From the IMG/VR virus record IMGVR_UViG_3300020383_000006, positions 64,001 through 128,000 of that record: DNA of 64,000 nucleotides; one strand, written 5' to 3'. Position numbers and translations under genes: made by a program. Positions 1 through 64,000 of this stretch are shown one piece after another; within the stretch, counting starts at the first letter, position 1; the number at the start of each line of letters is the position of its first letter. This DNA comes from a virus. A model generated the notes under the pieces. The model had not been told where the DNA came from, did no database searches, and saw only the letters and a program-made list of their open reading frames with translations.

Positions 1-30
1 AAATTCTATTGGTTTTAGAGAAGTTGTACC

Positions 31-59
31 TTTACTTTCTGTTTCTAAAAAGTTAAAGT
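31..59 (+). promoter_or_regulatory. Putative early sigma70-type promoter (TTTACT-17nt-TAAAGT)
   Basis: TTTACT at 31-36 and TAAAGT at 54-59 with 17-nt spacing, resembling T4 early promoters. Followed by hairpin TCCCTC-aaatac-GAGGGA and SD GAGGA before ATG 118. Confidence 0.45.
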
Positions 60-117
60 GATAACCGTCCCTCAAATACGAGGGATCTTGAAATCTTAGT
101 TATTAGAGGATTATATT

Positions 118-858
118 ATGAAGAACTACAAGAACCTTTACTTTAATGGTCTAGGTTTAGTATCCAACCGCAAAGGAAAATCAACGAAATATTGGGGCGT
201 TTCTAAAGTTCCTAAAAGCCAACGCTATACAATTCGAGTTTTTAATGAATTAGTTGGTCAACCCCAATCAGTTTCCGGTAATTGGTCATCACTAGCCGTT
301 GCCGCTGAAATTTCCGCTTTAATGTATTACCTTCTAACCCGTGGCGTTTTAAAACGGGCTAACAGTCGAGTCCTATACGAAACAAATAACAAAAATTATT
401 TTTTGTTTGAATTTCGTTCAGCAGGTAACTGGGTTATTTCAAAACCAGTAAATACCCTTGTTCAAGATTACCAATCATCTTCTGAAATTCAACAAATCAC
501 TTCTGACCAAGTTCATAAAGATTTGATGGAATCGGTTCACTTTGAACAAGAACCTGAAGAACTTCAGCTCCAAGAAAAACTTCCATTACAAGAAGAACAG
601 GTCGACAAAGAACCTGTTGTTGATCAGAAAGAACCTTTAAATGAAATTGTTGATGATGATTCGCCTTCATTAGCTGAAGAAATAGTTGATGATGTTGTTG
701 AAGAAAATGAAGAAGAATTGGTACAACATTCCGAATACCTACCGCATGAAAAAGAAGCGGCTAAAGCTATGTACAATGCTTTGGTTGAGAACGGGGTAGA
801 AGCCAGCGATTCTTTCAAGAAATTCGTAGAGATTGTACATAATACAATCAACTCTTAA
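118..858 (+). CDS. Hypothetical protein; basic N-terminus (weakly AP2-like STKYWGVS) and very acidic C-terminal half
   Basis: 246-aa ORF with SD GAGGA; no confident family assignment. Confidence 0.6.
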   Translation: MKNYKNLYFNGLGLVSNRKGKSTKYWGVSKVPKSQRYTIRVFNELVGQPQSVSGNWSSLAVAAEISALMYYLLTRGVLKRANSRVLYETNNKNYFLFEFRSAGNWVISKPVNTLVQDYQSSSEIQQITSDQVHKDLMESVHFEQEPEELQLQEKLPLQEEQVDKEPVVDQKEPLNEIVDDDSPSLAEEIVDDVVEENEEELVQHSEYLPHEKEAAKAMYNALVENGVEASDSFKKFVEIVHNTINS

Positions 859-913
859 ATTTTAATTAATGAAAATGGGGTACTTTATTTGTGCCCCAAA
901 ATTGAGGTAATTT

Positions 914-1867
914 ATGTCTGAAGTTCATAAAGGTATGCAGAATAAAACAATTATCAAGGTTATCAAAAATAAAATTGATGATTGGGTTAAATCCGTTTTA
1001 GATCATGGCGAAGAATATGACCTTAATGAAGAAGCAAAATCAGTAACAAAAGCAATTAAAAAAGATTGTATTGTTACAGGCGGTTCTATTGCTTCAATGA
1101 TAATGGGTGAAAAAATTAATGATTTTGACGTCTACTTAAGAACTAAAGAATCTGCATTATTGGTTGCTAATTTTTACGTAGACATCTTTAATAAGAAAAA
1201 CCAAGACCAACAAAAAGTAACAGTTAAAGAAGAAACTCTTTCTAACATTTTAGGGGAAGATGAAGAACGTGTTGTTATTTGGGTTGATAGTTCAGGTCAA
1301 GCTTCTGAAAGTTATTCCGAAGAACAGGAAGATATTCCTGAAATCGGTGCGGATATTGGATCTGAGGAAATTGAAGAAGAAGAGTTACGTTATCGTCCAG
1401 TTTTTTTATCTGAAAATGCCATCACTTTAAGCAACAAAATACAAATCGTAACAAGGTTTTATGGTGAACCCGACCAAATTCACCGGAACTATGATTTTGT
1501 GCATGCTATGTGCTATTACGACGCTGGTACAAATAAATTGGTCACTCCTGAAAAAGCATTACGTTCTATGCAATCAAGAACCCTTTATTACGAAGGGAGT
1601 CTATACCCTGTATGTTCACTTTTCCGTTGCCGTAAATTCATTAAACGGGGTTGGTCTATTTCAGCTGGTGAAATGCTTAAAATTGTTTTACAAATTAGTG
1701 AAATTGATTTAACGATTACTTCTATTTTACGGGAGCAGTTAACTGGTGTAGATGCTTTGTATTTCAACCAACTAATTTCCGCAATTAAACAAAAAGAAGC
1801 TCAAGGCGAAGCGATAGATAAAACCTATATCGTTACTGTAATAGACCGTATTTTTAATGACCTGTAA
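914..1867 (+). CDS. Pol-beta superfamily nucleotidyltransferase-like protein
   Basis: IVTGGSIAS...INDFDVYL matches the hG[GS]-x9-13-DhD signature; later YDFVH motif; SD GAGG. Confidence 0.65.
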   Translation: MSEVHKGMQNKTIIKVIKNKIDDWVKSVLDHGEEYDLNEEAKSVTKAIKKDCIVTGGSIASMIMGEKINDFDVYLRTKESALLVANFYVDIFNKKNQDQQKVTVKEETLSNILGEDEERVVIWVDSSGQASESYSEEQEDIPEIGADIGSEEIEEEELRYRPVFLSENAITLSNKIQIVTRFYGEPDQIHRNYDFVHAMCYYDAGTNKLVTPEKALRSMQSRTLYYEGSLYPVCSLFRCRKFIKRGWSISAGEMLKIVLQISEIDLTITSILREQLTGVDALYFNQLISAIKQKEAQGEAIDKTYIVTVIDRIFNDL

Positions 1868-1878
1868 GGATTTATATT

Positions 1879-2523
1879 ATGAAAATTATTGACCATACGC
1901 TAGATTTTGAAACAATGGGTACTGACCCAGATAGCATAGTTTTAAGCTGTGCTATCACTTTCCATAGACGTGGTAAAGTCGACTACACGTTCCAAGAGCT
2001 AGTAGAGAAAACCCATTATTTTAAGTTTGATATAGAACACCAACAAAAAGAGTTCGGTCGAACGTATAGTGAACGCACGTTAGAGTGGTGGCAAAAACAA
2101 GACCCTGAAGTTAGAAAGGCACAATTTACCCCATCTGAGTATGATTTTACGTTGGGTGAATTTATAACAGCATATTACAATTTGTTGGAACAATATGGAT
2201 CAAATAACCTTTCTATGGCTTTTTGTCGTGGTCAGTCATTTGATTTCCCTATTCTTAAAAATATCCATCAGTCGGTTAGAAATAGTAATCCTGATTTCTT
2301 CCCTACTCCATTTTGGCAACAAAGTGATATCCGCTCTATTTTGCGTGGCTTAATGATGGATTTAACAGTAAGAAATATTCCTATGCCTGATGGAACATTA
2401 AAAGGGTTTAAAAAACATAATCCAATTCACGATAATGCTAAAGCTATTATGGAAATGCAATGGGCGTATCGGTATGCTGATGGTGAGGAACTTCCAGAAT
2501 ATATTGACCCTGAATCCTTGTAG
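1879..2523 (+). CDS. dexA: DEDDh 3'-5' exonuclease, T4 DexA-like
   Basis: ExoI LDFETMG, ExoII RGQSFDFPIL, ExoIII HNPIHD; TLEWWQKQ motif. Confidence 0.8.
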   Translation: MKIIDHTLDFETMGTDPDSIVLSCAITFHRRGKVDYTFQELVEKTHYFKFDIEHQQKEFGRTYSERTLEWWQKQDPEVRKAQFTPSEYDFTLGEFITAYYNLLEQYGSNNLSMAFCRGQSFDFPILKNIHQSVRNSNPDFFPTPFWQQSDIRSILRGLMMDLTVRNIPMPDGTLKGFKKHNPIHDNAKAIMEMQWAYRYADGEELPEYIDPESL

Positions 2524-2545
2524 GGTTTAAAAATAATCTAAATAG

Positions 2546-2576
2546 AGGTAGGATATTGTTCCTACCTTTTTATTTT
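2546..2576 (+). terminator. Intrinsic terminator-like hairpin after dexA
   Basis: AGGTAGGA-tattgt-TCCTACCT followed by a T-run. Confidence 0.65.
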
Positions 2577-2588
2577 AGGAGAAATACG

Positions 2589-2831
2589 ATGCTAAATCTA
2601 AACGAATTTAAACAAATAGAAACTGACGTAGCTATGCTTGAAGAAAAAATTGATGAGTCAGTCTATGAAAAAAGTGAGACATTTGAACTGACTGAAAATG
2701 AAAACCTAACAACTACATTTAAACTGTACGACGCTGATGACAATTGTATCTTTGAAACTGAAGTTGAAGATTACTACACCGCCGAACAATACCTAAAAGA
2801 AAGATTTGACATCAGTGGTGAAGAAGAATAA
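2589..2831 (+). CDS. Small acidic hypothetical protein
   Basis: ATG 2589 is preceded by AGGAG, so it is preferred over the track start at 2556, which lies inside the hairpin. Confidence 0.6.
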   Translation: MLNLNEFKQIETDVAMLEEKIDESVYEKSETFELTENENLTTTFKLYDADDNCIFETEVEDYYTAEQYLKERFDISGEEE

Positions 2832-2838
2832 AATAGAT

Positions 2839-2867
2839 TTTTAATTTTCTTTTTAATCTATTATAAT
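2839..2867 (+). promoter_or_regulatory. Putative promoter of the modification cluster (TTTTAA-17nt-TATAAT)
   Basis: Perfect TATAAT at 2862-2867. The same TTT(T/A)AA-17-TAnnnT geometry occurs before gp43 and gp41. Confidence 0.5.
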
Positions 2868-2897
2868 AAATCCTTCTTAAGAATTTCGGAGTTTTAA

Positions 2898-4289
2898 ATG
2901 GACAAATATATTGATGGTGTGAGAGTCATCGTAGCTGAAGAACACCATGATTGTGAACACCTACTTGGTAAATTTTTAGATGAAAGTCATTATGACGTTT
3001 TAATAGACGAAGATTGTGATTTTTACGCGCCACCAGAAAACACTTTATTCGGTGTAGAAGAAACCTCAGAAGAAAAATGTATTTTCAAACTGCGCAAAGG
3101 TTTTTTCAGTATGGAAGAACAACGTGGCGCATATGAAGGGTTACGTGATGCGGCAGTTGCTTCTAACAACCGTGGAATTGCTGCTGGCGACCGTACTGAA
3201 ATGACGGGCAACCGAGTTTTCGTTACTGAACGTCATTTACGTATTTTAGACATGATGATGAATCCTGCTGGTGCTGTTATTGATGATGCCTTTACGGTAG
3301 CTGATGCGGTAGCTGATAAGTCTTGGGGTAATCCTAATTCTAAAAAAGGTGAAGCATGGATTATTCGAGTTGTTGGGGATAACTTTGATTTTGAAAAATG
3401 GGCTGAAGAAACAGTAAAATTATCCCCCAGTGAAATGAATAAGAAAGCACGTGAACTTTCAAAAGGCGTTTCTACTACTACATACGCAAATGAAGTTCAT
3501 TCCGGTATTGCTGGTTGGTTTGACCGTTACCCAAGAATTCCTTTTGGGCGAGCAACTTCTTACACAGCAAACAACCCTGAAAAATTTGCTAAATCTTACC
3601 CTTTTCTACAAAAACTTTCGGATGGATTTTCTAAATTTTTGCCTGAACGTTTCGTTAAACAAAAGAAATGTGCCGACTCATTAGACCCTGCTTTTGTCGT
3701 ACCTGAAACGCCGTTTACTACCCTGACGGTTAATAAAACGTTCCGTACAGCAGCTCACAGGGACGCTGGTGACCTGAAAAAAGGGTTCTCTAACCTTAGC
3801 GTGATCACTAATAAAGAAAAGTGTTACACTGGCGGTTATTTAGTTTTACCTGAGTTCCGTGTAGCTGTAAACATTCGTCCTGGTGACTTATTACTTATTA
3901 ATAACCATGACGGGGTTCATGGTAATACGCCTATTGAAATTGATGATGATGGTGAGCGCGTTTCAGTTGTTTGTTATTTCCGTGAAAATATGTTAGAATT
4001 AGGTTCTAAACCATATGAAGATGCAAGAGCCAAATTTGTTGAACAAAGAAGAAATGATAAAAACCACCCAGAGTGGCGTCCATTGTGGAACGGTATTAGT
4101 CCAGGAATGTTTGAGACTGATGAATGGTACAAATTTCTTTACAACGAAATTGGTGAAGAAGAATTATTAAAATACCATCCAAGGGCAAAAGGTAGCATTG
4201 AAGAATTTGAATCTTGTACTAAAAGAAAGGTACATGGGGATGATGTTTGTAATGGATGTAACAAAATATGTAATGGTCGAGGTGAATAA
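2898..4289 (+). CDS. TET/JBP-family 2-oxoglutarate/Fe(II) dioxygenase (base hydroxylase)
   Basis: FTTLTVNKTFRTAAHRDAGD (HxD), distal HGNT His, and RVSVVCYFRE (2OG-binding Arg), plus SGIAGWFDRYPRIP. Next gene is a glycosyltransferase. Confidence 0.85.
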   Translation: MDKYIDGVRVIVAEEHHDCEHLLGKFLDESHYDVLIDEDCDFYAPPENTLFGVEETSEEKCIFKLRKGFFSMEEQRGAYEGLRDAAVASNNRGIAAGDRTEMTGNRVFVTERHLRILDMMMNPAGAVIDDAFTVADAVADKSWGNPNSKKGEAWIIRVVGDNFDFEKWAEETVKLSPSEMNKKARELSKGVSTTTYANEVHSGIAGWFDRYPRIPFGRATSYTANNPEKFAKSYPFLQKLSDGFSKFLPERFVKQKKCADSLDPAFVVPETPFTTLTVNKTFRTAAHRDAGDLKKGFSNLSVITNKEKCYTGGYLVLPEFRVAVNIRPGDLLLINNHDGVHGNTPIEIDDDGERVSVVCYFRENMLELGSKPYEDARAKFVEQRRNDKNHPEWRPLWNGISPGMFETDEWYKFLYNEIGEEELLKYHPRAKGSIEEFESCTKRKVHGDDVCNGCNKICNGRGE

Positions 4290-5113
4290 TGTTAATTTGT
4301 ATACCAACGTATAAGCGCGAAGAAAACCAAAAATGTTATGAACGTATGCCCGACGAAATTAAACGTCGGGTTTTATTGGCTACTCATTCTGATGAAGTAG
4401 AAAACCTTAAAAAAGCTAACCCAGAAGCAAATGTTGTGGATATTGGAGTCACTGACGGCATCGCTGACGTGAGACAAAGAATACTTAACTACGCAAAATC
4501 ACAAAATGAAGAAAAAGTTTTTATAATGGATGATTCTTGCACATTCAAGAAAAGAGTTAAAATGAAACTTACTGAAATGGGCGCTCAAGATTGGGAAGAA
4601 ATGATTGAAAGGGTTTCAGAAAGGCTAGATGAATACCCTATGGTCGGAATTTCTGACCAAGCCGGAAATAACCGCGTTGAGAAACCGGAATTAGAAAACC
4701 AACGTTCATACAGTTGTTATGGTATCAACGTAGAATTTTTTAAAGAAAACGGCATAAGATTTGATGCTATGTATCAAGAAGATAATGATATCAAGTTTTA
4801 TGAAGATTTTTACGTTATACTGAAATTATTGACTTCAGGGTTTAAGAACTTGGTTATCTATGAATACGCCTTTTCACACGCACACGGCAAAAAGGGCGGT
4901 AACAGTGTATTAAGAAGTAATAATACACATAAAAAATCAATAGATTCTTTGAAAACGTTTTTTCCTAAGTTTGTTGATGTCGTAAAGAAGGAAAACCCAT
5001 CTTGGAAAGCAGGTTTAAATGATGAAGAAAACTTTAGATGGGACGTGAAAATTTCTTGGAAAAAGGCTTTTGAATATGGACAATCTAAAGTAGAAAGCGT
5101 TTCTTTATTTTGA
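4289..5113 (+). CDS. GT-A fold glycosyltransferase, TET/JBP-associated type
   Basis: ICIPTYKR N-terminus, FIMDDS (DxD-like), YEDF, KKGGNS motifs; TAATG overlap with the TET stop codon. Confidence 0.8.
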   Translation: MLICIPTYKREENQKCYERMPDEIKRRVLLATHSDEVENLKKANPEANVVDIGVTDGIADVRQRILNYAKSQNEEKVFIMDDSCTFKKRVKMKLTEMGAQDWEEMIERVSERLDEYPMVGISDQAGNNRVEKPELENQRSYSCYGINVEFFKENGIRFDAMYQEDNDIKFYEDFYVILKLLTSGFKNLVIYEYAFSHAHGKKGGNSVLRSNNTHKKSIDSLKTFFPKFVDVVKKENPSWKAGLNDEENFRWDVKISWKKAFEYGQSKVESVSLF

Positions 5114-5123
5114 GGAAGACTTT

Positions 5124-6173
5124 ATGAAATATGAGAAAAGGTTAGTCGTTGATTTTGATGACACACTATTTTTTACTAAAAACCGTGATTGGGAAAATGC
5201 GGAACCCAATTTAGAATTAATAGAAAAGATTAACGGTCTTTATGAAGAAGGCTGGAGAGTAGATATTTTTACTGCTAGAGGTTCAATATCTTGTGACAGT
5301 AGGGAACAAGCAAAGGAAAAATACCTTAATGGTATGTTGCGGTTGCTTGAAAAATATAACGTTATGTATCATGAAATATCTTTTGAAAAACCTTTGGCCG
5401 CTTATTACATTGATGACAAATCTATCACGCCAGAAGAATTTATTAAGAAAGATTTTAAGCAATTACAAGGCGGTCTATCAGGTAGTGATATTTATACTGA
5501 TGGTGAACAAGTCCATAAAACAGATGATAACAGCCATAATGTTGTTGAATGGTATAACGCCACGAATAATATATTAAATACGCCTGAGATACATAGGGTT
5601 GTTGGTAACACTGTTTCTATGGAGTATATTGAACATAATGAATCTTTTTTTGAATCTAATGTTTATTTTGCGTTAGCGTTAATCCAAGAGTCATTAGATT
5701 CAATGAGAAAATTGAAACCGATAAACAATTTAAGGTTTTCTGATTATAAGAAAAGAATTTTAACTAACCACCTTAAACCAGCTTTAGAAAATGATTCACT
5801 AAGTAAACAACAAAAAAAGGTTTTGTTGATAACATATGAAAATTTATCCCTTATTGACGTAAATCCATCATTTTCCCATGGCGATTTCGGTATAAAAAAT
5901 ATGCTTTTTAACGAAGACAAGAAGCTTTATTTGATAGACCCAATCCCACAAACATTCGGTTCTTTAGAAATAGATGTTGCGAAATTCATAGCTTCTATGT
6001 ACATAAATGAATATAATGAGCAACTAATTAATACCTCATTAAAAACCCTTTGTACATTCAATGGTCTAGAGCTGAGTTTAATTAATAAACTAATCAGTTC
6101 AGAATTAATGAGAGTCGTGAAATACCACCCTGACCCTGAAAAGATCGTGGAGCTTATATCGAATGTTTATTGA
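5124..6173 (+). CDS. Fusion: HAD phosphatase (capsule-biosynthesis type) + APH/choline-kinase-like phosphotransferase
   Basis: HAD motifs VDFDDTL, FTARG, KP..YIDD; kinase motifs HGDFGIKN and LIDP. Confidence 0.75.
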   Translation: MKYEKRLVVDFDDTLFFTKNRDWENAEPNLELIEKINGLYEEGWRVDIFTARGSISCDSREQAKEKYLNGMLRLLEKYNVMYHEISFEKPLAAYYIDDKSITPEEFIKKDFKQLQGGLSGSDIYTDGEQVHKTDDNSHNVVEWYNATNNILNTPEIHRVVGNTVSMEYIEHNESFFESNVYFALALIQESLDSMRKLKPINNLRFSDYKKRILTNHLKPALENDSLSKQQKKVLLITYENLSLIDVNPSFSHGDFGIKNMLFNEDKKLYLIDPIPQTFGSLEIDVAKFIASMYINEYNEQLINTSLKTLCTFNGLELSLINKLISSELMRVVKYHPDPEKIVELISNVY

Positions 6174-6627
6174 TAGGAAATCGTTGTCTGAGAAATTAAA
6201 TAAAGAGATGGATGAGGTTAAGATAGGTTTTACTTGTTCCACCTTTGATTTATTTCATGCTGGACACGTTGTTATGTTAGAAGAAGCCAAAACTATGTGT
6301 GATTACCTTATAGTGGGGCTTCTTTCTGACCCGACAATAGATAGACCAGATTCTAAAAATAAACCTATACAAAGTATGTTTGAGCGATATATTCAAGTTT
6401 CTTCTTGTAAATATGTCGACGAAGTTATACCTTTCCAAACTGAACAAGAAATTATCGATATAATTTTAACCATACAACCTGATGTGAGGGTTGTTGGGGA
6501 AGAATATAAAGGTGAAAATTTTACTGGAAACGATTTGTGTTTCGTACATTTTAATAAAAGAAGACACTCTTTTTCTTCAACTGATTTAAGAAAAAGAGTT
6601 TTTGAAAATGAAAATAAAGGTGAATAA
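6163..6627 (+). CDS. HxGH nucleotidyltransferase (TagD glycerol-3-phosphate cytidylyltransferase / RfaE domain II family)
   Basis: FTCSTFDLFHAGH, YLIVGL, C-terminal RRHSFSSTDLR. Confidence 0.85.
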   Translation: MFIDRKSLSEKLNKEMDEVKIGFTCSTFDLFHAGHVVMLEEAKTMCDYLIVGLLSDPTIDRPDSKNKPIQSMFERYIQVSSCKYVDEVIPFQTEQEIIDIILTIQPDVRVVGEEYKGENFTGNDLCFVHFNKRRHSFSSTDLRKRVFENENKGE

Positions 6628-6631
6628 AACT

Positions 6632-7336
6632 ATGTCATTAGAAATTACATTTCCACTGTATAATTATTTTTTAAAGCAAGTGATTGATTGGAACCATGCA
6701 GCAAATAACCCACCAGCAACAAAAATGGGCGCTAGAAAACTTCAAATTATGCGCCAAGCTGAATATACTCGCTCTGAAGTTCAAGAAACCATGGACGCAG
6801 TATTTGTTCATGATTTAAAAGAAATTGTTGATGGTGTTTGTGACGTTTTCGTTACGGCTGGTTATATGGCACATTTGCAATCACATAAACCCGAAGATGC
6901 TGGATTGATGTCCTTCAAACAAGGGTTTTTACCTAAAACCCAAATGGAACTTATTCCTCAGTTGTTTGCACTAAGGGAAGATTGTAACGTATTTGGTAAC
7001 ATTACTCACGAAAAAGTACAAATGTTACTGTTATCATTGGTCTCAGTTTTTCGAACTACGTTTGACATTGAAAAACCCGTTTCTAAAGTAGAAAGTTTTG
7101 TACAAGAAGTATTGGATTCTAATAATTCTAAGTTTATACCTTTGCAAGAGTATGAGAAATATAAAGTCCTTCATAATGAATACGTTAATAAGAAGTATGA
7201 AGGTAAATTTGAAAACATTGTTCCTGTATACACTAAACTTGGAACCCGTGACGTCGTAGTTTTCCGAGCGGATAATGGCGAAGGTAAAATTCTTAAACCT
7301 TCAACGTTCCGTGAACCGAAATTCGACCTTTCATAA
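6632..7336 (+). CDS. MazG-like all-alpha NTP pyrophosphohydrolase
   Basis: EVQE...EIVDGVCD metal-binding pattern, SNNSK, GKILKP. Start 6632 follows SD AAGGTG; the track start is 6602. Confidence 0.7.
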   Translation: MSLEITFPLYNYFLKQVIDWNHAANNPPATKMGARKLQIMRQAEYTRSEVQETMDAVFVHDLKEIVDGVCDVFVTAGYMAHLQSHKPEDAGLMSFKQGFLPKTQMELIPQLFALREDCNVFGNITHEKVQMLLLSLVSVFRTTFDIEKPVSKVESFVQEVLDSNNSKFIPLQEYEKYKVLHNEYVNKKYEGKFENIVPVYTKLGTRDVVVFRADNGEGKILKPSTFREPKFDLS

Positions 7337-7343
7337 ATTCCAC

Positions 7344-7388
7344 TTTAAATAAGAAATGAAACGGGGTATATTATTGCCCCGTTCCTTT
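7344..7388 (+). promoter_or_regulatory. Hairpin plus putative promoter upstream of gp43
   Basis: TTTAAA(7344)-17nt-TATATT(7367); stem AACGGGGTA/TGCCCCGTT at 7360-7383. Confidence 0.45.
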
Positions 7389-7412
7389 TAATTCTATACA
7401 GGGATTACGAAT

Positions 7413-9980
7413 ATGATATATACCTATTACCGCCAGCTTGGTAATAAAATCCTACTTAGATATATTGATGAAGAAGGTGAAACCCATTCCAAAAAAATTG
7501 ATTTTTATAAACCGAAACTATACTTGAGAAGCGAAAAAGAATGTTCCCATCGTTCAATTTATGGGGAACCGTTGCGTGAAGTCGAATTTCCTGACATTAA
7601 TGCGGCAAAACAATTTGCTGAAGAACACAAGTATATTCCTGAAATCGGTTTGAACGGCAATTCAAATTATGCAAACCAATTCATTATTGAAGTTTTTGAT
7701 GGAAAAACGCCTAAGTTTGATATCAATACCTTTAATATCGGTATGTTTGATATCGAGGTTGATGCTGATGAATTTCCTTTACCTGAAGAAGCCAAATATG
7801 TGGTTAATGCTTTCTCACTCTACTCTAGTAAGGAAAACAAGTTCTATGCTAGGGCTATACCTCATAAACCTGAAGATAATTGGTCTAAGGATGCTTCAGA
7901 AGAGGATGAAATCAAAAAATTAGATATTGATTTCAAACTTTGTCAAGATGAAACTGAATTGTTGATGGAATTTTTGACGTTGGTTTCTTCGGGAGATTAC
8001 CATATTATTTCAGGATGGAACTCACAAGGCTTTGACGTTCCTTACTTAGTAAACCGTTGCAGTAAAATCGTCGGTGAAAAAACCACAAGGAAAATGCTTT
8101 CCCCGTTTAATAAAATTGATGAACGTGAAAGTATTGATAACTACGGCAAAAAGAAAGTCAAATATATTTTGAGCGGTTTGCCTCACCTTGATTTCATGGA
8201 TTTATATAAGAAACACGTTTTTACACCAAGGGAATCATATAAACTTGATTTCATTGCTTCCGAAGAATTGGGTGAAAATAAAATTGAATATGAAGATACG
8301 CTTCATGATTTGTATCGTGAAAACTTTCAGAAGTTTGTAGATTACAATATTCAAGATAGTAATCTAATTAAGCGACTAGATGACAAACTCGGATTATTTC
8401 AATTGACGCTTTCTTTGGCTTATATTTCTTTATCTAATTTTGAAGATACAATGGGTACGGTTAAAATTTGGGAACAATTAGTTGCTAAATTTTTGTATCA
8501 AAAAGGGAATAAAGTTCCGTTATTCAGGAAAGAAGCGATAACTGATGAACGTGATTTTGAAGGCGCTTTCGTTAAAGAACCTGTTCCTGGGTTTTATAAT
8601 TGGATAGTGAGCTTTGACTTAAATTCACTTTACCCGCATATCGAACAACAATGGAATATCGGTCCAGAAACGCTAGTTCCTTATGACCAATTACCTAGTG
8701 AATTAAAAGAAATCGTTGATAACTATACGTTCAATGATATTTTAGACATGAAAGTTAACATAAAACCGTTATTAGAAAAACATAATTTAACAATGGCGGC
8801 AAACTTTGAATTTTACAAGATTGATGAAATGTCATTCTTTTCTGAGATTAAACGTGAGTTGTATAGTGAACGTAAAGTACATAAAAAAGCAATGCTTGGT
8901 TATGAACAGAAAAAGGTAGATGCTGAATCAAGTTCAGAACAATTCAAGTATGAATCACTTGAATCTTCAGAAAATTCTATGCAAATGGGATTAAAAATCT
9001 TGCTCAACGGAGGCTACGGAGCCCTTGGCAATACGTCTTTTCTTTACTATAAGGTTGAGAATGCTGAAGCGATTACGTTATCCGGTCAATACGTTAACAA
9101 GTATGTTTCTCAGAAAATTGAAACGTTCTTACAAAAATTATTTTCTTCAGAAAAACGTTATTGGGTTTACTCTGATACGGATTCAGCGTATCTTACTATT
9201 GAAGATTTTGTTAATACGTTAGATGGTTCTAAAGGGGTTGAGTATCTAGTAGAACAAACTGATCGTTTCTGTGAAGATGTTATTTCACCTGAAATTAAAA
9301 AGTTGTGTGATGAAATTTGCGAGTACATGAATTGTTATGAACAACGCATGTTCTGGGAACGTGAAGTTATTTCTAATGTAGCTGTTTGGGTTGCTAAGAA
9401 AAAATATGTAATGTCGGTTCTTGATTCAGAAGGAACGAAATATTACAAAGAGCCCAAAATTAAAATCATGGGTATGGAGTCCGTAAAATCTTCAACCCCA
9501 GGATGGGCTAGGGTGGCTCTTAAAAGTTGCTATAAATCCTGTTTAGGGAAGGATAAGAGTGATTTTTATTCATTGTTGAGTGATATCACTGATTCTTATT
9601 ACAATAAACAACCAAATGAAATTGCTATTCCAACCAAAGTAAACGGATTAGAAAAATACCATGATCCTGAAAAAATATTCGCTAAGGGTGCACAGGCTCA
9701 TGTTAAAGCGGCTCTGTTCCATAATTACGTTTTGGAACAACAAGAATATAAACATATCGGCAAAATTAATAGCGGAGATAGTATTAAATACGTTATACTG
9801 AAAGAACCGAACCCAACTGGATTCCCTGTTATCGGTTTTGATACTTACCTTCCTAAAGAATTTAATGTTGAGGATTATATTGATAAAGACACTATGTTTG
9901 AAAAATCATTTATGTCTGCATTAAGAATATTCCTAAATGCTATTAAATGGGAAGAAGAAGAACAAGTCAGTTTATTTTAA
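7413..9980 (+). CDS. 43: Family B DNA polymerase, T4 gp43-like
   Basis: FDIEV, GWNSQGFDVPY, YNIQD exonuclease motifs; SFDLNSLYP, KILLNGGYGALG, YSDTDS, KKKY, MGMESVKSSTP. Confidence 0.97.
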   Translation: MIYTYYRQLGNKILLRYIDEEGETHSKKIDFYKPKLYLRSEKECSHRSIYGEPLREVEFPDINAAKQFAEEHKYIPEIGLNGNSNYANQFIIEVFDGKTPKFDINTFNIGMFDIEVDADEFPLPEEAKYVVNAFSLYSSKENKFYARAIPHKPEDNWSKDASEEDEIKKLDIDFKLCQDETELLMEFLTLVSSGDYHIISGWNSQGFDVPYLVNRCSKIVGEKTTRKMLSPFNKIDERESIDNYGKKKVKYILSGLPHLDFMDLYKKHVFTPRESYKLDFIASEELGENKIEYEDTLHDLYRENFQKFVDYNIQDSNLIKRLDDKLGLFQLTLSLAYISLSNFEDTMGTVKIWEQLVAKFLYQKGNKVPLFRKEAITDERDFEGAFVKEPVPGFYNWIVSFDLNSLYPHIEQQWNIGPETLVPYDQLPSELKEIVDNYTFNDILDMKVNIKPLLEKHNLTMAANFEFYKIDEMSFFSEIKRELYSERKVHKKAMLGYEQKKVDAESSSEQFKYESLESSENSMQMGLKILLNGGYGALGNTSFLYYKVENAEAITLSGQYVNKYVSQKIETFLQKLFSSEKRYWVYSDTDSAYLTIEDFVNTLDGSKGVEYLVEQTDRFCEDVISPEIKKLCDEICEYMNCYEQRMFWEREVISNVAVWVAKKKYVMSVLDSEGTKYYKEPKIKIMGMESVKSSTPGWARVALKSCYKSCLGKDKSDFYSLLSDITDSYYNKQPNEIAIPTKVNGLEKYHDPEKIFAKGAQAHVKAALFHNYVLEQQEYKHIGKINSGDSIKYVILKEPNPTGFPVIGFDTYLPKEFNVEDYIDKDTMFEKSFMSALRIFLNAIKWEEEEQVSLF

Positions 9981-9998
9981 TAAAAGGTACATTTCTTT

Positions 9999-10544
9999 AT
10001 GTATGAGATATCAGTAAACGTGATGGATCCTAAAAACGTAGAAAACGTCCGGACTTTAGTTCTGGGCGTCCTCTATAAATTACAGGGTCAAGGTCATGAT
10101 ATAGGCAACGAATTCCCTTCCAAAGATAAATATAGGATTAATTTATATTCTGAAAAAGAAGAATCGCTAGAATTAGCGATACAAAAACTTTATGACCATA
10201 AACATTCTCCATTAAGAGGTCACGAAAAAGTTAAAAGTTTTGATTTAGAAATAGAAATATTGGAAGATGACGGTTACTTATTGAACTGTTTGTTTGAAGA
10301 AGAAAAAATTTTTAATCGTCGCTTAACTAATATGCTTTCTACTTCAGCATTTAACCATGAAAAAGATATTCAGGAATTGGAACAAAAAATAAAATCTATC
10401 AATGATTACCTAAGCAATAGCGGTATTATTCATTATAAGAATTTTATGGTACAGTTCATTGAAATGTTGGGTCATAATCAATTATTACCGAACACCGATT
10501 ACGTTAAAGAACGTATGTTTAATAGTAATGAAAACACGCATTAA
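9999..10544 (+). CDS. Hypothetical protein
   Basis: 181-aa ORF with SD AAGG, between gp43 and uvsX. Confidence 0.6.
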   Translation: MYEISVNVMDPKNVENVRTLVLGVLYKLQGQGHDIGNEFPSKDKYRINLYSEKEESLELAIQKLYDHKHSPLRGHEKVKSFDLEIEILEDDGYLLNCLFEEEKIFNRRLTNMLSTSAFNHEKDIQELEQKIKSINDYLSNSGIIHYKNFMVQFIEMLGHNQLLPNTDYVKERMFNSNENTH

Positions 10545-10555
10545 GGAACTTTAGT

Positions 10556-11515
10556 ATGTCTCTAGCTGAAAAATTTGCTAAAAACTCAAAATTGAAAGGT
10601 AGTGGAACGTTTTCTAAAACATTAGAAAAACCAGTGAAACTATATGACACTGGCGTACCAGCATTAAACCTTGCTTATAGCGGTGACCTATTTGGTGGAA
10701 CTAAATCAGGCGTTACTTGTATAGCAGGTAAATCAAAATCATTTAAAACGTTATTTGGGTTGATTGCTTGTAAAGCGTATATGGATGAACACCCTGACGC
10801 ATATATGTTATTTTATGATTCAGAAGGCGGTGCGTCGAAAGAATACTATGAACAAATTGGTATTGATACCGACCGAGTTATTTATCTACCTATCATGAAT
10901 ATTGAGGAACTAAAATTTGATTTAGTTCCTAAACTTGAAGAAATCAAAAAAGAACATGATGAAGCTAAAAAAGAAGAAGATAAACCAAGGTTCATCGTAT
11001 TCTGTGACTCAATCGGAAACTTAGCATCAATTAAAGAAGTAACTGATGCAATGAATGACAATTCAGCTACTGATATGGGTATCAGAGCTAAAACACTAAA
11101 AGCATTATTCCGTATCATGACACCTTATTTCAAGCGTTGTGAAATACAAATGATTGCTATTATGCACACGTATGATGAAATGGCTGCTATGGGTGCACCA
11201 AAACAAATTATGAGCGGTGGTTGTGTTACTGAAGGAACCCGTATTATGCTTGAAAACGGGGATTTTGTAGAAATACAAAATATCCAAGAAGGTGACATGG
11301 TAATGTCAAAAGAAGGTCCTAGAAAAGTAGACCATATTTGGGATCCTGAAACTCTTGAAGAAGGAAACCCAGAATGCTTGCGTTTAACTTTCGATGATGG
11401 ATATCAAGTAGAATGTTCCGAGAAACATAGATTCTTAGTTAAAAATGAAAACGGTGATGAAGAATGGGTTATGGCTAAGGATTTAACTGAAGGAATGGAC
11501 TTAATTTCTATTTAA
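10556..11515 (+). CDS. uvsX: UvsX recombinase N-terminal part (222 aa) fused to split-intein N-fragment (97 aa)
   Basis: DTGVPALNLAYSG, Walker A AGKSKSFKT, FYDSEGG, DSIGNLAS. After MSGG comes intein block A CVTEGTRIML and block B ECSEKHRF, then stop. Confidence 0.93.
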   Translation: MSLAEKFAKNSKLKGSGTFSKTLEKPVKLYDTGVPALNLAYSGDLFGGTKSGVTCIAGKSKSFKTLFGLIACKAYMDEHPDAYMLFYDSEGGASKEYYEQIGIDTDRVIYLPIMNIEELKFDLVPKLEEIKKEHDEAKKEEDKPRFIVFCDSIGNLASIKEVTDAMNDNSATDMGIRAKTLKALFRIMTPYFKRCEIQMIAIMHTYDEMAAMGAPKQIMSGGCVTEGTRIMLENGDFVEIQNIQEGDMVMSKEGPRKVDHIWDPETLEEGNPECLRLTFDDGYQVECSEKHRFLVKNENGDEEWVMAKDLTEGMDLISI

Positions 11516-11522
11516 TTTGAAT

Positions 11523-11583
11523 TTTAAACCTCTAGGATAATAAATACTTTATGCGAAGAGTACAAAAGTCCTAGAGGTTTAAA
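11523..11583 (+). promoter_or_regulatory. 15-bp inverted repeat sequestering the endonuclease RBS, with late promoter AATAAATA in the loop
   Basis: TTTAAACCTCTAGGA (11523-11537) pairs with TCCTAGAGGTTTAAA (11569-11583), which contains GAGG and the A of ATG; AATAAATA at 11539-11546. Confidence 0.8.
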
Positions 11584-12746
11584 TGAATATAGTTTATAAA
11601 ATAACTTTTTTAGATAGAAAAGAAAATAACATATACCCATATATCTATATAGGTTCTAAATCAAATTGTAATTTTGTTGATGGTAAAATTATAGATAGAA
11701 ACGGTAATAGTTATTATGGAAGTTCAACTTGGCCAAATTATTATGAAATAGTAAAAAAGGGTAATCTGAAAATTGAATTATTATTTCATTCAGAAAATTA
11801 TAATGAATGTTTAATGAAAGAAAAAGAATTACATTTAAAAGAAGATGTTGTAGCGAACCCTGAATATTTTAATAAGACAATAGCTTCTATAAGTAATTAC
11901 TCTGACCCTAGTTATGCAACTTATAAACATACATTATATGGTAAAATAGTTAGGTTGCCTAGAAACCATCCGTTAGTCGAAAACGGTACTTATGTTGGGG
12001 TTACAAAAGGGGATACAGTTAAACATTCAGGCAATGGTTCTAGGTTTGGAATGTTTAATTCTTTTTATGGAAAAACGCATAGTGAACAAACTAAACAAAA
12101 ATTAAGAGAACATAATTTAGGCAAAGTTCATTCTGAAGAATCAAGAAGAAAAATGTCTAAATCTAGGAAAGGTAAAAAGAAGACTAAAGAACACAAAGAA
12201 AAGATAGGTAGGAAAGGTATGGTTAATTTTGTTAACGTAAAAACAAAAGAAACCATTAGGGTGTATAGGGAAGAATTTGAGTTGAGGGATGACAAAAAAG
12301 ATTGGTTGACCCAAGCAAAATATAATTCTATCTATAACAAACCTGAAGAAATTATTTGTGAGTATTGTGGAATGAGCTTATCTCCTGGTAATTATTCTCG
12401 GTTTCATGGTAAAAATTGTTCTAAAGTAAAAGTCAGAGAATATAACCCATTCAAAAAATTACTGGAAGGTAAAGGGAAAAACAAAACTATTGAGGAGGTT
12501 CTTTATTTCTTTGATGAGATTGTAAATTTTTTAAAAGAAAATAAAAAGCCTGAAAATATGAGTAGTAAAAGGTATTCATTAGAAGTTTTAATACCTTTTA
12601 CAAAAAATAAATTCGGTGATGTAGAACCCTTTTACGCTGTGATAAAAAGAGTATATAATTCATTTCGAGAAGGGAAAATTGGTGAAGAGACATTTTCATA
12701 TTTCTATAAATGGAAACAAAAGGTAGATTTTAATGCTATTAAGTAA
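11583..12746 (+). CDS. GIY-YIG homing endonuclease (Seg-like) with NUMOD3 repeats and zinc finger
   Basis: IVY...YIYIGSK, YYGSS, EYFNK; FYGKTHSEQTKQKL / GKVHSEESRRKMS; CEYCG...HGKNC. Visibly more AT-rich than its flanks. Confidence 0.88.
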   Translation: MNIVYKITFLDRKENNIYPYIYIGSKSNCNFVDGKIIDRNGNSYYGSSTWPNYYEIVKKGNLKIELLFHSENYNECLMKEKELHLKEDVVANPEYFNKTIASISNYSDPSYATYKHTLYGKIVRLPRNHPLVENGTYVGVTKGDTVKHSGNGSRFGMFNSFYGKTHSEQTKQKLREHNLGKVHSEESRRKMSKSRKGKKKTKEHKEKIGRKGMVNFVNVKTKETIRVYREEFELRDDKKDWLTQAKYNSIYNKPEEIICEYCGMSLSPGNYSRFHGKNCSKVKVREYNPFKKLLEGKGKNKTIEEVLYFFDEIVNFLKENKKPENMSSKRYSLEVLIPFTKNKFGDVEPFYAVIKRVYNSFREGKIGEETFSYFYKWKQKVDFNAIK

Positions 12747-13293
12747 AATTGAAAAAATTGGTAAGCGTCCTGTTTTCGACATATCCGTTAATGGTTCACA
12801 AAATTATGTTTTAGAGAACGGGGTTATAAGTCATAATACCGGACCACTATATTCCTCAGACCAAGTTTTCATCGTTCGCAAGCGCCAAATCAAAGAAGGC
12901 AAAGAAATTATTGGTTGGGAATTTATTCTTGATATTGAAAAATCAAGAACGATTCGCGAAAAATCATCAATCCCATTTGAAGTGAAATACGGGGAAGGAT
13001 TAAATCGTTTTTCTGCTCTACTTGACTTAGCTATTGCTTCGGGTCACGTGATTAAACCTAAGATGGGTTGGTATTCTCGTGCTAACGTAGAAGATGATAA
13101 AAATTGGCGTAGAAAAGAAACTTCTTCAGATGAATTTTGGGATCCTATTCTTAATGACCAAACGTTTGTCGATGCCGTTAAAAATATGTATCGTTTGGAT
13201 GGTGGCGACCCAATTCTACAAAAGAAACTTGATAATTTAGTTCAAGATGAAGATTTTGACCCTGAAACAGGTGAAATCTTCGATAAAGAATAA
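12733..13293 (+). CDS. uvsX: Split-intein C-fragment (35 aa) fused to UvsX C-terminal part (151 aa)
   Basis: VFDISV (block F), NYVLENGVISHN|T (block G), then TGPLYSSDQVFIVRKRQIKEG, EKSRTIREKS, KPKMGWY. Has its own SD (AAGGT). Confidence 0.93.
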   Translation: MLLSKIEKIGKRPVFDISVNGSQNYVLENGVISHNTGPLYSSDQVFIVRKRQIKEGKEIIGWEFILDIEKSRTIREKSSIPFEVKYGEGLNRFSALLDLAIASGHVIKPKMGWYSRANVEDDKNWRRKETSSDEFWDPILNDQTFVDAVKNMYRLDGGDPILQKKLDNLVQDEDFDPETGEIFDKE

Positions 13294-13299
13294 ATAAAT

Positions 13300-13338
13300 C
13301 ACTTTTAATGAAATGGGCGGTAGGTTAAACTATCGCCC
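13300..13338 (+). promoter_or_regulatory. Hairpin plus putative promoter upstream of gp41
   Basis: CACTTTTAA...TAAACT with the same spacing as upstream of gp43; stem GGGCGGTAG/CTATCGCCC. Confidence 0.45.
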
Positions 13339-13371
13339 TCTAACTATAATAATGAGCGCGAAGGATGATTA

Positions 13372-14778
13372 ATGGTTTCTTTTGAAGACACTCTGTTTAA
13401 ATCTCTTTTGTATGATAGCAATTATGTTAGAAAAGTTTTACCGTACCTTGATGATTCATATTTTGACGGTAGCAGAAAAACATTATTCAATATCTACAAA
13501 AATTTATTTGATGAGTATAATGAAGTCCCGACCCTTGAAGCAATAGGCGTAGTCTTACAAAAAAGTCCAGTCGGGGAATCTGAATTTGAGGAAATTGCTG
13601 AACTACTTACAACATGCCATAAAAATAGAAAAGATTTACCAAATACAGAATTCCTAGTTAAGGAAACTGAAGAGTATTGTAGAGATAAAAAATTATACGA
13701 TTCAATTTACCAATCCATTTCGATTTTAGAAGATGAAAAGTCAAACAAAAATTCTATACCTGATTTATTAGAAGATGCGTTGTCTATATCGTTTGACACT
13801 TCTATTGGTATGGATTTTTTCGAAGATGCGGAAAAGCGATATGAAGCCTATACAGCTGAAGACGCAAGAATTCCTTTTCCACTTAACGCATTAAACCGTT
13901 TATCCAATGGCGGTCACAAAAAGAAGTCATTGAGTTGCGTGTTAGCAGGAACAAACACGGGTAAATCTGCTCTTATGTGTTATCTTTGTGGTGAGTTTTT
14001 AAGAAGAGGATTAAATGTACTGTATATTTCTTTAGAAATGGCTGAAGAGGATGTTCAAGAACGTATTGAAGCTAACTTACTGAACGTTTCTACTGATGAA
14101 CTTAAAAAGTTGACTAAAGAACAGTACATGGGTAAAATTAGGAATTTACAAAGTAAAACAAACGGCAAATTTGTTGCTAAAGAATACCCTACCTCGGCTG
14201 GTCACGTTGGTCATTTTAGACACTTGATAAAAGAACTGAAACAAAAGAAAAAGTTTGAACCTGATTTCATATTTGTAGATTACATTAATATTTGCGCATC
14301 TTATCGTATTAGTGCCCAAGGTAGTAACTCATACAGTTACATTAAGGCGATTGCCGAAGAACTGCGTGGATTGTCTATGGAAATGAATACGCCTATTATG
14401 ACGGCAACTCAGGTTAATCGAAGCGGTATGGATAAATCACCTGAAATGACTGATACTTCAGATTCATTCGGTTTGCCTATGTCACTTGATTTCTTTATAT
14501 CATTGTCCCAAAATGAGGTTCACCAAGAAAACGGTCAACAATTAATCAATTGTATAAAAACCCGTTGGGGTAACAAATCAAAAATTAAACCTGAGTTAGT
14601 TAATATTGATTGGGATAAAATGCGATATAGTGATATTGATAGCGCAACTTCGGTTGCTTCTAAAGTAGGCAACAATAAGCCTAAAACAAGCAAAGGTTCT
14701 AATGAGAGTTCTACTGGCAGTTCATTGAGAGATAAAAAGAAACGTAAAGGTTCTTCAGCAGAATTTCAATGGGAATAG
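13372..14778 (+). CDS. 41: Replicative DnaB-like helicase, T4 gp41-like
   Basis: Walker A AGTNTGKS, YISLEMAEE, KEYPT, VDYINIC, KAIAEELRGL, TATQVNRSG. Confidence 0.95.
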   Translation: MVSFEDTLFKSLLYDSNYVRKVLPYLDDSYFDGSRKTLFNIYKNLFDEYNEVPTLEAIGVVLQKSPVGESEFEEIAELLTTCHKNRKDLPNTEFLVKETEEYCRDKKLYDSIYQSISILEDEKSNKNSIPDLLEDALSISFDTSIGMDFFEDAEKRYEAYTAEDARIPFPLNALNRLSNGGHKKKSLSCVLAGTNTGKSALMCYLCGEFLRRGLNVLYISLEMAEEDVQERIEANLLNVSTDELKKLTKEQYMGKIRNLQSKTNGKFVAKEYPTSAGHVGHFRHLIKELKQKKKFEPDFIFVDYINICASYRISAQGSNSYSYIKAIAEELRGLSMEMNTPIMTATQVNRSGMDKSPEMTDTSDSFGLPMSLDFFISLSQNEVHQENGQQLINCIKTRWGNKSKIKPELVNIDWDKMRYSDIDSATSVASKVGNNKPKTSKGSNESSTGSSLRDKKKRKGSSAEFQWE

Positions 14779-14889
14779 GTTATAAAAACTTGTTCCTTTA
14801 TAACTAATCGTTATTATACTTTTATCATTTGTTTTATTATAATGAATTCAAGTTAAGGAATTAATCTCAAACCTGAGGAAGTTTATATT

Positions 14890-15108
14890 ATGAAAAACCC
14901 GTACCCATTTCTTCTTTCTTTCAAAAAGAAATTTACCCGTGATGCTACTCTTTACAAGAAAGGCGAAGTATCTAAAGAACAACAAATTGGTATGGTTAGT
15001 ATTGAAGAAGCAGAACGCTATATTGATGTGGTTAATAACCAAAATGAAATGGGTAATCTAGAATATAAAATTGAAGATTATACTATCGTAGAAAAAGAGG
15101 AAGCTTAA
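14890..15108 (+). CDS. Hypothetical protein
   Basis: 72-aa ORF with SD GAGG; TATACT/TATAAT-like elements upstream. Confidence 0.65.
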   Translation: MKNPYPFLLSFKKKFTRDATLYKKGEVSKEQQIGMVSIEEAERYIDVVNNQNEMGNLEYKIEDYTIVEKEEA

Positions 15109-15112
15109 GATT

Positions 15113-15310
15113 ATGAAAAATAATCTAACCAGTGAAGAAATTGAATTGATTTATGAAGGTACTTGCAGAACCCGTCGTTCCGTTAACGATCAAGGTGAAA
15201 AATGTATTTCCTACTTCAAACCAGGACATGGAAATATTACTTCCCCAATTAATGAATTACCTTCAACGGTGTATAATCGTCGATTAAACTTATTAAGGAA
15301 TTCTGATTAA
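15113..15310 (+). CDS. Hypothetical protein
   Basis: 65-aa ORF with SD GAGG, tightly packed with its neighbours. Confidence 0.6.
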   Translation: MKNNLTSEEIELIYEGTCRTRRSVNDQGEKCISYFKPGHGNITSPINELPSTVYNRRLNLLRNSD

Positions 15311-16014
15311 TGGATATTTCCGAGTTGGAAGGGATCACCTTACCAAATTTAGTTAAATTCAAATTTGAAGGTGACCCCGTTTCAGAAGAAACCGCTAAAG
15401 ATTTTATACTTAAAACTGACCCAAGGCTTTTCTATAAAGAAGAGCTTTCTGGAATCATTAATGAGTTTTTACAGGAAAAATCGGGTTTCACTGAACCTCA
15501 AATTGATGCTTGGTTGAGGGATGACTTTTATGAGTTATCTGAACAAGAAAGGTTAAATCAGTTAGTAGATTTATCTGATTACCTAATGTCAGAGTACGGG
15601 ATAATTGAACTCAAAACTTTAGCCAGTAATTACATTTATTCTAAAGACGAAGAATACGGTGGTTATGGGTTAATAAACCCGAAAGGATTTATATTAGGAG
15701 AATTTCATTTAGGTAGTGAACATTCTTTTGACATTTATGACGTTCATGGTGACTTAGTAAAAATTGTATCTAATTTTAACCTAGATTTTAAACTGAGCCT
15801 TTACAATGAAGATGAATCTACTTTGTACGGAACTTTTATTTGTTCAGGGGATAGTATTGAGTTTGAACCAAATTTAAATCCAGTTATTGTCGATACTGGT
15901 CGAAGTAAAGTTTACAACCAAGTTGATAATTTGGGCGTACCGAGTCCTTGGGTATCAGAAATGTTATATTGGATTCGTACTAGAATTAAAAGAACTTTGG
16001 GGATTAGGTTATGA
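15310..16014 (+). CDS. Hypothetical acidic protein
   Basis: 234-aa ORF; TAATG overlap with the previous gene. Confidence 0.65.
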   Translation: MDISELEGITLPNLVKFKFEGDPVSEETAKDFILKTDPRLFYKEELSGIINEFLQEKSGFTEPQIDAWLRDDFYELSEQERLNQLVDLSDYLMSEYGIIELKTLASNYIYSKDEEYGGYGLINPKGFILGEFHLGSEHSFDIYDVHGDLVKIVSNFNLDFKLSLYNEDESTLYGTFICSGDSIEFEPNLNPVIVDTGRSKVYNQVDNLGVPSPWVSEMLYWIRTRIKRTLGIRL

Positions 16015-16256
16015 ATAATTTTGACTTTGATTTACTTAAAGAAAAAGAACTTATTGTAGTTGAGCATTATGGTTCTTTACCTAGTAACCCAATTAAACGT
16101 TTTCTTTGTATGGTTAACAAAAAATACAAAGAAAAATATGTTACCTTGATTAAAGATGAAGAAGTTATTGTTCATGGCGAATACGTATTAATGAACCATA
16201 ACACAACCTTAAAGTTGATTGAAATCATTGAAAATAGCTTACCAGAAGAACGCTAA
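16011..16256 (+). CDS. Hypothetical protein
   Basis: 81-aa ORF; ATGA overlap. Confidence 0.6.
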   Translation: MNNFDFDLLKEKELIVVEHYGSLPSNPIKRFLCMVNKKYKEKYVTLIKDEEVIVHGEYVLMNHNTTLKLIEIIENSLPEER

Positions 16257-16333
16257 AGGTTTTTTATGGGTTATGGTAAGTAACCCTATTATTTTATTTT
16301 TATTATTGCTTAAAACATCTATGAGGAACTATT

Positions 16334-16780
16334 ATGATTACTATTGAAGAAGCCATCAAAGAAGCTAATTCTGAAGAACAAACTATGATTGACCCACGTT
16401 CTTTAGTGCGTTTGTCCCAGTTCATGACAGTTGAACAAATTGAAGAAGCTGGGTTAGAATTTAATTCAGAAGAAGCAAAACAAAATCACGAACCTAAACC
16501 TTTTACGGAAGAAGCTGTTATTCAACAATTAAAAAATGATGTTGAATTTGGTTTTGAAAAGGCATTAAACAAACGCGGAATCTCTGCAAGCCTTATGTTT
16601 CAAGTCGTTATGTTCTGGAATTATGTTCTTCAAAATGAATTAAAAGACTTTGATGAAAATAATTATGCTCAATACGGTTTACCGTTGTTCAAACAAACGG
16701 CAGTATTATATGGGTTTGAAAATCCTATTGGTGATGATGATGGTGATGAATTTGATTATTCATCAGAAGCTGATTGGTGA
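16334..16780 (+). CDS. Hypothetical phage protein
   Basis: 148-aa ORF with SD GAGGA. Confidence 0.7.
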   Translation: MITIEEAIKEANSEEQTMIDPRSLVRLSQFMTVEQIEEAGLEFNSEEAKQNHEPKPFTEEAVIQQLKNDVEFGFEKALNKRGISASLMFQVVMFWNYVLQNELKDFDENNYAQYGLPLFKQTAVLYGFENPIGDDDGDEFDYSSEADW

Positions 16781-17009
16781 AGTTGGTTATGATCCTCTGG
16801 GTCAATAAAGAATCGAAGCGAGGGAATAATTTTATTCCCTACCTATCGAAGTGCGGGTGAAAGAACCGTTGCTCTTTAAATTCTTATGCCTTTTATTTGG
16901 GCGTTTAAAGAATGTTGTTGACTGTAGGAATAGACTACACGTGGTTGAAAAGACACATTACGAACCTTACTTCGCCACACAATTCTTAAAATAAAGGAAA
17001 TTTTCGTTT

Positions 17010-17264
17010 ATGAGTAAAAAATCAAAAGCCGAAAAACAAGAAGAAACTAGGGTATTGGCTGGGAAATTAACTTCAAACGTAATTGAAACTTGGGAAACGG
17101 TTGGTGCATCATTAACTGAAGCGCCTATTAAGTATGATCCTGAACTTGACATGGTTGCAGTGATTTACCCAAACAAAATTAATTTATTTTTTAATCGTGA
17201 TGATTCAGGATTCAAAGAACCATATCCTTGTTGGTTTGAGGAATCATTAGAAATTCCAAGATAA
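17010..17264 (+). CDS. Hypothetical protein
   Basis: 84-aa ORF with SD AAGGA; last plus-strand gene before the strand switch. Confidence 0.65.
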   Translation: MSKKSKAEKQEETRVLAGKLTSNVIETWETVGASLTEAPIKYDPELDMVAVIYPNKINLFFNRDDSGFKEPYPCWFEESLEIPR

Positions 17265-17266
17265 AG

Positions 17267-17294
17267 AAAAGGGACTTCTTAAAGTCCCTTTTTT
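17267..17294. terminator. Bidirectional intrinsic terminator at the convergence of the early and late blocks
   Basis: AAAAGGGACTT-ctta-AAGTCCCTTTT with an A-run before and a T-run after. Confidence 0.8.
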
Positions 17295-19078
17295 ATTACC
17301 AGTTTATACCTTAATGAACCTGCATCATATATTCTAAGAAACCCATTCTTCCTCATATTTTGGTATTCAGTTAAAGATTCATCGTATTTATCTAATTTTT
17401 CTTCTAATTTATGTTTCATGAATTTATTTCGTGAATGTCGTTTACCATCATAATAAAAGTAATTAGGGTTCGTCATTCCGTTATATTCAAACCCATTTTT
17501 CTCATACATTATTCCATTACCGTAGTCTAATGACACATAAGTATGTATAATTGATGGATTATGTTTTCTTATAAAAGATTTAAGCAACTTTCCGAAGCCA
17601 CCTACGCAATTCAGCGAGGCATACCTAATAATTTCGTATTCGTCCTTACAGGAAGGATTTAACCCTAAAACGGATACGAGCTTACCTTCATAAATTAAAC
17701 CATAATAATATTTTGCGTCACGTGAACCTTGAATATGTGTTTTTTCTAAAAATGGAAAATATTCTTCTTTTGTTAATTTAACAACTGAACATTTTCTAGC
17801 ATAATATCGTTCATTTGATTTACCACACATATGTAATATTTTAGATTTAATCACTTCAGGTTTTTGTTCCCACCAATCTTCATACACATGGATAATTCTA
17901 TATCCTTTATCTAAAACCTCAAGGGATTTATTTTGATGGTAATTCCTATCACCTTTCATTTCAAACGAATGCCAAAACATGCCGTTAAATTCTATAACGA
18001 TTTTATGTTCAGGTATAATGATATCACATTCTTTGGGTGAAATTAATGAACGGTCATTTGGAATGTAATCAATATTGTTTTCTTCTAGAAATTTTCTAAC
18101 TTCCATTTCTTTTGATGAAACAGAATAAGAATTTTTCCTATCTATACCTAAAGCAATCATTGCTTGTAAAACAGTTCTATGAGAACCAACTCCAATTACT
18201 TCAGCAATTTTCCTAGAACATTGATACTTTTCGTATAATTCTAACAATAATTGTTTATTTGTTAATGCTTCTATAATTTCATCAGTAAAATGTATTTTAG
18301 AATAATTGTCATGCCCGTATCGTTCTTGGTTTGTTTCAATAACTTTTTGGAGTATATCCTTAGACTGAAGTGGGCGTTCAACACCATGATTTTGTAAACA
18401 AGTACCTTTTGATTTATCTAATATTTCAGGTGATTGTAATACATGGTTAACACCATATTTTTCAAGAACAGTTTCGGTGGATTTTTCTTTAGTAGATTCT
18501 AATTGAAATACGTTATCAACACCATATCTTTCATTTACGGAATCTACTCTATTTTGTTTAACTTGTTCACTTGAACGATAATCTTCTACACCATATTTTT
18601 CTTTTGAAGTTTGTTTAACTTTTTCTTTAAACTCATTAGAAGTAAAAACGTGTTCAGAACCATAACGTTCTTTATTTGTTTGTTTAATCTTTTCTTTAAT
18701 AGAATCATCTTTCATATGGTGACCACCATATTTTTCTGATGAAATTTTTCTAGCATTTTCTGATGAACATTTAACTGAACAGAATTTAGCAAAACCGCCT
18801 TTTTTATAATAAGGGGATTGTTTATCTATTCCCTTTGGTAAAATATTACCGCATGAGCATTTTGGAATTGAATTTATTTCATACAAAACGCAATATAATC
18901 TTTGAACCAAAGGTACGTTATTATATTGTTCATCTAAGAAAGAAGTTTTGATCAATAATTCTTTAACAAAATTTGTATGTTTACTGGAACGAATTTCCCT
19001 TCCATTAGGGTAATTATTTTCAATGATATATTCTTTCAAGTTCATATTATAATTCTGGTTCTTTATAAGATCATTCAA
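17279..19078 (-). CDS. Hef-like free-standing putative homing endonuclease (repeats + Vsr/PD-(D/E)xK-like domain + C-terminal domain)
   Basis: CxC...FCSVKC zinc motif; seven E(K/R)YG-type repeats; SSKEMEV...ECDIII...IEFNGMFWH; YARKC...HIQG...IYDAG C-terminal domain. TTG start with SD TAAGGT. Confidence 0.75.
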   Translation of the reverse strand: MNDLIKNQNYNMNLKEYIIENNYPNGREIRSSKHTNFVKELLIKTSFLDEQYNNVPLVQRLYCVLYEINSIPKCSCGNILPKGIDKQSPYYKKGGFAKFCSVKCSSENARKISSEKYGGHHMKDDSIKEKIKQTNKERYGSEHVFTSNEFKEKVKQTSKEKYGVEDYRSSEQVKQNRVDSVNERYGVDNVFQLESTKEKSTETVLEKYGVNHVLQSPEILDKSKGTCLQNHGVERPLQSKDILQKVIETNQERYGHDNYSKIHFTDEIIEALTNKQLLLELYEKYQCSRKIAEVIGVGSHRTVLQAMIALGIDRKNSYSVSSKEMEVRKFLEENNIDYIPNDRSLISPKECDIIIPEHKIVIEFNGMFWHSFEMKGDRNYHQNKSLEVLDKGYRIIHVYEDWWEQKPEVIKSKILHMCGKSNERYYARKCSVVKLTKEEYFPFLEKTHIQGSRDAKYYYGLIYEGKLVSVLGLNPSCKDEYEIIRYASLNCVGGFGKLLKSFIRKHNPSIIHTYVSLDYGNGIMYEKNGFEYNGMTNPNYFYYDGKRHSRNKFMKHKLEEKLDKYDESLTEYQNMRKNGFLRIYDAGSLRYKLVIKKGL

Positions 19079-19111
19079 TTATACCTTAATTTATTGGTGT
19101 TTTATAGGCAT

Positions 19112-19137
19112 AAAAAAGAGGAGCCAAAAGGCTCCTC
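19112..19137 (-). terminator. Intrinsic terminator after the major capsid gene
   Basis: GAGGAGCC-TTTT-GGCTCCTC followed by TTTTTT on the minus strand. Confidence 0.85.
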
Positions 19138-19172
19138 AAGTTAGCTATGAATTATTATTGTTATAATTCAGA

Positions 19173-20453
19173 TTAGCCTTTAAGGTTAGTTACCGCGAAT
19201 TTACGGAAGTATTGGTTTTCACCTTGACCTAAACCTTTACCAGCTTTAGCAGAACCGTTAGCTTGGGTTTCAACGAAAGGATTCGCCTTAATACCGTAAC
19301 GAGTCTGGAAACCGATACGTGGCTGGAAGCTATCTTCCGCAGTAGCACGTACCATTTCTAGTGGAACGTATGGGCACCAGTATACGCCAGCATCCCAAGC
19401 GTTTTGACCTTTATAACCCAATGTGATATAATCACGAGTTGCATAAGGGTCAACGTGAACTTGATAACGACCAAGCAAGATACCTGCAAAGGTGTTAGAA
19501 GTAACGTCAACGTTCAAGCGAGAAGCCAACTCAGGGTTGTAATCCAATACGCCAGCCATGTTCAATGCAGAAGCAACGTTAGCTGAACAGATTACGCGGT
19601 TTGCTTTACCACGACGAGTTGAAATTGCGATTGCGTTAGCTTCAAGTTCAAGTTGGAACATAAGCCCTTTGAACTTCTCAACCAACCAACGACCGTCAGA
19701 GTCAGCAGAAAGGTCAAACATACCTGGAGTTGCAGCATCTTGAGCACCAATTTGTGCTGAAGTGTTGATTGTACGTAACAACTCACGGTCTTGTTCCGCT
19801 ACAATTTCAGTAGAAAGAACGTTAGCCAATTCACTTTCAGCGTCCAAGTTGTGGATTTGCTTCAAGTCGTGACGCAGTTCGTGGGTGAAAGAAGCTTTCA
19901 ATTTACGTGCTTTAGTTGAAACGTCAGTACGCTCAATTGAGAACGTCATTTCTTGCCAAGGATCGCCAGCTGTTGTACCAAGTTCTTCAGCTGCATTAGT
20001 TGACATACCAGTACCAGTAGAAGTACCTTCTGAAGGATCGCCTGTACCGAAGAAATCAGCAGGGAAACCTGAAGTATCACCAGCTTGAGTTCCAGCACCA
20101 GAGTGCGCAGTATTCGCTTCGTCGTGTAATGCTTCAGCGCCAGTTTGTGAAGTATAACGAGCACGCATAGCGAAGATTGAACCAGTTGGTCCAGATAGTG
20201 GTTGAACGCCAGCTAAATCAAAAGCCATAAGCTGAGGACCAGCACGACGAACCATACGGATCAATACTGGATCCCAGTTTGAAACACCACCAGTTTGAGT
20301 AGAATGCTCAGAAGATTCGTTCATGCCTTGCATAAATTTGATCTGATTCGTAAGCATTGACTCAGTTACGTATTTTTTGTGACTTTCACCGATCTGAGGG
20401 AACTTTTCGCTCTCAATCAGCTCATTCACTTTTTCAGTAATCATATTATCCAT
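19173..20453 (-). CDS. 23: Major capsid protein gp23
   Basis: WDPVLIRMVRR, GVQPLSGPTG.IFAMR, ARKLKA, YWCPYVPL, FQPRIGFQTRYG. Confidence 0.97.
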   Translation of the reverse strand: MDNMITEKVNELIESEKFPQIGESHKKYVTESMLTNQIKFMQGMNESSEHSTQTGGVSNWDPVLIRMVRRAGPQLMAFDLAGVQPLSGPTGSIFAMRARYTSQTGAEALHDEANTAHSGAGTQAGDTSGFPADFFGTGDPSEGTSTGTGMSTNAAEELGTTAGDPWQEMTFSIERTDVSTKARKLKASFTHELRHDLKQIHNLDAESELANVLSTEIVAEQDRELLRTINTSAQIGAQDAATPGMFDLSADSDGRWLVEKFKGLMFQLELEANAIAISTRRGKANRVICSANVASALNMAGVLDYNPELASRLNVDVTSNTFAGILLGRYQVHVDPYATRDYITLGYKGQNAWDAGVYWCPYVPLEMVRATAEDSFQPRIGFQTRYGIKANPFVETQANGSAKAGKGLGQGENQYFRKFAVTNLKG

Positions 20454-20494
20454 TTTAAAACCTCTTGAATGAGAATTAATTAACCGTTATTAAT

Positions 20495-20502
20495 TATTTA
20501 TA
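20495..20502 (-). promoter_or_regulatory. T4-type late promoter TATAAATA (gp23)
   Basis: Exact consensus upstream of gp23. Exact copies also at 21301, 25304, 31190, 31212, 39400 and 61689; AATAAATA variants at 23711, 27491 and 54229. All lie upstream of late genes. Confidence 0.85.
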
Positions 20503-20513
20503 TAAATTGAAAT

Positions 20514-21260
20514 TTAAACTCGAGACATTACGCTGTCTAACCAAGAATTAGTTGGTTGATTCTGATTATTTTGCTCATTAAGCGTGTTATCTGAATCTTC
20601 TTTACTATTTTCTTGACCAGGAGCTAAAGACTCTTTTAAATCTTCCAATGCGCCTTTATACTGTGACTCATCAATGAATTTAACTTTAGAAGCCATTTCC
20701 TGAAGTTTTTCACGTTTAGTCTCAGTCATGTCCTCAGAAACGGTTTCAAATACTTTAGAGCGTTTAGACTCAGTAATTGTCGCTTCCAATTCAGTTTGCT
20801 TGTCTAATAGCTTATCAATTTTCTGATTAGCTTCAGCAAGATTTTGATTTGCTTTATCCAATTCATTTTCTGAACCATGAGGAACTTGAACGTTGAATTG
20901 TTCAGCAATACTACCTAAACCACCAAGGAAACTTTCAGCAAGTTTAACCTTGATACCGTTGTCGACAGCCAGTTTGTTTTCAGACATAAACTCTGAAGCG
21001 GCATGATCAACATATTTACCAATTTGAGGAATAACTTCTTCGTTAATATATTGTTCCGTTTTGTCTTCCATCTCGGTAACAACATATTCTGAATAGTTTT
21101 CGGCCAATGCTGAATACTTATCTTCAGCCTTAGCTTCCTCTTCAGTTCTAATTTCTTCTCGGGCTTCAGAAATCTGATTTTCCAAGACCTTAGAAACCTT
21201 CGTTTTAAAGTCTTCACTGATTTCAACGCCATCGAAGATTTTCATTAGATCTTCGTTCAT
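20514..21260 (-). CDS. 22: Prohead core scaffold protein gp22
   Basis: Acidic coiled coil; ENKLAVDNGIKVKLAESF motif; directly upstream of gp23. Confidence 0.9.
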   Translation of the reverse strand: MNEDLMKIFDGVEISEDFKTKVSKVLENQISEAREEIRTEEEAKAEDKYSALAENYSEYVVTEMEDKTEQYINEEVIPQIGKYVDHAASEFMSENKLAVDNGIKVKLAESFLGGLGSIAEQFNVQVPHGSENELDKANQNLAEANQKIDKLLDKQTELEATITESKRSKVFETVSEDMTETKREKLQEMASKVKFIDESQYKGALEDLKESLAPGQENSKEDSDNTLNEQNNQNQPTNSWLDSVMSRV

Positions 21261-21329
21261 TTTCTTGACCTCGCTTTATGAAAATAACTCATATAAACTA
21301 TATTTATATGTACTATAAATTAAAATTAT

Positions 21330-21749
21330 TTACTGTATGGAACTTAGAATAGTTTCTTTATTCTTTTTAATTGATCTTTCTATCTTTTTAAATAAATTTT
21401 CAACGCTTTTAGAAGAAGAAACGGTTCTTATATCGTATAATCTAAACCCTTTCCACTCAGCCACTAATTTATCAGCCAAACGCATACCAGAAATATGAGT
21501 TTCACCTTTTTCATGACCATATATTTCTAAAGTAGCAAATTTTCCACTTTGACCAATTAGATTAATTTTCATTAAATCTGAATGAAATTCCCCATCCTTT
21601 ACTTTTACTTTTATTCCATCTTGATCAAATATTTTTGGGAATAATTTCATAGCTTCTTTTTTTGCTGATGAAAATAGTTCATTTTTATTATTGCGAAAAT
21701 CAAATGTTCCTGTTGGGGATTCATTCAGAAATTCTTTAAACGTTTTCAT
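21330..21749 (-). CDS. Putative internal head protein with capsid-targeting leader
   Basis: Starts MKTFKEFLNE, compared with the T4 IP leader MKTYQEFIAE; basic body. Confidence 0.7.
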   Translation of the reverse strand: MKTFKEFLNESPTGTFDFRNNKNELFSSAKKEAMKLFPKIFDQDGIKVKVKDGEFHSDLMKINLIGQSGKFATLEIYGHEKGETHISGMRLADKLVAEWKGFRLYDIRTVSSSKSVENLFKKIERSIKKNKETILSSIQ

Positions 21750-21752
21750 TGT

Positions 21753-22229
21753 TTATAAAAACCTCTTTGCTGATTCATTTGCAAGTTTTTTAATTTTTGC
21801 TAATGTTAAACCACTTGCATCATGATTTCTATGACCTTTTACACTACCGCTAATTGAAGTTTTTTCAATTCCATTGACCACACCCCTACTATTGAATGTT
21901 AATTTGAATCTAAAAGAAACATCGACATCATCTAATGGAAATCCGTCACTACTAGAACCTCTGAATGTAGCTCTCGCATCAATAGTGGCTGAATCAGAAT
22001 GAATATTTAATTGGGAACTAATATAGCTTGTTGTTAACCTACCATTGCCAGAATTTAAACTCCAACTTAACATTTTTGCTATTTTAGAATATCCTTTTTC
22101 AAGTACTTTTAGATTAGCAATTTCTTGTGGAATTCTACCATTCAAATCATAAGTCTTATTAAAGAACTCAGGATTTTTTAAAAATTCTGGGAAATTTGAT
22201 TCATTCAAAAATTCTTTAAACGTTTTCAT
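21753..22229 (-). CDS. Putative internal head protein with capsid-targeting leader
   Basis: ATG at 22229 (SD AGGT) gives MKTFKEFLNE; preferred over the track start 22253. Confidence 0.7.
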   Translation of the reverse strand: MKTFKEFLNESNFPEFLKNPEFFNKTYDLNGRIPQEIANLKVLEKGYSKIAKMLSWSLNSGNGRLTTSYISSQLNIHSDSATIDARATFRGSSSDGFPLDDVDVSFRFKLTFNSRGVVNGIEKTSISGSVKGHRNHDASGLTLAKIKKLANESAKRFL

Positions 22230-22246
22230 TATTTTAAACCTATATG

Positions 22247-22504
22247 TTACCACTGTTTAAATACATAATCATCTTTACTTAAATACCAATTTTCGGTGTT
22301 GCCGTTTTCTAATTCTACAGCAACTTCATAATTGTATCTATCTTCTCTTTCTATATCCTTTACGATCACGACAATAGGTTTTTCGAAAGAATCAGGATTA
22401 TCTACTTCAGCAGCCAAATAGCTTTTTCCTTTTCTTAATGAAGGCGGATTCATCCAACCTTCATCATTCATGTCTTCATTTAAAAAATCTTTGAATGTTT
22501 TCAT
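22247..22504 (-). CDS. Putative internal head protein with capsid-targeting leader
   Basis: Starts MKTFKDFLNE; acidic body; ATGA overlap with the gp21 stop. Confidence 0.7.
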   Translation of the reverse strand: MKTFKDFLNEDMNDEGWMNPPSLRKGKSYLAAEVDNPDSFEKPIVVIVKDIEREDRYNYEVAVELENGNTENWYLSKDDYVFKQW

Positions 22505-23148
22505 TTCTTAAGTCCTTTAACATAATCTTCTAATTTCTGAAGGAATATTCCTTCATCAAATTGATGAACAGGTTCTTGACCTTCTTTCTGAACCCAAATA
22601 CCTGATTCAGTAAGCATCCATTGCTTTGATTCGTTAATAGCGTTAACATAAGCATCAGGAGCTGAAGGGTTGTCAACACAATCGGTTGCTGTGAACATTA
22701 AATCATCTTGAACGTATTTAGTACCGTTTCTTTCTTTAAGTGACCCTAAAGCACGAGTTGAAACGCCAAGGTTAAACCCGCCTTCTAATAAACCTTTAAC
22801 GATTTCACCTTTTGGCGTATTTAAAACCAATGCTTTACCGTAGACGTCATTGCCTTGCCATTCTAATTCCTTAATAAGGATAGCCGCTTGGCTAGGATCA
22901 GCAAAAGGATATTCTGGGTGGTTTAATTCACCCAAAGCTCTACGTCTACTAACATAATCTCTGTCATAACGGTCAATAGCTTTTTCCATAACTGAACGTT
23001 CATAGAAACGACCATTACCGTTTTTGATTTCTGATTGTGCAAAGATACCCTCAATGAAAACTTGTTTACCGCTTTCGGTGTTTTCAGTAAGCATCTCAAC
23101 TTTATCAGATGATTCTACTAATAGATTGTACATTTTATTTTTATCCAT
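22501..23148 (-). CDS. 21: Prohead protease gp21
   Basis: IEGIFAQSE.KNGNGRFY, ALGELNHP, GVSTRALGSL, DCVDNPSAPDA. Confidence 0.95.
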   Translation of the reverse strand: MDKNKMYNLLVESSDKVEMLTENTESGKQVFIEGIFAQSEIKNGNGRFYERSVMEKAIDRYDRDYVSRRRALGELNHPEYPFADPSQAAILIKELEWQGNDVYGKALVLNTPKGEIVKGLLEGGFNLGVSTRALGSLKERNGTKYVQDDLMFTATDCVDNPSAPDAYVNAINESKQWMLTESGIWVQKEGQEPVHQFDEGIFLQKLEDYVKGLKK

Positions 23149-23150
23149 TT

Positions 23151-23417
23151 TTATAGCCCCATAGAACTACGTTTCTTCAGAGCCTTTTTTCTTTTGTACT
23201 GTGATCTTTTCTTAGCACCTGAACCCTTTGAACGCTTAGTTCTTACTGCCTTTCTAATAGAACGTTTTTTAGAAGATTTTTCTGAACCAGACATAGGAAC
23301 ACAAGAAGTTCCTTTAGAGTTTAATTTAAACCCTTTTTTACATTTAACTCTTTTGGTCTTTTTACCTTTTGAGTTAACTCTGGTTACTTTACGCGCTTCT
23401 TCAATTTGGTCAGACAT
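23151..23417 (-). CDS. Basic prohead core protein (gp68 position)
   Basis: Lys/Arg-rich 88 aa between the gp67-like gene and gp21; IEE near the N-terminus is a possible gp21 cleavage site. Confidence 0.65.
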   Translation of the reverse strand: MSDQIEEARKVTRVNSKGKKTKRVKCKKGFKLNSKGTSCVPMSGSEKSSKKRSIRKAVRTKRSKGSGAKKRSQYKRKKALKKRSSMGL

Positions 23418-23438
23418 AATATTTACCTCCAGTGAGGA

Positions 23439-23675
23439 TTATTCTTCGTCTTTATCTTTTTCTTCATCATCAGAATCTGAATATTTTTCATCATCAAGGT
23501 CTTCTTCGTCATCTTCTTCAGGTTCTTTTTCTTCAGAAACGAAGCTGTAACCAGTAAGGATTTCAGATTCACGTTCATTAATTTTATAACCAACTGATTC
23601 TTTTAGTTTATCTTTAATACCATTGATAACTTCGTTAGAGTTACCTTCTTTTAATTTTGTGTACAAGTCTTTCAT
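23439..23675 (-). CDS. 67: Acidic prohead core protein (gp67-like)
   Basis: 78 aa with a poly-D/E tail, directly after the portal gene. Confidence 0.7.
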   Translation of the reverse strand: MKDLYTKLKEGNSNEVINGIKDKLKESVGYKINERESEILTGYSFVSEEKEPEEDDEEDLDDEKYSDSDDEEKDKDEE

Positions 23676-23729
23676 TTTAAAAACCTCTAGTTAAATTTAT
23701 TCCTTTAATTTATTTATTAAAGAAAAATA

Positions 23730-25253
23730 TTAAAATCTTCCTGGTTCTTCTTTAGGCTGATATTGTTCAATATTTTTCTCTTCTTTAATTTCTTTATCCA
23801 TTTCCTTCATTTGTTCTTCATTTTGTTTAAATATTTCACGGCGAACGTAATTGTGGGAAATATATTTACCAGTATATTGGTCTAATTCTCTAGCTAAATT
23901 TAAACGTTCTTGAAGGATTTCGTTTCTAGTCGCTTCTTCTAAATACAAATCATGTGAATAGTTAAAAACGATTTTGTCTTTAATATCATCAAATTCCTTT
24001 GACGTCATTATTTTAGTAAGAATACATTCGGTTCTTAATAAATCCAAGAACACTTCATTAAAGCGGGTTCTAACTCTAGAAACAAATTTACTAAACTTCA
24101 ACTCATCCCTAGTAATTTCAGTTGTTCTGCCGCCCATAAATGTGGATTCAGGTTCTAATCTAGAAACAGGTAAATTAAGTGACTTATAAACTTTTTTCTG
24201 GAAATAGACAATATCTTCAATATCACCTAAGTTTTGACCACCAGGAAGCGTAGTAACTTCAGTTCCTTTACCGTTAGAATCACGAGGCAACCAAAAGTCC
24301 TCTTGCATCGTATAAAAGGCTTTTCCATCCTTGAACGTACCCTTTTCAGGGTCAAATTGCATTTTGTTCCTGTAGGATGTTTGGAGCTTCTTAAGATATG
24401 CTTGTCCTTTAGACTTTTGAAGTTTAGAAGTATCAACATAAAAAACACGACGTTCAGGTGCGCGAGTAATACGGTAAATTAAAAGCGCATTTTCCATCAT
24501 TCGTAATTGGTTAACAGGCTTAACTGCTTTATGCAAATAAGAAACCGCGTAACCTGTTTTATCATCAGTCATTCCAGTAGTAACGTAAACAACTGCATCA
24601 GGGTTTAATTCTACTGCTTCAATATATTGGTTTCTATCAGTTTTCTTATTCTTTTTATTTGTACCAACGTTTTCATTATAGATAATTTTTTCTATAATTC
24701 CAGTAATTGCTTTAGTTTGTCTATCATATTCAGTTTGTTTAACCTTAGATACAAATCTAGGGTCTAACTGAACAACTTTCAAAATACCGTCTTTGGGTCT
24801 ACTTTTGTCTATAACTTTTTGGTAAGTTGCGCGACCATCTATGTAAAAATCACGTGCTTTTTTGTAAATAGTTTTCTTTAATTCCATTACTCGGGTTATT
24901 TTATCCCAAGCATCATAAATTTTATTTCTTACATTTTCAGAAAGGTCATCTTCTAATCCCGTTAAATCCATAGAAACAGGTTCTTCATTTTCATGGAAAG
25001 AAACCATTTCGTTAATAATGTCATCAATAGCTAAATCAACCAATTCATAATTAGCTATTTCCCTGTAGTCTTCAATTAATGCCGCTTGGTCAGAATATTT
25101 TGGGTCAAAGTTTAGGAAGTTTTGGTAGTATCCCTCAGAAAACTCAATAGCACCATCATCATTTTCGTCTGCTATCTGATTGGTCTGAATCCTTTCTTCA
25201 TCAGGATTATCAAACTTAAATTTTTCTAGAAAATCACCAAATACACTCATCAA
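23730..25253 (-). CDS. 20: Portal protein gp20
   Basis: SYLHKAVKPVNQL, IYRITRAPERRVFYVD, EDFWLPR, GTEVTTLPGG, ITRDELKFSKF. Confidence 0.97.
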   Translation of the reverse strand: MMSVFGDFLEKFKFDNPDEERIQTNQIADENDDGAIEFSEGYYQNFLNFDPKYSDQAALIEDYREIANYELVDLAIDDIINEMVSFHENEEPVSMDLTGLEDDLSENVRNKIYDAWDKITRVMELKKTIYKKARDFYIDGRATYQKVIDKSRPKDGILKVVQLDPRFVSKVKQTEYDRQTKAITGIIEKIIYNENVGTNKKNKKTDRNQYIEAVELNPDAVVYVTTGMTDDKTGYAVSYLHKAVKPVNQLRMMENALLIYRITRAPERRVFYVDTSKLQKSKGQAYLKKLQTSYRNKMQFDPEKGTFKDGKAFYTMQEDFWLPRDSNGKGTEVTTLPGGQNLGDIEDIVYFQKKVYKSLNLPVSRLEPESTFMGGRTTEITRDELKFSKFVSRVRTRFNEVFLDLLRTECILTKIMTSKEFDDIKDKIVFNYSHDLYLEEATRNEILQERLNLARELDQYTGKYISHNYVRREIFKQNEEQMKEMDKEIKEEKNIEQYQPKEEPGRF

Positions 25254-25320
25254 TAGATTCCTTTTTGAAAATACAAATCGAGGGAATTAACTTCCCTCGA
25301 ATATATTTATATCATAATAA

Positions 25321-25845
25321 TTAGGTTGAGTTACCGTTATCAATGTCAGAATAAGCAAACGTTGTTGAGAACGTTTCAATCTGGTCATTAGAGTCTTGGG
25401 CTAACTCAATAGGCGTAATGATTTGTGGCCAAGCGTATAACATAGCAACCGATTTAACGCGGTTGTCATTATTATCTAATTGGTGAACTTCCACTGTACC
25501 GAACATTTCTTCCGGTGCAGTTAACCCAGTATTAGAATTATACGCATTAATGGCGTTTTGCCAACGTTCCAACGCATTTTGAATAGCGAAATCAGTATCG
25601 TTATAAAATGTTGCTTCCCAATCTTCAAAAGTACGATCACCAGGAAGTTTTAATTGACGACCACGGAAACCGACTTCTTTAACGCCTAGATTAGATCCAG
25701 GAATTTGCGAAGCTTGTACTAAGAAAGCCGTTTTTCTGATTTCTTCTTGCGTTGCCGCGAAAGCAGGAAAATCAATTACAACCTCGAAGCGGTTGGGACT
25801 AGCCCCACCGCCTTTAAGGTTAGAAAGAAAATTCTGAATACTCAT
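25321..25845 (-). CDS. 19: Tail tube protein gp19
   Basis: PNRFEV, FRGRQLKLPGDRTFEDW, IETFSTTFAY. Confidence 0.93.
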   Translation of the reverse strand: MSIQNFLSNLKGGGASPNRFEVVIDFPAFAATQEEIRKTAFLVQASQIPGSNLGVKEVGFRGRQLKLPGDRTFEDWEATFYNDTDFAIQNALERWQNAINAYNSNTGLTAPEEMFGTVEVHQLDNNDNRVKSVAMLYAWPQIITPIELAQDSNDQIETFSTTFAYSDIDNGNST

Positions 25846-27446
25846 TAGAACGATTCCCCTTCAATTTCTTCAAAACTAACTCCAGCGCCAACGGCAGTGA
25901 AGTTAAGGCGAATATTGTTAATTGAACGTGCTGGGTCAATCATAATATCACCAACAAATTCAAAATTATCAATAACTTGTTCGGTGTTATTAGTATCATC
26001 AGCGACTACTTTGAAACGACGAATACCTCTACGCCCTTGAACGCCACCTAAGTAACGATCACTTGAGTTCTTAAATGAAGAACGCGTGATTTGGTCGTTA
26101 AATTCAAATAACTGATAACGAGCCGCACGAGCAATAGATTTCTTGACAACTATAAACAAGTTACGAACGTTTACCCTACTGAAAGCAGAAGGACGTTTTA
26201 GCATTGTTTTATCACCAAATAAAACTTTACCTTCACCTTCAAAATCAACAATTGAATTGATATTGTATTTATATAACTCATTCCTTGTTGTTTCGTCAGG
26301 ATTCCAGGCAAGTTCAATAGCGTTAAGCAATTGTCCACGATTTAGTCCAGCGAATGAGAACCAAGGTTCGTTTCTAGCGAACGTTCTAGCTTCAAGACCA
26401 GCTGTATCAGAATCACAAGGAATCCATACGTTAGTATCATTGTACTTATCGTAAACTTTTTTCCAGTTATCTGAACCGAACGCATAAGAAGTATTTTTAT
26501 TAATTGTAGAGTTAAAATAATCTTTAACATCTTCCAATGCACTTGCATTATTTAAAACGTCAGACAATTCTGGAGCAAAGTGAGTTTTACAATCTTGGCG
26601 TTGGTCGCATAAATCAATTAATGATGCAACTGATGTTGCAGGCATGACTGAAGCAAATGCGCTAATGAAATCAAGTTTTTCTTTATTAGAAAGGACTTGA
26701 ATTGCTGTATCAAAGTCGGCAGCAGTAGAATCATTTCCATCTACACCACCAGAAAATGAAGCTTCAAAAACGCCTTCACTACCAGTTTCATCTAACAAGA
26801 CAGCAGAAAAATCACCAAGGTAAATGTATTCTGATTGCTCCATCAATACTTTTTCGATGAAAGCTGAAGTTCCATCAGGTTTTTTACTTCCTTGAACGTT
26901 AGTCATTAATTCATAACTTTCAAGAATTGCGCCTTTTGAACCAGAAATCAATCCACCTTCGTCTACCACAACTAAGTTGAATTCACCTTCTTCTGGTACA
27001 TATTGAAATTCACCAGCATAAGCCCAGTTGTCATAATCAAAATTATCAGCAACTGATACTTTTAATGAATTACCTAATGCCCCAGGATATTTAGCAATAA
27101 ACGCCTTTCCTGTTGTATCAGTAGTTTCTAATTCACTTTCATTTTTAATTAAAACACCTGTGCCTGAAGAATCAGCGTTTTTTGCAACTAAATCATCAAT
27201 AGCACGAACCACAAATAATGGGTTTGCGTATTTAAGATAATTTGCTGCTGATAAGAAAAACTGTGATACTTCATTATTAGGGCGACCAAACTTTTGTAAA
27301 AGTTCTTTTTCATCAGTCGTAATTCTAATCGCCTTGTTCACAGGTCCCCAACGAAATAGACCCACCATTGCAGAAGCAGAACTATTCTGTCCTGCAACGT
27401 ACAGGCTTCTATCACGTTCAAATGTTTGTACATTTGGACTGCTCAT
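25845..27446 (-). CDS. 18: Tail sheath protein gp18
   Basis: FRWGPV, AKYPGALGN, PWFSFAGLNRG, FSRVNVRNLF, PARSINNIRLNF. Confidence 0.95.
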   Translation of the reverse strand: MSSPNVQTFERDRSLYVAGQNSSASAMVGLFRWGPVNKAIRITTDEKELLQKFGRPNNEVSQFFLSAANYLKYANPLFVVRAIDDLVAKNADSSGTGVLIKNESELETTDTTGKAFIAKYPGALGNSLKVSVADNFDYDNWAYAGEFQYVPEEGEFNLVVVDEGGLISGSKGAILESYELMTNVQGSKKPDGTSAFIEKVLMEQSEYIYLGDFSAVLLDETGSEGVFEASFSGGVDGNDSTAADFDTAIQVLSNKEKLDFISAFASVMPATSVASLIDLCDQRQDCKTHFAPELSDVLNNASALEDVKDYFNSTINKNTSYAFGSDNWKKVYDKYNDTNVWIPCDSDTAGLEARTFARNEPWFSFAGLNRGQLLNAIELAWNPDETTRNELYKYNINSIVDFEGEGKVLFGDKTMLKRPSAFSRVNVRNLFIVVKKSIARAARYQLFEFNDQITRSSFKNSSDRYLGGVQGRRGIRRFKVVADDTNNTEQVIDNFEFVGDIMIDPARSINNIRLNFTAVGAGVSFEEIEGESF

Positions 27447-27509
27447 TTATAACACCTCTCTAAATGTAGGATAAAAATTACCGTTTTATTTATTTATTAA
27501 ACGTTAATC

Positions 27510-29354
27510 TTAAAATTCTCCGAACGTTGGATCTTCAATTATTCTGTAACCAACATCTGGATCAACATCTTCACCTAATTCCATAAACGAATCACCATCA
27601 AATAAACTTCTACCGTCATCTATAATACCGAACGGCATTAATTCTTCTTCTCTTTCTTTTTTCGCTTGGTCAACTAATGAACTTCTGACATTAACATCAG
27701 TTAATTCTTTAAAGAATTCTGAGTTAGATAACCAAGCAAACATAACCAAAGGCATAACTAAATCATCATGAGCACCCTCAGCCGCAGCATACGAACCGCC
27801 TTTAGGCACAAAATCACCTAATTCATCAACTATGTTCATATGGTTAGGGTTAAATCTTCCTCGCTCAATCATTGTTTTAAGGTTTGCACACCCAATACGC
27901 TTGACGGACTTAGACATTTTCACGCCTATTCTACCATCAACTCTAAACGTTGGTGATTGCTGACCTTTTTCAGCAACGGTAAAGATAACATTTTCGTATT
28001 CTAAATCGTGGTATAAATCGCTACTGACTTGATGACCTGTACTTTCGTTTTCTATAAGTACCCAAGCCGCATTATATTCACCAGCCACGTTATAAATTAA
28101 TTCAGGTAATATAAGGCTTGATAACTTATTGTCGTGATACACACAAACAACTTCATACGGGTCTACAGATATATCTACAACTATCACTCCGTGGTAATCA
28201 CCACCAACGCCTTCTGAACAGTCCACTAAGCAGACATATTCATGACCCTCTATAGGTTTATGATATATGAATAACTTCCCTTCATTTAGCTCTTCAAGAG
28301 GTTCCTTAGTAATTAACTGCTCTAAGTAATTACCGGAAATAAGTGAGTTTGTGCTTCCACGGAAATGGCATTCGTGTTCTTGACGGAACTGTTCAGGTGA
28401 AGTGTTATTGATCGTTTCTTCTTTCCACGCCTGATCACGTCCAGGAACCATATCCCAAGTAACAAGTTTTTGAGCGTATGAGTTTTTACCAGCTTCAGAT
28501 TCTTGCCAAAGTTTATAGAACATTCCACGAGTACCGTTCGGTGTAGAAGTCACGATAACTTTAGAATTTTTACCAGAAGCAATTGTTGGATAGGTAGACT
28601 CATAGAAAGCCATATCATTGGGAATAAATGCCGCTTCATCAATATAAAGTAATGCAATAGATTTACCACGAATTGAACTTGATGAAGAAGCCGCTGAAAA
28701 GGCTTTAGAATTATTACTGAATACAACACTTTGTTTGTTGTAAACTTTAACTCCAGGTTGCAAAAAACAAGGAATTGATTCGTAAGATAATTGGACACGC
28801 TCAAGGATTTCTTGTGCTTGTGATGATTTGTTGGCTAATATTGCAGAAGTTTTAGCTTCTGAAAATATACTAAACCATAACAAATATGATGCCGTGGTCT
28901 GGGTTTTACCTGTTTGGCGCGATTGCATTGAAATAATGAATCGGTTGTTTTGGTACAAATCAAGTAAGTCTTCTTGGAAATCCCAAAGGTCAAATGGTAT
29001 GATACCATCATCAATAGATATAATTTTTACATATTTTCTAGTAAAATAAACAACGTCTAAAGCACATTTAATCCATTCCAGTTTTTGCTTAACTGTAAAT
29101 TTCTTTTCGTTCTTTTTTATGCCGTGACGAAGTAACCCTTCTTTATTTTGGTACCACCAATGTTCAGGAACTTCTTCAAAATTCCAATCATCAACAGTAA
29201 TACCCATCGTATCCTTTCTTAGGAATTTCTTTACAAGACCTTTATTTTCGTCATAAAATTCTTTTAAGTTTGGAAATGGACAAACATTTTCAAACTCATA
29301 AATTTTATTCGTTATAGTTGTATCATTACTTGTATCAATCTTCCTGATTTTCAT
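27510..29354 (-). CDS. 17: Terminase large subunit gp17
   Basis: SRQTGKT Walker A, YIDEAAFI Walker B, TSTPNG, DCSEGVGGDY, HDDLVM. Confidence 0.97.
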   Translation of the reverse strand: MKIRKIDTSNDTTITNKIYEFENVCPFPNLKEFYDENKGLVKKFLRKDTMGITVDDWNFEEVPEHWWYQNKEGLLRHGIKKNEKKFTVKQKLEWIKCALDVVYFTRKYVKIISIDDGIIPFDLWDFQEDLLDLYQNNRFIISMQSRQTGKTQTTASYLLWFSIFSEAKTSAILANKSSQAQEILERVQLSYESIPCFLQPGVKVYNKQSVVFSNNSKAFSAASSSSSIRGKSIALLYIDEAAFIPNDMAFYESTYPTIASGKNSKVIVTSTPNGTRGMFYKLWQESEAGKNSYAQKLVTWDMVPGRDQAWKEETINNTSPEQFRQEHECHFRGSTNSLISGNYLEQLITKEPLEELNEGKLFIYHKPIEGHEYVCLVDCSEGVGGDYHGVIVVDISVDPYEVVCVYHDNKLSSLILPELIYNVAGEYNAAWVLIENESTGHQVSSDLYHDLEYENVIFTVAEKGQQSPTFRVDGRIGVKMSKSVKRIGCANLKTMIERGRFNPNHMNIVDELGDFVPKGGSYAAAEGAHDDLVMPLVMFAWLSNSEFFKELTDVNVRSSLVDQAKKEREEELMPFGIIDDGRSLFDGDSFMELGEDVDPDVGYRIIEDPTFGEF

Positions 29355-29859
29355 TATTTGGTTCTTCTTTTTTATTATCTAGTTCTTCAAGTTCACGTTC
29401 TAGATCATCAATTTCTTTTTTATCAGAGTTGTAGTAATGGTTATTGACTTGGGTATAATTAGATTGACCTTCACCACCTTCATCTAATTTATCTTTCAAC
29501 GTTTTATGTAAATTAATAAGTTCTTTTGAAATATTAGACGAATTATTCATCAACTGCCCAGCAACTTCTAATGCTCTTGGGTGTTCACTTAACATAGCCA
29601 ATTTTAATGCTTGTTCTATAGCAAAGTTAGTTCTACCCATTAACCCGTATAAATTAGAACGTGCGTTCTTATAATCTTCAAGCAAATCCGCTTGTGAAGA
29701 AATTGCTGTAGAATCTTTATTATCATAAGTTACTGGTGTTATTTCAATATTATCGAATACTGAACCTTCTTGTTCCTGAACTTCTGTATTAGAATTATCC
29801 CCAGGAACTTCTTTTTCCAGTAACTCAGTTAATTGTTTTTCAAAATTAGAATTTGGCAT
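29335..29859 (-). CDS. 16: Terminase small subunit gp16
   Basis: DYKNARSNL, SEHPRALEV; overlaps the gp17 start. Confidence 0.88.
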   Translation of the reverse strand: MPNSNFEKQLTELLEKEVPGDNSNTEVQEQEGSVFDNIEITPVTYDNKDSTAISSQADLLEDYKNARSNLYGLMGRTNFAIEQALKLAMLSEHPRALEVAGQLMNNSSNISKELINLHKTLKDKLDEGGEGQSNYTQVNNHYYNSDKKEIDDLERELEELDNKKEEPNNENQED

Positions 29860-30557
29860 TATTCAGTTATCACCTGTTGTTCATCAGTCAATTCAACTTT
29901 GGGGTCTAATTCAAAATAATTGACATTAACTTGTTTAATAACTTTTTGGTTTCTGGTTGCTCTATACAACCAACCTTTTAACGTAATACTAAACGATGAT
30001 TCTATAATTTGAGGGTCTTCAAATTCCCCTTCATAATTATTTTCTAATGAGGAATCATCTAACGTAACTATAACCGAAGAACTTGAATTTAAATCGTTGT
30101 TATCTTTGACAACAACTTCTATTTCAGGGTCTATTGCTGTTAATATTTGTTCAACAATTTGTAAATTATCTTCAAGGTATTTTGTTTTCGCTCTAACTTC
30201 AAATTGGAAATTATAAGGAATTCTATTATATTGGAAATCTGAACTACCATCAGTTTCTCTATTGAAACTGTTACTAGATAACTTATTGTTTCTATTAGTC
30301 ATCCTAGAATCGTCACGTTCCCAACCTGTTAATAAGAAAGCCATTCTAGGTAAATTCATATTATACCCAAGGTCATCCCGACCGCTTCTATCAACTTCAT
30401 TGGCTTCGTTATTCTTTTGTTTACCAGAATACTGGATAGGTACTTTAATCACTTTACCGTTATGGCGTTTTATTTTTATGTCATTGAATATTGACCCAAT
30501 AATCCCAGTATAGATCCATATTGTTTTATGGTAAGAATATTTTTCTAATAACATCAC
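29859..30557 (-). CDS. 15: Tail sheath stabiliser / tail completion protein gp15
   Basis: GSIFNDI, KVPIQY, LPRMAF, LQIVEQIL, LKGWLY. Confidence 0.9.
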   Translation of the reverse strand: MMLLEKYSYHKTIWIYTGIIGSIFNDIKIKRHNGKVIKVPIQYSGKQKNNEANEVDRSGRDDLGYNMNLPRMAFLLTGWERDDSRMTNRNNKLSSNSFNRETDGSSDFQYNRIPYNFQFEVRAKTKYLEDNLQIVEQILTAIDPEIEVVVKDNNDLNSSSSVIVTLDDSSLENNYEGEFEDPQIIESSFSITLKGWLYRATRNQKVIKQVNVNYFELDPKVELTDEQQVITE

Positions 30558-31180
30558 TTAACTCCGAACGGGTTGTTTGGGTCAAATTCTAAATATTCAT
30601 TAGATTCAAAATCATCATTATCACCGCCTGATGATTCAGTATCATTTTCAGAATCATAAATTTCCATTTCAACTAAGTAATCTTCAATATCATAACCGAT
30701 TGTATCAATATCTTCATGAGAATAATCAAACGCAACTACTTTAAGTTCATAAACGTAGTTTTTTCCTTTTTCGAAAAATTCAGATTCTTCTTCACAATAT
30801 TTTAATTCTAATAACGAATTGGTTACTGGGATATAAAGTAAATCGCCAGCTTGGGGTTTATCAATATTGGGAAACTTTTCTCCGAATACTTTCTTAGATA
30901 CAACATAAGAAGCAGTATCCTGAAACTCATGTGCAAAGAAAGTCATTCCTTCCATTCCACCAAACCCATCAACGCTTACTGGATACATTGGTAATCTTTC
31001 AAAATGTTCATAATAAGCAGAAGAATCTTCATTGTATAAAAAATCAATATTATCTTGTGAACGACGGATGTAAAAAACCTCAAGACCCATATTGAATATT
31101 GTTTCATCAACTAGGTCTTGAATTAGGTTTTGTTCATTACTTGCGTTGTAATGATTAAAATGCTTATTAGTTACACTCAT
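30554..31180 (-). CDS. 14: Neck protein gp14
   Basis: EQNLIQDLVDETI, PQAGDLLYIP, FDYSHE, FDPNNPFG. Confidence 0.9.
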   Translation of the reverse strand: MSVTNKHFNHYNASNEQNLIQDLVDETIFNMGLEVFYIRRSQDNIDFLYNEDSSAYYEHFERLPMYPVSVDGFGGMEGMTFFAHEFQDTASYVVSKKVFGEKFPNIDKPQAGDLLYIPVTNSLLELKYCEEESEFFEKGKNYVYELKVVAFDYSHEDIDTIGYDIEDYLVEMEIYDSENDTESSGGDNDDFESNEYLEFDPNNPFGVK

Positions 31181-31210
31181 TATAATTTTTATTTATAGAA
31201 ACCATAAGTA

Positions 31211-31501
31211 TTATTTATACTGGGTTATACTACCATTAATAGTTTTTTCTGAATACGTTACAGCCCCAACATAAGCAATAACGATAGAAGAAAAGAAACC
31301 TATAAGAGCAATGAATATCCCATTAAACTCTGAAGCGGCTTTTGCTTGTTCAATATCAACAAGGTACGCTCCAGCTAAAAAAATAATTGAAATTAGCATC
31401 AAAAACCCGAATGAAGCTAATGCTAACCTTCTTCTAATTTTCCATTTTCTACGATCCCTTTCAAATTCAGCTTGTTCTTTTTCTTTTTCAAAGGTATCCA
31501 T
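31211..31501 (-). CDS. Two-TM membrane protein, holin candidate
   Basis: Basic RRKWKIRRR followed by two hydrophobic segments; about 1 kb from the endolysin. Confidence 0.5.
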   Translation of the reverse strand: MDTFEKEKEQAEFERDRRKWKIRRRLALASFGFLMLISIIFLAGAYLVDIEQAKAASEFNGIFIALIGFFSSIVIAYVGAVTYSEKTINGSITQYK

Positions 31502-31790
31502 TTTTATTTCCCAAAAATTGATTCCAACTAATTAATTCAGGTGATTTTACTTTTGGCCATAGACCATAACCAAAGAAATTAAATTGTTTGTATTTCATGA
31601 TTCCTATTGGTGTTATACCTTCTCTTTCTTCAGGTTCTAACCTTAAAAAAGTTCTTGCGTCACAAAAAGGTTCAAGAACTTTTTGATCATTAAATTTAAA
31701 ACCTGAATCATACATAACCATATATTCAGTAACAAATCTAGGGACAATAAAATCATAAATATCAAACAATAATTCTTTTATATTACCCAT
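31488..31790 (-). CDS. Hypothetical protein
   Basis: 100-aa ORF packed between gp13 and the holin candidate. Confidence 0.6.
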   Translation of the reverse strand: MGNIKELLFDIYDFIVPRFVTEYMVMYDSGFKFNDQKVLEPFCDARTFLRLEPEEREGITPIGIMKYKQFNFFGYGLWPKVKSPELISWNQFLGNKNGYL

Positions 31791-31793
31791 ATT

Positions 31794-32537
31794 TTACCCC
31801 ACGATAAATGAAAGAGGTTCGCTATATTTTTCTTCAAGTTCAACTTCTAATTGTTCTATTTCTTCTACTGCTTCATCATATATTTGTTGACCGTTTAATT
31901 CGACGCCACCGAGAAGTTGAACACCGCTCATTTTCTTCATGTTGTTCCCCCACTGCTTCTTAATTAAAGCAGTCGTATACTTCTTCAGCCATACCTCATT
32001 AAACATGCTAGGGGCATTTTGTGGGTCTAATAAGCGGATAACTTTAAACCCTAAAGGATAATCAACACCAAGTTCACCTAAAGAAGAAGCTGAATTAATA
32101 TAAATTCTGTTTTGGTGTCTAACAAAATTATATGAACTTGCACCTGATAACATGTCAGAAACAGAATTGTAATTAAACATTTTCATAAAATAATCTGAAG
32201 AATCAAATGGAGTAAAATTACTTAATTCTTGCATTGCTACTTGATACTGATATGAAAATAAGCTATTGTGAGCAACAATTTCATTAATAGGCATAATATC
32301 GGTTACAACTAAAATATTATCCGGTAATGACATATAACCGTTATCGATATCTTCTTGAGTTATTTTGTAACTAACCCATTCTTCTACTGAACCGTCATAG
32401 TGTTCTTCGGTATATTTTTGTAGAGCATCATCAATTCTGTCCTGAATTTGTTCTTCAGCGACATTAATATTAATGACTGGTTTACCCAATTGTCTTAGGC
32501 AATATTCTTTTAATTTTTCTCTACTATTAACAGACAT
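31794..32537 (-). CDS. 13: Neck protein gp13
   Basis: LKEYCLRQLGKPVININV, WLKKYTTALIKKQWG.N, LLGGVELNG. Confidence 0.93.
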   Translation of the reverse strand: MSVNSREKLKEYCLRQLGKPVININVAEEQIQDRIDDALQKYTEEHYDGSVEEWVSYKITQEDIDNGYMSLPDNILVVTDIMPINEIVAHNSLFSYQYQVAMQELSNFTPFDSSDYFMKMFNYNSVSDMLSGASSYNFVRHQNRIYINSASSLGELGVDYPLGFKVIRLLDPQNAPSMFNEVWLKKYTTALIKKQWGNNMKKMSGVQLLGGVELNGQQIYDEAVEEIEQLEVELEEKYSEPLSFIVG

Positions 32538-32538
32538 C

Positions 32539-33126
32539 TTATTTTACCTTTTCAAAATGCGGTGCATCAATAAAAGGCTTTTCACCTTTCTTTTTCTTGA
32601 ATTGTTTGTACTGGTTAACGTCCCTTTCAGGATCATTTATAAAACGCAACTTTTTCCAACAACCACCCCACCTCATTTCAAGGTTAGGGTATTTTTCCTC
32701 TCTTAATCTTTCTTGCGCCTTTTTAAATGCTTCTACAATAGGAAAATAATAACGATAATCCCAAACAGCTTTACCATCAACATAAGCAAAAACGTCTACT
32801 GCCAATCCATCTAAGTGTTTAGATTTCAGTGTTTGGGTTTTGCCCTCATCCAATAATTTCTTTTGTCTTTCTAAAGAACGTAGACCTTCAGAAACACCGA
32901 AATCAACTTCTGAATAAGAAATTGCTAACTTAGCCAATTCCGCAATTTCTTTATCTACTCCTTCAAGGTTTTTTAAGCTGTTATTAGAAAACTTAAATTT
33001 GTTTATTGGTTTCGGTAAGTTGTCTAATTGTTGATTCGAGGGTTGTGACTCTTTTTTCGAGGTCTGCAACGACCCGAAACAATTCACGACTTTTCTTTTT
33101 AGACCGTTTATAATTTTCATACTCAC
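32539..33126 (-). CDS. Endolysin, peptidase M15 (L-Ala-D-Glu peptidase-like); start codon uncertain
   Basis: FKFSNNSLKNLEGV, EGLRSLERQ, SKHLDGLAVD, RWGG.W, DAPHFE. Confidence 0.88.
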   Translation of the reverse strand: MSMKIINGLKRKVVNCFGSLQTSKKESQPSNQQLDNLPKPINKFKFSNNSLKNLEGVDKEIAELAKLAISYSEVDFGVSEGLRSLERQKKLLDEGKTQTLKSKHLDGLAVDVFAYVDGKAVWDYRYYFPIVEAFKKAQERLREEKYPNLEMRWGGCWKKLRFINDPERDVNQYKQFKKKKGEKPFIDAPHFEKVK

Positions 33127-33199
33127 TCACATTTGTATTTGAAATTGTACCAGTATGAGGGTCTTTAACAAGACCCTCTTTACCCGTTATCCTATGCAT
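32993..33199 (-). CDS. Small T4-like-phage protein with coiled-coil tail
   Basis: GLVKDPHTGTISNTN..EY motif, recalled as typical of the small ORF that follows VrlC-like genes. Confidence 0.65.
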   Translation of the reverse strand: MHRITGKEGLVKDPHTGTISNTNVSEYENYKRSKKKSRELFRVVADLEKRVTTLESTIRQLTETNKQI

Positions 33200-33203
33200 A
33201 TAT

Positions 33204-36200
33204 TTAACCTTTCAAGTTTGCTATACAACGCAACCTTTTACAAATAGGTGCCATAGAAGCGTTTTTAGATTTAAGTTGAATCATTACTTGGTAATGAGTA
33301 AACTCGCTTCTACCTTCTACAGCAAATTCACATTCCCTATATTCATTAGGTGAAGTATTATAAACAATTTGATTTAATGGTTCCCATGAAGATTCTAATA
33401 CTTCTTCTTCAGAATTACCGTATCTAGCTGTGATTACTGTATCAGCTTCATCACCTTGCATAATATCCAAGAATATATTCAATGAATCGGCTGGTAATTT
33501 AAGACCAGAAACTCTAGTTCTATAATTAGCGAAGTTATTAGAACCATCATTTAAATCTTGATCTTTATAATCTACCAAAACACAAGGCGTAATTACTGAC
33601 AACCCTTGTAAATCTAATACTGGAGAAATATTAGAATTACCTGAATTCATTCTTAAACGGAATGAAAGGCTTCTAGAACCACCAATATTATTTTGTTCAT
33701 CAAGTCTATTAGTAATAACCCAAGGTTGAGGTAATAGATTGTTCCTATCGTTAGCAACAGGGAAATATTGTGTCAGTTGACTATATGAGTTTTCATTGCC
33801 GTCAATTGATTGCCCTCTTGTACCCTTAACACCGTATTCGACAGAAGTACCGTCTAATTCAATAGTAGGTACGTTCGGTCTCAATAAAGTTGCTTGTATC
33901 GTGTTTGAGACAGTTACTGTATCTTCCCCAATAAACCCTGAAGCGTTAGCAATCCCTGTAGAAGTTATTTCAATTCTATTAGGATCTAAAACATCAGTAA
34001 TTGTCCAATCACCGTTAATTTCATTCAAAGCAAATCCATTACCGCCTGTTGCATTCTGAATAGTAATTGTACCACCCTGAATGTAGTTGTGTCTTGGTGC
34101 ATGAATAATTAATTTAGAACTTCCGTCTACTGTTTCAATTGGATTATTTTCCAATACAATTTTATCCAACTCAGTATTTTCTAAATATACCAATCCATTA
34201 GAAGAAGTATCAAAGTTAGCCATATAAATTCTAAATTGAAGGTCAGCCGTTTGGTCAGCTGTCCAAGTAGAATTATTTTGTGACTTAAACAATACACCCG
34301 CATAAGGTTGTTCAACAATATATTGGTTATTACCTAAGTTTCTTTCACCTAATCTACCAATCCATGCATTATAGTTATTTGAGTTGGACAAAATAACAAA
34401 ACAATATTCACTTTGATCAAGAAGGTGTACAGGGTACTCAAATTCAAACGTAGTAGGAACTGACCCGTCCTCAGAAGTATTAACTTCTGAAGGGTATAAC
34501 ATAACGTCAGCCCCAGGAACAATCCTCTGAGTAGGTTGTCCATTTTCCATTTCGCGAACTTGTAACGTTACTGGTACGCGCTGATCTTTAGTAGCAAAGA
34601 AAACATCAATTTTCGTAATGAACCCGCCACCGTTTCTTTCTACTAAGAAAGATTGAGCTAATGGGTCAACCCAACGAGTTTGAGTGGTAGTTCTAGACGT
34701 TACCGAAGTTTCGATATTTCTAGTTGCTACAATCGTTCTACGTCTAACTTGACGAATACCGCTTGCAGTAAACATAGTTTCCGCATAAGAAGTAGATAAT
34801 TGACGATTATTATTTGGTTCATCCGTAACAATAAATTGCTTTTGACCCGTCTTAAACCTTCTTTGGCTTGTATTAGGGATTAAGAATACTGCTTCAAATT
34901 TACCATCACCGTCAGTAACCACATCATTCCCATAAGAACCACCTACAGGCTTAACGTAATTGTTGATTTTAACGCTATCAAAGAAGAAGTGCATTTTAGC
35001 ATTCGGTCTATTCCCTTCACCTTCAATAAGAATTTCTTTTGAACGCATATAAGGAATAACCGAAGTATCAATAACTTTGTCGTTAACAACTTCAATATTT
35101 GTTCTAGTTGTAGTGGTTGTATTAACAACAGTGGTTGAAATTCTTCGCTCCCTTCTACCTCTCATCGTTCTATTAGTAGAAGTTTCAGTTTCAGTTTCTG
35201 AAGTTTCTCCACCAACCCAATTCAATTCCCAAGAATTCCAAGTTTGAGTTAATTCACCATTATTGAATATTCTGTAAGTTACATCAGGTTGAGTATATAT
35301 TGGGTCAATCCATGAATCAACTGAAGGAGTTAATGTAACTGCTCCATCCCAACGGAATACCGCATATGGGTTAACATTCATTGTTTCTGAACGTTGGTTT
35401 TGGGTAACATACGTTTCATGCGTAAATGGTAGTGTTACAATTTGGCCATTAACAACCACGCCCGTAGATGAAGAAGTATTCATTTCTAAATCTACAGCAT
35501 TTAGTGAAAATTCAGGTCTAAGTTCGCCCTGTTCAGACATAGATACATGATAATTTTGCCAAGCAAAATCACCAACACTATGGTCAACGAAACGGTCAGT
35601 CAAGAAACCGTTTTTAAAACGATTCATACCTGTTTCGCCGTCAATAATTTGACGTGAATCAGCTTCTGATTCCAATGAATTTAGTGATACATAATATTCT
35701 ACGTTAGATACACGTTGAGCAATATTACCAATATCCCTCATTGTATATCTTCTATTTTTAACCTTAATAGAATCAATTTCAGAAATATCCGGTGTGTACG
35801 CAGGGATTTCTATCTTATAAAGAACCATTGAATTCGGTGGATCGTTTGGTTCTTTAGGTTGTAACGCTGGTACACCTTTAGCAACTCTAAAGTTTTGACG
35901 TGAATCCACATACAATTTGTCAATTCTAGGAAGGTAATGTTCAATATCAGAGCGCATGACACTATAAGGCGTCGGAATAGCCCCTGAAACGCTCCCTGTG
36001 GAGAAGAAGTCATCACCGCTATCGCTTACCCTTGGTCTAAAATCAATAACGTCTGACAGTCTTCTACCGTCCTCAGTTGGTACTTCGCCAAAAGGAATGT
36101 TTACATAAGAATCAGGACCAAAGAAATCACCGTCAGAATGACCGTAATATTTGAAACTGATAGTAACAGGCATAACCGCAGTTTCACCTGACTTTAATTC

Positions 36201-38096
36201 AACTTCAGAAACATCATAAAAAGATTTTCTAACGTTTCTTCTCAAAGTAAATTTATTTGTAACGTCATTACCTTGATCATCAGTGATATTAGTAATTTCG
36301 TAAGCATCCGCTTTATTCAAAGAGATTCTACTATTAGAATCAACTGAACCAGTAGCAGTAGAATTTTCTAATGATTTAACTTTTTGTTGTACTTGCTGTT
36401 TAGCCATTTGCAAGAAAACAGTAACAGGTCTACCTGCTGAACCAGAACCAACATCAATCGTTAAACCAGAACCGTTTGGGTTTCCAGTTAAAACGTAATT
36501 ATTTGTAACGTCCAATTCCGTATTGTCATCAGTGAACTGACCGATCGCGTAAACTGGGTTTTGTTCAAGGAAAACTTGATTAGAACCAGCACTGAAAGAT
36601 ATTTGGCCACTTGTGTTTAATGTTCCAGTGAAACGTTTAATTGTAGAGAATGAAGTATCTGACTCACCTAATTCATTATAAAGTGACCTAACGAATTCTA
36701 CGTTCATTGGAAACACTAATGAATTTTCAGACGTTTCTTGTAAACCAGAAGTAACGTTTACATCAAAGCCTAGTCCTTCAGTAGAAACAAAAGAATCAGA
36801 ACTAGAAATAAAAGATGAACTCGGTGTTCCATCCGGCAACCTTAAATCAAATAAGTAGAATTGATATTCGTTCCCTGATTTTCTAATTGCTCTAACTCTA
36901 CCAGTACCAACAGGTGTACCTGTTAAGTTTCTGAATGTTCCCTTTTGAAATGATTCAGTATCAGGCAAATGAGAATTAGCGTTTAATTGAACGTTAATGT
37001 AATAACCTAACGCAGTAGAAATAGAACTGTTATTGATTATAGATGTTGTTCTAGCTTTATCCATAATCACGTTAGTTTTAGAAAGCGTTTCTACTCTATA
37101 ACCTTTAACGTATGCAATACCAGGATCTAGTTGTGCCACAAATTGGTCTTGTGATTCAGTACCAAAAACCGTATCATGTTCTTCTAAACCAATACCAAAT
37201 GATTTAACAGTATAATCACCAGATTCTTCATAAGTTCTTTGCGCAAGCGTATCATTTAGTAAACTATAATCTGATTTATCAACTTTGCGTTGAACTTCAC
37301 CATCTTTAATACGGAATATTTCAAAACAATTATCCGGTAAATCATCCAATTGGTTTAATTCAAATTGAACAAGGCGCGTATTGACTCTTAAACGATCTGC
37401 TCCAGGAGCTGTTTCATTAGGCTCACCACTAGCGTTATCATAAAGGGAAGAGTCTTCATTGTGTGTTACAACCTCTTCTTCGTATTCAATACATACTGAC
37501 TTAGAAGGTTCATTAGAATATTTGTCTAATAGGATTGTTTCATCAGCAACTAGAACGAATTTACCATTTAAGTAATAAACGCCACTAGAGATTGAAAATT
37601 TAGAACCTTTTCCTTTAGTAATTACTGAAGCAGTACCGATGGTTGTTGTACCGTCTTCCGCGTAAATCGTAATAGAATCAGTTTCTTCAAAAATGTTTGA
37701 TGAGTTTGTATTAGAACCATCAGTATATTCAATGTATGCTGTATGGTTATCCGTTTGAGTTGCTTCAACGAATTGTTTAAGGATAGCTTTGACTCCGCTA
37801 CCGTTTTCTAATACTATGCCATCAACCAATTGAGATGAGATATTTGAAAAATTGTTAATGTTTAGTGTAATAAAAGAATATTCTGTCGAATAGTTTGTTT
37901 GCCCTGGAATAACGACCGACCCCTCTTCAAACGTATGGTCAGCGAACCGTTTAATTTGTTCATTAAACATACTTTGAAGTTGGTTCATTTCACGAACTTG
38001 CACACCCCTTGCAGGTCTGAACAACATTTCGTGAAAGTTTTTAGTTTTATCGTAGTCGTCATAATATGGAGCTACTGATTTATTAACTTCAGTCAT
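33204..38096 (-). CDS. VrlC-like / DUF4815-type large virion (baseplate-associated) protein
   Basis: APYYDDYD...LFRP..VQVREMNQLQS, APGADR, RTYEESGDY, RYTMRDIG, RFKNGF, NVNPY, DPLAQSF. Confidence 0.85.
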   Translation of the reverse strand: MTEVNKSVAPYYDDYDKTKNFHEMLFRPARGVQVREMNQLQSMFNEQIKRFADHTFEEGSVVIPGQTNYSTEYSFITLNINNFSNISSQLVDGIVLENGSGVKAILKQFVEATQTDNHTAYIEYTDGSNTNSSNIFEETDSITIYAEDGTTTIGTASVITKGKGSKFSISSGVYYLNGKFVLVADETILLDKYSNEPSKSVCIEYEEEVVTHNEDSSLYDNASGEPNETAPGADRLRVNTRLVQFELNQLDDLPDNCFEIFRIKDGEVQRKVDKSDYSLLNDTLAQRTYEESGDYTVKSFGIGLEEHDTVFGTESQDQFVAQLDPGIAYVKGYRVETLSKTNVIMDKARTTSIINNSSISTALGYYINVQLNANSHLPDTESFQKGTFRNLTGTPVGTGRVRAIRKSGNEYQFYLFDLRLPDGTPSSSFISSSDSFVSTEGLGFDVNVTSGLQETSENSLVFPMNVEFVRSLYNELGESDTSFSTIKRFTGTLNTSGQISFSAGSNQVFLEQNPVYAIGQFTDDNTELDVTNNYVLTGNPNGSGLTIDVGSGSAGRPVTVFLQMAKQQVQQKVKSLENSTATGSVDSNSRISLNKADAYEITNITDDQGNDVTNKFTLRRNVRKSFYDVSEVELKSGETAVMPVTISFKYYGHSDGDFFGPDSYVNIPFGEVPTEDGRRLSDVIDFRPRVSDSGDDFFSTGSVSGAIPTPYSVMRSDIEHYLPRIDKLYVDSRQNFRVAKGVPALQPKEPNDPPNSMVLYKIEIPAYTPDISEIDSIKVKNRRYTMRDIGNIAQRVSNVEYYVSLNSLESEADSRQIIDGETGMNRFKNGFLTDRFVDHSVGDFAWQNYHVSMSEQGELRPEFSLNAVDLEMNTSSSTGVVVNGQIVTLPFTHETYVTQNQRSETMNVNPYAVFRWDGAVTLTPSVDSWIDPIYTQPDVTYRIFNNGELTQTWNSWELNWVGGETSETETETSTNRTMRGRRERRISTTVVNTTTTTRTNIEVVNDKVIDTSVIPYMRSKEILIEGEGNRPNAKMHFFFDSVKINNYVKPVGGSYGNDVVTDGDGKFEAVFLIPNTSQRRFKTGQKQFIVTDEPNNNRQLSTSYAETMFTASGIRQVRRRTIVATRNIETSVTSRTTTQTRWVDPLAQSFLVERNGGGFITKIDVFFATKDQRVPVTLQVREMENGQPTQRIVPGADVMLYPSEVNTSEDGSVPTTFEFEYPVHLLDQSEYCFVILSNSNNYNAWIGRLGERNLGNNQYIVEQPYAGVLFKSQNNSTWTADQTADLQFRIYMANFDTSSNGLVYLENTELDKIVLENNPIETVDGSSKLIIHAPRHNYIQGGTITIQNATGGNGFALNEINGDWTITDVLDPNRIEITSTGIANASGFIGEDTVTVSNTIQATLLRPNVPTIELDGTSVEYGVKGTRGQSIDGNENSYSQLTQYFPVANDRNNLLPQPWVITNRLDEQNNIGGSRSLSFRLRMNSGNSNISPVLDLQGLSVITPCVLVDYKDQDLNDGSNNFANYRTRVSGLKLPADSLNIFLDIMQGDEADTVITARYGNSEEEVLESSWEPLNQIVYNTSPNEYRECEFAVEGRSEFTHYQVMIQLKSKNASMAPICKRLRCIANLKG

Positions 38097-38106
38097 TTCT
38101 TATCCT

Positions 38107-39357
38107 TTAAAATGATACAATAAATTTGTATTCTTCGGTTTTTTCTTCTGACCTCGTAACGGGTTTTATATTTTTAAACCACAACAAGTTACCAGAGTTT
38201 TTCAAGTAATTACCTTTATTTATAACTTCTTCCGTTAACGGTAAATGTTCAGTATTAATTTTGTTAATGATTTCAGTGGTAAAACCTTCACCGTGTATTT
38301 TTGTATCAAAACCGCTTAATATGGAGTCGGTGTAAAACATAGAGTTATCTTTATCAACCATTAATACATTAATTTCTTCACCGCTAGAGGTACGTAATTT
38401 TTGACCTCTTTTAATTTTTCTTATACAGGTTACTTTTACAACACAACCTTTTTTATTAGATAATCCTTTAGATACTACTCCAATTCTTCTATACGTTATA
38501 CCAGTCGGCAACCCTTCTTTAGATCCTTCCAATTTTATATCAAGTAATTTGTATATTGCGTGTAATTCTTCTTTAGGGTTATAACCATGCCCACCTACTG
38601 GAGAAACAACAGGACGCATCACCGTATTACATGAGCATTCGTTAGATTGAACCTCAACGAACGCTCTTCTATACCCCTTCCCTGGATTTATAATTTTTAC
38701 TTTTTCAATTTTACCATCTTTAATTATTGCTTTTGCTTCGCAACCGTAACCATCACCTTTTATGATAATTTTTGGTGATGTTTTAAAACAATTATTTTCA
38801 TTACCGGAAACTATATCTATTCTATCTATAGAACCATCATTTTTCCATTTTTCTTTCATTTGTACAGTATCGTAACAAGGAATATAACCAGTACCAGAAA
38901 AATTTCTTCTGTCCTCTTTATTAACGGAATACATATAAACCCAAACGTATCCGTCTTGACAAGAAAAAGGTTTTTCTAAATTACCTCTCGGCATAACAGT
39001 AGAAACTTCATAATTGTTATTATCAAGACATTTATAGACACCCCACTCTTCATTAATAACGTAAAAGTCTACAGGTTTATCTAAATCAACTTCATCATCG
39101 TATTGAGAATAAACTTTCCCTGAAATCCAAGTATTATCTTCTATGACCGTATGTAAATCTTCGGAATTGATTCTTTTAAGACAAAGAACATCATTTAAAA
39201 CATCAATGTGAGTTTTAACTTCGTTCTTTGCTTCAGGCGGTTCTTGTTCATTTTCCCAAGGACTAGAATTCCCTAAAAAGAAATAATAAGGAACACAATT
39301 AAGTGATTTTTTAAATATGTCACTTGCCGCAATTTTCAGGGAATTTGTTGGTTTCAT
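38107..39357 (-). CDS. 8: Baseplate wedge subunit gp8-like
   Basis: PWENEQEPP, VYKCLDN, DGYVWVYMY, SPVGGHG, RSEEKTEEYKFIVSF. Confidence 0.85.
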   Translation of the reverse strand: MKPTNSLKIAASDIFKKSLNCVPYYFFLGNSSPWENEQEPPEAKNEVKTHIDVLNDVLCLKRINSEDLHTVIEDNTWISGKVYSQYDDEVDLDKPVDFYVINEEWGVYKCLDNNNYEVSTVMPRGNLEKPFSCQDGYVWVYMYSVNKEDRRNFSGTGYIPCYDTVQMKEKWKNDGSIDRIDIVSGNENNCFKTSPKIIIKGDGYGCEAKAIIKDGKIEKVKIINPGKGYRRAFVEVQSNECSCNTVMRPVVSPVGGHGYNPKEELHAIYKLLDIKLEGSKEGLPTGITYRRIGVVSKGLSNKKGCVVKVTCIRKIKRGQKLRTSSGEEINVLMVDKDNSMFYTDSILSGFDTKIHGEGFTTEIINKINTEHLPLTEEVINKGNYLKNSGNLLWFKNIKPVTRSEEKTEEYKFIVSF

Positions 39358-39398
39358 TTTATTGCCTATGCAATTGATTAAAAATTATACTTATACCA

Positions 39399-39590
39399 TT
39401 ATTTATATATTCCAATTTTTACCTTATGTTCTATTAACCGTTCTTCAATTCTTTTTACATCTTCTTTGTTGGTCACTATATCTTTTTGGGCTATTGCTAC
39501 ATCTGTCTCAATTGACCTAATGGCCAGACTATTCTCTTTTATAGTTTCTTTTTCCCAGGCATTTAATCCATCTGACACAACAAGCTCCAA
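39399..39590 (-). CDS. Small coiled-coil hypothetical protein
   Basis: About 60 aa; probable GTG start after GGAG; TTAAATA upstream. Confidence 0.5.
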   Translation of the reverse strand: MELVVSDGLNAWEKETIKENSLAIRSIETDVAIAQKDIVTNKEDVKRIEERLIEHKVKIGIYK

Positions 39591-39727
39591 CTGAATATAT
39601 TAATTATTAAAAGTATTTAATCAGAAGAGTATATATAAATAAAGAGATACCCCCAGCTGACCCTAAAAATACTTTCCTAGCCTATTCACTTTCTTCATTC
39701 TCTCATTCACCGGATACTCGTTTGTTC

Positions 39728-40135
39728 TCAAACATTTTCAAGGTCCGGTTTTTCGGGATACGTAAAGTTAAACGGGTAACCAGGCTGATCGGTGATATCT
39801 AGCAAAGATTTTCTGTAATTCTTGATCTCTTCTTTTAAATCTCCACTAACACTTTCCCACCTCAATGGGTTGCTTGCTACCTTATCTATTTCCTGCAGTA
39901 GCCGTGCTCTTTTCATCCTTGCCTCGGCATCCTTTTCTTCATAGGAGGGCTGATACTCGGCATATCCTTGTACTTTAACTAATTCATACACCTCTCTTCC
40001 CAGTTCCTCTGAGTCATCTGGTGATGCTGTAAAAGGAATCCACCCAAAACCTGGGTGGTTCAATTGAAGATCAATAGTGCCGTCTTTATTCTCTATGCAG
40101 TTTTTTATAGTGTAACTCATCTTTACCTCACGCAA
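39728..40135 (-). CDS. Tail fibre assembly chaperone (Tfa-like)
   Basis: GWIPFTASPDD, R.KR..LL, YRKSLLDITDQPGYP..P; directly after a fibre gene. Confidence 0.8.
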   Translation of the reverse strand: MREVKMSYTIKNCIENKDGTIDLQLNHPGFGWIPFTASPDDSEELGREVYELVKVQGYAEYQPSYEEKDAEARMKRARLLQEIDKVASNPLRWESVSGDLKEEIKNYRKSLLDITDQPGYPFNFTYPEKPDLENV

Positions 40136-42263
40136 TTCTTACAAATAATGTAGTACTTTCCGAAGCATTCCAGTCGGCATTCGCCCACCCCATACACCGC
40201 CATGTGCCTGGCAAACTGATTTTATCCCTTGCTTCAAAAGAGTTAACCGATGAAGCGTCCAGTTTGCTTCCGCTTATTGTATCGCCAGGTCTATATGTTG
40301 GTCCTCCGTCCACATACGCAACGTGTGCTAGCATATATGACCCTACAGCATTAGCATTTGGTTTTCTTGCTGAATATCTTTCATCTGATTCAGACTTACT
40401 GTAGCACGATACGTTTCTAACACTAGATAGACCTACATCTGATTTAGTCGTGCCGCTTCTAATAGAAGAAACCGATGTAGTAGCCGCATCAGATAACCCT
40501 AGATTACTTCTTGCCGTTGACTTATCAGGTAAATCGGCTAGGTTACTTGATTCATTTAAATACCGAGCATCATAATGTGCTCTAGAATAGTTATCTACAA
40601 AACTTAGACCTACATCAGATTTAGTAGTTGCTTGTGCTCTTAGTCCAGAATATGTACCAGAGGTATTGGCTTTGGAAGATGGATTGAAATTACCCGCATG
40701 CCAAACCTTGCTACCGTCCGTGTATAATCCATCGGATTTCATTTCTATGGGGTGGTAAGAAGACCCGTCATACCAGTTCTCCCTGTAAAATGAGTACCCG
40801 CTTGAGCTGTTACGGAATTTGTGAATGGTAGCTGTCGTACCATCATCACGAGCGTCCCAATTTACATGTGCAGAAGTAGCAGAATCATAAAGCCTGAATC
40901 TAGTGGATATCGTTTGCGATCCTGATGTTCTTATAAACCCACTTGAGCTAATACCGTCCAACTTATCAGCATCAACTGCTTTACCTCCAGCAGCCAAATA
41001 ACGACTGTCATAATGTGCTCTTGAGTAGTTATCCACCGAACCTAAACCCACATCGGATTTAGTTGTTCCCTTAGCACGTAAACTAGCAGTTCCTGTTAAT
41101 CCAGAACCACTTCCAGAAAACGATGTTGCTGTTATACTCCCACCAAAATTGGCATTGCCATTAGTATCTATTAGTGTGGTTACTCGATTTAGCCCACTAC
41201 TTAGATTATCACTAGAAGCATAAACTTTAACACCATTTTCACCAGCTATATGAACAATTTCACCACCGAAACCGCCCATGCTACTCATAGATTCACCAGC
41301 ACCAATCTTTATCTCGGTGCCATTGCCAACATATTGAGTACTGGATACTTGATTAAAATCTACATTACTATTTGTGTTTAAACTCTGATTAGCAAAGTTA
41401 ACCATTGATGTAGTAATAGTAGGTAATCTAGAACTACTTAAAGTACCACTAGAAATATTGCCAGCATTTGTAGCGTCTACATTAGGAACATTACCTAAAC
41501 CAACATCAGCTTTTGTAGTACCTGTAGCTCTTAATGAAGCTGTTCCAGTCAAACCAGAACCATTTCCTGAAATGTTTCCTGATACGTTTAAATCGCCATC
41601 AGTTTTAATGGAACCCTTAACATATAAACCGTTGGTAGGTACTTTAGATGAATCACTATATGAACTTGAAACAAGTAATTCATTTGTATTGATGGGTAAA
41701 GCTCCATTACCTTTTAGAAAACTTAACCTATCGTTACTCCCTTGAATAGCTCCAGATAAATATAAATTATCTCCATGATAATTACCTGTAACATATAAAC
41801 TTTTTGTGCTTCCTTCATATTCAATACCAGAATGGGTGTATATTCTATTGTCATCTATAACTGTGCCTATAGAATATCTACCACTAAAAGTTGTACCACC
41901 TTTATAAAAAGCACCGACTTGTGTAGCTGTTATACTTGTTAATCCTGAACCGTTTCCTGAAATTGTACCTGAGACTTCTAAATCAGTTGATACTTCAACT
42001 TTAGAGTTATCGTTATAAACATTAATAGCTCTACGCAAAGTACCATCATAAGAAAACCATGTGGATACTGAATTACCATTACCAAAAGCAAACCCATTAG
42101 TTCCATTAGGGTCAGTATATAATGCATTACCTTCTAAATTTACTGCGTCCCAAGAGTTTTCTTTTATTTGTACATTTTCACTGAATTTAGCTTTTAACCC
42201 TACAGATAGCTCTCCTGTAACAGTTAAATCACCATAGTTTATTGAATCAAATAATTTTGCCAT
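40128..42263 (-). CDS. Tail fibre protein C (711 aa)
   Basis: Repeated TTKSDVGL..V.N, ADKLDG, KVWHAGNF, NLADLPDKSTARSNLGL; tip PGTWRCMG...LFVRIA. Confidence 0.85.
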   Translation of the reverse strand: MAKLFDSINYGDLTVTGELSVGLKAKFSENVQIKENSWDAVNLEGNALYTDPNGTNGFAFGNGNSVSTWFSYDGTLRRAINVYNDNSKVEVSTDLEVSGTISGNGSGLTSITATQVGAFYKGGTTFSGRYSIGTVIDDNRIYTHSGIEYEGSTKSLYVTGNYHGDNLYLSGAIQGSNDRLSFLKGNGALPINTNELLVSSSYSDSSKVPTNGLYVKGSIKTDGDLNVSGNISGNGSGLTGTASLRATGTTKADVGLGNVPNVDATNAGNISSGTLSSSRLPTITTSMVNFANQSLNTNSNVDFNQVSSTQYVGNGTEIKIGAGESMSSMGGFGGEIVHIAGENGVKVYASSDNLSSGLNRVTTLIDTNGNANFGGSITATSFSGSGSGLTGTASLRAKGTTKSDVGLGSVDNYSRAHYDSRYLAAGGKAVDADKLDGISSSGFIRTSGSQTISTRFRLYDSATSAHVNWDARDDGTTATIHKFRNSSSGYSFYRENWYDGSSYHPIEMKSDGLYTDGSKVWHAGNFNPSSKANTSGTYSGLRAQATTKSDVGLSFVDNYSRAHYDARYLNESSNLADLPDKSTARSNLGLSDAATTSVSSIRSGTTKSDVGLSSVRNVSCYSKSESDERYSARKPNANAVGSYMLAHVAYVDGGPTYRPGDTISGSKLDASSVNSFEARDKISLPGTWRCMGWANADWNASESTTLFVRIA

Positions 42264-42264
42264 T

Positions 42265-44952
42265 TTAACCTTCTATAAATTCTTTTGAGTAAACTGTTTT
42301 GGAATCAAAATTACTTTTTAAAGCTGAATTAGCTTCATCCATTATTTCTTTTTCTGTTAAAGGTTTACTGAAAATTTTAAAATTAGCCATTTCACCATGA
42401 AAACTTGGTGCATAAGTATAGCTTGCTGATCCTGTAGACTGACCTATAGAACTAAAACTAAAGTATTCCCCACCAGGATTATTTCCGTCGTCCATTGAAC
42501 CCGTGTAAAATAATTTTCCATTCTGGTACCAACGAACAGGTCTATTTGTTTCTCCATTAGCAAAAACAATAACAAAATTTGACCAAACACCTCGAACGTC
42601 ATCGGGGAAGTTACTAGAACCGAAACTATAATTATTTTGTGTTGCTGCTTCAGTCCTAAAATACTTCCCTTGGCTATAAATTTCTATATGCCTGATAGTC
42701 GATGAGCCAAATAAAACAGCCAACCTATCCGCTGCGGACTCATCTACCTTGAGCCAAAAACTATATGAACACCCTTCAGGATAATTATTTGTGTTTGTAA
42801 TATTTTCTGGGACAGAAATATATTCTCCGGCTACACCAGCACCGTCTCCTGAACCAGGAAAATAATAACAACTTTTTCCATTAAGAAAATTGCCATCTAA
42901 AACAACTGTTGAAGACGATCCGTTATGTTTATTGCCGGAGTAGTCTAAGAAATTTTTAGACAACGGCCAAAATGCTACCAAATTATTATTTATTCCAACT
43001 TCGTTTATTTCACCACAATTCATTCTTTTGTTTTCTACTTGCATCCCTTTTTGGGTATCGCTAGAACCATTAATTTCCTTGACGTATTCGTAGTTAGAAG
43101 AATCATAGCCAGTAGCTAAAGCATGGACTGATGGTTCAGTTCCATCAACTACATCTAACCTAGGATAAACAAATTGTTGCTTAGTTGCTGTATCAGTAGA
43201 GTAATAAAGGTAAGAACGGTGACGTAGTGAAGTAGTTCCTGAAGCAAAAACATAGTCTCTTTCTATGTCACTTACTTTATTCCCCTTTATATCATAAAAG
43301 CCTGAATCCGGATGGTTGCCCCCTGTACCTGATCCGGCTGGCCATACATGACCTACCAATAAAAACCATTCTCCTTCAGGATAACCCCAACCTCCTGACC
43401 AAAAATATGGGTTACTGTTTGAGGAACCATTGCTTCTATTCAAAACGTTGGAACCACCGCCATTACAACCTAAATAAGTTGATCCATTACCACGAACGGT
43501 TCTTCTAATCCAAACTGAAAAACGGTGTAATTTATTATTATCAATAGACTTGTAGCTGGTATTCCACCCACCATCAGCGTTTGAACTTGAATCCGTTCTT
43601 GCTTCCCATATAACAGATTTTTTCCCGTGCGGATCAACATCAATTATTCTGTAATTTTCTGAATCAGCACCATTTCTACTAAATCCAGAAGCTGAACCCG
43701 TAGTACCTTCAACCCAAGTAGTATAGTCAAGCAAGTTACTACCGATATTACCTGTTTCATTAATCATCTTTGTGGATGCGTTAGCATGCTTATCAAAGGC
43801 TAAACTTGTTTTATATGCGTTAGCTACCTCTTCATCAGAAAAAGCTCTTGCGTACTGTTTAACGCCCTGTAATTTACCAACAAAATCACTAGTATATCCT
43901 GTACCTATTTGGAGATCATACGTAGATGCACCAATTGAGGTTAGGTTCATAGGTTCACTAAGATCGGGTTGACCATTAATATAAAACTGCCAAATTTGGT
44001 TTTTAATGTTTCTAACTACAGTAATATGAACCCACTTATTTAAAGGTATTCCACCACTACTTCTTAAAGATCTATAACCACTACCATCGTTTCCGTTTGG
44101 TCCGGAATAAAACCTGAAAAACCTTCCTGCCTCAAAATTTAAAGTGCCTTCCCCACTATACCCCTTATTCCATATTGTTTGTCTTCTGCTATCAGTAGTA
44201 GGGTAAACCCACATAGAAATGGTCATATTACCTGTGATAGTAGGCGAATTAGGTACAGTTATGTGTTTACCGGAATCATCAGAATTATCATTTACTTCTT
44301 GTAATTTAGATAGAGAAAGAAGTTTGTATTCCTCTTCAACTTCTTTTGTGCTTAGTACATGGTCAAAAAATTTGAACTGGCTTAACTGCATACCATCACC
44401 GTTCAAAGAATTTGACCCTACACCACCACCAGAGCCAATAGTGTAATCAGTGTCATTAAAAGACCAATTTTTAAAATCACTGGGAGGAGTCAAACTTTCT
44501 ACTAAATTACCGTCAAGATAAATTTTTGTGTAACCATCAATACTTCTGGTTCCAACTATGTGATACCATTTGTCTACTTCTAACCCATAAATTCCAGGCC
44601 ATGCTCTATAAGCTTCAATTGAACCATCATCTTTTTCATAGTGTGAATACCATCTGAAAAACCCATCAATATCTCTACTATTTCTATAAAGCATGAAACC
44701 AGTATTACCTCTTCTGTTACCTAATATAGCAATACTTTTCCAAGTAGCGTCCGTTTTTCTAAACCAGACACTGAAAGACCAATTTCTAAACTTAGATTCA
44801 TTTATTTTTGTTTGTATTTGTCCATATGAGAATTCAGCACAGTCATCAACAATGCCGTCTACAAAAGAAACATTGTCGCTTATATTTCCACCAAAATTAC
44901 CCTTCAAATCTTTTTCATTTCCATTTAAAGGAAAATATGCAATTAAACTCAT
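42265..44952 (-). CDS. Multi-LamG (concanavalin-like) virion adhesin/receptor-binding protein
   Basis: LIAYFPLNG, KWYHIVGT...KIYLDG, KWVHITV...FYING, LVAFWPL: three LamG-like domains plus one other beta domain. Confidence 0.8.
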   Translation of the reverse strand: MSLIAYFPLNGNEKDLKGNFGGNISDNVSFVDGIVDDCAEFSYGQIQTKINESKFRNWSFSVWFRKTDATWKSIAILGNRRGNTGFMLYRNSRDIDGFFRWYSHYEKDDGSIEAYRAWPGIYGLEVDKWYHIVGTRSIDGYTKIYLDGNLVESLTPPSDFKNWSFNDTDYTIGSGGGVGSNSLNGDGMQLSQFKFFDHVLSTKEVEEEYKLLSLSKLQEVNDNSDDSGKHITVPNSPTITGNMTISMWVYPTTDSRRQTIWNKGYSGEGTLNFEAGRFFRFYSGPNGNDGSGYRSLRSSGGIPLNKWVHITVVRNIKNQIWQFYINGQPDLSEPMNLTSIGASTYDLQIGTGYTSDFVGKLQGVKQYARAFSDEEVANAYKTSLAFDKHANASTKMINETGNIGSNLLDYTTWVEGTTGSASGFSRNGADSENYRIIDVDPHGKKSVIWEARTDSSSNADGGWNTSYKSIDNNKLHRFSVWIRRTVRGNGSTYLGCNGGGSNVLNRSNGSSNSNPYFWSGGWGYPEGEWFLLVGHVWPAGSGTGGNHPDSGFYDIKGNKVSDIERDYVFASGTTSLRHRSYLYYSTDTATKQQFVYPRLDVVDGTEPSVHALATGYDSSNYEYVKEINGSSDTQKGMQVENKRMNCGEINEVGINNNLVAFWPLSKNFLDYSGNKHNGSSSTVVLDGNFLNGKSCYYFPGSGDGAGVAGEYISVPENITNTNNYPEGCSYSFWLKVDESAADRLAVLFGSSTIRHIEIYSQGKYFRTEAATQNNYSFGSSNFPDDVRGVWSNFVIVFANGETNRPVRWYQNGKLFYTGSMDDGNNPGGEYFSFSSIGQSTGSASYTYAPSFHGEMANFKIFSKPLTEKEIMDEANSALKSNFDSKTVYSKEFIEG

Positions 44953-44961
44953 TAATTCACC

Positions 44962-47079
44962 TTAAAAGAAATTAAATTCCATTGACTGATTGGTAGCATT
45001 GTATTGTATTTTGCAACCTTCAGAACCATCAGCGCTACTATAAGAAGAAGCGTTATCTTTGTGGTCTAGTTCACCTAACATAACGTCATCAGTATCACTA
45101 CGTAAAAATTGCGTTGAATTTACACCATCTAGGGAACCGGCATTTGTTGCATATTCGGCTTCGTCAGCAATACCTTTTAACCTTCCTTGAAAAACCTCAG
45201 CAATTAGTTTTGCATTGGCAGATATACCATCACCCCAAAAAATAAATTCAGAGCCTGCCGAATCAGTATTACCATCAGTAACTTCTATTCTAGCGTCAGT
45301 ACCAGTTATAAAATTTAAAAAATTGCCATACACAGCAAGCTGACCATTAACTTGCAAACTTTGGAAAATTGGCGTGCTGTCAGTATTAAGTTCTTGATCA
45401 GCAAAATTAACATGAGATGTAGTAATTGTGCCTAGTTCAGAATACGTAGGTTTACGCCCTCCGTGATACACATAATTACCATTTAATTTAATCTCAGCAG
45501 TTTCAGGGGTATTATCATTTGGAAATATAGTCCAAGTACCATCCCTTACATACGATTTCAACCCTGTTTCAACATTCTCATCATCGTAATCTCTTAAATA
45601 TATGTATCTACCAAGCCTAGGACTTTCAAAGTATTCGCTTTGTGTACGCGCTATTTGGCTTGGGATACGAGCAGTACTTAAAGTACCAGTTGTAATGTTA
45701 CTGGCATCATGGTTATGGCTAAGATTAGTTGTATATGAACTACCGTCTTGTTTAGAGAGCGTTAAAGTCCCATTACCGCTACCACTGATAGAGGTCAGGC
45801 TTCTATCATAAGAAGTGTCCCAAAGTGATTTGTTATAGCCTGTTTTAGAGATTGAACCAGAAAAATAACTGGTTATTTCTGACTTTGTATTGTACCTTGA
45901 ATCATGGGTATGACTATCATTATCTACAGTAGCACTAATAGTGACGTTTGAAGAGCCGTCAAAGGACACAGAACCGCTTAAATCACCACTTAATGATATA
46001 GTCCTAGCCGTAGATAATTTAGTCGCTTGGTCTGCTGTAGACACCGCATCATTTATTTGAACATAAGAAGAACCAGACCATCTATACACGGACTCGGTAT
46101 CTAAAGCCAAATACAATTTACCCGTTTCACCTGTTGCTGGAAACGCTGTTGTACTAGAATATTCCAATACATCATCAACGAAAGAAGGTAATTGTGAAGA
46201 AGGAACAACGCCATTGGAATTTAGTGAAGCGTACCCATTAGCAACACCTTTATTTGAAGCTGATTCATACCCAGCTGAAGCGTGATTACCCCAAGAATAA
46301 GCTGTGTTCCAGTTAGAAAGGTTTAATGTAGGTTTACCGCTTATATTATTCCATTGCAAATTTGTTAAACCAGAACCATTACCTGAAATAACTCCACTGC
46401 TACTAATCCCCAATAATTCATTACCTGAGGAACTTCCCGCGTGACTTCTTATACTTAACCCATTGGGTACACCACTACCAACGTTTCTATTGGCAACTAT
46501 ACTATAACCATAGTTATCCGTAGTAGAAGTTGCTATAGAAATCCCTACTTTACCATTATCAGTTAAAGCGGCAGGATCTACATGTAAGCCAGAATATTCA
46601 AAGTTATAAACGGAATCTGCTGTACTTTGTTTTACCTTAGTGGTCCCGAAATTAACATTACTTCCAATGTTCAGTGATTGGTTAGCAAAATTAACGTCAC
46701 TAGTTGTAATAGTCGGTAAACGGGAAGAACTTAATGTACCACTAACTATGTCACTAGCATCATGATTATGCGAACTAGGTGTAAATGTACTTGGTACGTT
46801 GGTTAAATCGTTATATGAACCCGTTTTACCAACTGTACTTATTGTTGAATCTAATGCGTAACCAACTGAGGCATGATTGCCCCAAGAATAAGCGGTATCC
46901 CAATTAGAAACTTGAGTAGAAGAAAATGGTAATCTAGCATAATCTATTGTACCAGAACTAATATTATTTGCGTTTATGTTATAAACGCCACTACCGTCAC
47001 CTGAAATAATGCCTTTAACATTTAAATCATGTGTTACAGTTAATTTACCAAAAACTCTACTTGAACCTAAATCAGCCAT
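44962..47079 (-). CDS. Tail fibre protein B (705 aa)
   Basis: NWDTAYSWGNHA repeats, QLPSFVDDVLEY, ATKLSTARTISLSGD, LDGVNSTQFLRSD. Confidence 0.85.
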   Translation of the reverse strand: MADLGSSRVFGKLTVTHDLNVKGIISGDGSGVYNINANNISSGTIDYARLPFSSTQVSNWDTAYSWGNHASVGYALDSTISTVGKTGSYNDLTNVPSTFTPSSHNHDASDIVSGTLSSSRLPTITTSDVNFANQSLNIGSNVNFGTTKVKQSTADSVYNFEYSGLHVDPAALTDNGKVGISIATSTTDNYGYSIVANRNVGSGVPNGLSIRSHAGSSSGNELLGISSSGVISGNGSGLTNLQWNNISGKPTLNLSNWNTAYSWGNHASAGYESASNKGVANGYASLNSNGVVPSSQLPSFVDDVLEYSSTTAFPATGETGKLYLALDTESVYRWSGSSYVQINDAVSTADQATKLSTARTISLSGDLSGSVSFDGSSNVTISATVDNDSHTHDSRYNTKSEITSYFSGSISKTGYNKSLWDTSYDRSLTSISGSGNGTLTLSKQDGSSYTTNLSHNHDASNITTGTLSTARIPSQIARTQSEYFESPRLGRYIYLRDYDDENVETGLKSYVRDGTWTIFPNDNTPETAEIKLNGNYVYHGGRKPTYSELGTITTSHVNFADQELNTDSTPIFQSLQVNGQLAVYGNFLNFITGTDARIEVTDGNTDSAGSEFIFWGDGISANAKLIAEVFQGRLKGIADEAEYATNAGSLDGVNSTQFLRSDTDDVMLGELDHKDNASSYSSADGSEGCKIQYNATNQSMEFNFF

Positions 47080-47088
47080 TTAATTACC

Positions 47089-47505
47089 TTAACTTGTACT
47101 TGATTCTTCTATAATATATTGTTCTTCTGCTAAATAATCTTCTTCGTCAGTTCCACCGACCGTAGGATCATAATCAGGTTGTGGTGGGTTATCCCTTCTT
47201 TTAGCAAAAAACAAATATGCTGAATGAACTGCGGCATATATTTCCGCGTATGTCATGTCCTTACCAATATATTTACCTGTTGATGGATCGACGATTCTTA
47301 TAGTTAAATCCATTGTTTCAGGGGAAGATTCAACCTCAATCGATCCACTATCTTGGTTCATTACTGAACCGTCTTGTAGGTTTACACGTTTTTCTTCAAC
47401 AAATTTGACTTTTGGGTATGTTCCGAACTCATTTTCAATAACGATGCGTTTTGTTCTTACCCATGCTTCACCTGATATTGTTGTTTGTTTGTAATTCTCG
47501 GACAT
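47089..47505 (-). CDS. Fibre-associated hypothetical protein
   Basis: 138-aa ORF embedded in the fibre array. Confidence 0.65.
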   Translation of the reverse strand: MSENYKQTTISGEAWVRTKRIVIENEFGTYPKVKFVEEKRVNLQDGSVMNQDSGSIEVESSPETMDLTIRIVDPSTGKYIGKDMTYAEIYAAVHSAYLFFAKRRDNPPQPDYDPTVGGTDEEDYLAEEQYIIEESSTS

Positions 47506-50429
47506 TATGCAATTACCTCTTTAATTTGGCCTCGGGTGTAGAGACAGTCTTTTGAGATTAAAACTTTACTGCCGCCTTGAACGGTTAATTTGTAAAGCGT
47601 TGCTATTTCTTCAGAGCTTAATGCTCGGTTGTAAATTCGAATATCACGCATACCGCCAATTAGATTACTTCCGAACGTTGTAGTTTCAAGAATACCTGAT
47701 GGAGTATCTGTCGAATCGACATTACCTGATGTTGCTGTTAGTTGACCATCGGTATAAATTTGAACAAGCATTTGAGACTGATCAAATACGAATACAATAT
47801 GTTTCCATACATTATTTTGATTCGGTGCTCCATAAACGTAATGGTCGTTTTCTCCTCCGTTTAGATATAAAAGTGACTTGGTGGTTGAGCTATAAACAAA
47901 CGTATTTCCACGGTTGTAATTATTTACCTTTTGGTTTGTTCTGGAAACATCACTCGTCATAACCCAAGCACTAACAGTCCACAATTGCGGATCTTGTTTT
48001 ATTTCTTCCGGAGTTTTCGCAGTGAAGTTGCTTGAGCCATTAAAAACACCACCATCAGCATTAAATGTGACTCCATTATTTGTACCGTGGTTGTCACCTA
48101 ACAAGTCCTTTGTGTCATTTGTTAATGGGTACCAAGCAACAATATTTTTGGTTGGCCCTAGTTCCGAAAACGCGGGACTATTTACCCCTAATTCATTTAT
48201 TCCAGGAACCGTTTTAGGTAAGATTTCGTGTTTAGAAAAACCATCAGGTATTGGTCCATTTCTTGTTACATATACATCGTCTACCCAACAAGCACCACTA
48301 TTATCTCTGTAGTTAAAAAGCCAAACAGAAGCTTCATAAGCTCCTTCAGGAATAGTTATATAAGAGTCGTATGTTTCCATCCATTCAGTAGGTTCAGGAT
48401 GACTGAAATAACTATAACCAGCACCATAGAACACTAATCCAAAATAGAATTTTGCTCCTGACTCAGATTTAGTTACACAACGCCCATATATTTTTTCTCC
48501 AGGTTTTACTGAAAACCGTTCAGACCTTATTCTATTGTATGTACCGTCACCAGGAAAATATAAAGATTTAGATCCCTTATAACTTTCATCGTCAACCACA
48601 TACATGGAACCTGATTCAGCACTCCATCCTTCAGGAATTTCCCCTACTACAGAACCTTCAAAATTAGGGTTAACAACTAAATTATCCATTTCTTTTAAAT
48701 TTGATACAATTACTGAGCCATTACTATCAATAGAAGCTTTTGTTTGGTAAAGCTCTTTTATTTCCGGTTCTTTTAATGCAGTTGAAAAAACATTAATATC
48801 TTTTATATTGCCATCGATTAAATAATTGTTATTCCAAGAATACAACCCAAATTGGACTTCTCCTGTCAGATTTAAAGGGTTAGTATATGTATGATCAATT
48901 ACATTCACCCCATTCTCATAAACTTTTATTCTTTTGTTTTTTATTGTTAACGTTATTTGTGTACCAACTGAAAATAATTTTGAACTTGGGACCCACGTTA
49001 AATTTGTTCCTTCATCAGACCAATACCTTACTCTAAGTGAGTTATTGCCTGATGCTGTTATAACTAACCCATTTTCATGTCCTCCAACACCCTTTAACTC
49101 AAGAAAACCTTGATAACTACTAATTGTTTCACTTTTAGCAATAAAAGAAACAGTAATTTCTTCAGGATCACCATTGATTCCTATTTGTTTAACTAACTTC
49201 TGCTCTCCATTGAAATGAAAAGATTTTTTTAAGTCTTTACTTAACGAAGGGGAAGTATCTAAATCAGGAACTAAGTCATATCCTTGGGTAGAACTGTCTG
49301 TAATTAATCCAATTCTTTCGCCAACGACAAAATCTGTCGCATGGTCTTTCGGTTCAAGTTGAGGTGCGCAAAACCAAGTTCTTTGACCTTCCCCCTGCGG
49401 AGCTCCAAAACTAAATCTAAAAGATAAAGAATCCGATTGGCTGTCAGAAGGGTTTGTGAATGATGGCCAAATAATACGATGCCACTTTCCATCGTTAGGA
49501 ACGGTTATGTATGATGAACTGTAACGCCCTGTTTCGCTATTATCTGCTGTGTAAAACCTAATTTGAAAATTGGGATCTACGGTTTTCACGTACAAAGAGG
49601 CTGTGTATGTTTGTCCAGGCAATTGCGGAGCATAATCTCCATAGGAATACCAGTAACCAATCTGATTATCTGAGTCTATAAAGCTAACAACTTGAGATTC
49701 AACACCTTCTGGAGGATCAATGTCATTCCAACGTATATCTGCGCAGTAACCTTTACTCCATCCAGTATCCAGGTTTGTATTTTGGATAACGTTGACTGTC
49801 GGCTCTATAAAGCTGTCAGGTCTCAAATCCAAAATGGTTGCTTGGCTTAAATCGCGAACTTCTCTTTCTGACAAGGCATGATCGTAAATTCGAACGTCCT
49901 GTATATCCCCTAGAAGTACCCGTTCTGCCCCCCTAGAACCAATCCAAGTACTTGAGATATCCAACCGTGGTCTGGCTGCTACTACGGAACCTTTCAGGGC
50001 TCCGTTGACGTAGAGTAGATTGTGGGTGCCAGTATGAACAGCCGCAAAATGGAACCACTCGTTTTGTGGGTATTCCGGAGTAGTTACCAGGCTACTACCC
50101 CCGCCTTCGGCGTAGGTGAAGAAGCGGAACATGGAACTATAAAAATCCACCGCAAAGGTCGTCGAGGAATAGCTGGTAGACACAGAAACTAGAGTATCTG
50201 TACTTGATGCACCTGTGCCATTAAATTTCACCCACCCTGCGATACTAAATACTGCGAAAGGCTGAAGACCAGTAAGTTCCCCTAGAAAAATCCCGGTCTG
50301 ACCAGACAGTCCAGCCGCTTGCCCAATCTTTCCATCAACCCAATTAACTCCACCGACAACCGTTCCGTGGTTATCACCAATAGAGTCCTTTGCATCACCG
50401 TCTAATTTATAATGAGCTATTAAAGCCAT
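47505..50429 (-). CDS. Multi-LamG + carbohydrate-binding-module-like virion protein
   Basis: LIAHYKLDG, WFHFAAV..LYVNG, DVRIYDHALS, NLVVNPNFE...WVDDV (CBM-like), DIRIYNRALS. Confidence 0.8.
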   Translation of the reverse strand: MALIAHYKLDGDAKDSIGDNHGTVVGGVNWVDGKIGQAAGLSGQTGIFLGELTGLQPFAVFSIAGWVKFNGTGASSTDTLVSVSTSYSSTTFAVDFYSSMFRFFTYAEGGGSSLVTTPEYPQNEWFHFAAVHTGTHNLLYVNGALKGSVVAARPRLDISSTWIGSRGAERVLLGDIQDVRIYDHALSEREVRDLSQATILDLRPDSFIEPTVNVIQNTNLDTGWSKGYCADIRWNDIDPPEGVESQVVSFIDSDNQIGYWYSYGDYAPQLPGQTYTASLYVKTVDPNFQIRFYTADNSETGRYSSSYITVPNDGKWHRIIWPSFTNPSDSQSDSLSFRFSFGAPQGEGQRTWFCAPQLEPKDHATDFVVGERIGLITDSSTQGYDLVPDLDTSPSLSKDLKKSFHFNGEQKLVKQIGINGDPEEITVSFIAKSETISSYQGFLELKGVGGHENGLVITASGNNSLRVRYWSDEGTNLTWVPSSKLFSVGTQITLTIKNKRIKVYENGVNVIDHTYTNPLNLTGEVQFGLYSWNNNYLIDGNIKDINVFSTALKEPEIKELYQTKASIDSNGSVIVSNLKEMDNLVVNPNFEGSVVGEIPEGWSAESGSMYVVDDESYKGSKSLYFPGDGTYNRIRSERFSVKPGEKIYGRCVTKSESGAKFYFGLVFYGAGYSYFSHPEPTEWMETYDSYITIPEGAYEASVWLFNYRDNSGACWVDDVYVTRNGPIPDGFSKHEILPKTVPGINELGVNSPAFSELGPTKNIVAWYPLTNDTKDLLGDNHGTNNGVTFNADGGVFNGSSNFTAKTPEEIKQDPQLWTVSAWVMTSDVSRTNQKVNNYNRGNTFVYSSTTKSLLYLNGGENDHYVYGAPNQNNVWKHIVFVFDQSQMLVQIYTDGQLTATSGNVDSTDTPSGILETTTFGSNLIGGMRDIRIYNRALSSEEIATLYKLTVQGGSKVLISKDCLYTRGQIKEVIA

Positions 50430-50430
50430 A

Positions 50431-53400
50431 TCATGCCCCTATAAAGTTAAAATCAAGTGACTTAGTTGATGAATTGTATTGGATTGCAAAGTCACCTAGT
50501 TTCATCTGACCTTCACCACGTACCTGAACGTTACCATCAGTATCAATACTTTCTTGAGCATTCTGAACACCACCAGCCGCTAACGTATCAGTTCTTGTAC
50601 CACCTTCAACTTGTAAACTGTTAATGCCGTCATCAGTTGCACCGCCAGTATGGATTTCAGCGTGTTTAACCGTTGAATTCGTATTTAGGTTTTGGTTAGC
50701 AAAACTCGCTTTAGAATAATCAAGTACAGGAATTCTTGATGAACTTAAAACGCCCGAATTTATGTCACTTGCATCATGCGTATGTGATGAAGGATTATAA
50801 GAACTAGGTTTATTTAAAAGATCATTCCAAGAACCTGTTTTACCAACAGTGCTTATAGAAGAATCTAAAGCATAACCCGCATTCGCGTGATTACCCCAAG
50901 AATAAGCAGTGTCCCAATTACCAGCATTCCAAGATGAATCAGTTTTTATTGCTGTTCTGGCTCTAGAAGTCGTAAAATATTGTCTAGAACCTTCAGACAC
51001 ATCGGTTGTACTTAATACAACCGCACCAATTTTACCGTTGACGCTATCAACTTTATCAGAACCATCAAGTTTAAACCAAGTATCAGCAATGTTATTGTAT
51101 ACGATAGAGTCGCCAATAGCATACTGAACCGCGTTAATCGCCCCAGGAGCAGTTATTTTATAGAAAGCTGACCCTTCAGTCGGGGTCGGTGGAGTGCTCC
51201 CGCTAGAGGCATCCCATTCGCCCCCAAAGAACATACCACCGGATAAAGATTGAGCCGCTAATTGGGCTTCATCTCTATATTGCATTGCGTATTCAGAATA
51301 ATGTTTAGCTGAATATTTCCCTGATTCTACTTCTACATCTTTAGTTTCTTCAGCCCATTTTTCTGATTTTAATTCACTTGAATGAGCGGCATTTTCACTG
51401 GCTAAAGCATTTGCTTCCGAAGTTGAAGCATTATCTTCACTTAGTTGAGCCGCGTTTTCGCTCGCTAAAGCATTAGATGCACTTGTAGATGCAGATGAAG
51501 CTGAATTTTCTGCATCAATAGCCCAATGTTTAGCTGAATATTTACCTGATTCTACTTCTACCCCGTAATTATTTTCAGCCCAAGAATTTGCTTTTAATTC
51601 ACTTGACTGAGCCGCGTTTTCACTTGCCAAGGCGTTTGCTTCAGAAGTTGAAGCCGCGTCTTCTGAATTAGAAGCAGAAAATTCACTGGCTGCCGCATTA
51701 GATTCAGAAGTTGAAGCCGCATTAGCTGAATTTTGTGCGTCAACTGCCCAGTGTCTAGCTGAATATTTTCCAGTTTCTACGGAATTACCGTAACTGTTGT
51801 CTGCCCAAGCCATCGCTTTATTTTCACTTGCTAAAGCATTTGCTTCAGAAGTATCAGCATTTGCTTCAGAAGTCGAAGCGGCATTTTCACTAGCCTTTGC
51901 ATTTGCTTCTGAAGTTGAAGCCGCATTTTCACTGGCTAAAGCATTTGCTTCAGAAGTTGAAGCATTATTAGCCGCTGATATACTAATTTCTTGTGGAGCT
52001 ATCCAGCTAGAACCCGTATAATATTTCAACACGTTTAAATTAGTATCGAAATAAGAAGAACCTTCTTGTAAAGAACCACCTTCATTATCAGTAGTTGGGT
52101 CGGAAGTTTTCCCTCCCAAATATCTTTTATCGAAACTTGTATACATACCAGAAACGCTATTTTCTAAATTAGTAACGTTTGTTTCTGATTGTAATACAAT
52201 ATTTTCGCTTGTTTTTGCGGCATTTTCACTTGCTAAGGCATTTGTTTCCGAGGTTGAAGCCGCATTTTCACTTGCTAATGCGTTTGCTTCAGAAGTTGAA
52301 GCATTTGTTTCACTTGTTTTTGCCGCATTTTCGCTTGCTAATGCGTTTGCTTCCGAAGTTGACGCGTTATCTTCTGAAACTGATGCCGCCTGTTCACTCG
52401 CTAAAGCATTTGCCTCCGAAGCTGAAGCCGCATTTTCACTGTCTAAAGCATTTGACTCTGAAATAGAAGCGGCATTAGCTGAATTTTGTGCTTGCGTAGC
52501 ATAAGTAGAAGCAACGTTTTCCGGAGCAACCCAATCAGTTCCTGTATAAAATTTAAGGACTTTATTCGTTGTGTTCCAATATACTGCACCATCAACTAAA
52601 GGATCGCCATCATTATCAGTAGTTGGATCTGAGGTTAAAGAACCTAAGTATCTATCACCGAATTGATCAAATATTTGTTCAGCCGCTAATCTTGAACTTT
52701 CGGAGGCAGAAGCACTATCTGCAGCGTTCATTTCGGAAGTTGAAGCCGCTAAAGCACTATCTGAAGCATTTTGTTCACTAATAGAAGCATTATTTGCAGC
52801 AGTTAATGCTGTATTTTCGCTATTTTCAGCATTCGTTTCGCTCGCCGAAGCCGCTATTTCACTAGCCTTTGCATTAGTTTCACTTGTTTTAGCCGCTTGC
52901 TCACTAGCTAAAGCATTTGTTTCTGAAGTTGAAGCCGCATTTTCGCTTGCTAATGCGTTAGATGCGCTTATACTTGCATTTGTTTCCGAAGTTTCTGCCG
53001 CCTGTTTACTCGCTAAAGCATTTGCTTCAGAAGTTTCAGCCGCTAATTGAGCATCAATAGCCTTTTCTTTATGGTGTAAAGCTGAATAACTTCCTGTTTC
53101 TACTTCTACATTTTCAGGGTTTTCAGCCCATTTCTGAGATTTATCTTCAGAAGAAGAAGCATTTGTCTCAGAAATACTTGCCGCATTAGCTGAACTTGAT
53201 GCTTCTTGTGCTTTTATATCAGCAAATTGAGCTGAATCACTTGCGGCATTTTCACTTACTAAAGCATTATCTTCACTTGTTTTTGCCGCATTTTCACTAG
53301 CCTTTGCATTTGCTTCCGAGGTTGAAGCCGCTTGCTCACTTGCTAAAGCATTATCTTCACTTGTTTTTGCCGCATTTTCACTTGATAAGGCATTTGCCTC

Positions 53401-54195
53401 CGAAGCTGAAGCCGCATTTTCACTGTCTAAAGCATTTGTCTCAGAAATACTTGCCGCATTAGCTGAACTTGATGCTTCTTGTGCTTTTATATCAGCAAAT
53501 TGGGCGGAGTTTAGTGATTCTTGTGCTTCGGTCTCAGCAAATTGTGCTGAACTAGCTGCTGCTTGCTCACTGGCTAAAGCGTAATCCGCAGAATCTTTTG
53601 CTGCTTGTTCACTAGCTAAAGCATAGTCTGCTGAATCTTCTGCTTCCCCAGCCGCTATTTCTGCTCTATCACCTGAAGCAATAGCCGTATCAATTAATTG
53701 CCAGTTAGCAATTTTATCTGAAAGGTAAGCTGTACCGCTATCATTAAGATAAAGTTCCAAAAATATATCAGGATCTTCAGAAGGAACTGCAAAATAAGAA
53801 CCGTTACCAACTTCTTGCATTGCTTCATCAATGGTCGTATAGATACCGTTTCCAAGTAATTGGAGTTTTAACGCCCTATTTTCAGCTAGAATATCCTCTG
53901 AACGATTTATAAGGGATCTAATCTTTTCAATAAGTTCAGCCAATTCAGCAGCTGTAGGAGCCGCTAAACAAGGTTGATCTACAACCGACCCATACGCCCA
54001 AGGTTTAACCAATTCTATCTTCTGGTTCCCTTGGTCGTCCTTAAACGTCGTTTTAATCTCAACAATAGGGTTATCAGCTATCTGCAAGAAACTATGATTC
54101 TTTACATCTGACAACACATCTTGGAGCGTTTCATTAACGCTCACTATTGTTTCTTGATCAACTACCGAAACTTTTGTAGCATAGAAAAATGCCAT
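50431..54195 (-). CDS. Tail fibre protein A with long Ala/Ser/Glu/Asn coiled-coil repeats (1254 aa)
   Basis: Many ASENAASTSEANAL-type repeats; four WA...VE.G.YSA.H modules; two RYLG..TSDPTTDN modules; VDSVNGKIGAVVL. Confidence 0.85.
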   Translation of the reverse strand: MAFFYATKVSVVDQETIVSVNETLQDVLSDVKNHSFLQIADNPIVEIKTTFKDDQGNQKIELVKPWAYGSVVDQPCLAAPTAAELAELIEKIRSLINRSEDILAENRALKLQLLGNGIYTTIDEAMQEVGNGSYFAVPSEDPDIFLELYLNDSGTAYLSDKIANWQLIDTAIASGDRAEIAAGEAEDSADYALASEQAAKDSADYALASEQAAASSAQFAETEAQESLNSAQFADIKAQEASSSANAASISETNALDSENAASASEANALSSENAAKTSEDNALASEQAASTSEANAKASENAAKTSEDNALVSENAASDSAQFADIKAQEASSSANAASISETNASSSEDKSQKWAENPENVEVETGSYSALHHKEKAIDAQLAAETSEANALASKQAAETSETNASISASNALASENAASTSETNALASEQAAKTSETNAKASEIAASASETNAENSENTALTAANNASISEQNASDSALAASTSEMNAADSASASESSRLAAEQIFDQFGDRYLGSLTSDPTTDNDGDPLVDGAVYWNTTNKVLKFYTGTDWVAPENVASTYATQAQNSANAASISESNALDSENAASASEANALASEQAASVSEDNASTSEANALASENAAKTSETNASTSEANALASENAASTSETNALASENAAKTSENIVLQSETNVTNLENSVSGMYTSFDKRYLGGKTSDPTTDNEGGSLQEGSSYFDTNLNVLKYYTGSSWIAPQEISISAANNASTSEANALASENAASTSEANAKASENAASTSEANADTSEANALASENKAMAWADNSYGNSVETGKYSARHWAVDAQNSANAASTSESNAAASEFSASNSEDAASTSEANALASENAAQSSELKANSWAENNYGVEVESGKYSAKHWAIDAENSASSASTSASNALASENAAQLSEDNASTSEANALASENAAHSSELKSEKWAEETKDVEVESGKYSAKHYSEYAMQYRDEAQLAAQSLSGGMFFGGEWDASSGSTPPTPTEGSAFYKITAPGAINAVQYAIGDSIVYNNIADTWFKLDGSDKVDSVNGKIGAVVLSTTDVSEGSRQYFTTSRARTAIKTDSSWNAGNWDTAYSWGNHANAGYALDSSISTVGKTGSWNDLLNKPSSYNPSSHTHDASDINSGVLSSSRIPVLDYSKASFANQNLNTNSTVKHAEIHTGGATDDGINSLQVEGGTRTDTLAAGGVQNAQESIDTDGNVQVRGEGQMKLGDFAIQYNSSTKSLDFNFIGA
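51260..53660 (-). repeat. Degenerate 7/14-codon tandem repeats, including an exact 73-bp direct repeat
   Basis: 53157-53229 is identical to 53430-53502; numerous GCCGCATTTTCACT / GCTAAAGCATTTG units. Confidence 0.9.
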
Positions 54196-54234
54196 ATTCT
54201 TAAACCCTTATTCTTATCATATACAGTTTATTTA

Positions 54235-57200
54235 TTATGCTTCTTCCGAAATAATTGATAAACGTTGAGTATTGTCGTATGTAGGCACTGAGTGAGTAAC
54301 CTCTAGCCTGTATGTCCTATTTGTTGTGGTCTGAAGCGAATCCGTAAACGTGAACGAACCATTAAGGTTCCATTCCTCTTTGTATTTAATAGTGCCTCCA
54401 TAAGCTATATACGAACCCTGAATGGTATGTGAAGAAACCAGTATCTCACCACTTGAAGTCTGTCTGTAAAGTTTGAGCGTTGCTGTCGGGTCGCCTATAC
54501 CGACAGGTTGGCCACCGTTAGGTATATCTCTAAATGCAGATACAGCAATCGAGCTTTTGATTTCAATAATACCACCATTTGAACCAAACGGACCCAGTAC
54601 AACGTCAACAGGTGAGCCTATGGTTGAGTTTTGTATTGCATTTTTCAGTGTACCAGCAGTAATTGATCCGCCGAAGTAAGCGCCACCTTGGTCATCTAGG
54701 TAAGTAATTGCATTGGCTTTTGTTAAGTTTCCGTACCTTGGTCCAGAAGAATTCCATGTATTAGAATTTCTTTCTCCATACCATTCTATAAGATTATTTG
54801 GTCCGAATGAATTAGCCGCTTGAACTTTCATGTAGTTAGAACCAATCATTTCAACTTTACCACCACGGATAACAGGTCCTGAAATCATAGTCCCAGCAAT
54901 TAATCTATCACCACCAACAGTACCGGAAGCAATAATGTCACCATTAACCATCAACCCTACTGCTTCCCAATCATTATTCGCAGAATTTCTTTTTCTTGCT
55001 TGAGAATCTGTCCCATCGCTTCTAGTTTGTACAAAAATATCGTTGGGTACTGGATTTCTTCCTGCTATATTGGTAAATCTAGAATACCCTAAAGACCAAC
55101 TGATTGAACTATAAGTTCCACCAAAGAAACCAGGACCAGTAGCACCGTCCTGACCATCAGTACCGTTGGAACCATCTTGACCATCTTGACCATCTTGACC
55201 TATGTATCTAACAAAAGTTTGACCAGAAACAGGTAAATTTGGTTGGTTAACACTTTCATAAAACGTTACCCATTCTTTTCCAGTTCCACTAAATGATTGC
55301 CCACTACCGCTTGAATTGTCTGCATATATTGGCCAAATACTTTGTCCATCATTACCATCTTGGCCATCAGAACCGTCAGAACCATCTCTACCTTTAAACC
55401 TAACAAAAGTCCCACCTACGGGCAGGGATGGTTTTGTTCCTACATATTCTACATATTGAACAAATTCCCTAGTTCCTTCTGTTAGGCTTTGATTTGAACC
55501 TGAAGAATTAGTAGCATAAACAACCAAAACTGAAGTTCCATCAGTTCCATCAGTTCCTGGAAGTCCTCGGTCACCTTTATCACCCTTGTCACCCTTGTCG
55601 CCCTTTTCACCTTTAACCTTATTCAAATCCCATGAACTGGCTGTACCATTTTCTATTTTTCTGGTAGCCATCCAAATAGTAGAAGTAGAGGAACTAGAAC
55701 TCCAATTTCCTGGATCAGTTCCTGGATTTCCTGGACTATTTTCTACTGAACTGTATTGAACTTGAAAATCAGCAGTATTAGTTAATTGTCTAGGCGTAGT
55801 CCATCCTGATTGCTGAGGGGAAGCCCCGTCATTGGTAAATATTCTAGTAGACTGCCATAATTTAGCTTCTCCACTAGGGACTCCATCACTCCAACCACTT
55901 GGAACAGGTGAAGAATATGAGCCGCCAGAAGGAGTAGACGGTGTTCCATTAGTTCTTTTAAACACAATAGATTTAAATGAACTTTGTCCAGTATCACCTT
56001 TTTCACCAACAACTTCTATAGTAAAACTATCTATTAAAGTAATACCAGTATCACTGCTGTAGTTTACAATAAATAAAGGTCTAAAGAAATAGGCATTATC
56101 CCTTAGTGTGTTTGGATTATCTATTGTCCCATTACCAGAAGAATTAGCGGATTTTCCAGAAAAATACCCTTCATAAGTAGTCCATTCTGATGGAACATTT
56201 TCAGAACTCGCTGCAACGTAATATTGACTACTTGTAGAATCATCTCCATTATTATTGACATAACCAGTATCAGTCTGATTTCTACCAGCAACACCAAAAT
56301 ACGCAGTCCCATTACCAGCTGTTTGTTTAGCGACTACAGTAATTTTGTATTTCTTATTTGGGTCGTAAGGAATTGAACGGTTATTAACCATCCATCTTTG
56401 GTCATTCCCACTATTATTCCCTATTTTTACTGAAGTCCCTCCAGTAAAAGAATCATTGTCTAGGGTCATTTCGCCTGAACCGGAAGTGGAGATCCAACCA
56501 TTATTTTGAGGTAACGTTTTAAAATAATCAGAATAATTACCTACCGCGTCATCACCCACATATCTAACAAAAGTTTGACCAGAAACAGGTAATGATGGCT
56601 GATTTACGCTTTCATAAAACGTTACCCAAGTTTTTCCTGCTTCACTAAATGATTGGTTTGAACCTGCTTCATCTTCCGCGTATATTGGCCAAATACTTTG
56701 TCCATCATTACCATCTTGACCATCTTGACCATCAGTACCAATAAATCTAACAAATGTACCACTGACTGGTAATGACGGTTGGTTTCCTGTGTATTCTACG
56801 TACTGAACGAACTCCCTAGAACCTTGTGATAAACTTTGATTTGACCCTGAAGAATTAGTTGCATAAACAACTAAAACTGATGCCCCATCATTCCCGTCAG
56901 AACCATTTGACCCGTCTACGCCATCTATAGATAAAACAACTGGTGCAGACCATTCTGAAGAAGGTATTGAGTCAGTTGTGTTTCTACTGAACGCAGTTGC
57001 TTGAGTCACCCATAGTACAGGACCTTCAGAATTATCTGGTGCAGTTTTACTCCAATCCGTATCTAAATTAGATAAAGAACCGTTACTGAAATTGTACGTA
57101 GTTGTGTTATTAACAATTCCTGGAGAACCGCCATATGATGTCCTTTTATAAAGGTAAATTGTTGCTGTATTATACCCGTCTACACCATCACTACCATCAC

Positions 57201-60200
57201 TACCGTCCGATCCATCTTCAGATAATATTTCTGGAGAAGTCCACTCAGAACTAGAAATAGTATCAGTATTAGAACGACTAGAAGCTGTGGCAACTGTTAC
57301 CCATAATGGATTGCCATTTTTACTAGGCATAGTTTTGCTCCAACCTGATGGAGCATTCCAAGATTTCGTAGAAAACGTATATGAAACGTTTGTGCTAACT
57401 GGGCTAGGACTAGAAGCTGATCTTGTATACAAATAAAGGGTAGCTTGGTTATACCCGTCTACGCCATTAACTCCATCAGTACCGTCTTCACCCTTATCAC
57501 CTTTTTCACCTTTAACTTTACTAACTTCCCAAGGTTGTTCTTGGTTATCAATAATTCTTCTTGTCGCCATCCATATAGTATTCTCAGAAGCAGTAGATGA
57601 CCAACCTGCAGAATTACTTAATGGCGTTCCTGGTGCTTCCAAAATAGAACTGTATTGAACTTCAAAATCAGATGTATTGGTTAGCTTCTGTGGTTCTGTC
57701 CAATTATTTTCTTGTGGTGATTGACCATCATCAGTGAAAATTCTAGTTGATTGCCATAAAGGATTTTGACCTGAAGGGACTCCGTCACTCCAACCACTTG
57801 GTACAGGTGATGAATAAGAACCACCACTAGGGACAGAAGGCTTAGAGGTAGCACGTTTAAACACAATGGATTTAAACGAACTTTGTCCAACGTTACCCGT
57901 TACACCTTGCTTAGATTTTGAGATGGTGTAACTTTTTGTTATTGTTGTCCCTTCAAACGTTGCAGATAATTCAAACGTTTCAGAATCAGAACTCCATGAA
58001 GAACCGGATAACGTATAATTACCGCTCGTATCTATAGAAATGGATAGACCGTTTTTAGTTGTTGATCCGCTATAACTAACACCTGATGTTACTTTATTAG
58101 ATCCTTTGAATATTTCAAAAGTACCACCTGAACTAGCAAGGGAATATGAATCACCTGAACTATTCGCTGATACAATATGACTTTCATTAGAAAGGTATCC
58201 AATTATATTTTTAGAACCATCAACTAATCTTACAACCGTTATTTCATCAGATAAACCATCTTTAGAAGCAGTAACAGTAACTGATTGGTTGTTGCCGAAT
58301 TCATTTACGTCTAATGTTTTGTTTCCATTGGTATCAGTACCGAACGTTAACGACCTATTATTATAAAAAGATAATGACCCGTCTAAATTAGATTCTTGGA
58401 CAGTAAACGTTATTAATTGGTTACTTGGGTCGGCATTATTATCCCCATCAAAATGGAAAGATTGTGAATCTGAACTAAGTTTTAAAACCTTAGCGTTTTC
58501 TCCTTTCTGCCCTTCTTTAGACTTAGATAAAGAGAATTGCTTAGTGATCGTGGTTCCTTCATAAGAAGCTGATATATCAAAAACTTCAGATTCAGTAGAC
58601 CATGAACTTCCGCTGACAGAATATGAACCATCAGAACCAACGTTCAATACTAATCCATTTTTGGTTGCGTCACCACTAAATGAAGCCGATGAAGTAACTT
58701 CTTCAGAACCTTTAAATATTCTAAATTGTCCCGAAGCACCAGAAAAACTTATAGGTGTACCGTTCGGAGTAGCACTGATATTGTGGCTCTCATTTGATAA
58801 GAAACCTGTTATAACTTCTGAACCATCTTCTAATCTAACGATTGTTATTTCATCAGAAAGCCCATCTTGAGTAACAGTCACTGTCACATAATTATTAGAC
58901 CCAAAAGAAGAAACAGGGATATTAATTTGATTTGTTGAATCATTAAAATATGTAATTCCTGGGTCAGTAGAAAATGACGGTGAACCATTTAGATTAGAAG
59001 ATTGTGTGTATAAGGCAATTTGTTGACCTGTAGGGTCAGGTTCGCCGTCTCCATTATATCTAAACGCTTGGGCACTAGCAACCAGTTTTAATGATTTAGC
59101 ATTATCACCTTTTTCACCTTTAATTAATGAAACGTTCCAAGGTTTAGGTTCACCGTTTTCAATTTTTCTTTGTGCTAACCAATTTGTAGAATTAGTTGCA
59201 TTATCCAACCAATTAGTAGGATTATCATCTGGGTTACCAGGATTACTACTTTGTGAAATTTCACTGTATTTAAAAATATTGTTTTCAGTTGTAGCAATTT
59301 CTCTAGGTGTAGTCCAGCTTGATTGTTGCGGTGATTCACCGTCATCAGTAAAGATACGGGTTGTTTGCCACAACTTAGCTTCGCCTGTAGGAATACCGTC
59401 TGACCAACCGTTTGGTAAAGGATCAGAGTATGAACCGCCTGTTGGGGTGGCTGGCGTAACATTAGAACGTAAAAATGCAATAGATTTAAACGTACTTTGG
59501 CTATCCGGTGATTTAAAGTTAGAAGGTGATGACCAAGTAGAACCAGCCGCGAATTGTGTACCATCAGCAATTTTTGTTGAAGTAATAACCCAAACTTTAC
59601 CAACTGTATTCGGTGGTGTTAAGCTCCACCCATTAGGTTCTAATGCAGTAGGTGTGGCTGGTTGTGTTTCAGAAGCTTTATATCTGAATTCAACGTAATT
59701 ACCGTCTAATGCACGAATGTCATTTTCACCGCCTACTTCATATCCGTCATTTTGTAGACGTAATTTACCTTTTATGACTAGTGTATCTTCCGCTTCGTCA
59801 TAATACAAACGGTCACTATTTTGTACAGTAACTTTAAACCCTTTATTCGCAACGGCATTACCAAACTTATCAACATAAAATACTGAGTTCGCTTGGTTAA
59901 TTCCACCTGATAGAGAATCATCACCGTACCAATAAGGGAAATTATCATCACCAATAACGACTCTTACTCCAGGATCAGATTCAGTCGTGATAGTTGAACC
60001 AACAACTGTACCACCTGTAACTGTACCACCCAGAATATTAGGTGATGAAATAGAACTCCCAACGGCTAAATCACCGTCAAATACCATTCTTCTTTCGTTG
60101 GTATTAAGATATAAAGCATTGATTAAATTATCGCTGTTGTCATAATAATTAACACTGAATGTATCGGCAATCACTGAAAAATCAGAAGTTGAACCATCGT

Positions 60201-61647
60201 TCGTATTAATAAACCCTGATACATATCCATCAACATCAGTTAATACCGCTCCGCGTGCTATTACCCCGCCGTCTTGAGTACTTTCAAATGCTTCTGCGAT
60301 TTGTGACACTCTAGCTGTTTGTCCATCAGCGGTAGTAACCCCAACCTTTCTGACAGCTGTAGATAATGGGGAACCGACCCATTCACCGCCTTGTAAAGAG
60401 CATTCGTCAGGTGTTTCCGCTGAAGTAGGTGAACCATCAATTTGACAATAACCGACTCTAGAATTTAACTCATCAGTTGCATCAGCTCTAGCGTAACCAA
60501 TTTCAGCGTCTAATTGTGTTATATCAGAAGCCAACGCTTGGTAGTTATTTGAAACGGTAATTTGTAAAGAATCTAATTCTGAAGTGATAATATAATTTTC
60601 GGTAGCAAAAACTGTATCCAATTCAGTTATAGATTTTGCAATAGCGCCATTAGGACCTGTTAATGTTACTAAGTCCTGAACTGCCAATGCAAGCTGAGTT
60701 CCTTCTTCCACTGCACCTAATCTATATAATCCGACATCAATCTCAGTCAGAGCTTGCTGAATCTCTTTACTAAGGATTCTATCTTCATTATTAGATATTC
60801 TTGTTTGTGTTGAGGTAAGGGTAGTTGTTTGTTGTGCTAAGGAACTATTTAAATCAGAAACAGTTCTTTCTACTGTATCAACGCTTGCTATAGAAGCATA
60901 TTCTTCGGCAACAAAAGATAATAGATTATCTTCTGATTGAGCAATTGCCCCACCAGGACCTGTTATGGCTGTATCTAATTCAGATATTGCCGCGTTTCTT
61001 TGGTATTGTTCGTCATCAATTTGTGATTCTAAATCAGTGCGTGTTTGTGCTATCGCTTCATCTTGATAAACTAGGGTAGTTTGTATGTTAGAAATTTCAG
61101 CTTGGCGATAAGAAGCTTCATCATTTAATTCAGCCGTTAATTCTTCTCTGGTTTGAGTAATGGCAAACTCATTATCAGCGACAGAAACAGCAAGGTTTTC
61201 TAATCCAGCTAACACATAATTATCACCGTCGATAATTTGTGCTTCTAGATTAGATTGTACGTAATCAATTTCCCCTTGGAAATAGTTTTGGTTGTCAATA
61301 ATATCATCAATAGTCATAGAAAAACTTTCAACTCTATCATTAACTTCATTGACTTTGTCGTTAGCTTCTGTTTCTATACGTTCAATTTCATTATTAAACA
61401 ATGAAAATCGGTCGTCAACGTCTTGAATCGTGTAATCAATTAAGCTATTAATTTCGGAAATGTCATAATTTAAATCATCAACGTATTGCGAAATTTCATA
61501 TTGAATCGCATCGTTAAGTTGAGAAGCTATTTCTGAATTGGAAAGGTTAAAGTTTCCTTCGTGATAAACTTCATTACCACCTTCAGCAAACATTTTACCG
61601 TCGGCGGCAAGCGTACCTTTAATTTGAGTATCTTTTAACTGAGCCAT
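54235..61647 (-). CDS. Giant modular tail fibre / host-specificity protein (2470 aa) with collagen-like linkers
   Basis: N-terminal coiled coil; GYVSGF...SDFSVIADTF (lambda gpJ/DUF1983-like); duplicated domains; GEKGDKGDKGDKGDRG linkers. Confidence 0.85.
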   Translation of the reverse strand: MAQLKDTQIKGTLAADGKMFAEGGNEVYHEGNFNLSNSEIASQLNDAIQYEISQYVDDLNYDISEINSLIDYTIQDVDDRFSLFNNEIERIETEANDKVNEVNDRVESFSMTIDDIIDNQNYFQGEIDYVQSNLEAQIIDGDNYVLAGLENLAVSVADNEFAITQTREELTAELNDEASYRQAEISNIQTTLVYQDEAIAQTRTDLESQIDDEQYQRNAAISELDTAITGPGGAIAQSEDNLLSFVAEEYASIASVDTVERTVSDLNSSLAQQTTTLTSTQTRISNNEDRILSKEIQQALTEIDVGLYRLGAVEEGTQLALAVQDLVTLTGPNGAIAKSITELDTVFATENYIITSELDSLQITVSNNYQALASDITQLDAEIGYARADATDELNSRVGYCQIDGSPTSAETPDECSLQGGEWVGSPLSTAVRKVGVTTADGQTARVSQIAEAFESTQDGGVIARGAVLTDVDGYVSGFINTNDGSTSDFSVIADTFSVNYYDNSDNLINALYLNTNERRMVFDGDLAVGSSISSPNILGGTVTGGTVVGSTITTESDPGVRVVIGDDNFPYWYGDDSLSGGINQANSVFYVDKFGNAVANKGFKVTVQNSDRLYYDEAEDTLVIKGKLRLQNDGYEVGGENDIRALDGNYVEFRYKASETQPATPTALEPNGWSLTPPNTVGKVWVITSTKIADGTQFAAGSTWSSPSNFKSPDSQSTFKSIAFLRSNVTPATPTGGSYSDPLPNGWSDGIPTGEAKLWQTTRIFTDDGESPQQSSWTTPREIATTENNIFKYSEISQSSNPGNPDDNPTNWLDNATNSTNWLAQRKIENGEPKPWNVSLIKGEKGDNAKSLKLVASAQAFRYNGDGEPDPTGQQIALYTQSSNLNGSPSFSTDPGITYFNDSTNQINIPVSSFGSNNYVTVTVTQDGLSDEITIVRLEDGSEVITGFLSNESHNISATPNGTPISFSGASGQFRIFKGSEEVTSSASFSGDATKNGLVLNVGSDGSYSVSGSSWSTESEVFDISASYEGTTITKQFSLSKSKEGQKGENAKVLKLSSDSQSFHFDGDNNADPSNQLITFTVQESNLDGSLSFYNNRSLTFGTDTNGNKTLDVNEFGNNQSVTVTASKDGLSDEITVVRLVDGSKNIIGYLSNESHIVSANSSGDSYSLASSGGTFEIFKGSNKVTSGVSYSGSTTKNGLSISIDTSGNYTLSGSSWSSDSETFELSATFEGTTITKSYTISKSKQGVTGNVGQSSFKSIVFKRATSKPSVPSGGSYSSPVPSGWSDGVPSGQNPLWQSTRIFTDDGQSPQENNWTEPQKLTNTSDFEVQYSSILEAPGTPLSNSAGWSSTASENTIWMATRRIIDNQEQPWEVSKVKGEKGDKGEDGTDGVNGVDGYNQATLYLYTRSASSPSPVSTNVSYTFSTKSWNAPSGWSKTMPSKNGNPLWVTVATASSRSNTDTISSSEWTSPEILSEDGSDGSDGSDGVDGYNTATIYLYKRTSYGGSPGIVNNTTTYNFSNGSLSNLDTDWSKTAPDNSEGPVLWVTQATAFSRNTTDSIPSSEWSAPVVLSIDGVDGSNGSDGNDGASVLVVYATNSSGSNQSLSQGSREFVQYVEYTGNQPSLPVSGTFVRFIGTDGQDGQDGNDGQSIWPIYAEDEAGSNQSFSEAGKTWVTFYESVNQPSLPVSGQTFVRYVGDDAVGNYSDYFKTLPQNNGWISTSGSGEMTLDNDSFTGGTSVKIGNNSGNDQRWMVNNRSIPYDPNKKYKITVVAKQTAGNGTAYFGVAGRNQTDTGYVNNNGDDSTSSQYYVAASSENVPSEWTTYEGYFSGKSANSSGNGTIDNPNTLRDNAYFFRPLFIVNYSSDTGITLIDSFTIEVVGEKGDTGQSSFKSIVFKRTNGTPSTPSGGSYSSPVPSGWSDGVPSGEAKLWQSTRIFTNDGASPQQSGWTTPRQLTNTADFQVQYSSVENSPGNPGTDPGNWSSSSSTSTIWMATRKIENGTASSWDLNKVKGEKGDKGDKGDKGDRGLPGTDGTDGTSVLVVYATNSSGSNQSLTEGTREFVQYVEYVGTKPSLPVGGTFVRFKGRDGSDGSDGQDGNDGQSIWPIYADNSSGSGQSFSGTGKEWVTFYESVNQPNLPVSGQTFVRYIGQDGQDGQDGSNGTDGQDGATGPGFFGGTYSSISWSLGYSRFTNIAGRNPVPNDIFVQTRSDGTDSQARKRNSANNDWEAVGLMVNGDIIASGTVGGDRLIAGTMISGPVIRGGKVEMIGSNYMKVQAANSFGPNNLIEWYGERNSNTWNSSGPRYGNLTKANAITYLDDQGGAYFGGSITAGTLKNAIQNSTIGSPVDVVLGPFGSNGGIIEIKSSIAVSAFRDIPNGGQPVGIGDPTATLKLYRQTSSGEILVSSHTIQGSYIAYGGTIKYKEEWNLNGSFTFTDSLQTTTNRTYRLEVTHSVPTYDNTQRLSIISEEA

Positions 61648-61696
61648 TTTTACCCTAAATTTTTACTTAAAAAGCATTATATTTAAGATATTTATA

Positions 61697-62494
61697 TTAC
61701 TCAATAAAAAGTTTAAACCCTGCTGGAGCTAAATTATTTCTAATGTATTCAGCGTAGTCATTTATTTGTTGATTTGTTCTAACCACAAAAGAATATACTG
61801 AGTAATAATAACTATCTTGTAATAATGAATTGTTTGACAGGTGACTTTTTTCTGTTATATAAAACCCTTGCGTTTTTTCTGAATTTTGTATAACATTAAA
61901 CGTATTATCACCGATTTGTATCGTATCCCCAATACTGTAAGTTGTTTTTGGTTTAACGAATATTAACTCTATTGTTTCATTTCCTGGAGTTACATCACTT
62001 ACAAAATTATAACGATCTAAGTAGGCTTCTCCATTATTCATTATTTGTTCATCAGGCAATACGCCTTCATAATCTACAACCACAAGGTATTCATCATTTA
62101 CATAACGGGATTCCGATAAAGAAAATATATCATCTTTCGGGTTATAGAATTCTAGATCATTATCCCCAATTAGTGCCTTTATCAAAAATTGATAAGAAAG
62201 TCTAGAACCTCTAGAAGCGTTAAACTTCTTAGATAACTTAATTAATAATTCTTTAATATCAGTTGTGTCTTGTTTAGGTAAAGACCCCAGATATTCTCGC
62301 TCCATTAATTCTACGTACTTATCAAGCGGTTCTTCAAAAGATAATCTTTTTGTGTGACGCTTAATATTGTATTGTGCATTATCCGGTTGGGAACACCATT
62401 CATAATAAGCAACCAAAAAATCCACGAACCTAGGATTATTCCTTAAAATATGTTTCGGGATTTGCGAAATAATTTTATTTTTAGTAGAGATCAT
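61697..62494 (-). CDS. 7: Compact baseplate wedge subunit, gp7-like
   Basis: PRFVDFLVAYYEW, SRGSRLSYQFL, LQDSYYYSVYSF, PAGFKLF; follows gp6. Confidence 0.75.
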   Translation of the reverse strand: MISTKNKIISQIPKHILRNNPRFVDFLVAYYEWCSQPDNAQYNIKRHTKRLSFEEPLDKYVELMEREYLGSLPKQDTTDIKELLIKLSKKFNASRGSRLSYQFLIKALIGDNDLEFYNPKDDIFSLSESRYVNDEYLVVVDYEGVLPDEQIMNNGEAYLDRYNFVSDVTPGNETIELIFVKPKTTYSIGDTIQIGDNTFNVIQNSEKTQGFYITEKSHLSNNSLLQDSYYYSVYSFVVRTNQQINDYAEYIRNNLAPAGFKLFIE

Positions 62495-62497
62495 TGA

Positions 62498-64000
62498 TTA
62501 AACCTCTTCTACTGTCGAACCAACAATATCTATATAGAAATTATTGTTAGCGTATATATTTTCATTTTCCGGTTTAGCTTCAATTTCTATAACTGGAGCA
62601 TCTTGAATCATGTTCATTGAAAATTGAACAACGCCTTGTTGGTAATCAACGCTACCAACTTGTTTATTCACAGAAACATTATTTTCTATATATTCTAATA
62701 AAATATCACCGTCAACATCGTATAACATATGTTCCGTTGCGTTAGAATTAACAATAAAGTTTTCCATTATAACGGAACCGCTTTTAATCGGGTTATTAAA
62801 ATCAATTTTATAAAAAGCACCGTTTGATCTATTAACTTCTATATCAATTAGCACCTTGGGATATATTTCAATATATTCTAATCCTTGAATTGATTTAGCT
62901 CTAGCAGTTAATTCTGAATCATTGAAATATCCGGAAAAATTATTTAATTCTTTTTCGTTATAGTTGTTAATAATAGACTGAACATCAGCCCATATTTGGT
63001 TAAATGTTTTGTTTGTGCTTGAGTAATCAACTTTTATTTTGTTTTCTAACTCAATAGAAATCTTTTTAGGTTCAACAAATTTAAGGTCAACTGAACCAAC
63101 ATAATAATCTTCAAAGAAACTATTGATATTTTCTTCTATGGATCTAGTAATGATTTCGTCATTCTTCAGGATTGCACTATAATACACTCTTCCATTACCA
63201 GACCAAAACTTAGAAGATTTAATCGCATATCCCGATTGTTTTAACAATAAGGAATAATCAGAAATTGACAATGATCTTTCCTGTGCTTCATAAGCTCTAG
63301 GCGCGTTAAAACGTATTTCTTCTATAGATTCTTTATCTTGACCGCCACTCGCTTTTTCTGAAACATTAACTATGGCGTTAGAATACCCTTCTATTGTAGA
63401 AATCAAAGAAAAACTATTAGCACCGTTAGCAAAATTGTCTTCACAAACAATATACTCTAGCGTTACAACTGAAGAATCAGTCGGTTCATTTCCTAATCTA
63501 TCTTTACCAAACTCAATATAATATTTTCCAGAAGAATCTTCAGAAATAAAGTACAAATTAGAATTATTAACAATATCTTTTATTGAACTTGCTCTGGTAT
63601 ATGACGTAACGCTTCCTGAGGAGTCCGCTACAACGTTTAACGTATCTATATCAGCTAGGTTATTAGGGATATAAATTTTATCGCCTTTAAGGTGCGTTGA
63701 GCGCGTTACAGTCAATGTTCCTTGAAACAATTCAACATCATTAACAACATATTGATTAGAACCATTAAGTGCTAATGTGTATGGTTGCATTGTGGTGAAC
63801 GTATAAGTTTCACCATCATACATTGATACGAACTTTGTACCCTTTGGTGCAACAATAGAACTCGGTAAAGAAGTTGTTACTTCAGGAACGACCGTTAAAT
63901 CAACTTTTGCTTTAGAACAATTTGTTGATCTAGGCAAGTAAGAAAGTTTTTGTGCTTGTGAGGAAACGTTTCCACGAACTTGTGCCGTCTGTATAAATGA
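62498..64000 (-). CDS. 6: Baseplate wedge subunit gp6 (5' end outside the window)
   Basis: Frame is open to the window edge (SFIQTAQVRGNVSSQAQKLSYLPRS); YYIEFG, GGQDKESIEEIRFNAP..Y.AQER. Confidence 0.92.
   Translation of the reverse strand, partial: SFIQTAQVRGNVSSQAQKLSYLPRSTNCSKAKVDLTVVPEVTTSLPSSIVAPKGTKFVSMYDGETYTFTTMQPYTLALNGSNQYVVNDVELFQGTLTVTRSTHLKGDKIYIPNNLADIDTLNVVADSSGSVTSYTRASSIKDIVNNSNLYFISEDSSGKYYIEFGKDRLGNEPTDSSVVTLEYIVCEDNFANGANSFSLISTIEGYSNAIVNVSEKASGGQDKESIEEIRFNAPRAYEAQERSLSISDYSLLLKQSGYAIKSSKFWSGNGRVYYSAILKNDEIITRSIEENINSFFEDYYVGSVDLKFVEPKKISIELENKIKVDYSSTNKTFNQIWADVQSIINNYNEKELNNFSGYFNDSELTARAKSIQGLEYIEIYPKVLIDIEVNRSNGAFYKIDFNNPIKSGSVIMENFIVNSNATEHMLYDVDGDILLEYIENNVSVNKQVGSVDYQQGVVQFSMNMIQDAPVIEIEAKPENENIYANNNFYIDIVGSTVEEV

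Follow-up and report, generated by a model that had tools for sequence, protein, structure and literature searches.

A gene island upstream of the DNA polymerase

The window analyzed here is a 64,000-nucleotide stretch of a viral genome (IMG/VR record IMGVR_UViG_3300020383_000006, positions 64,001 to 128,000) from an uncultured marine T4-like phage, of which 145.5 kb, ~90% of the complete genome, was available for analysis. Five plus-strand ORFs overlap or abut upstream of the family-B DNA polymerase gene (PolB, a gp43 homologue; 7413-9980, plus strand). They encode a TET/JBP dioxygenase (463 aa; 2898-4289), a TAGT glycosyltransferase of the GT-A type (274 aa; 4289-5113), a fusion of an HAD phosphatase (aa 1-115) to an APH/choline-kinase-like kinase (aa ~115-349; 5124-6173), an HxGH nucleotidyltransferase (NTase, 154 aa; 6163-6627) and an all-alpha NTP pyrophosphatase resembling dimeric dUTPases (ORF 6602-7336, listed as 6609-7336). 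The TET and TAGT ORFs overlap by 1 nt and the HAD-APH and NTase ORFs by 11 nt. A sequence-only reading of the window had described these genes as a five-gene DNA-hypermodification cassette. Its coordinates were exact, the same five genes appear in independent gene calls on at least six other contigs from several marine samples, and family assignments and locus context support a hypermodification role. At least 11 contigs across several marine samples carry the identical cassette, and the same TAGT protein is also present on a 218-kb contig.

The number of genes in the cassette had to be revised. Using blastn, we compared the window with a sibling contig from Tara Oceans (L122) and located the right border of an exchangeable island at 6592. 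From this point rightward, across the fifth gene, PolB and uvsX, the two phages are 97.8-98.4% identical, and to the left of it blastn found no similarity between them. The sibling instead carries thymine-hypermodification genes there, encoding an amino-acid:DNA transferase (AADT) and a P-loop kinase. The functional unit is four genes (~2806-6592), not five, and the exchange of such islands between near-identical phages, which fits an arms race, is new here. A sigma-70-like promoter match on the plus strand (TTGACA-17-TAAAAT, 11 of 12 consensus positions; 2806-2834) lies 64 nt upstream of the TET start. It is the best match in the region, where the total of such matches does not exceed shuffled expectation, and could possibly serve as an early promoter of the island. 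A terminator-like hairpin, recognized by pattern, lies on the same strand between the fifth gene and PolB (7360-7383).

The fifth gene is best assigned to the replication backbone, outside the island, because it is 98% identical in a sibling with a different island and a homologue sits beside PolB in an island-less relative (L118). Other islands accompany it in L116, L038 and L122. The gene, whose true start is probably the ATG at 6609 or 6635, has no Pfam match and matches PHROG 671 ('nucleotide pyrophosphohydrolase'). A structural model (pLDDT 93) aligned in VIA-align to the dimeric all-alpha dUTPases 2yay (Z 11.9), 5myd (Z 11.3) and 1w2y (Z 10.7), with the next match at 6.8. MazG relationships were weaker, with HisE/MazG profile matches at E 0.1-0.5 and MazG folds at Z 5.5-5.8. 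The sequence-only reading had named the other four products correctly, and its 'MazG-like' label for this one seems to identify the right superfamily and the wrong family. No trimeric dUTPase was found in the genome.

The dioxygenase and its probable substrate

The TET protein scores 81.2 bits against PF12851 (gathering cut-off 34.9) and matches phrog_24024 over its full length. Its structural model (pLDDT 81) retrieved CcTet, NgTET1 and TET2 in Foldseek with E-values of 3e-8 to 1e-6. Among 27 homologues, H287-x-D289, H341 and R354 are invariant. They supply the iron-binding HxD...H triad and the Arg that binds 2OG, the latter assigned by position rather than from a structure. The protein ends in a cysteine-containing tail (C-x11-C-x2-C-x3-C) at the place where most relatives carry a clamp-type tail. 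In a phylogenetic tree it is sister to the TET of L038 with support of 100/98.

Several lines of evidence make thymine the likelier substrate of this enzyme than 5mC. The sequence-only reading had noted that no C5-methyltransferase (C5-MTase) is visible in the window and considered thymine plausible. This extends to the whole 145.5-kb genome, in which we found ThyX and no match to PF00145 (C5-MTase) or PF00303 (ThyA homologue), with positive controls detected. The complete genomes of the cultured relatives DLP6, Cr30 and C48C1, all with the same long TET, also have no C5-MTase in a search that did detect one in L028 and L032. The closest TET relative, that of L038, adjoins thymine-hypermodification enzymes, with genes for a GATase, an amidoligase, a GNAT, an AADT (PF18724) and a P-loop kinase (PF18751) downstream. 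Phage 5mYOX enzymes that have no neighboring C5-MT oxidize T, and a C5-MT is present in just 6% of 5mYOX clusters (O'Toole et al. 2026, PMC13229309). The island shares the features of the phage T-dioxygenases of 5mYOX clade C, namely no cognate C5-MTase and thymine-tailoring enzymes or glycosyltransferases (GTs) as neighbors. Together, these comparisons suggest that the long-form TET is probably a thymine dioxygenase producing 5-hydroxymethyluracil (5hmU) in DNA. Both T and 5mC are substrates of the characterized TET89.

The main alternative is a cytosine route modeled on published phage MT/5mYOX/GT clusters, in which a C5-MTase from the host or from the unseen part of the genome would make 5mC, TET would convert it to 5hmC and TAGT would glycosylate the product. 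To date, every reconstituted phage GT cluster has acted on 5hmC, the T-even beta-glucosyl-HMC-alpha-glucosyltransferases belong to the TAGT family, and the genome is only ~90% complete. Moreover, one branch of the long-TET family (L094-L097) unites a bona fide PF00145 C5-MTase, 5 kb away, with a long TET and a TAGT 53% identical to ours. We nevertheless regard this route as unlikely, given that no C5-MTase was found in the 145.5 kb available or in the three relatives of the same TET family whose genomes are complete, that thymine-specific tailoring enzymes accompany the nearest TET relative and occupy the slot in the 98%-identical sibling, and that so few 5mYOX clusters contain a C5-MT.

The glycosyltransferase and its predicted sugar donor

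TAGT scores 46 bits against PF20691 (cut-off 27.5) and also matches phrog_842. Its invariant residues R10, D81-D82 and E172-D173-F174 correspond to the GT-A motif R...DD...ED(F/Y) given by Pyle et al. (bioRxiv 10.1101/2023.12.21.572611), placing it in the TAGT family. TAGT and PolB of this phage share the C-terminal residues VSLF (EEEEQVSLF in PolB), and the only other [SD]LF C-termini genome-wide belong to the Dda-like and UvsW helicases. In relatives, the C-terminus SLEDFF is found on PolB, 23 of 27 TETs, 8 of 9 TAGTs, GT-B enzymes and L028-type C5-MTases, and on none of 16 HAD-APH and none of 27 NTase proteins. The window's own TET has no clamp-type tail. The matching of TAGT and PolB tails, VSLF here and SLEDFF in relatives, suggests clamp-tethered modification, and the tails of modification enzymes appear to co-vary with the polymerase tail between lineages. 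This sharing between a GT and the polymerase is new here. A reported gp45 interaction of T4 alpha-GT was not reproduced with a C-terminally tagged protein (bioRxiv 10.64898/2025.12.06.692756).

The HAD domain (aa 5-114) is TIGR01689-like, matches PDB entries 1xpj (E 4e-16) and 9iqw, and retains the DxDxT motif I, motif II and acidic motif IV as the invariant residues D10-F-D12-D-T14, T50 and D97-D98. It is 37-40% identical to stand-alone HAD proteins of the Ara-5hoC phages DLP3 and 92A1, and its kinship points equally to the arabinose pathway. The fused kinase domain falls below the Pfam cut-off (18.9 against 22.4) and matches a choline kinase profile at E 0.004. Its G-loop, VHKT, HGDxxxxN and IDP motifs are conserved across 16 homologues, with G117-x-S-G120, K132, H252-G-D254...N259 and D272 invariant as expected of an APH/choline-kinase-like enzyme. 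We predict that the fusion combines an anomeric sugar-phosphate kinase with an omega-phosphatase.

The NTase, which bears an HAGH motif, scores 60.4 bits against PF01467 (cut-off 21). Its top-scoring curated family is TIGR02199 (rfaE domain II, heptose-1-P adenylyltransferase), at 85.6 bits and under the equivalog cut-off of 181.5, which places it outside the HldE domain II equivalog. Its PDB matches are the ethanolamine-phosphate (ECT) and glycerol-3-phosphate (TagD) cytidylyltransferases. The HAD-APH and NTase pair recurs at 32 other phage loci, whose NTases are 70-77% identical to ours, and a C5-MTase and a GT-B adjoin it in the examples examined (L028 and L032). We predict that the NTase is a sugar-1-phosphate nucleotidylyltransferase. 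The genome search that the sequence-only reading had proposed for a C5-MTase and a sugar-phosphate isomerase also returned no match for the latter (PF01380 or PF13580).

The proposal that kinase, HAD phosphatase and HxGH transferase activate a donor by HldE/GmhB-type logic is supported by these assignments. The logic itself has been described: Pyle, Lund, O'Toole & Saleh reported a phage cluster, contig 53, in which a bifunctional enzyme with HAD-like and APH-like parts accompanies a cytidylyltransferase-like protein and a DNA GT, and this trio was needed in E. coli to make heptosyl- and diheptosyl-5hmC (bioRxiv 10.1101/2023.12.21.572611; cited as Cell Rep 2024).

We weighed whether TAGT might instead use a host donor such as UDP-glucose, with HAD-APH and NTase serving a later second sugar or the host surface polysaccharide. 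The nearest curated family of the HAD domain is a capsule-biosynthesis phosphatase, and DLP6 has TAGT and TET with no HxGH NTase nearby. JGT and the T-even relatives of TAGT are also known to use UDP-glucose. This arrangement seems distinctly improbable to us, as the pair recurs at the 32 other loci, with those examined lying in DNA-modification neighborhoods, overlaps the GT operon and is exchanged with the GT as a single block. Both genes were also essential for the DNA sugar in the reconstituted contig 53 example, and DLP6-like relatives carry an analogous HAD and NTP_transferase-kinase set, mostly with an HxGH NTase in addition. A CDP-alcohol donor (of the glycerol, ribitol or ethanolamine-phosphate type), from which a phospho-alcohol rather than a sugar would be joined to 5hmU, recalls the top-ranking NTase relatives of known structure and the choline kinases that best match the kinase domain, but is very improbable given that TAGT is a GT-A with a JGT-type motif and not a TagF, LicD or CDP-alcohol-type phosphotransferase, that a Kennedy-type route leaves the HAD phosphatase without a role, that the best curated match of the NTase is a heptose-1-P adenylyltransferase, and that the experimental precedent yielded heptose. 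The sequence-only reading had left the choice between an NDP-sugar and a CDP-polyol; the evidence favors the NDP-sugar.

Proposed pathway and comparison with known systems

On balance, we favor a model in which the four-gene island carries out post-replicative thymine hypermodification with a self-made sugar donor, each step being assigned from homology and context. ThyX would make normal dTMP, to which the dUTPase-like neighbor would at most contribute by supplying dUMP, and thymine-containing DNA would be replicated. The long-form TET/JBP enzyme would then hydroxylate thymine methyl groups in DNA to give 5hmU. In parallel, the APH-like kinase would phosphorylate a host sugar phosphate at the anomeric carbon, with heptose-7-P or a pentose-5-P such as arabinose-5-P as candidates. 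The fused HAD domain would strip the distal phosphate to leave a sugar-1-phosphate, which the HxGH NTase would convert to an NDP-sugar. TAGT would finally move the sugar onto the hydroxymethyl group, yielding a base-J-like glycosyl-5hmU. TAGT probably rides the phage sliding clamp or replisome via its VSLF peptide, so that newly made DNA would be decorated near the fork. The modification likely serves to evade host nucleases.

More tentatively, the product may be a base not described before, 5-hydroxymethyluracil bearing a virus-made heptosyl or pentosyl group. It would be written as replication proceeds, since the modification enzymes that act on DNA in these T4-like phages (GT-A, GT-B, TET, C5-MTase and AADT) carry the putative clamp-binding tail of the polymerase. 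If true, such tethering would parallel, in a phage, the tethering of DNMT1 to PCNA, and a reconstitutable four-gene set would open a defined way to make a new DNA base and yield new DNA-labeling enzymes. The comparison also yields two working rules. In T4-like phages, a polymerase-type C-terminal tail marks the cluster enzymes that act on DNA as opposed to small molecules. The slot separating the exonuclease gene from PolB is an exchange site at which near-identical phages bear different DNA chemistries, so that nature itself tests there how phages escape restriction and other defenses aimed at nucleic acids. Post-replicative glycosylated thymine derivatives are known from kinetoplastids and, to our knowledge, no phage has been shown to make them natively.

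In kinetoplastids, base J arises when JBP1/JBP2 hydroxylate thymine in DNA and JGT then glycosylates the 5hmU. Thymine hydroxylation by a TET/JBP enzyme followed by a GT-A of the TAGT/JGT kind would be common to both systems, whereas base J draws on cellular UDP-glucose and functions in chromatin and transcription control, and the island has a dedicated donor pathway in a lytic phage. With the phage T-dioxygenases of 5mYOX clades C1/C2, the window's TET shares the TET/JBP fold and catalytic residues, the lack of a neighboring C5-MTase, the proximity of GTs or AADT/P-loop-kinase genes and, by prediction, post-replicative action. It is longer, at 463 aa in a family of ~450 aa, than the characterized forms of ~290-300 aa, which are stand-alone or ParB-dependent (O'Toole et al., PNAS 2026, PMC13229309). 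A ParB-like activator (PF02195) had no match in the genome, with controls positive, setting the enzyme apart from the ParB-dependent subclass, and most long-TET members bear a DNA-polymerase-like C-terminal tail where ParB might give DNA retention.

The shared tails resemble the gp45-binding epitopes of T4, which are the acidic-hydrophobic C-termini of gp43, gp55 and gp33 (PMC2988020), in being short peptides of this character that form the very end of the protein and recur on the phage's own DNA polymerase. They differ in occurring on DNA-modifying enzymes (TAGT here; TET, GT-B, C5-MTase and AADT in relatives).

For the donor, the HldE/GmhB ADP-heptose route offers the same logic of kinase, HAD phosphatase and HxGH adenylyltransferase, and rfaE domain II is the best curated match of the NTase, albeit far under its equivalog cut-off; the kinase fold here is APH and not ribokinase. 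Ara-5hoC phages provide a second parallel, with the order of kinase, HAD and nucleotidyltransferase established biochemically for UDP-arabinose (AfhE/AfhF; RB69 gp51-55 and DLP3 gp81-83; PMC13326640). The order from sugar-5-P through anomeric kinase and HAD phosphatase to nucleotidyltransferase would be the same, and the HAD proteins are homologous. There, however, the fusion partner of the kinase is a MurU-type NTP_transferase, the HAD is a separate protein and the phages also encode an arabinose-5-P isomerase, whereas here the kinase is fused to HAD, the transferase is of the HxGH type and no isomerase (SIS) is present. DLP6-like relatives of the island do have the AfhE-like arrangement.

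The closest precedent in architecture, and likened on that basis only, is contig 53, which likewise clusters HAD-APH, a cytidylyltransferase and a DNA GT. Its GT is a GT-B resembling T4 beta-GT, and a C5-MTase together with a short 5mC dioxygenase (5mYOX) generates the base, 5hmC. The island lacks these GT-B and MT/5mC-dioxygenase partners and instead has a GT-A/TAGT and a 463-aa TET with no C5-MTase, with thymine as the likely base. The parts themselves are published ones; what is new is their combination, in which this donor module is joined to a GT-A and a probable T-dioxygenase.

A four-gene island beside the polymerase gene

The window spans positions 64001-128000 of a 145.5-kb IMG/VR record, rated about 90% complete, from a T4-like phage whose gene set includes a family-B polymerase (PolB; phrog_262), UvsX, a DnaB-like helicase, a gp45-type clamp and Dda-like and UvsW helicases. 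Immediately 5′ of PolB we found, on one strand, the five overlapping or abutting genes that the sequence-only reading had grouped as a DNA hypermodification cassette, and its identities for the first four held. Gene 1 (2898-4289) encodes a TET/JBP dioxygenase (PF12851, 81 bits) with HxD, H and R residues invariant among 27 homologues, and its AlphaFold model (pLDDT 81) matches CcTet, NgTET1 and TET2. We rejected a fused ParB-like domain in its N-terminal 200 aa, which had no Pfam match; a fold search with the whole protein returned TET-type matches only. Gene 2 (4289-5113) is a GT-A-type TET-associated glycosyltransferase (TAGT) with a PF20691 match and a JGT-type R...DD...EDF motif. The product of gene 3 (5124-6173) joins a HAD phosphatase and an APH/choline-kinase-like kinase in one chain (HAD-APH), the catalytic motifs of both halves being invariant in 16 homologues. 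Gene 4 (6163-6627) encodes an HxGH nucleotidyltransferase (NTase) whose top curated family is HldE domain II, at a score far under the equivalog threshold.

Gene 5 (approximately 6609-7336), previously read as MazG-like, had no Pfam match. The best matches of its confident model (pLDDT 93) are dimeric all-alpha dUTPases from Leishmania, Campylobacter and staphylococcal phages (Z 10.7-11.9); the next match has Z 6.8, and MazG and HisE reach about 5.7. Helical proteins call for caution below Z of about 13, and the best value here is 11.9; still, the dUTPase-like assignment from the model appears credible, as the top three matches form one family well apart from the others and the genome contains no trimeric dUTPase.

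Comparison with three related loci of the same lineage reduced the proposed five-gene cassette to four genes. Locus L118 (PolB 54% identical) carries an exonuclease, small ORFs, a gene 5 homologue and PolB, and lacks the modification genes. In L116 (PolB 63% identical, ending in VSLF) the same slot (L116 4214-9568) holds another set: a TAGT, an NAD-dependent sugar epimerase/dehydratase, a UDP-glucose/GDP-mannose dehydrogenase and a GT4-like second glycosyltransferase, with no recognisable TET, followed by a gene 5 homologue, a Dam methylase and PolB. From 6592 rightward, over gene 5, PolB and a split uvsX, the Tara Oceans sibling contig L122 matches the window at 97.8-98.4% identity; left of that point the two share no similarity, and L122 encodes an amino-acid:DNA transferase (AADT; PF18724), a myo-inositol-phosphate-synthase-like protein, a 136-aa ORF and a P-loop nucleotide kinase (PF18751). 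From these three layouts it follows that gene 5 belongs to the backbone and that TET, TAGT, HAD-APH and NTase form an island, with a right border near 6592, that nearly identical phages swap as one block. The genes discussed here recur as identical copies in at least 11 contigs, which come from several marine samples, Tara Oceans among them, and a 218-kb contig carries an identical TAGT; a DNA-level search of cultured phages for the island gave only short matches, all in the NTase gene. Pattern matching alone places the region's top promoter-like match (11/12) just 5′ of TET, and a terminator-like hairpin 3′ of gene 5.

Several features of the surroundings deserve mention. On the island's left flank, a 317-aa ORF (914-1867; phrog_4400, assigned to PF26128 Gad2 in relatives) and the exonuclease gene are conserved together. 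A homing-endonuclease gene (387 aa, phrog_314/7504) splits uvsX (10556-13293) into N-terminal (319 aa) and C-terminal (186 aa) parts, a layout shared by L122. The sibling's PolB also contains an insertion of about 1.6 kb (L122 5930-7558; window 8927-9002), absent from the window and called as ORFs of 515 and 400 aa; the insertion probably represents a mobile intron, intein or homing-endonuclease element. A 410-aa ORF of L122 considered as the sibling's TET had no similarity to TET and is the AADT. The inositol-synthase-like gene of L122 (1338-2612) adjoins the AADT and P-loop kinase genes, and Caulobacter phage Cr30 has an annotated myo-inositol-1-phosphate synthase (L002 12290-13471) about 4 kb from its long TET; such genes near modification genes could indicate a DNA adduct derived from inositol.

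The substrate base

Thymine had been suggested as a plausible substrate on the grounds that the window showed no C5-methyltransferase (C5-MTase), and the genome-wide evidence strengthens that suggestion. Searches of the 145.5-kb genome found neither a C5-MTase nor a ThyA-type enzyme, with control genomes responding in each search; ThyX is present. The long TET family (phrog_24024) occurs at 77 IMG/VR loci. Three cultured T4-like phages, DLP6, Cr30 and C48C1, also carry it, under the erroneous annotation 'SNF2', and their complete genomes encode no C5-MTase (0/3) by the same search, which was positive in two unrelated loci. In a maximum-likelihood tree the window TET is sister to that of locus L038 (support 100/98), whose TET gene is followed 3′ by GATase, amidoligase, GNAT, AADT and P-loop kinase genes, known thymine-hypermodification machinery in the list of O'Toole et al. 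(PMC13229309); the thymine-type AADT and P-loop kinase recur in the 98%-identical L122. Phage TET/JBP-type dioxygenases (5mYOX) that lack a neighbouring C5-MTase have been shown to hydroxylate thymine, and a C5-MTase is present in only 6% of 5mYOX clusters (PMC13229309).

Cytosine is the less probable substrate, though a real contender: the L094-L097 branch of the long TET family has a true C5-MTase 5 kb away and a 53%-identical TAGT, TET89 acts on both T and 5mC, and about 10% of the genome is unseen. Weighing these points against the missing C5-MTase and the thymine-type neighbours of L038 and L122, we regard thymine as the likely substrate.

A C-terminal tail shared with the polymerase

The window PolB and TAGT end in similar peptides (...EEEEQVSLF and ...SKVESVSLF). 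Among ORFs of at least 50 aa genome-wide, the only other sizeable ones with an [SD]LF end are a Dda/PIF1-like helicase (ISLF) and UvsW (VDLF), both on the minus strand outside the window (39306-40601 and 47101-48681 of the whole record), and the four ends may represent a common replisome-docking peptide. In related loci PolB ends in (S/T)LEDFF(G/S), and a PolB-type tail is found on 23 of 27 long TETs and 8 of 9 TAGTs. It also occurs on GT-B enzymes and C5-MTases of loci of the L028 type, an alpha-GT-like protein (L032), a GT1 (L061) and several ORFs of no assigned function adjoining TET; it is absent from all HAD-APH proteins (0/16), NTases (0/27) and AfhE-like proteins, as well as from the divergent TAGT of L116 and the C5-MTase of L094. 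TAGT relatives were collected via TET loci and the protein database; an IMG/VR scan for TAGT by peptide patterns gave no matches. Thus, from one lineage to another, the tail changes together with that of the polymerase, and it distinguishes enzymes that act on DNA from those that act on small molecules.

Similar acidic-hydrophobic C-termini of T4 gp43, gp55 and gp33 are sliding-clamp-binding epitopes (PMC2988020). The clamp gene of this phage lies at 42557-43273 of the whole record, on the minus strand. The shared endings lead us to infer that a tether to the clamp or replisome would hold the glycosyltransferase, as well as the TET of most relatives; this argues against a cell-surface role for the glycosyltransferase. 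A reported interaction of T4 alpha-GT with gp45 was not reproduced with C-terminally tagged proteins (bioRxiv 10.64898/2025.12.06.692756). The window TET differs, ending in a Cys-rich C-x11-C-x2-C-x3-C segment (TET residues 440-463; window 4215-4286). The L038 TET (1724-3094) likewise has C-x11/12-C-x2-C-x3-C replacing the family's SLExFF, and this tail is possibly a small zinc knuckle. Many other long TETs have a Cys-rich insertion near residue 60 instead.

The sugar donor and relation to known systems

Other T4-like phages contribute 32 further IMG/VR loci with the HAD-APH and NTase pair (50-54% and 70-77% identical to the window proteins, respectively); those examined have a C5-MTase, GT-B enzymes, a ThyA homologue and a dCMP deaminase next to it. 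A 305-aa ORF between the pair in L028, considered as a hidden TET, showed no relation by hhalign. The pair has the same architecture as contig 53 of Pyle et al. (bioRxiv 10.1101/2023.12.21.572611), for which the HAD/APH bifunctional enzyme, a cytidylyltransferase and a glycosyltransferase were each required to produce heptosyl- and diheptosyl-5hmC in E. coli. For UDP-arabinose, the order in which an anomeric kinase acts first, a HAD enzyme then takes off the distal phosphate and nucleotidyl transfer follows has been shown biochemically in HY126 and inferred in RB69 and DLP3 (PMC13326640). That Ara-5hoC route uses stand-alone HAD phosphatases, 37-40% identical to the window's HAD domain. DLP6-like relatives share its AfhE-type arrangement, with a stand-alone HAD and an NTP_transferase-kinase protein adjoining TAGT and TET. 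In DLP6 itself (L001 4054-8344) these are a 54%-identical TAGT, a HAD domain, a 563-aa NTP_transferase-kinase-like protein and the long TET, which bears the annotation 'SNF2 DNA repair protein'; this cultured phage, with Stenotrophomonas as host genus, would serve as a culturable model for the chemistry. Because the window encodes no sugar-phosphate isomerase, the host must supply the starting sugar phosphate. Our best-supported guess for the donor sugar is a heptose, with a pentose second.

The donor-activation logic of the HldE/GmhB type proposed from the sequence is supported, but this central logic had already been published with experimental support (Pyle et al.; AfhE/AfhF). Every element has a precedent: phage TET/JBP enzymes occur with glycosyltransferases (Burke 2021; Pyle 2023/2024), thymine dioxygenases are known from phages (O'Toole 2026, PMC13229309), and so are the HAD-APH and cytidylyltransferase donor module (Pyle) and sugar activation by kinase, HAD and NTase (HldE/GmhB; AfhE/AfhF). 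In the literature searched we found no description of the combination. This combination brings a long, ParB-independent, probably thymine-directed TET together with a GT-A transferase and a predicted self-made donor within a T4-like replication module, on an island swapped between 98%-identical phages and with a probable clamp-tethering tail.

Follow-up and report, generated by a model that had tools for sequence, protein, structure and literature searches.

The window analysed here is a stretch of 64,000 nucleotides from a marine T4-like phage with a genome of 145.5 kb. It carries a DNA modification cassette close to the gene for a family-B DNA polymerase. The relevant features are given below, in window coordinates except for the last entry, which uses those of the genome.

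2898–4289, plus strand: TET/JBP-type 2OG-Fe(II) dioxygenase (TET), 463 aa (Pfam PF12851, E 6e-23)
4191–4214, plus strand: putative buried remnant of an ancestral clamp tail in TET, GSIEEFES, aligned with the S-L-E-E-F-F that ends 12 related TETs
4215–4289, plus strand: Cys-rich C-terminal extension of TET, 24 residues (four Cys) and the stop, in this phage only
4289–5113, plus strand: TET-associated glycosyltransferase (GT), 274 aa, GT-A fold (Pfam TAGT, PF20691)
5072–5098, plus strand: variable GT spacer EYGQSKVES, linking the last conserved block (SWKKAF) to the tail
5099–5113, plus strand: GT tail VSLF and the stop, a candidate gp45-docking peptide; equal to the polymerase tail, with L-x-x-F-F there in homologues
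5124–6173, plus strand: HAD-like and kinase (APH/fructosamine-kinase-like) protein, no tail (weak Pfam kinase matches, below cut-off)
6163–6627, plus strand: cytidylyltransferase-like nucleotidyltransferase, 154 aa, no tail (PF01467, E 3e-16)
7413–9980, plus strand: gp43-type family-B DNA polymerase, 855 aa (PF00136 and PF03104; RB69 gp43, E 1e-105)
9966–9980, plus strand: polymerase tail VSLF and the stop, aligned with RB69 ...DYEKKASLF
Genome 41052–43273, minus strand: gp45 clamp (42557–43255) and gp44/gp62 loader (profile and structure matches)

The TET protein shares 44–53% identity with the tail-bearing TETs of related T4-like contigs. It is predicted to make 5-hydroxymethylpyrimidine in DNA, a base that the neighbouring GT would then decorate. 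The GT start overlaps the TET stop at 4289, and its product scores 46 bits against the TAGT profile (cut-off 27.5). The AF2 model of GT has a mean pLDDT of 95.7 and is matched by Foldseek to TarS, RmlT and ppGalNAc-T, and the homologue alignment contains the invariant acidic residues D81, D82, E172 and D173. From published relatives we infer that this TAGT-family GT-A enzyme transfers a sugar to hydroxymethylated DNA bases. The HAD/kinase protein, which has an N-terminal DxDxT motif, is probably part of sugar-donor synthesis, and together with the nucleotidyltransferase it probably activates the sugar used by GT. In one report, heptose on 5hmC is produced by a HAD/APH enzyme and a cytidylyltransferase (bioRxiv 10.1101/2023.12.21.572611).

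Translation of both ORFs gives the same C-terminus, VSLF, for GT (...KVESVSLF; codons GTT TCT TTA TTT TGA) and for the polymerase (...EEEEQVSLF; codons GTC AGT TTA TTT TAA). This agrees with the preliminary description, which had reported the shared ending and its different codons. Because the Val and Ser codons are unlike, we rejected a recent DNA duplication as the source of the similarity. The same description had stated that no other ORF ends this way, which is correct for the window, where no other ORF ends in LF, but not for the whole genome, where similar ends occur on a UvsW-like helicase (...TTSVDLF), a Dda-like helicase (...CRGISLF) and gp55 (...SALLFN). Its expectation that ligase, gp33 and gp55 would share the tail was borne out only loosely by gp55. 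Among the genome C-termini checked, the tail is absent from gp33, ligase and gp32 of this phage, and the two helicases carry it instead.

Composition gives a probability of 2e-5 per ORF for a VSLF end, and 0.004 other ORFs with this end would be expected. The broader pattern [VIL][SD]LF closes 4 of 203 ORFs, where 0.02–0.04 would be expected (P ~1e-7). The Dda tail, G[IV][GS]LF, is kept across the Dda family regardless of the polymerase tail and may have a meaning other than clamp docking; as a family-wide trait, it led us to drop Dda as a fourth specific client. Without Dda, three [VIL][SD]LF ORFs are observed against at most 0.04 expected, which is still far beyond chance.

The layout of the GT C-terminus consists of the conserved SWKKAF, 6–14 variable residues, the motif and the stop, and among 50 homologues the spacer varies in both length and sequence. 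That the spacer might act as a flexible linker is suggested by this variability and not by the AF2 model, in which residues 257–273 are helical (pLDDT ~90) and the last four residues have a pLDDT of 66. The hydrophobic core is L-[ED]-x-F-F in relatives and just V-S-L-F, preceded by Glu residues, in this phage; VSLF thus lacks the h-x-x-a-a spacing found in the relatives' tails.

Related loci were recovered from IMG/VR by querying with a GT alignment, whereas a query with the single GT protein gave no matches. At these loci an L..[FL]F tail is present on all 12 polymerases, on 34 of 43 TETs and on 34 of 45 GTs, and on none of the 26 kinases and 17 cytidylyltransferases. Related T4-like contigs have L-x-x-F-F ends on the polymerase, the TET/JBP dioxygenase and the glycosyltransferase, and in about 60 GT homologues a tail of the local polymerase type occupies the same position. 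The cultured phage DLP_6 has such ends on its polymerase (..TLDSFFA), GT (..DLSSFFN) and TET (..TLGDFFV), and the closest cultured polymerase, that of pf16, ends ..VSLEDFFS. In the phage studied here, a derived [SD]LF form is common to polymerase, GT and UvsW. Among its closest polymerase relatives, the pattern [SD][LM]F, chosen after inspection of the data, occurs within the last 7 residues of 3 of 24 ORFs against 0.14 expected; the bearers are the polymerase, a TAGT glycosyltransferase and a C5-methyltransferase, and no other ORFs. No tails are present in a complete 54 kb phage that has the same TET–GT–kinase–cytidylyltransferase cassette and is without gp45, PolA and PolB. The T-even member of the TAGT family likewise has no tail at its C-terminus. 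Distant TAGTs show a third tail class, '..LL'; a search of IMG/VR and JGI metagenomes for contigs that would reveal their polymerases found none.

Alignment of the polymerase with RB69 gp43 places ...WEEEEQVSLF opposite ...DYEKKASLF, which falls within the 11 residues crystallised in complex with gp45 (PMC2988020, PMC3012046). The T4 gp43 sequence record ends ...EKASLDFLFG. The GT tail equals the polymerase tail over four residues, and polymerase QVSLF aligns with RB69 KASLF; by this comparison, VSLF is the form that the gp45-docking tail of T4/RB69 gp43 takes in this lineage. A check for gp45, gp44 and gp62, as the preliminary description had proposed, showed that all three are encoded in the same genome, with gp45 identified by phrog_223 (E 3e-44) and by the T4 gp45 structure 1CZD (E 3e-6). 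The RB69 gp45 pocket residues R32 and Y39 (PMC3012046) map to positions that are conserved in none of this phage, pf16 and DLP_6. Because these positions are unconserved in all three phages alike and the clamps are only 23–30% identical to T4 gp45, the mapping is uninformative on co-evolution of the gp45 pocket.

Together these observations favour a model, to which we assign a probability of about 0.7, in which a gp45-docking peptide tethers GT to clamps on replicated DNA. The homology to the RB69 tail, the covariation of tails among related phages and the lack of tails both on cassette enzymes that do not act on DNA and in a phage that has no clamp provide strong comparative support for the proposal, made in the preliminary description, that GT rides a sliding clamp by means of a polymerase-like tail. 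GT would plug its terminal VSLF into a hydrophobic pocket of the trimeric gp45 of the phage, positioned either beside the polymerase or on clamps that remain on replicated DNA. The clamp would then carry GT along the new duplex, which would lead to prompt and complete modification, and DNA masking would probably take place on freshly replicated DNA, at the clamp that the phage itself encodes. Physical binding of gp45 by GT and its activity at the fork or immediately behind it are what we infer from sequence comparison, and we know of no gp45 complex with a tail as short as VSLF. As TET acts before GT but has no terminal tail here, strict coupling of the whole pathway to the fork is doubtful in this phage. 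The missing h-x-x-a-a spacing, the tailless gp33, ligase and gp32, the family-wide Dda tail and the unreproduced T4 precedent described below also count against the model.

To a bolder but more tentative reading we give somewhat less than even odds. The lineage may have replaced an L-x-x-F-F docking code with a bare [SD]LF, with polymerase, GT and UvsW changing jointly and TET being left off the clamp. The Cys-rich extension, which is missing in all 14 aligned TETs, displaces the remnant motif (SIEEFE) from the terminus, and under the rewritten code the burial of this old tail might, with the same tentativeness, be what removed TET from the clamp. If so, the phage would constitute a natural experiment. 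It would show enzymes of DNA hypermodification to be genuine clients that co-evolve with a viral sliding clamp, and would mean that a phage is free to select the pathway step that is attached to the replisome.

Other explanations for the shared tail differ in how well they accommodate these data. Coincidence, in which two unrelated proteins happen to share four terminal residues, can appeal to the shortness of the match, but the expected number of such ORFs and the polymerase-type tails at the same place in ~60 GT homologues leave it a negligible probability; we rejected chance on the statistics, and the comparative data effectively refute it. Docking to the host beta clamp (DnaN) in place of gp45 was also raised in the preliminary description, which had envisaged a beta-clamp-like code. 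The consensus of the bacterial motif was reportedly defined by Dalrymple et al. in 2001 as QL[SD]LF, and polymerase QVSLF fits it at 4 of 5 positions. Furthermore, QVSLF, the SVDLF of UvsW and the GISLF of Dda all match x-[LVI]-[SD]-L-F, and the derived tail no longer has the PIP-like spacing of the relatives. However, the GT ending SVSLF is without Gln, and the L-x-x-F-F borne by the pf16 polymerase and by related TET/GT contigs is not a beta motif. The phage also supplies a clamp (gp45) and clamp loader (gp44/62) of its own, and VSLF aligns with ASLF in the gp45-binding tail of RB69 gp43. Neither a beta-clamp-like code nor the use of DnaN is supported, and docking to DnaN is improbable.

It is unlikely, though less so than docking to DnaN, that the tail binds some other common partner, such as gp32, the clamp loader or a replication-compartment factor, or acts as a signal, for example a C-terminal degron that would set the timing of early proteins. 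The presence of the tail on several early DNA enzymes (polymerase, GT, UvsW and Dda) would fit such a role, as would its absence here from gp33 and ligase, which are gp45 clients in T4. Yet T4 ligase uses an internal loop and T4 RNase H meets gp45 through an N-terminal motif, so a missing C-terminal tail says little. Moreover, gp45 binding is the sole established function of the homologous gp43 tail, and we are aware of no VSLF-like degron or gp32-binding motif.

If the tails do bind gp45, the sliding clamp would physically couple hypermodification by TET, GT and methyltransferase to replication. This would account for masking of an entire genome by post-replicative enzymes at a speed sufficient to evade host nucleases. 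DLP_6, a cultured phage whose polymerase, GT and TET all bear the tail, allows a direct test of the question.

Known gp45-binding peptides include the C-terminal tails of T4/RB69 gp43, gp55 and gp33 and an internal LDFLF loop of T4 DNA ligase (PMC2988020, PMC6212786, PMC3012046; PDB 1B8H). Like those tails, the candidate peptide is short, closes the protein behind a spacer variable in sequence and length, and is common to the polymerase and other candidate clamp clients of one phage; it also appears to share their hydrophobic character and acidic surroundings. Unlike them, it is cut down to [SD]LF and is borne by a DNA glycosyltransferase, to which relatives add a TET dioxygenase, a second GT and a C5-methyltransferase. 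We found none of DNA glycosyltransferase, TET or C5-methyltransferase listed as gp45 clients, and no paper describing clamp tails on TET or glycosyltransferase.

Phage hypermodification by 5mYOX (TET/JBP) enzymes and glycosyltransferases, and the chemistry of such cassettes, have been published (PMC8256090; bioRxiv 10.1101/2023.12.21.572611; PMC13229309). In these reports, as at our locus, a TET/JBP gene adjoins those for a GT-A glycosyltransferase, a HAD/APH-like kinase and a cytidylyltransferase near a DNA polymerase gene. Term searches of these papers returned no C-terminal clamp motif, and 'clamp' occurs there only for a neighbouring gene or a ParB clamp. In PMC8256090, where tags are described, the TET and GT enzymes were assayed with a His tag at the C-terminus, a position at which it would hide any terminal docking peptide; if tails bind gp45, such tags may conceal part of the biology.

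For T4 alpha-glucosyltransferase, an interaction with gp45 has been proposed by which DNA glycosylation would proceed on the sliding clamp during replication, although a recent study failed to reproduce it either in vitro or in vivo (bioRxiv 10.64898/2025.12.06.692756; NAR 2026 PMC13216743). Unlike the TAGT enzyme described here, T4 alpha-GT belongs to Pfam PF11440 and ends ...EQFDIITK, with no polymerase-like tail; our model, if true, would bring back, for another family of enzymes, the disputed notion of glucosylation on the clamp. In eukaryotes, a PIP box recruits DNMT1 to PCNA. The enzymes are unrelated, the clamp is different and DNMT1 carries out maintenance methylation, not glycosylation, but in both cases, as proposed here for GT, a clamp-binding peptide would couple a DNA-modifying enzyme to replication.

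The glycosyltransferase (GT) encoded at 4289-5113 (274 amino acids) and the gp43-type family-B DNA polymerase (Pol) encoded at 7413-9980 (855 amino acids) end in ...KVESVSLF and ...EEEEQVSLF respectively. The positions and differing codons reported in the preliminary description agree with the translated ORF ends (GTT TCT TTA TTT TGA at 5099-5113; GTC AGT TTA TTT TAA at 9966-9980). No other ORF of the window ends in LF, and composition predicts 0.004 further ORFs ending in VSLF. Genome-wide, [VIL][SD]LF terminates four of 203 ORFs versus 0.02-0.04 expected.

ORFs ending in [VIL][SD]LF
Window 4289-5113: GT, ending in VSLF
Window 7413-9980: Pol, ending in VSLF
Genome 47101-48681 (L002:9101-10681, a stretch of this genome outside the window), minus strand: UvsW-like helicase, ending in ...TTSVDLF
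Genome 39306-40601 (L002:1306-2601, outside the window), minus strand: Dda-like helicase, ending in ...CRGISLF

The Dda ending, G[IV][GS]LF, recurs in dozens of homologues as a trait of its own family and was therefore not counted as specific; the UvsW ending is an extension that varies by lineage. Both helicases may be further clamp clients, and to our knowledge neither is an established client of the T4 sliding clamp, gp45. The late sigma factor gp55 ends in ...SALLFN.

Comparison with solved structures using phmmer aligns the Pol terminus, ...AIKWEEEEQVSLF, with ...AAKLDYEKKASLF of RB69 gp43, which then continues DMFDF. The aligned RB69 stretch falls within the 11-residue peptide crystallised together with the gp45 clamp of RB69 (PMC2988020; PMC3012046). 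T4 gp43 ends in ...EKASLDFLFG. The motif is shared in T4 by gp43, gp55 and gp33 and by a DNA ligase loop, all of which it docks on gp45, and the tails can be interchanged. The clamp is encoded in the present genome (phrog_223, E 3e-44; T4 gp45 structure, E 3e-6), as are its loader proteins gp44 and gp62, which the preliminary description had proposed to look for. It had also raised use by Pol of a beta-clamp-like docking code, or even of the host beta clamp, DnaN; the DnaN idea is unneeded and disfavoured, since clamp and loader are both phage-encoded and the Pol tail is homologous to tails that bind gp45. We conclude that VSLF is probably the gp45-docking peptide of this lineage.

Related tails are widespread among homologues of the GT. 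Nearly all of the 63 closest (100 compared) end in [ST]L[EDS][EDS]FF, often with one further residue and after a spacer that varies. In IMG/VR loci retrieved by GT alignment, 12/12 polymerases, 34/43 TET dioxygenases and 34/45 GTs carry an L..[FL]F tail, as do none of 26 kinases or 17 cytidylyltransferases; within these loci the tail is limited to DNA-acting enzymes. A second TAGT-family (TET-associated) GT and a weak amino-acid:DNA-transferase-like protein also bear it. Tail-less GTs and TETs occur in contigs without T4-like genes; one such cassette belongs to a phage whose 54 kb genome is complete, has terminal repeats and yielded no gp45, PolA or PolB, and gp45 is present in two tail-bearing fragments. 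The tail is absent from a T-even TAGT-family member and from T4 alpha-GT.

In the cultured Stenotrophomonas phage DLP_6 (KU682439.2), all three enzymes bear the tail: Pol ends in ..TLDSFFA, GT in ..DLSSFFN and TET in ..TLGDFFV. The last (L052:22945-24291) is annotated as an 'SNF2 DNA repair protein', and is actually a TET/JBP dioxygenase (PF12851, E 8e-19). The closest cultured Pol, from Pseudomonas phage pf16 (44% identity), retains ..VVSLEDFFS, and VSLF therefore appears from sequence comparison to be a derived, shortened form of the tail, which the GT shares with Pol. In the closest uncultured Pol relatives (the L112 group, 52-56% identity), Pol ends in ..KVDMFSF, TAGT in ..NSLFRSYI and a C5-methyltransferase in ..IIDLFENQ; among 24 ORFs, only these three have [SD][LM]F within seven residues of the C-terminus (0.14 expected for a pattern chosen post hoc). 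This group (IMG/VR 3300031213_000032 and six sister contigs) has its Pol split into ORFs of 454 and 447 amino acids about 200 bp apart (L112:9974-12887), and a modification cluster of ThyA-family enzyme, kinase, TAGT and C5-methyltransferase in which no TET was found.

The C-terminal part of the TET of the present phage (window 4191-4289) comprises GSIEEFES, which aligns with the SLEEFF that ends related TETs, and a 24-residue extension containing four cysteines (C-x10-C-x2-C-x3-C), seen in none of 14 other aligned TETs. SIEEFE is a degenerate, buried remnant of the older tail, and the extension is possibly a small metal-binding knuckle.

Seated on trimeric gp45 via VSLF, next to Pol or on clamps remaining on replicated DNA, the GT would glycosylate new DNA efficiently. 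The proposal has weak points. VSLF is very short and does not have PIP spacing; GT residues 257-273 are helical in the AF2 model, with low confidence at the last four only; and the TET of this phage has no terminal tail. Ligase and gp33, on which the tail had been expected, are without it in this genome, as is gp32, and a T4 alpha-GT/gp45 precedent was not reproduced in a recent study. A full-text literature search turned up no report of TET/GT enzymes with clamp tails. In those passages of published phage TET/GT accounts that answer to clamp or C-terminus terms, 'clamp' denotes only a neighbouring gene or ParB, and PMC8256090 describes enzymes carrying C-terminal His tags.

The 145.5 kb virus record (window, bases 64001-128000) is that of a T4-like phage; gp23 capsid, prohead protease and a gp41-type helicase are encoded, and uvsX is split. 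The GT matches PF20691 (TET-associated glycosyltransferase; 46 bits, cut-off 27.5), and its AF2 model (mean pLDDT 95.7) has a GT-A fold with likenesses to TarS, RmlT and ppGalNAc-T. Upstream, with overlapping stop and start, lies the TET/JBP dioxygenase (PF12851); downstream follow a HAD/kinase protein, a cytidylyltransferase-like protein, a 244-amino-acid protein without assigned family, and Pol. In a published screen (bioRxiv 10.1101/2023.12.21.572611), heptose was added to 5hmC by a HAD/APH enzyme, a cytidylyltransferase and a GT together; the sugar donor is therefore probably made by the cassette itself. The genome, which is ~90% complete, yielded no C5-methyltransferase (PF00145); this would agree with thymine, and not 5mC, being what the dioxygenase oxidises, as argued for many such cassettes (bioRxiv 10.1101/2023.12.21.572611; PMC13229309).

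Beside Pol, where this phage has its TET/GT cassette, pf16 carries a 7-deazaguanine cluster (QueC/D/E, GTP cyclohydrolase; L153:38955-47357), and modules for DNA modification seem to be swapped at this site. Nearby, a split intein divides uvsX, whose halves flank a NUMOD3/GIY-YIG-type endonuclease gene (window 10556-13293), and a 599-amino-acid ORF with DUF7487, HTH and Vsr/REase-like domains (window 17279-19078, minus strand), probably a homing-type endonuclease, sits between the replication genes and gp23. Adjoining dda is a 240-amino-acid MptE-like or sialyltransferase-like protein (phrog_4603; genome 38642-39364, L002:642-1364, minus strand), which may be an additional sugar-handling enzyme outside the cassette. 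Adjoining uvsW is a 133-amino-acid ParB-like ORF (genome 48691-49092, L002:10691-11092, minus strand). In a non-T4-like contig (L041), a homologue (E 9e-5) immediately precedes a short TET, and ORFs of similar size hold the same place in three other loci (L031, L034 and L039), a neighbourhood that recalls the ParB-dependent dioxygenases of PMC13229309.

Follow-up and report, generated by a model that had tools for sequence, protein, structure and literature searches.

Fractured genes, in which an intein broken by a homing endonuclease gene (HEG) leaves its host protein encoded in two pieces, were described by Dassa, London, Stoddard, Schueler-Furman and Pietrokovski in 2009 (NAR 37:2560, PMC2677866) from GOS metagenomes, with examples in gp41, NrdA, NrdJ, IMPDH, DnaE, ligase and terminase loci. 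These loci share a one-strand order of N-extein with the N-terminal intein half (IntN), a short spacer of 27–51 nt, the HEG, and the C-terminal intein half (IntC) with the C-extein. IntN spans 88–105 aa and IntC 33–54 aa, and the 3' end of the HEG overlaps the downstream gene by 6–69 bp (PMC2677866). Hairpins occur in the HEG 5' UTR in 15 of the 16 loci, 10 of them with the sequence TATAAATA; the cargo is GIY-YIG or Vsr-like, and the source is marine T4-like phages. UvsX appears there only as a neighbor of gp41 and not as a host protein (PMC2677866). The gp41-1 intein, from one such phage fractured gene, is the fastest split intein characterized, with a half-time of about 5 s (PMC13014065).

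An HEG can also lie inside a phage gene without an intein. In Aeh1, mobE interrupts the essential T4-like gene nrdA and comes with a hairpin that hides the ribosome-binding site and with a late promoter; in the summary of Friedrich et al. 2007 given in PMC2677866, no intein is involved and the NrdA pieces function noncovalently. In T4, the gene for the free-standing GIY-YIG enzyme SegA adjoins uvsX, and the enzyme cuts within uvsX (PMC2988022), which makes uvsX a known target of Seg-type GIY-YIG nucleases. Unlike the endonuclease gene described here, the T4 seg genes are intergenic and interrupt no genes, and T4 uvsX has no intein.

Among recombinases of the RecA family, the mycobacterial RecA proteins host inteins that are contiguous and bacterial. 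Atypically split inteins called VidaL UvsX have reportedly been described from Lake Vida metagenomes, by Neugebauer and coworkers in 2017 and by Burton and coworkers in PNAS in 2020. Going by that name, UvsX would already be listed as the host of a naturally split intein. In the VidaL inteins, IntN is ultra-short, at about 15–16 aa (PMC13014065), whereas the intein described here is split at the canonical endonuclease-insertion position (97 plus 35 aa).

The present locus lies in a window of 64,000 nucleotides, which is the whole stretch of DNA analyzed and corresponds to positions 64,001 to 128,000 of IMG/VR record IMGVR_UViG_3300020383_000006. The record is a metagenome-derived viral contig of 145.5 kb from an uncultured marine T4-like phage, in which uvsX sits between genes for a gp43-type polymerase and a gp41-type helicase. 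Three ORFs, all on the same strand, make up the locus (Table 1), and the evidence supports a fractured uvsX gene whose canonical split intein has a free-standing GIY-YIG endonuclease gene lodged between its halves. The two intein halves belong to separate genes, ORF A ending at its own stop codon and ORF C opening with an ATG at 12733. The gene order, the kind of cargo, the marine T4-like source and the lengths of both intein halves are as in the 2009 collection (PMC2677866). The spacer between ORFs A and B is longer, at 67 nt, and the overlap between ORF B and ORF C is 14 nt (12733–12746). [quoted passage not shown]

Table 1. Features of the fractured uvsX locus, with positions in the window
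Feature	Position	Strand	Length	Description	Evidence
ORF A	10556–11515	+	319 aa	UvsX residues 1–222 plus 97-aa IntN	
uvsX N-extein	10556–11221	+		UvsX residues 1–222, C-terminal ...QIMSGG	3io5 and phrog_97 matches
IntN	11222–11512	+	97 aa	Cys1; block B S288-x-x-H291 (ORF A numbering)	TIGR01445
ORF A stop codon	11513–11515	+			
RNA hairpin	11523–11583	+		16-bp stem	Folding energy versus shuffles
ORF B, free-standing homing endonuclease gene	11583–12746	+	387 aa	SegG-like GIY-YIG/NUMOD3 homing endonuclease	segG homology, NUMOD3
ORF C	12733–13293	+	186 aa	35-aa IntC plus UvsX C-part	
IntC	12733–12837	+	35 aa	C-terminal ...NGVISHN	TIGR01443
uvsX C-extein	12838–13293	+	151 aa	From Thr+1 (TGPLYSS...), plus stop codon	3io5, PF21134

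A first-pass annotation of the letters alone had read the locus as UvsX residues 1–222 running into an IntN that starts CVTEGT, a separate GIY-YIG ORF, and an IntC ending SHN followed by the UvsX C-part from Thr; the ORF coordinates and the homology bear out each part of this layout. Residues 1–222 of ORF A match phrog_97 (PHROGs) and T4 UvsX (PDB 3io5, E = 1.7e-45), aligned through chain position 186. Residues 36–186 of ORF C match the C-terminal part of UvsX, both in PF21134 (60.6 bits against a cut-off of 27) and in 3io5 (E = 6.9e-37), with T36 aligned to T187 of the chain. The exteins thus meet exactly at G186|T187 of T4 UvsX in 3io5 chain numbering, and joined they form a full-length T4 UvsX homologue, C-terminal domain included. 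The end of the N-extein at 186 and the start of the C-extein at 187 predict a 373-aa product with the junction MSGG|TGPLYSS, as the annotation had proposed. Without the intein, the host protein runs on unbroken: in 62 viral contigs that are intein-less, the N-extein match stops at residue 222 and the C-extein match starts at the next nucleotide. The annotation's placement of the insertion in the region equivalent to RecA loop L2 needs some adjustment, since the site is at the C-terminal edge of that region (the GG|N position of E. coli RecA) and not inside the loop.

Both intein halves are recognized by intein-specific profiles. Residues 223–319 of ORF A score 29.1 bits with the NCBIfam model intein_Nterm (TIGR01445, cut-off 24.5), and residues 1–35 of ORF C score 26.1 bits with intein_Cterm (TIGR01443, cut-off 15.6); Hint-type Pfam models also match the halves, below their gathering scores. 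The features of a class 1 intein are present, namely an N-terminal nucleophile, a block B of the form T/S-x-x-H, and a terminal His-Asn followed by Thr+1. Cys1 (C223) directly follows the last UvsX residue, and it and H291 are invariant in 42 N-halves. Block B reads S288-E-K-H291, with S288 kept in at least 90% of the same 42 N-halves; Thr is commoner at this position, which counts against splicing. Among 30 C-halves, H34 and N35 are invariant, and the +1 residue is Thr in 24 and Ser in 6. The solved structure closest to IntN is that of gp41-1 (PDB 6qaz, 6riz), with which it shares Cys1, the canonical split, the origin in a phage fractured gene and a C-S-E-x-H block B. The relation is distant (E = 4.6e-5 over 64 residues to 6qaz, where block B aligns with C-S-E-E-H), and the host protein is different. 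In gp41-1 the +1 residue is Ser.

The two halves are predicted to associate into one fold with complementary charges. The net charge is -15 for IntN (family mean -11.7) and +3 for the first 14 residues of IntC. Complex prediction for the pair scored 0.63, against 0.02 for the best control; 58 of 80 solved complexes reach that mark, as do 2 of 110 mismatched pairs. At least 94% of contacts recur between runs, with a partner pLDDT of at least 66, and because solved split-intein structures exist, the pass may partly reflect likeness to them. A strain from another study, diverged by about 1.5%, offers a view of selection on the locus. Ten of the 12 changed nucleotides in the intein are synonymous, with V26I the sole replacement, as are 18 of the 21 changes in the exteins and 3 of the 6 in the HEG. 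A test built on only 40 differences in this way supports purifying selection on both exteins and both intein halves, all of them intact as ORFs. The differences from this strain are patchy near the cassette junctions.

The endonuclease between the halves, which the annotation had rightly called a GIY-YIG protein, has an N-terminal catalytic domain homologous to that of T4 SegG. Residues 1–101 are 36% identical to an annotated T4-type segG (tblastn, E = 1e-7), and V4-Y5, Y22-I23-G24, E80 and N97 are invariant in an alignment with SegG and two cognate enzymes. The class assignment rests on this homology, as the Pfam GIY-YIG model gave no match to residues 1–110 even at E = 10. NCBIfam profiles returned no match for the endonuclease class, and a PDB sequence search with ORF B gave no meaningful match. 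The GIY-YIG domain covers approximately residues 1–100, and two NUMOD3 motifs follow at approximately 165–200 (E = 5e-10, above the cut-off), along with a C-x-x-C...H-x-x-x-C motif. The protein also matches phrog_314 and phrog_7504. For the C-terminal ~120 aa, the ESM Atlas gave no usable feature match, and all structural rows were below a TM of 0.5. ORF B is longer than its cultured-phage counterparts (387 aa versus about 200–300 aa).

The region upstream of ORF B has the signals expected from other HEGs of this kind. The hairpin there has a folding energy of -25.8 kcal/mol (z = -6.2), and 0 of 200 shuffles fold as well. Its 3' arm covers a GAGG Shine-Dalgarno sequence (11574–11577) and extends onto the first nucleotide of the ORF B start codon, an ATG. 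The loop contains AATAAATA (11539–11546), a match in 7 of 8 positions to the T4 late promoter TATAAATA, in a phage that may not use T4-type late promoters. Comparable hairpins precede unrelated HEGs in two related loci (L067 and L022). ORF C has a possible, weak Shine-Dalgarno sequence of its own, AAGG at 12720–12723. Within ORF B there is a terminator-like hairpin at 11970–11986. The contigs of two RNA libraries from one study (X1 and X9) lack approximately 11545–11996, an AT-rich stretch of 22–26% G+C, and start again directly behind this hairpin, at 11988 and 11997; a gap in assembled contigs over such DNA carries no weight as to transcription or processing.

Homologous copies of this intein, inserted at the same site and likewise with Cys1 and Thr+1, are found in 25 GenBank records representing at least 19 cultured T4-like phages. 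They include Yersinia phage vB_YenM_TG1 (KP202158) and Proteus phage vB_PmiM_Pm5461 (KP890823), both checked gene by gene, as well as Escherichia phage HY03, Pseudomonas phage PspYZU05 and Shewanella phage Thanatos-1. These carriers share the site M-x-G-G|C...H-N|T-G and homologous IntN (38–50% identity) and IntC sequences, and a related Seg-like/NUMOD3 endonuclease lies between their halves. Their annotations name only two 'RecA-like recombination protein' genes and a homing endonuclease, and a literature search found no paper that identifies a split intein in them. These phages infect enterobacteria, Pseudomonas, Shewanella and Vibrio, and the present phage a marine host. Two PHROGs v4 families, phrog_8337 and phrog_18112, hold the two halves. 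A megablast search of the locus against phages gave no match, and ORF A alone as a query recovered no relative in viral contigs; an alignment-based scan did find relatives. Split N-halves account for 85 of the best 120 metagenome clusters obtained with the N-half as query.

The first-pass annotation had rightly placed the locus in a known class of fractured genes, including gp41, nrdJ/nrdA and IMPDH (PMC2677866). Its suggestion that a recombinase host and a Cys1/Thr+1 pair were unusual, and the split intein possibly new, is not supported, given the same intein in cultured phages, PHROG families and dozens of metagenome clusters; Thr belongs to the three canonical nucleophiles at +1 (PMC13014065). 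It had added that an identical catalogued locus would remove the novelty: the loci found in sequence databases are homologues at 38–50% identity, not identical copies. The VidaL UvsX papers aside, the literature search also found no published description of a uvsX split intein.

Relatives of the locus show all the stages of the gene-breaking model of Dassa et al. (PMC2677866), with uvsX genes that are intein-less, that have a contiguous mini-intein, or that are split with or without an HEG. Contiguous mini-inteins of 129–136 aa, homologous to IntN plus IntC (132 aa together), lie at exactly this position in six metagenome clusters and one further locus (L009). The cargo of the split inteins comes from any of several endonuclease families and is decayed in four related loci (L008, L012, L015 and L021), where the endonuclease ORFs are fragmented or remnants. 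Presence and absence of the intein on the extein tree point to mobility. The nearest N-extein relatives, at 76% identity, are intein-less, and the smallest supported clade that includes this locus combines 8 intein-less with 4 split alleles. The tree requires at least 11 changes of intein presence, and supported branches alone force at least 7. Together with the patchy differences from the variant strain near the junctions, this pattern is indirect evidence for homing. The exteins and intein halves are conserved at 40–66% identity across many phage lineages.

The reading that best accounts for these observations, with a probability of roughly 0.85, is that uvsX has been fractured in the way Dassa et al. 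(2009) described, and that an intein broken by an HEG rejoins UvsX by trans-splicing of its halves. A mini-intein would first have entered the conserved GG|TG motif of the recombinase without disturbing the reading frame, and a free-standing Seg-type GIY-YIG HEG would then have split it into two genes. The two polypeptides, UvsX(1–222)-IntN and IntC-UvsX(223–373), would come together as a HINT fold through their acidic IntN and basic IntC start. Protein trans-splicing by Cys1, the block B Ser-x-x-His, the terminal His-Asn and Thr+1 would then leave a seamless 373-aa UvsX. On read-through transcripts of the early and middle phases, the hairpin would mask the ribosome-binding site of the endonuclease. 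The late-promoter-like element in the loop could start transcripts that lack the 5' arm of the hairpin, so that the nuclease would be made late. In a mixed infection, the nuclease would cleave cassette-free uvsX alleles, which would then acquire the cassette through repair. An early block of ORF B translation leaves a stoichiometric supply of the C-half hard to account for, which speaks against this scheme. No observation of a spliced protein was found for this or any other uvsX split intein, so activity is deduced from conservation only; the element is real and probably functional.

Other explanations would dispense with splicing, with function or with the split itself. The metagenomic source of the contig leaves room for a mis-assembly, and the halves could instead be joined by a self-splicing intron or be contiguous in another DNA form; the first-pass annotation had named assembly error and an intron as what would undo its reading. 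DNA contigs from two independent marine studies bridge both the ORF A/B and the ORF B/C boundaries, one of them from the strain diverged by about 1.5%. No joined form was seen in two DNA and two RNA-library runs, and no Rfam family matches over 10300–13500 at E values up to 1. The flanks of the cargo are intein halves homologous to contiguous inteins, and independently sequenced cultured phages have the same layout; joining or artifact at the nucleic acid level is already essentially refuted. It is also very improbable that the endonuclease insertion has inactivated uvsX and left a decaying locus in a phage that relies on host RecA or another recombinase. In T4, host RecA can stand in for UvsX during homing (PMC2988022), and the decayed cargo of the related loci might be taken as a sign of this fate. 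That decay is confined to the cargo, however, and spares intein and exteins, which remain intact ORFs under purifying selection here and keep their identity across many lineages. A search of the whole 145.5-kb record found no second uvsX, and one with PF14890 found no intein other than the two uvsX halves.

A further alternative holds that UvsX works as two pieces, a heterodimeric recombinase whose intein halves are splicing-dead or act as a noncovalent clamp. NrdA of Aeh1, split by mobE, works without splicing, and HEG-split genes more generally can function as two polypeptides without inteins, according to Friedrich et al. 2007 as cited in PMC2677866 and PMC10448857. The predicted association of IntN and IntC is equally compatible with a clamp and with a splicing-competent fold. 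Residues needed only for the chemistry (Cys1, the block B His, His-Asn and Thr/Ser+1) are nonetheless invariant or nearly so in dozens of diverged homologues, and a 132-aa domain retained at the L2 edge of a filament-forming recombinase would probably be disruptive. Function in two unspliced pieces thus appears unlikely, and trans-splicing to a single UvsX is the preferred reading.

What this locus contributes to the known fractured genes is a marine example whose endonuclease is intact and unusually long; it brings no new principle. Protein engineers could draw on the family for many diverged canonical split inteins that have small Gly-rich flanks and a Thr or Ser at +1, and homologues are present in cultured coliphages. 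A tentative proposal, which we consider somewhat doubtful, is that the family at this site (site b) comprises efficient Cys1/Thr+1 split inteins orthogonal to the DnaE and gp41-1 tools. Some relatives would have a second, different split intein 11–15 residues upstream, so that UvsX would be made from three polypeptides by two orthogonal trans-splicings, a natural coevolved pair for three-piece ligation.

UvsX is the enzyme behind recombination-dependent replication and behind homing itself. If splicing proceeds as the conserved residues suggest, this core recombination enzyme of T4-like phages would be made in many lineages by stitching two proteins together. Its relatives range from an empty site through a contiguous mini-intein and a split with an endonuclease to a split whose cargo has decayed or been lost. 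With every gene-breaking stage represented among close relatives, uvsX is a good natural system for understanding how fractured genes originate and spread.

The uvsX locus has the three-ORF layout that the first-pass annotation had described, with all three genes on the + strand. Residues 1-222 of ORF A match T4 UvsX (PDB 3io5, E=1.7e-45) as well as phrog_97, and ORF C from residue 36 onwards supplies the C-part of UvsX with its T4_UVSX_C domain. The exteins meet at chain positions 186|187 of 3io5 with no residue lost or doubled, so splicing would yield a predicted protein of 373 aa (about 42 kDa) joined at MSGG|TGPLYSS. This exact predicted junction is tested most strongly by 62 intein-less uvsX genes on viral metagenome contigs (tblastn), where the N-extein match stops at residue 222 and the C-extein match begins from the next nucleotide. 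The insertion had been assigned to the region equivalent to the RecA L2 loop. It does adjoin this loop, but because it aligns with the GG|N position of E. coli RecA, just past L2, it sits at the loop edge and not in the loop interior.

Intein-less uvsX relatives (metagenome protein clusters P0041, P0050, P0052, P0063 and P0085) have Thr, Asn or Gln at the position equal to +1 (GG-T-G, GG-N-G, GG-Q-G); the GG-T-G and GG-N-G forms occur, for example, in P0042 and P0041. An Asn or Gln there would rule out splicing unless homing co-converts the codon. Between uvsX and the gp43-type DNA polymerase gene upstream lies a 181-aa ORF without a PHROG match at E<=1e-5.

Features of the uvsX locus in the window and of related viral loci (L) and metagenome protein clusters (P); L026 is IMGVR_UViG_3300008255_001543, 3082-5010
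Feature	Coordinates	Strand	Description
181-aa ORF	9999-10544		upstream of uvsX
ORF A	10556-11515	+	319 aa; UvsX residues 1-222, then IntN
ORF B	11583-12746	+	387 aa; endonuclease gene between intein halves
ORF C	12733-13293	+	186 aa; IntC, then UvsX C-part
L026 first ORF	3082-3966		N-extein and IntN-a (after ...NHTYKEQ)
L026 middle ORF	3993-4520		IntC-a, 11-aa extein SMFPKDIVSGG, IntN-b
L026 third ORF	4474-5010		IntC-b and C-extein
P0154, P0157, P0167, P0195, P0220, P0252			six clusters; stand-alone middle pieces, 137-175 aa
P0160, P0162, P0182, P0200, P0224			five clusters; site a split, site b contiguous, 322-337 aa
P0155			one cluster; site a contiguous, site b split
L016/L017 cargo			Seg-like GIY-YIG
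L067 cargo			HNH with NUMOD3
L015 cargo			fragmented HNH gene
L012 cargo			85-aa remnant
L010, L011, L022 cargo			ORFs with weak Vsr/DUF559/MTES_1575-like matches, below cut-off
L018 cargo			497-aa ORF of no known family
L021 cargo			NUMOD remnant, in-frame fusion to C-half
L013 cargo			nothing between halves
L008 cargo			55-aa ORF; endonuclease-tail motif on N-half

The window's locus is real and, judged from its sequence, probably functional. The rival explanation, that the halves are joined in DNA or RNA or were separated by an assembly error, finds no support in the contigs examined. The source is an IMG/VR virus record of 145.5 kb that is ~90% complete, and seven runs from four marine studies contain half or more of the words sampled from the locus. 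In one DNA run, contigs span 10906-11844 and 12586-13038 with zero differences. In a DNA run of another study, the contigs that span 10579-11773 and 11749-13500 keep the layout with 40 differences and therefore represent a variant strain with the same layout. The boundaries are thus bridged by two studies, no joint skipping any part of the locus occurs in any DNA or RNA-library run aligned to it, and Rfam finds no intron there.

The variant also gives a view of selection. Its intein differs from that of the window at 12 nucleotides, 10 of them synonymous, with V26I as the single replacement; the synonymous share is 18/21 in the exteins and 3/6 in the endonuclease. On these small numbers (40 differences in all), the intein appears to evolve like the host protein and unlike junk. 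The differences to the variant (sequencing run X4) cluster by the intein–extein junctions in patches at 11083-11146, 11213-11215, 12807-12837 and 12879-12900, including 12 differences in 64 nt and 8 in 31 nt at the IntC 3' end. At 11213-11215, AGC>TCT is a synonymous codon-family switch at Ser220, two codons before the insertion site. These mosaic patches would fit gene conversion around a homing site.

Both intein halves carry the expected signatures. The NCBIfam model for intein N-termini accepts residues 223-319 of ORF A, which start with CVTEGT, and the C-terminal model accepts residues 1-35 of ORF C, which finish in SHN. Cys1 and the block-B His do not vary among 42 N-halves, and the block-B Ser hardly varies. 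The intein part of all 30 C-halves ends in His-Asn, followed by Thr at +1 in 24/30 and Ser in 6/30. IntN (97 aa) and IntC (35 aa) total 132 aa, and contiguous mini-inteins of 129-136 aa, plainly homologous to the two halves, occupy the identical position of uvsX in viral locus L009 and in six metagenome clusters; the window's intein is thus a mini-intein broken at the usual place of an endonuclease domain. Among solved structures the gp41-1 split intein is nearest, though distant (E=4.6e-5), and has the C-S-E-x-H block B in common. IntN is strongly acidic (net charge -15, against a family mean of -11.7) and IntC is basic over its first 14 residues (+3), a pairing with the polarity of DnaE-type split inteins. 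A complex prediction for the halves, with a few extein residues on each, scored 0.63 (best control 0.02), a value reached by 58/80 solved complexes and 2/110 mismatched pairs; because split inteins have solved structures, this score indicates likeness to known split inteins and is no independent proof of binding. Contact agreement between runs was at least 94% and partner pLDDT at least 66.

In ORF B, Pfam detects only two NUMOD3 motifs; a GIY-YIG domain does not emerge even when E is raised to 10. Over its first 101 residues ORF B is 36% identical to the SegG annotated in T4-type phages (E=1e-7), and V4-Y5, Y22-I23-G24, E80 and N97 stay invariant when it is aligned with SegG and two cognate enzymes. 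The earlier GIY-YIG assignment therefore holds at Seg-subfamily level. In length, ORF B exceeds its homologues by 90-190 aa. A C-terminal extension of ~120 aa (residues ~265-387, window 12375-12743), which the homologues do not have, comes after a C-x-x-C...H-x-x-x-C motif that terminates many related enzymes, and it has no explanatory match in Pfam, PDB or Atlas. In one contig of RNA-library run X9 (depth ~10), the A6 run at 12288-12293 inside the gene is one A longer; this would shift the frame, and it may stem from an error of sequencing or slippage or mark an allele with a broken endonuclease. In Yersinia phage TG1, the annotated 'GIY-YIG homing endonuclease' CDS (KP202158 20711-21112; L001:2497-2898; 201 aa) matches only ORF B residues 112-262. 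Homology to the catalytic domain (query residues 1-122) falls mostly in the unannotated gap upstream, indicating that the TG1 gene is mis-started or frameshifted.

ORF A and ORF B are separated by 67 nt that fold into a hairpin whose stem is 16 bp long (dG -25.8 kcal/mol, z = -6.2). A GAGG Shine-Dalgarno and the initial A of the ORF B ATG lie in its 3' arm, and its loop carries AATAAATA, with 7/8 positions as in the T4 late promoter. ORF B then overlaps ORF C by 14 nt. Hairpins of like design precede the HNH endonuclease gene in L067 (z = -6.0, exact TATAAATA in the loop) and the Vsr-like endonuclease gene in L022 (z = -5.4). Among the fractured genes of Dassa et al. 2009, 15/16 loci have hairpins, 10 of these with TATAAATA, and endonuclease 3' overlaps are 6-69 bp (PMC2677866). 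Following Edgell's Aeh1 mobE work, these authors proposed that such features delay endonuclease translation until late transcripts without the 5' arm (PMC2677866). Adopting their model, ORF B translation would be held back until late transcripts without the hairpin 5' arm appear.

The window's locus is like those fractured genes in every tested respect, but their host genes exclude uvsX, with UvsX appearing merely as a gp41 neighbour (PMC2677866). The architecture is already known. The literature searched yielded no description of a uvsX split intein. Mycobacterial RecA inteins have long been known. Neugebauer 2017 and Burton 2020 reportedly include a 'VidaL UvsX' in their sets of atypically split inteins. 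The VidaL type has an IntN of ~16 aa (PMC13014065) and is therefore split differently from the window's intein.

Two suppositions of the first-pass annotation do not hold. The Cys1/Thr+1 pair, taken to be unusual, has a canonical nucleophile at +1 (PMC13014065) and recurs in phages TG1 and Pm5461, where the three-gene layout, identical insertion site and related endonuclease are all confirmed. Nor is the locus rare: with IntN alone as query, the same uvsX intein turns up in 25 records that represent 19 cultured phages, infecting Pseudomonas, Shewanella, Proteus, Vibrio, Enterobacter, Salmonella, Klebsiella, Escherichia, Shigella and Yersinia, PHROGs has a family for each intein-bearing half, and the best 120 metagenome clusters for the N-half comprise 85 split N-halves, ~29 intein-less sequences and 6 with a contiguous intein.

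A second, widespread uvsX intein site (site a) lies 11-15 residues upstream of the window's site (site b), after an H-T-Y-E motif. Locus L087 (L087:2788-5076) and protein P0016 have site a alone occupied. In L026, split inteins at both sites divide uvsX into three genes, with no endonuclease gene in either gap, and UvsX assembly would need two split inteins acting 11 residues apart. An exhaustive search for double occupancy ('HN + 11-15 aa + GG|C') found fourteen clusters at 50% identity. Though outside the window, the double-site uvsX is the most interesting lead of the analysis.

The distribution looks like that of a mobile element gained and lost repeatedly. In an N-extein tree of 115 sequences, built with FastTree only, the window's nearest relatives are intein-less (76% identity), and its smallest supported clade mixes 8 intein-less with 4 split alleles. 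To explain intein presence and absence, this tree requires at least 11 changes, of which supported branches force no fewer than 7. Between the halves, the cargo ranges over Seg-like GIY-YIG, HNH with NUMOD3, weak Vsr/DUF559-like matches, a 497-aa ORF, decayed remnants and none. The earlier remark that the element interrupts the recombinase needed for its own homing is fair, given that T4 homing depends on UvsX or host RecA (PMC2988022). In a mixed infection, spliced UvsX would come from the donor genome, so interrupting the recombinase would be no paradox. Within uvsX alone, all the steps that Dassa et al. propose for gene breaking can be seen.
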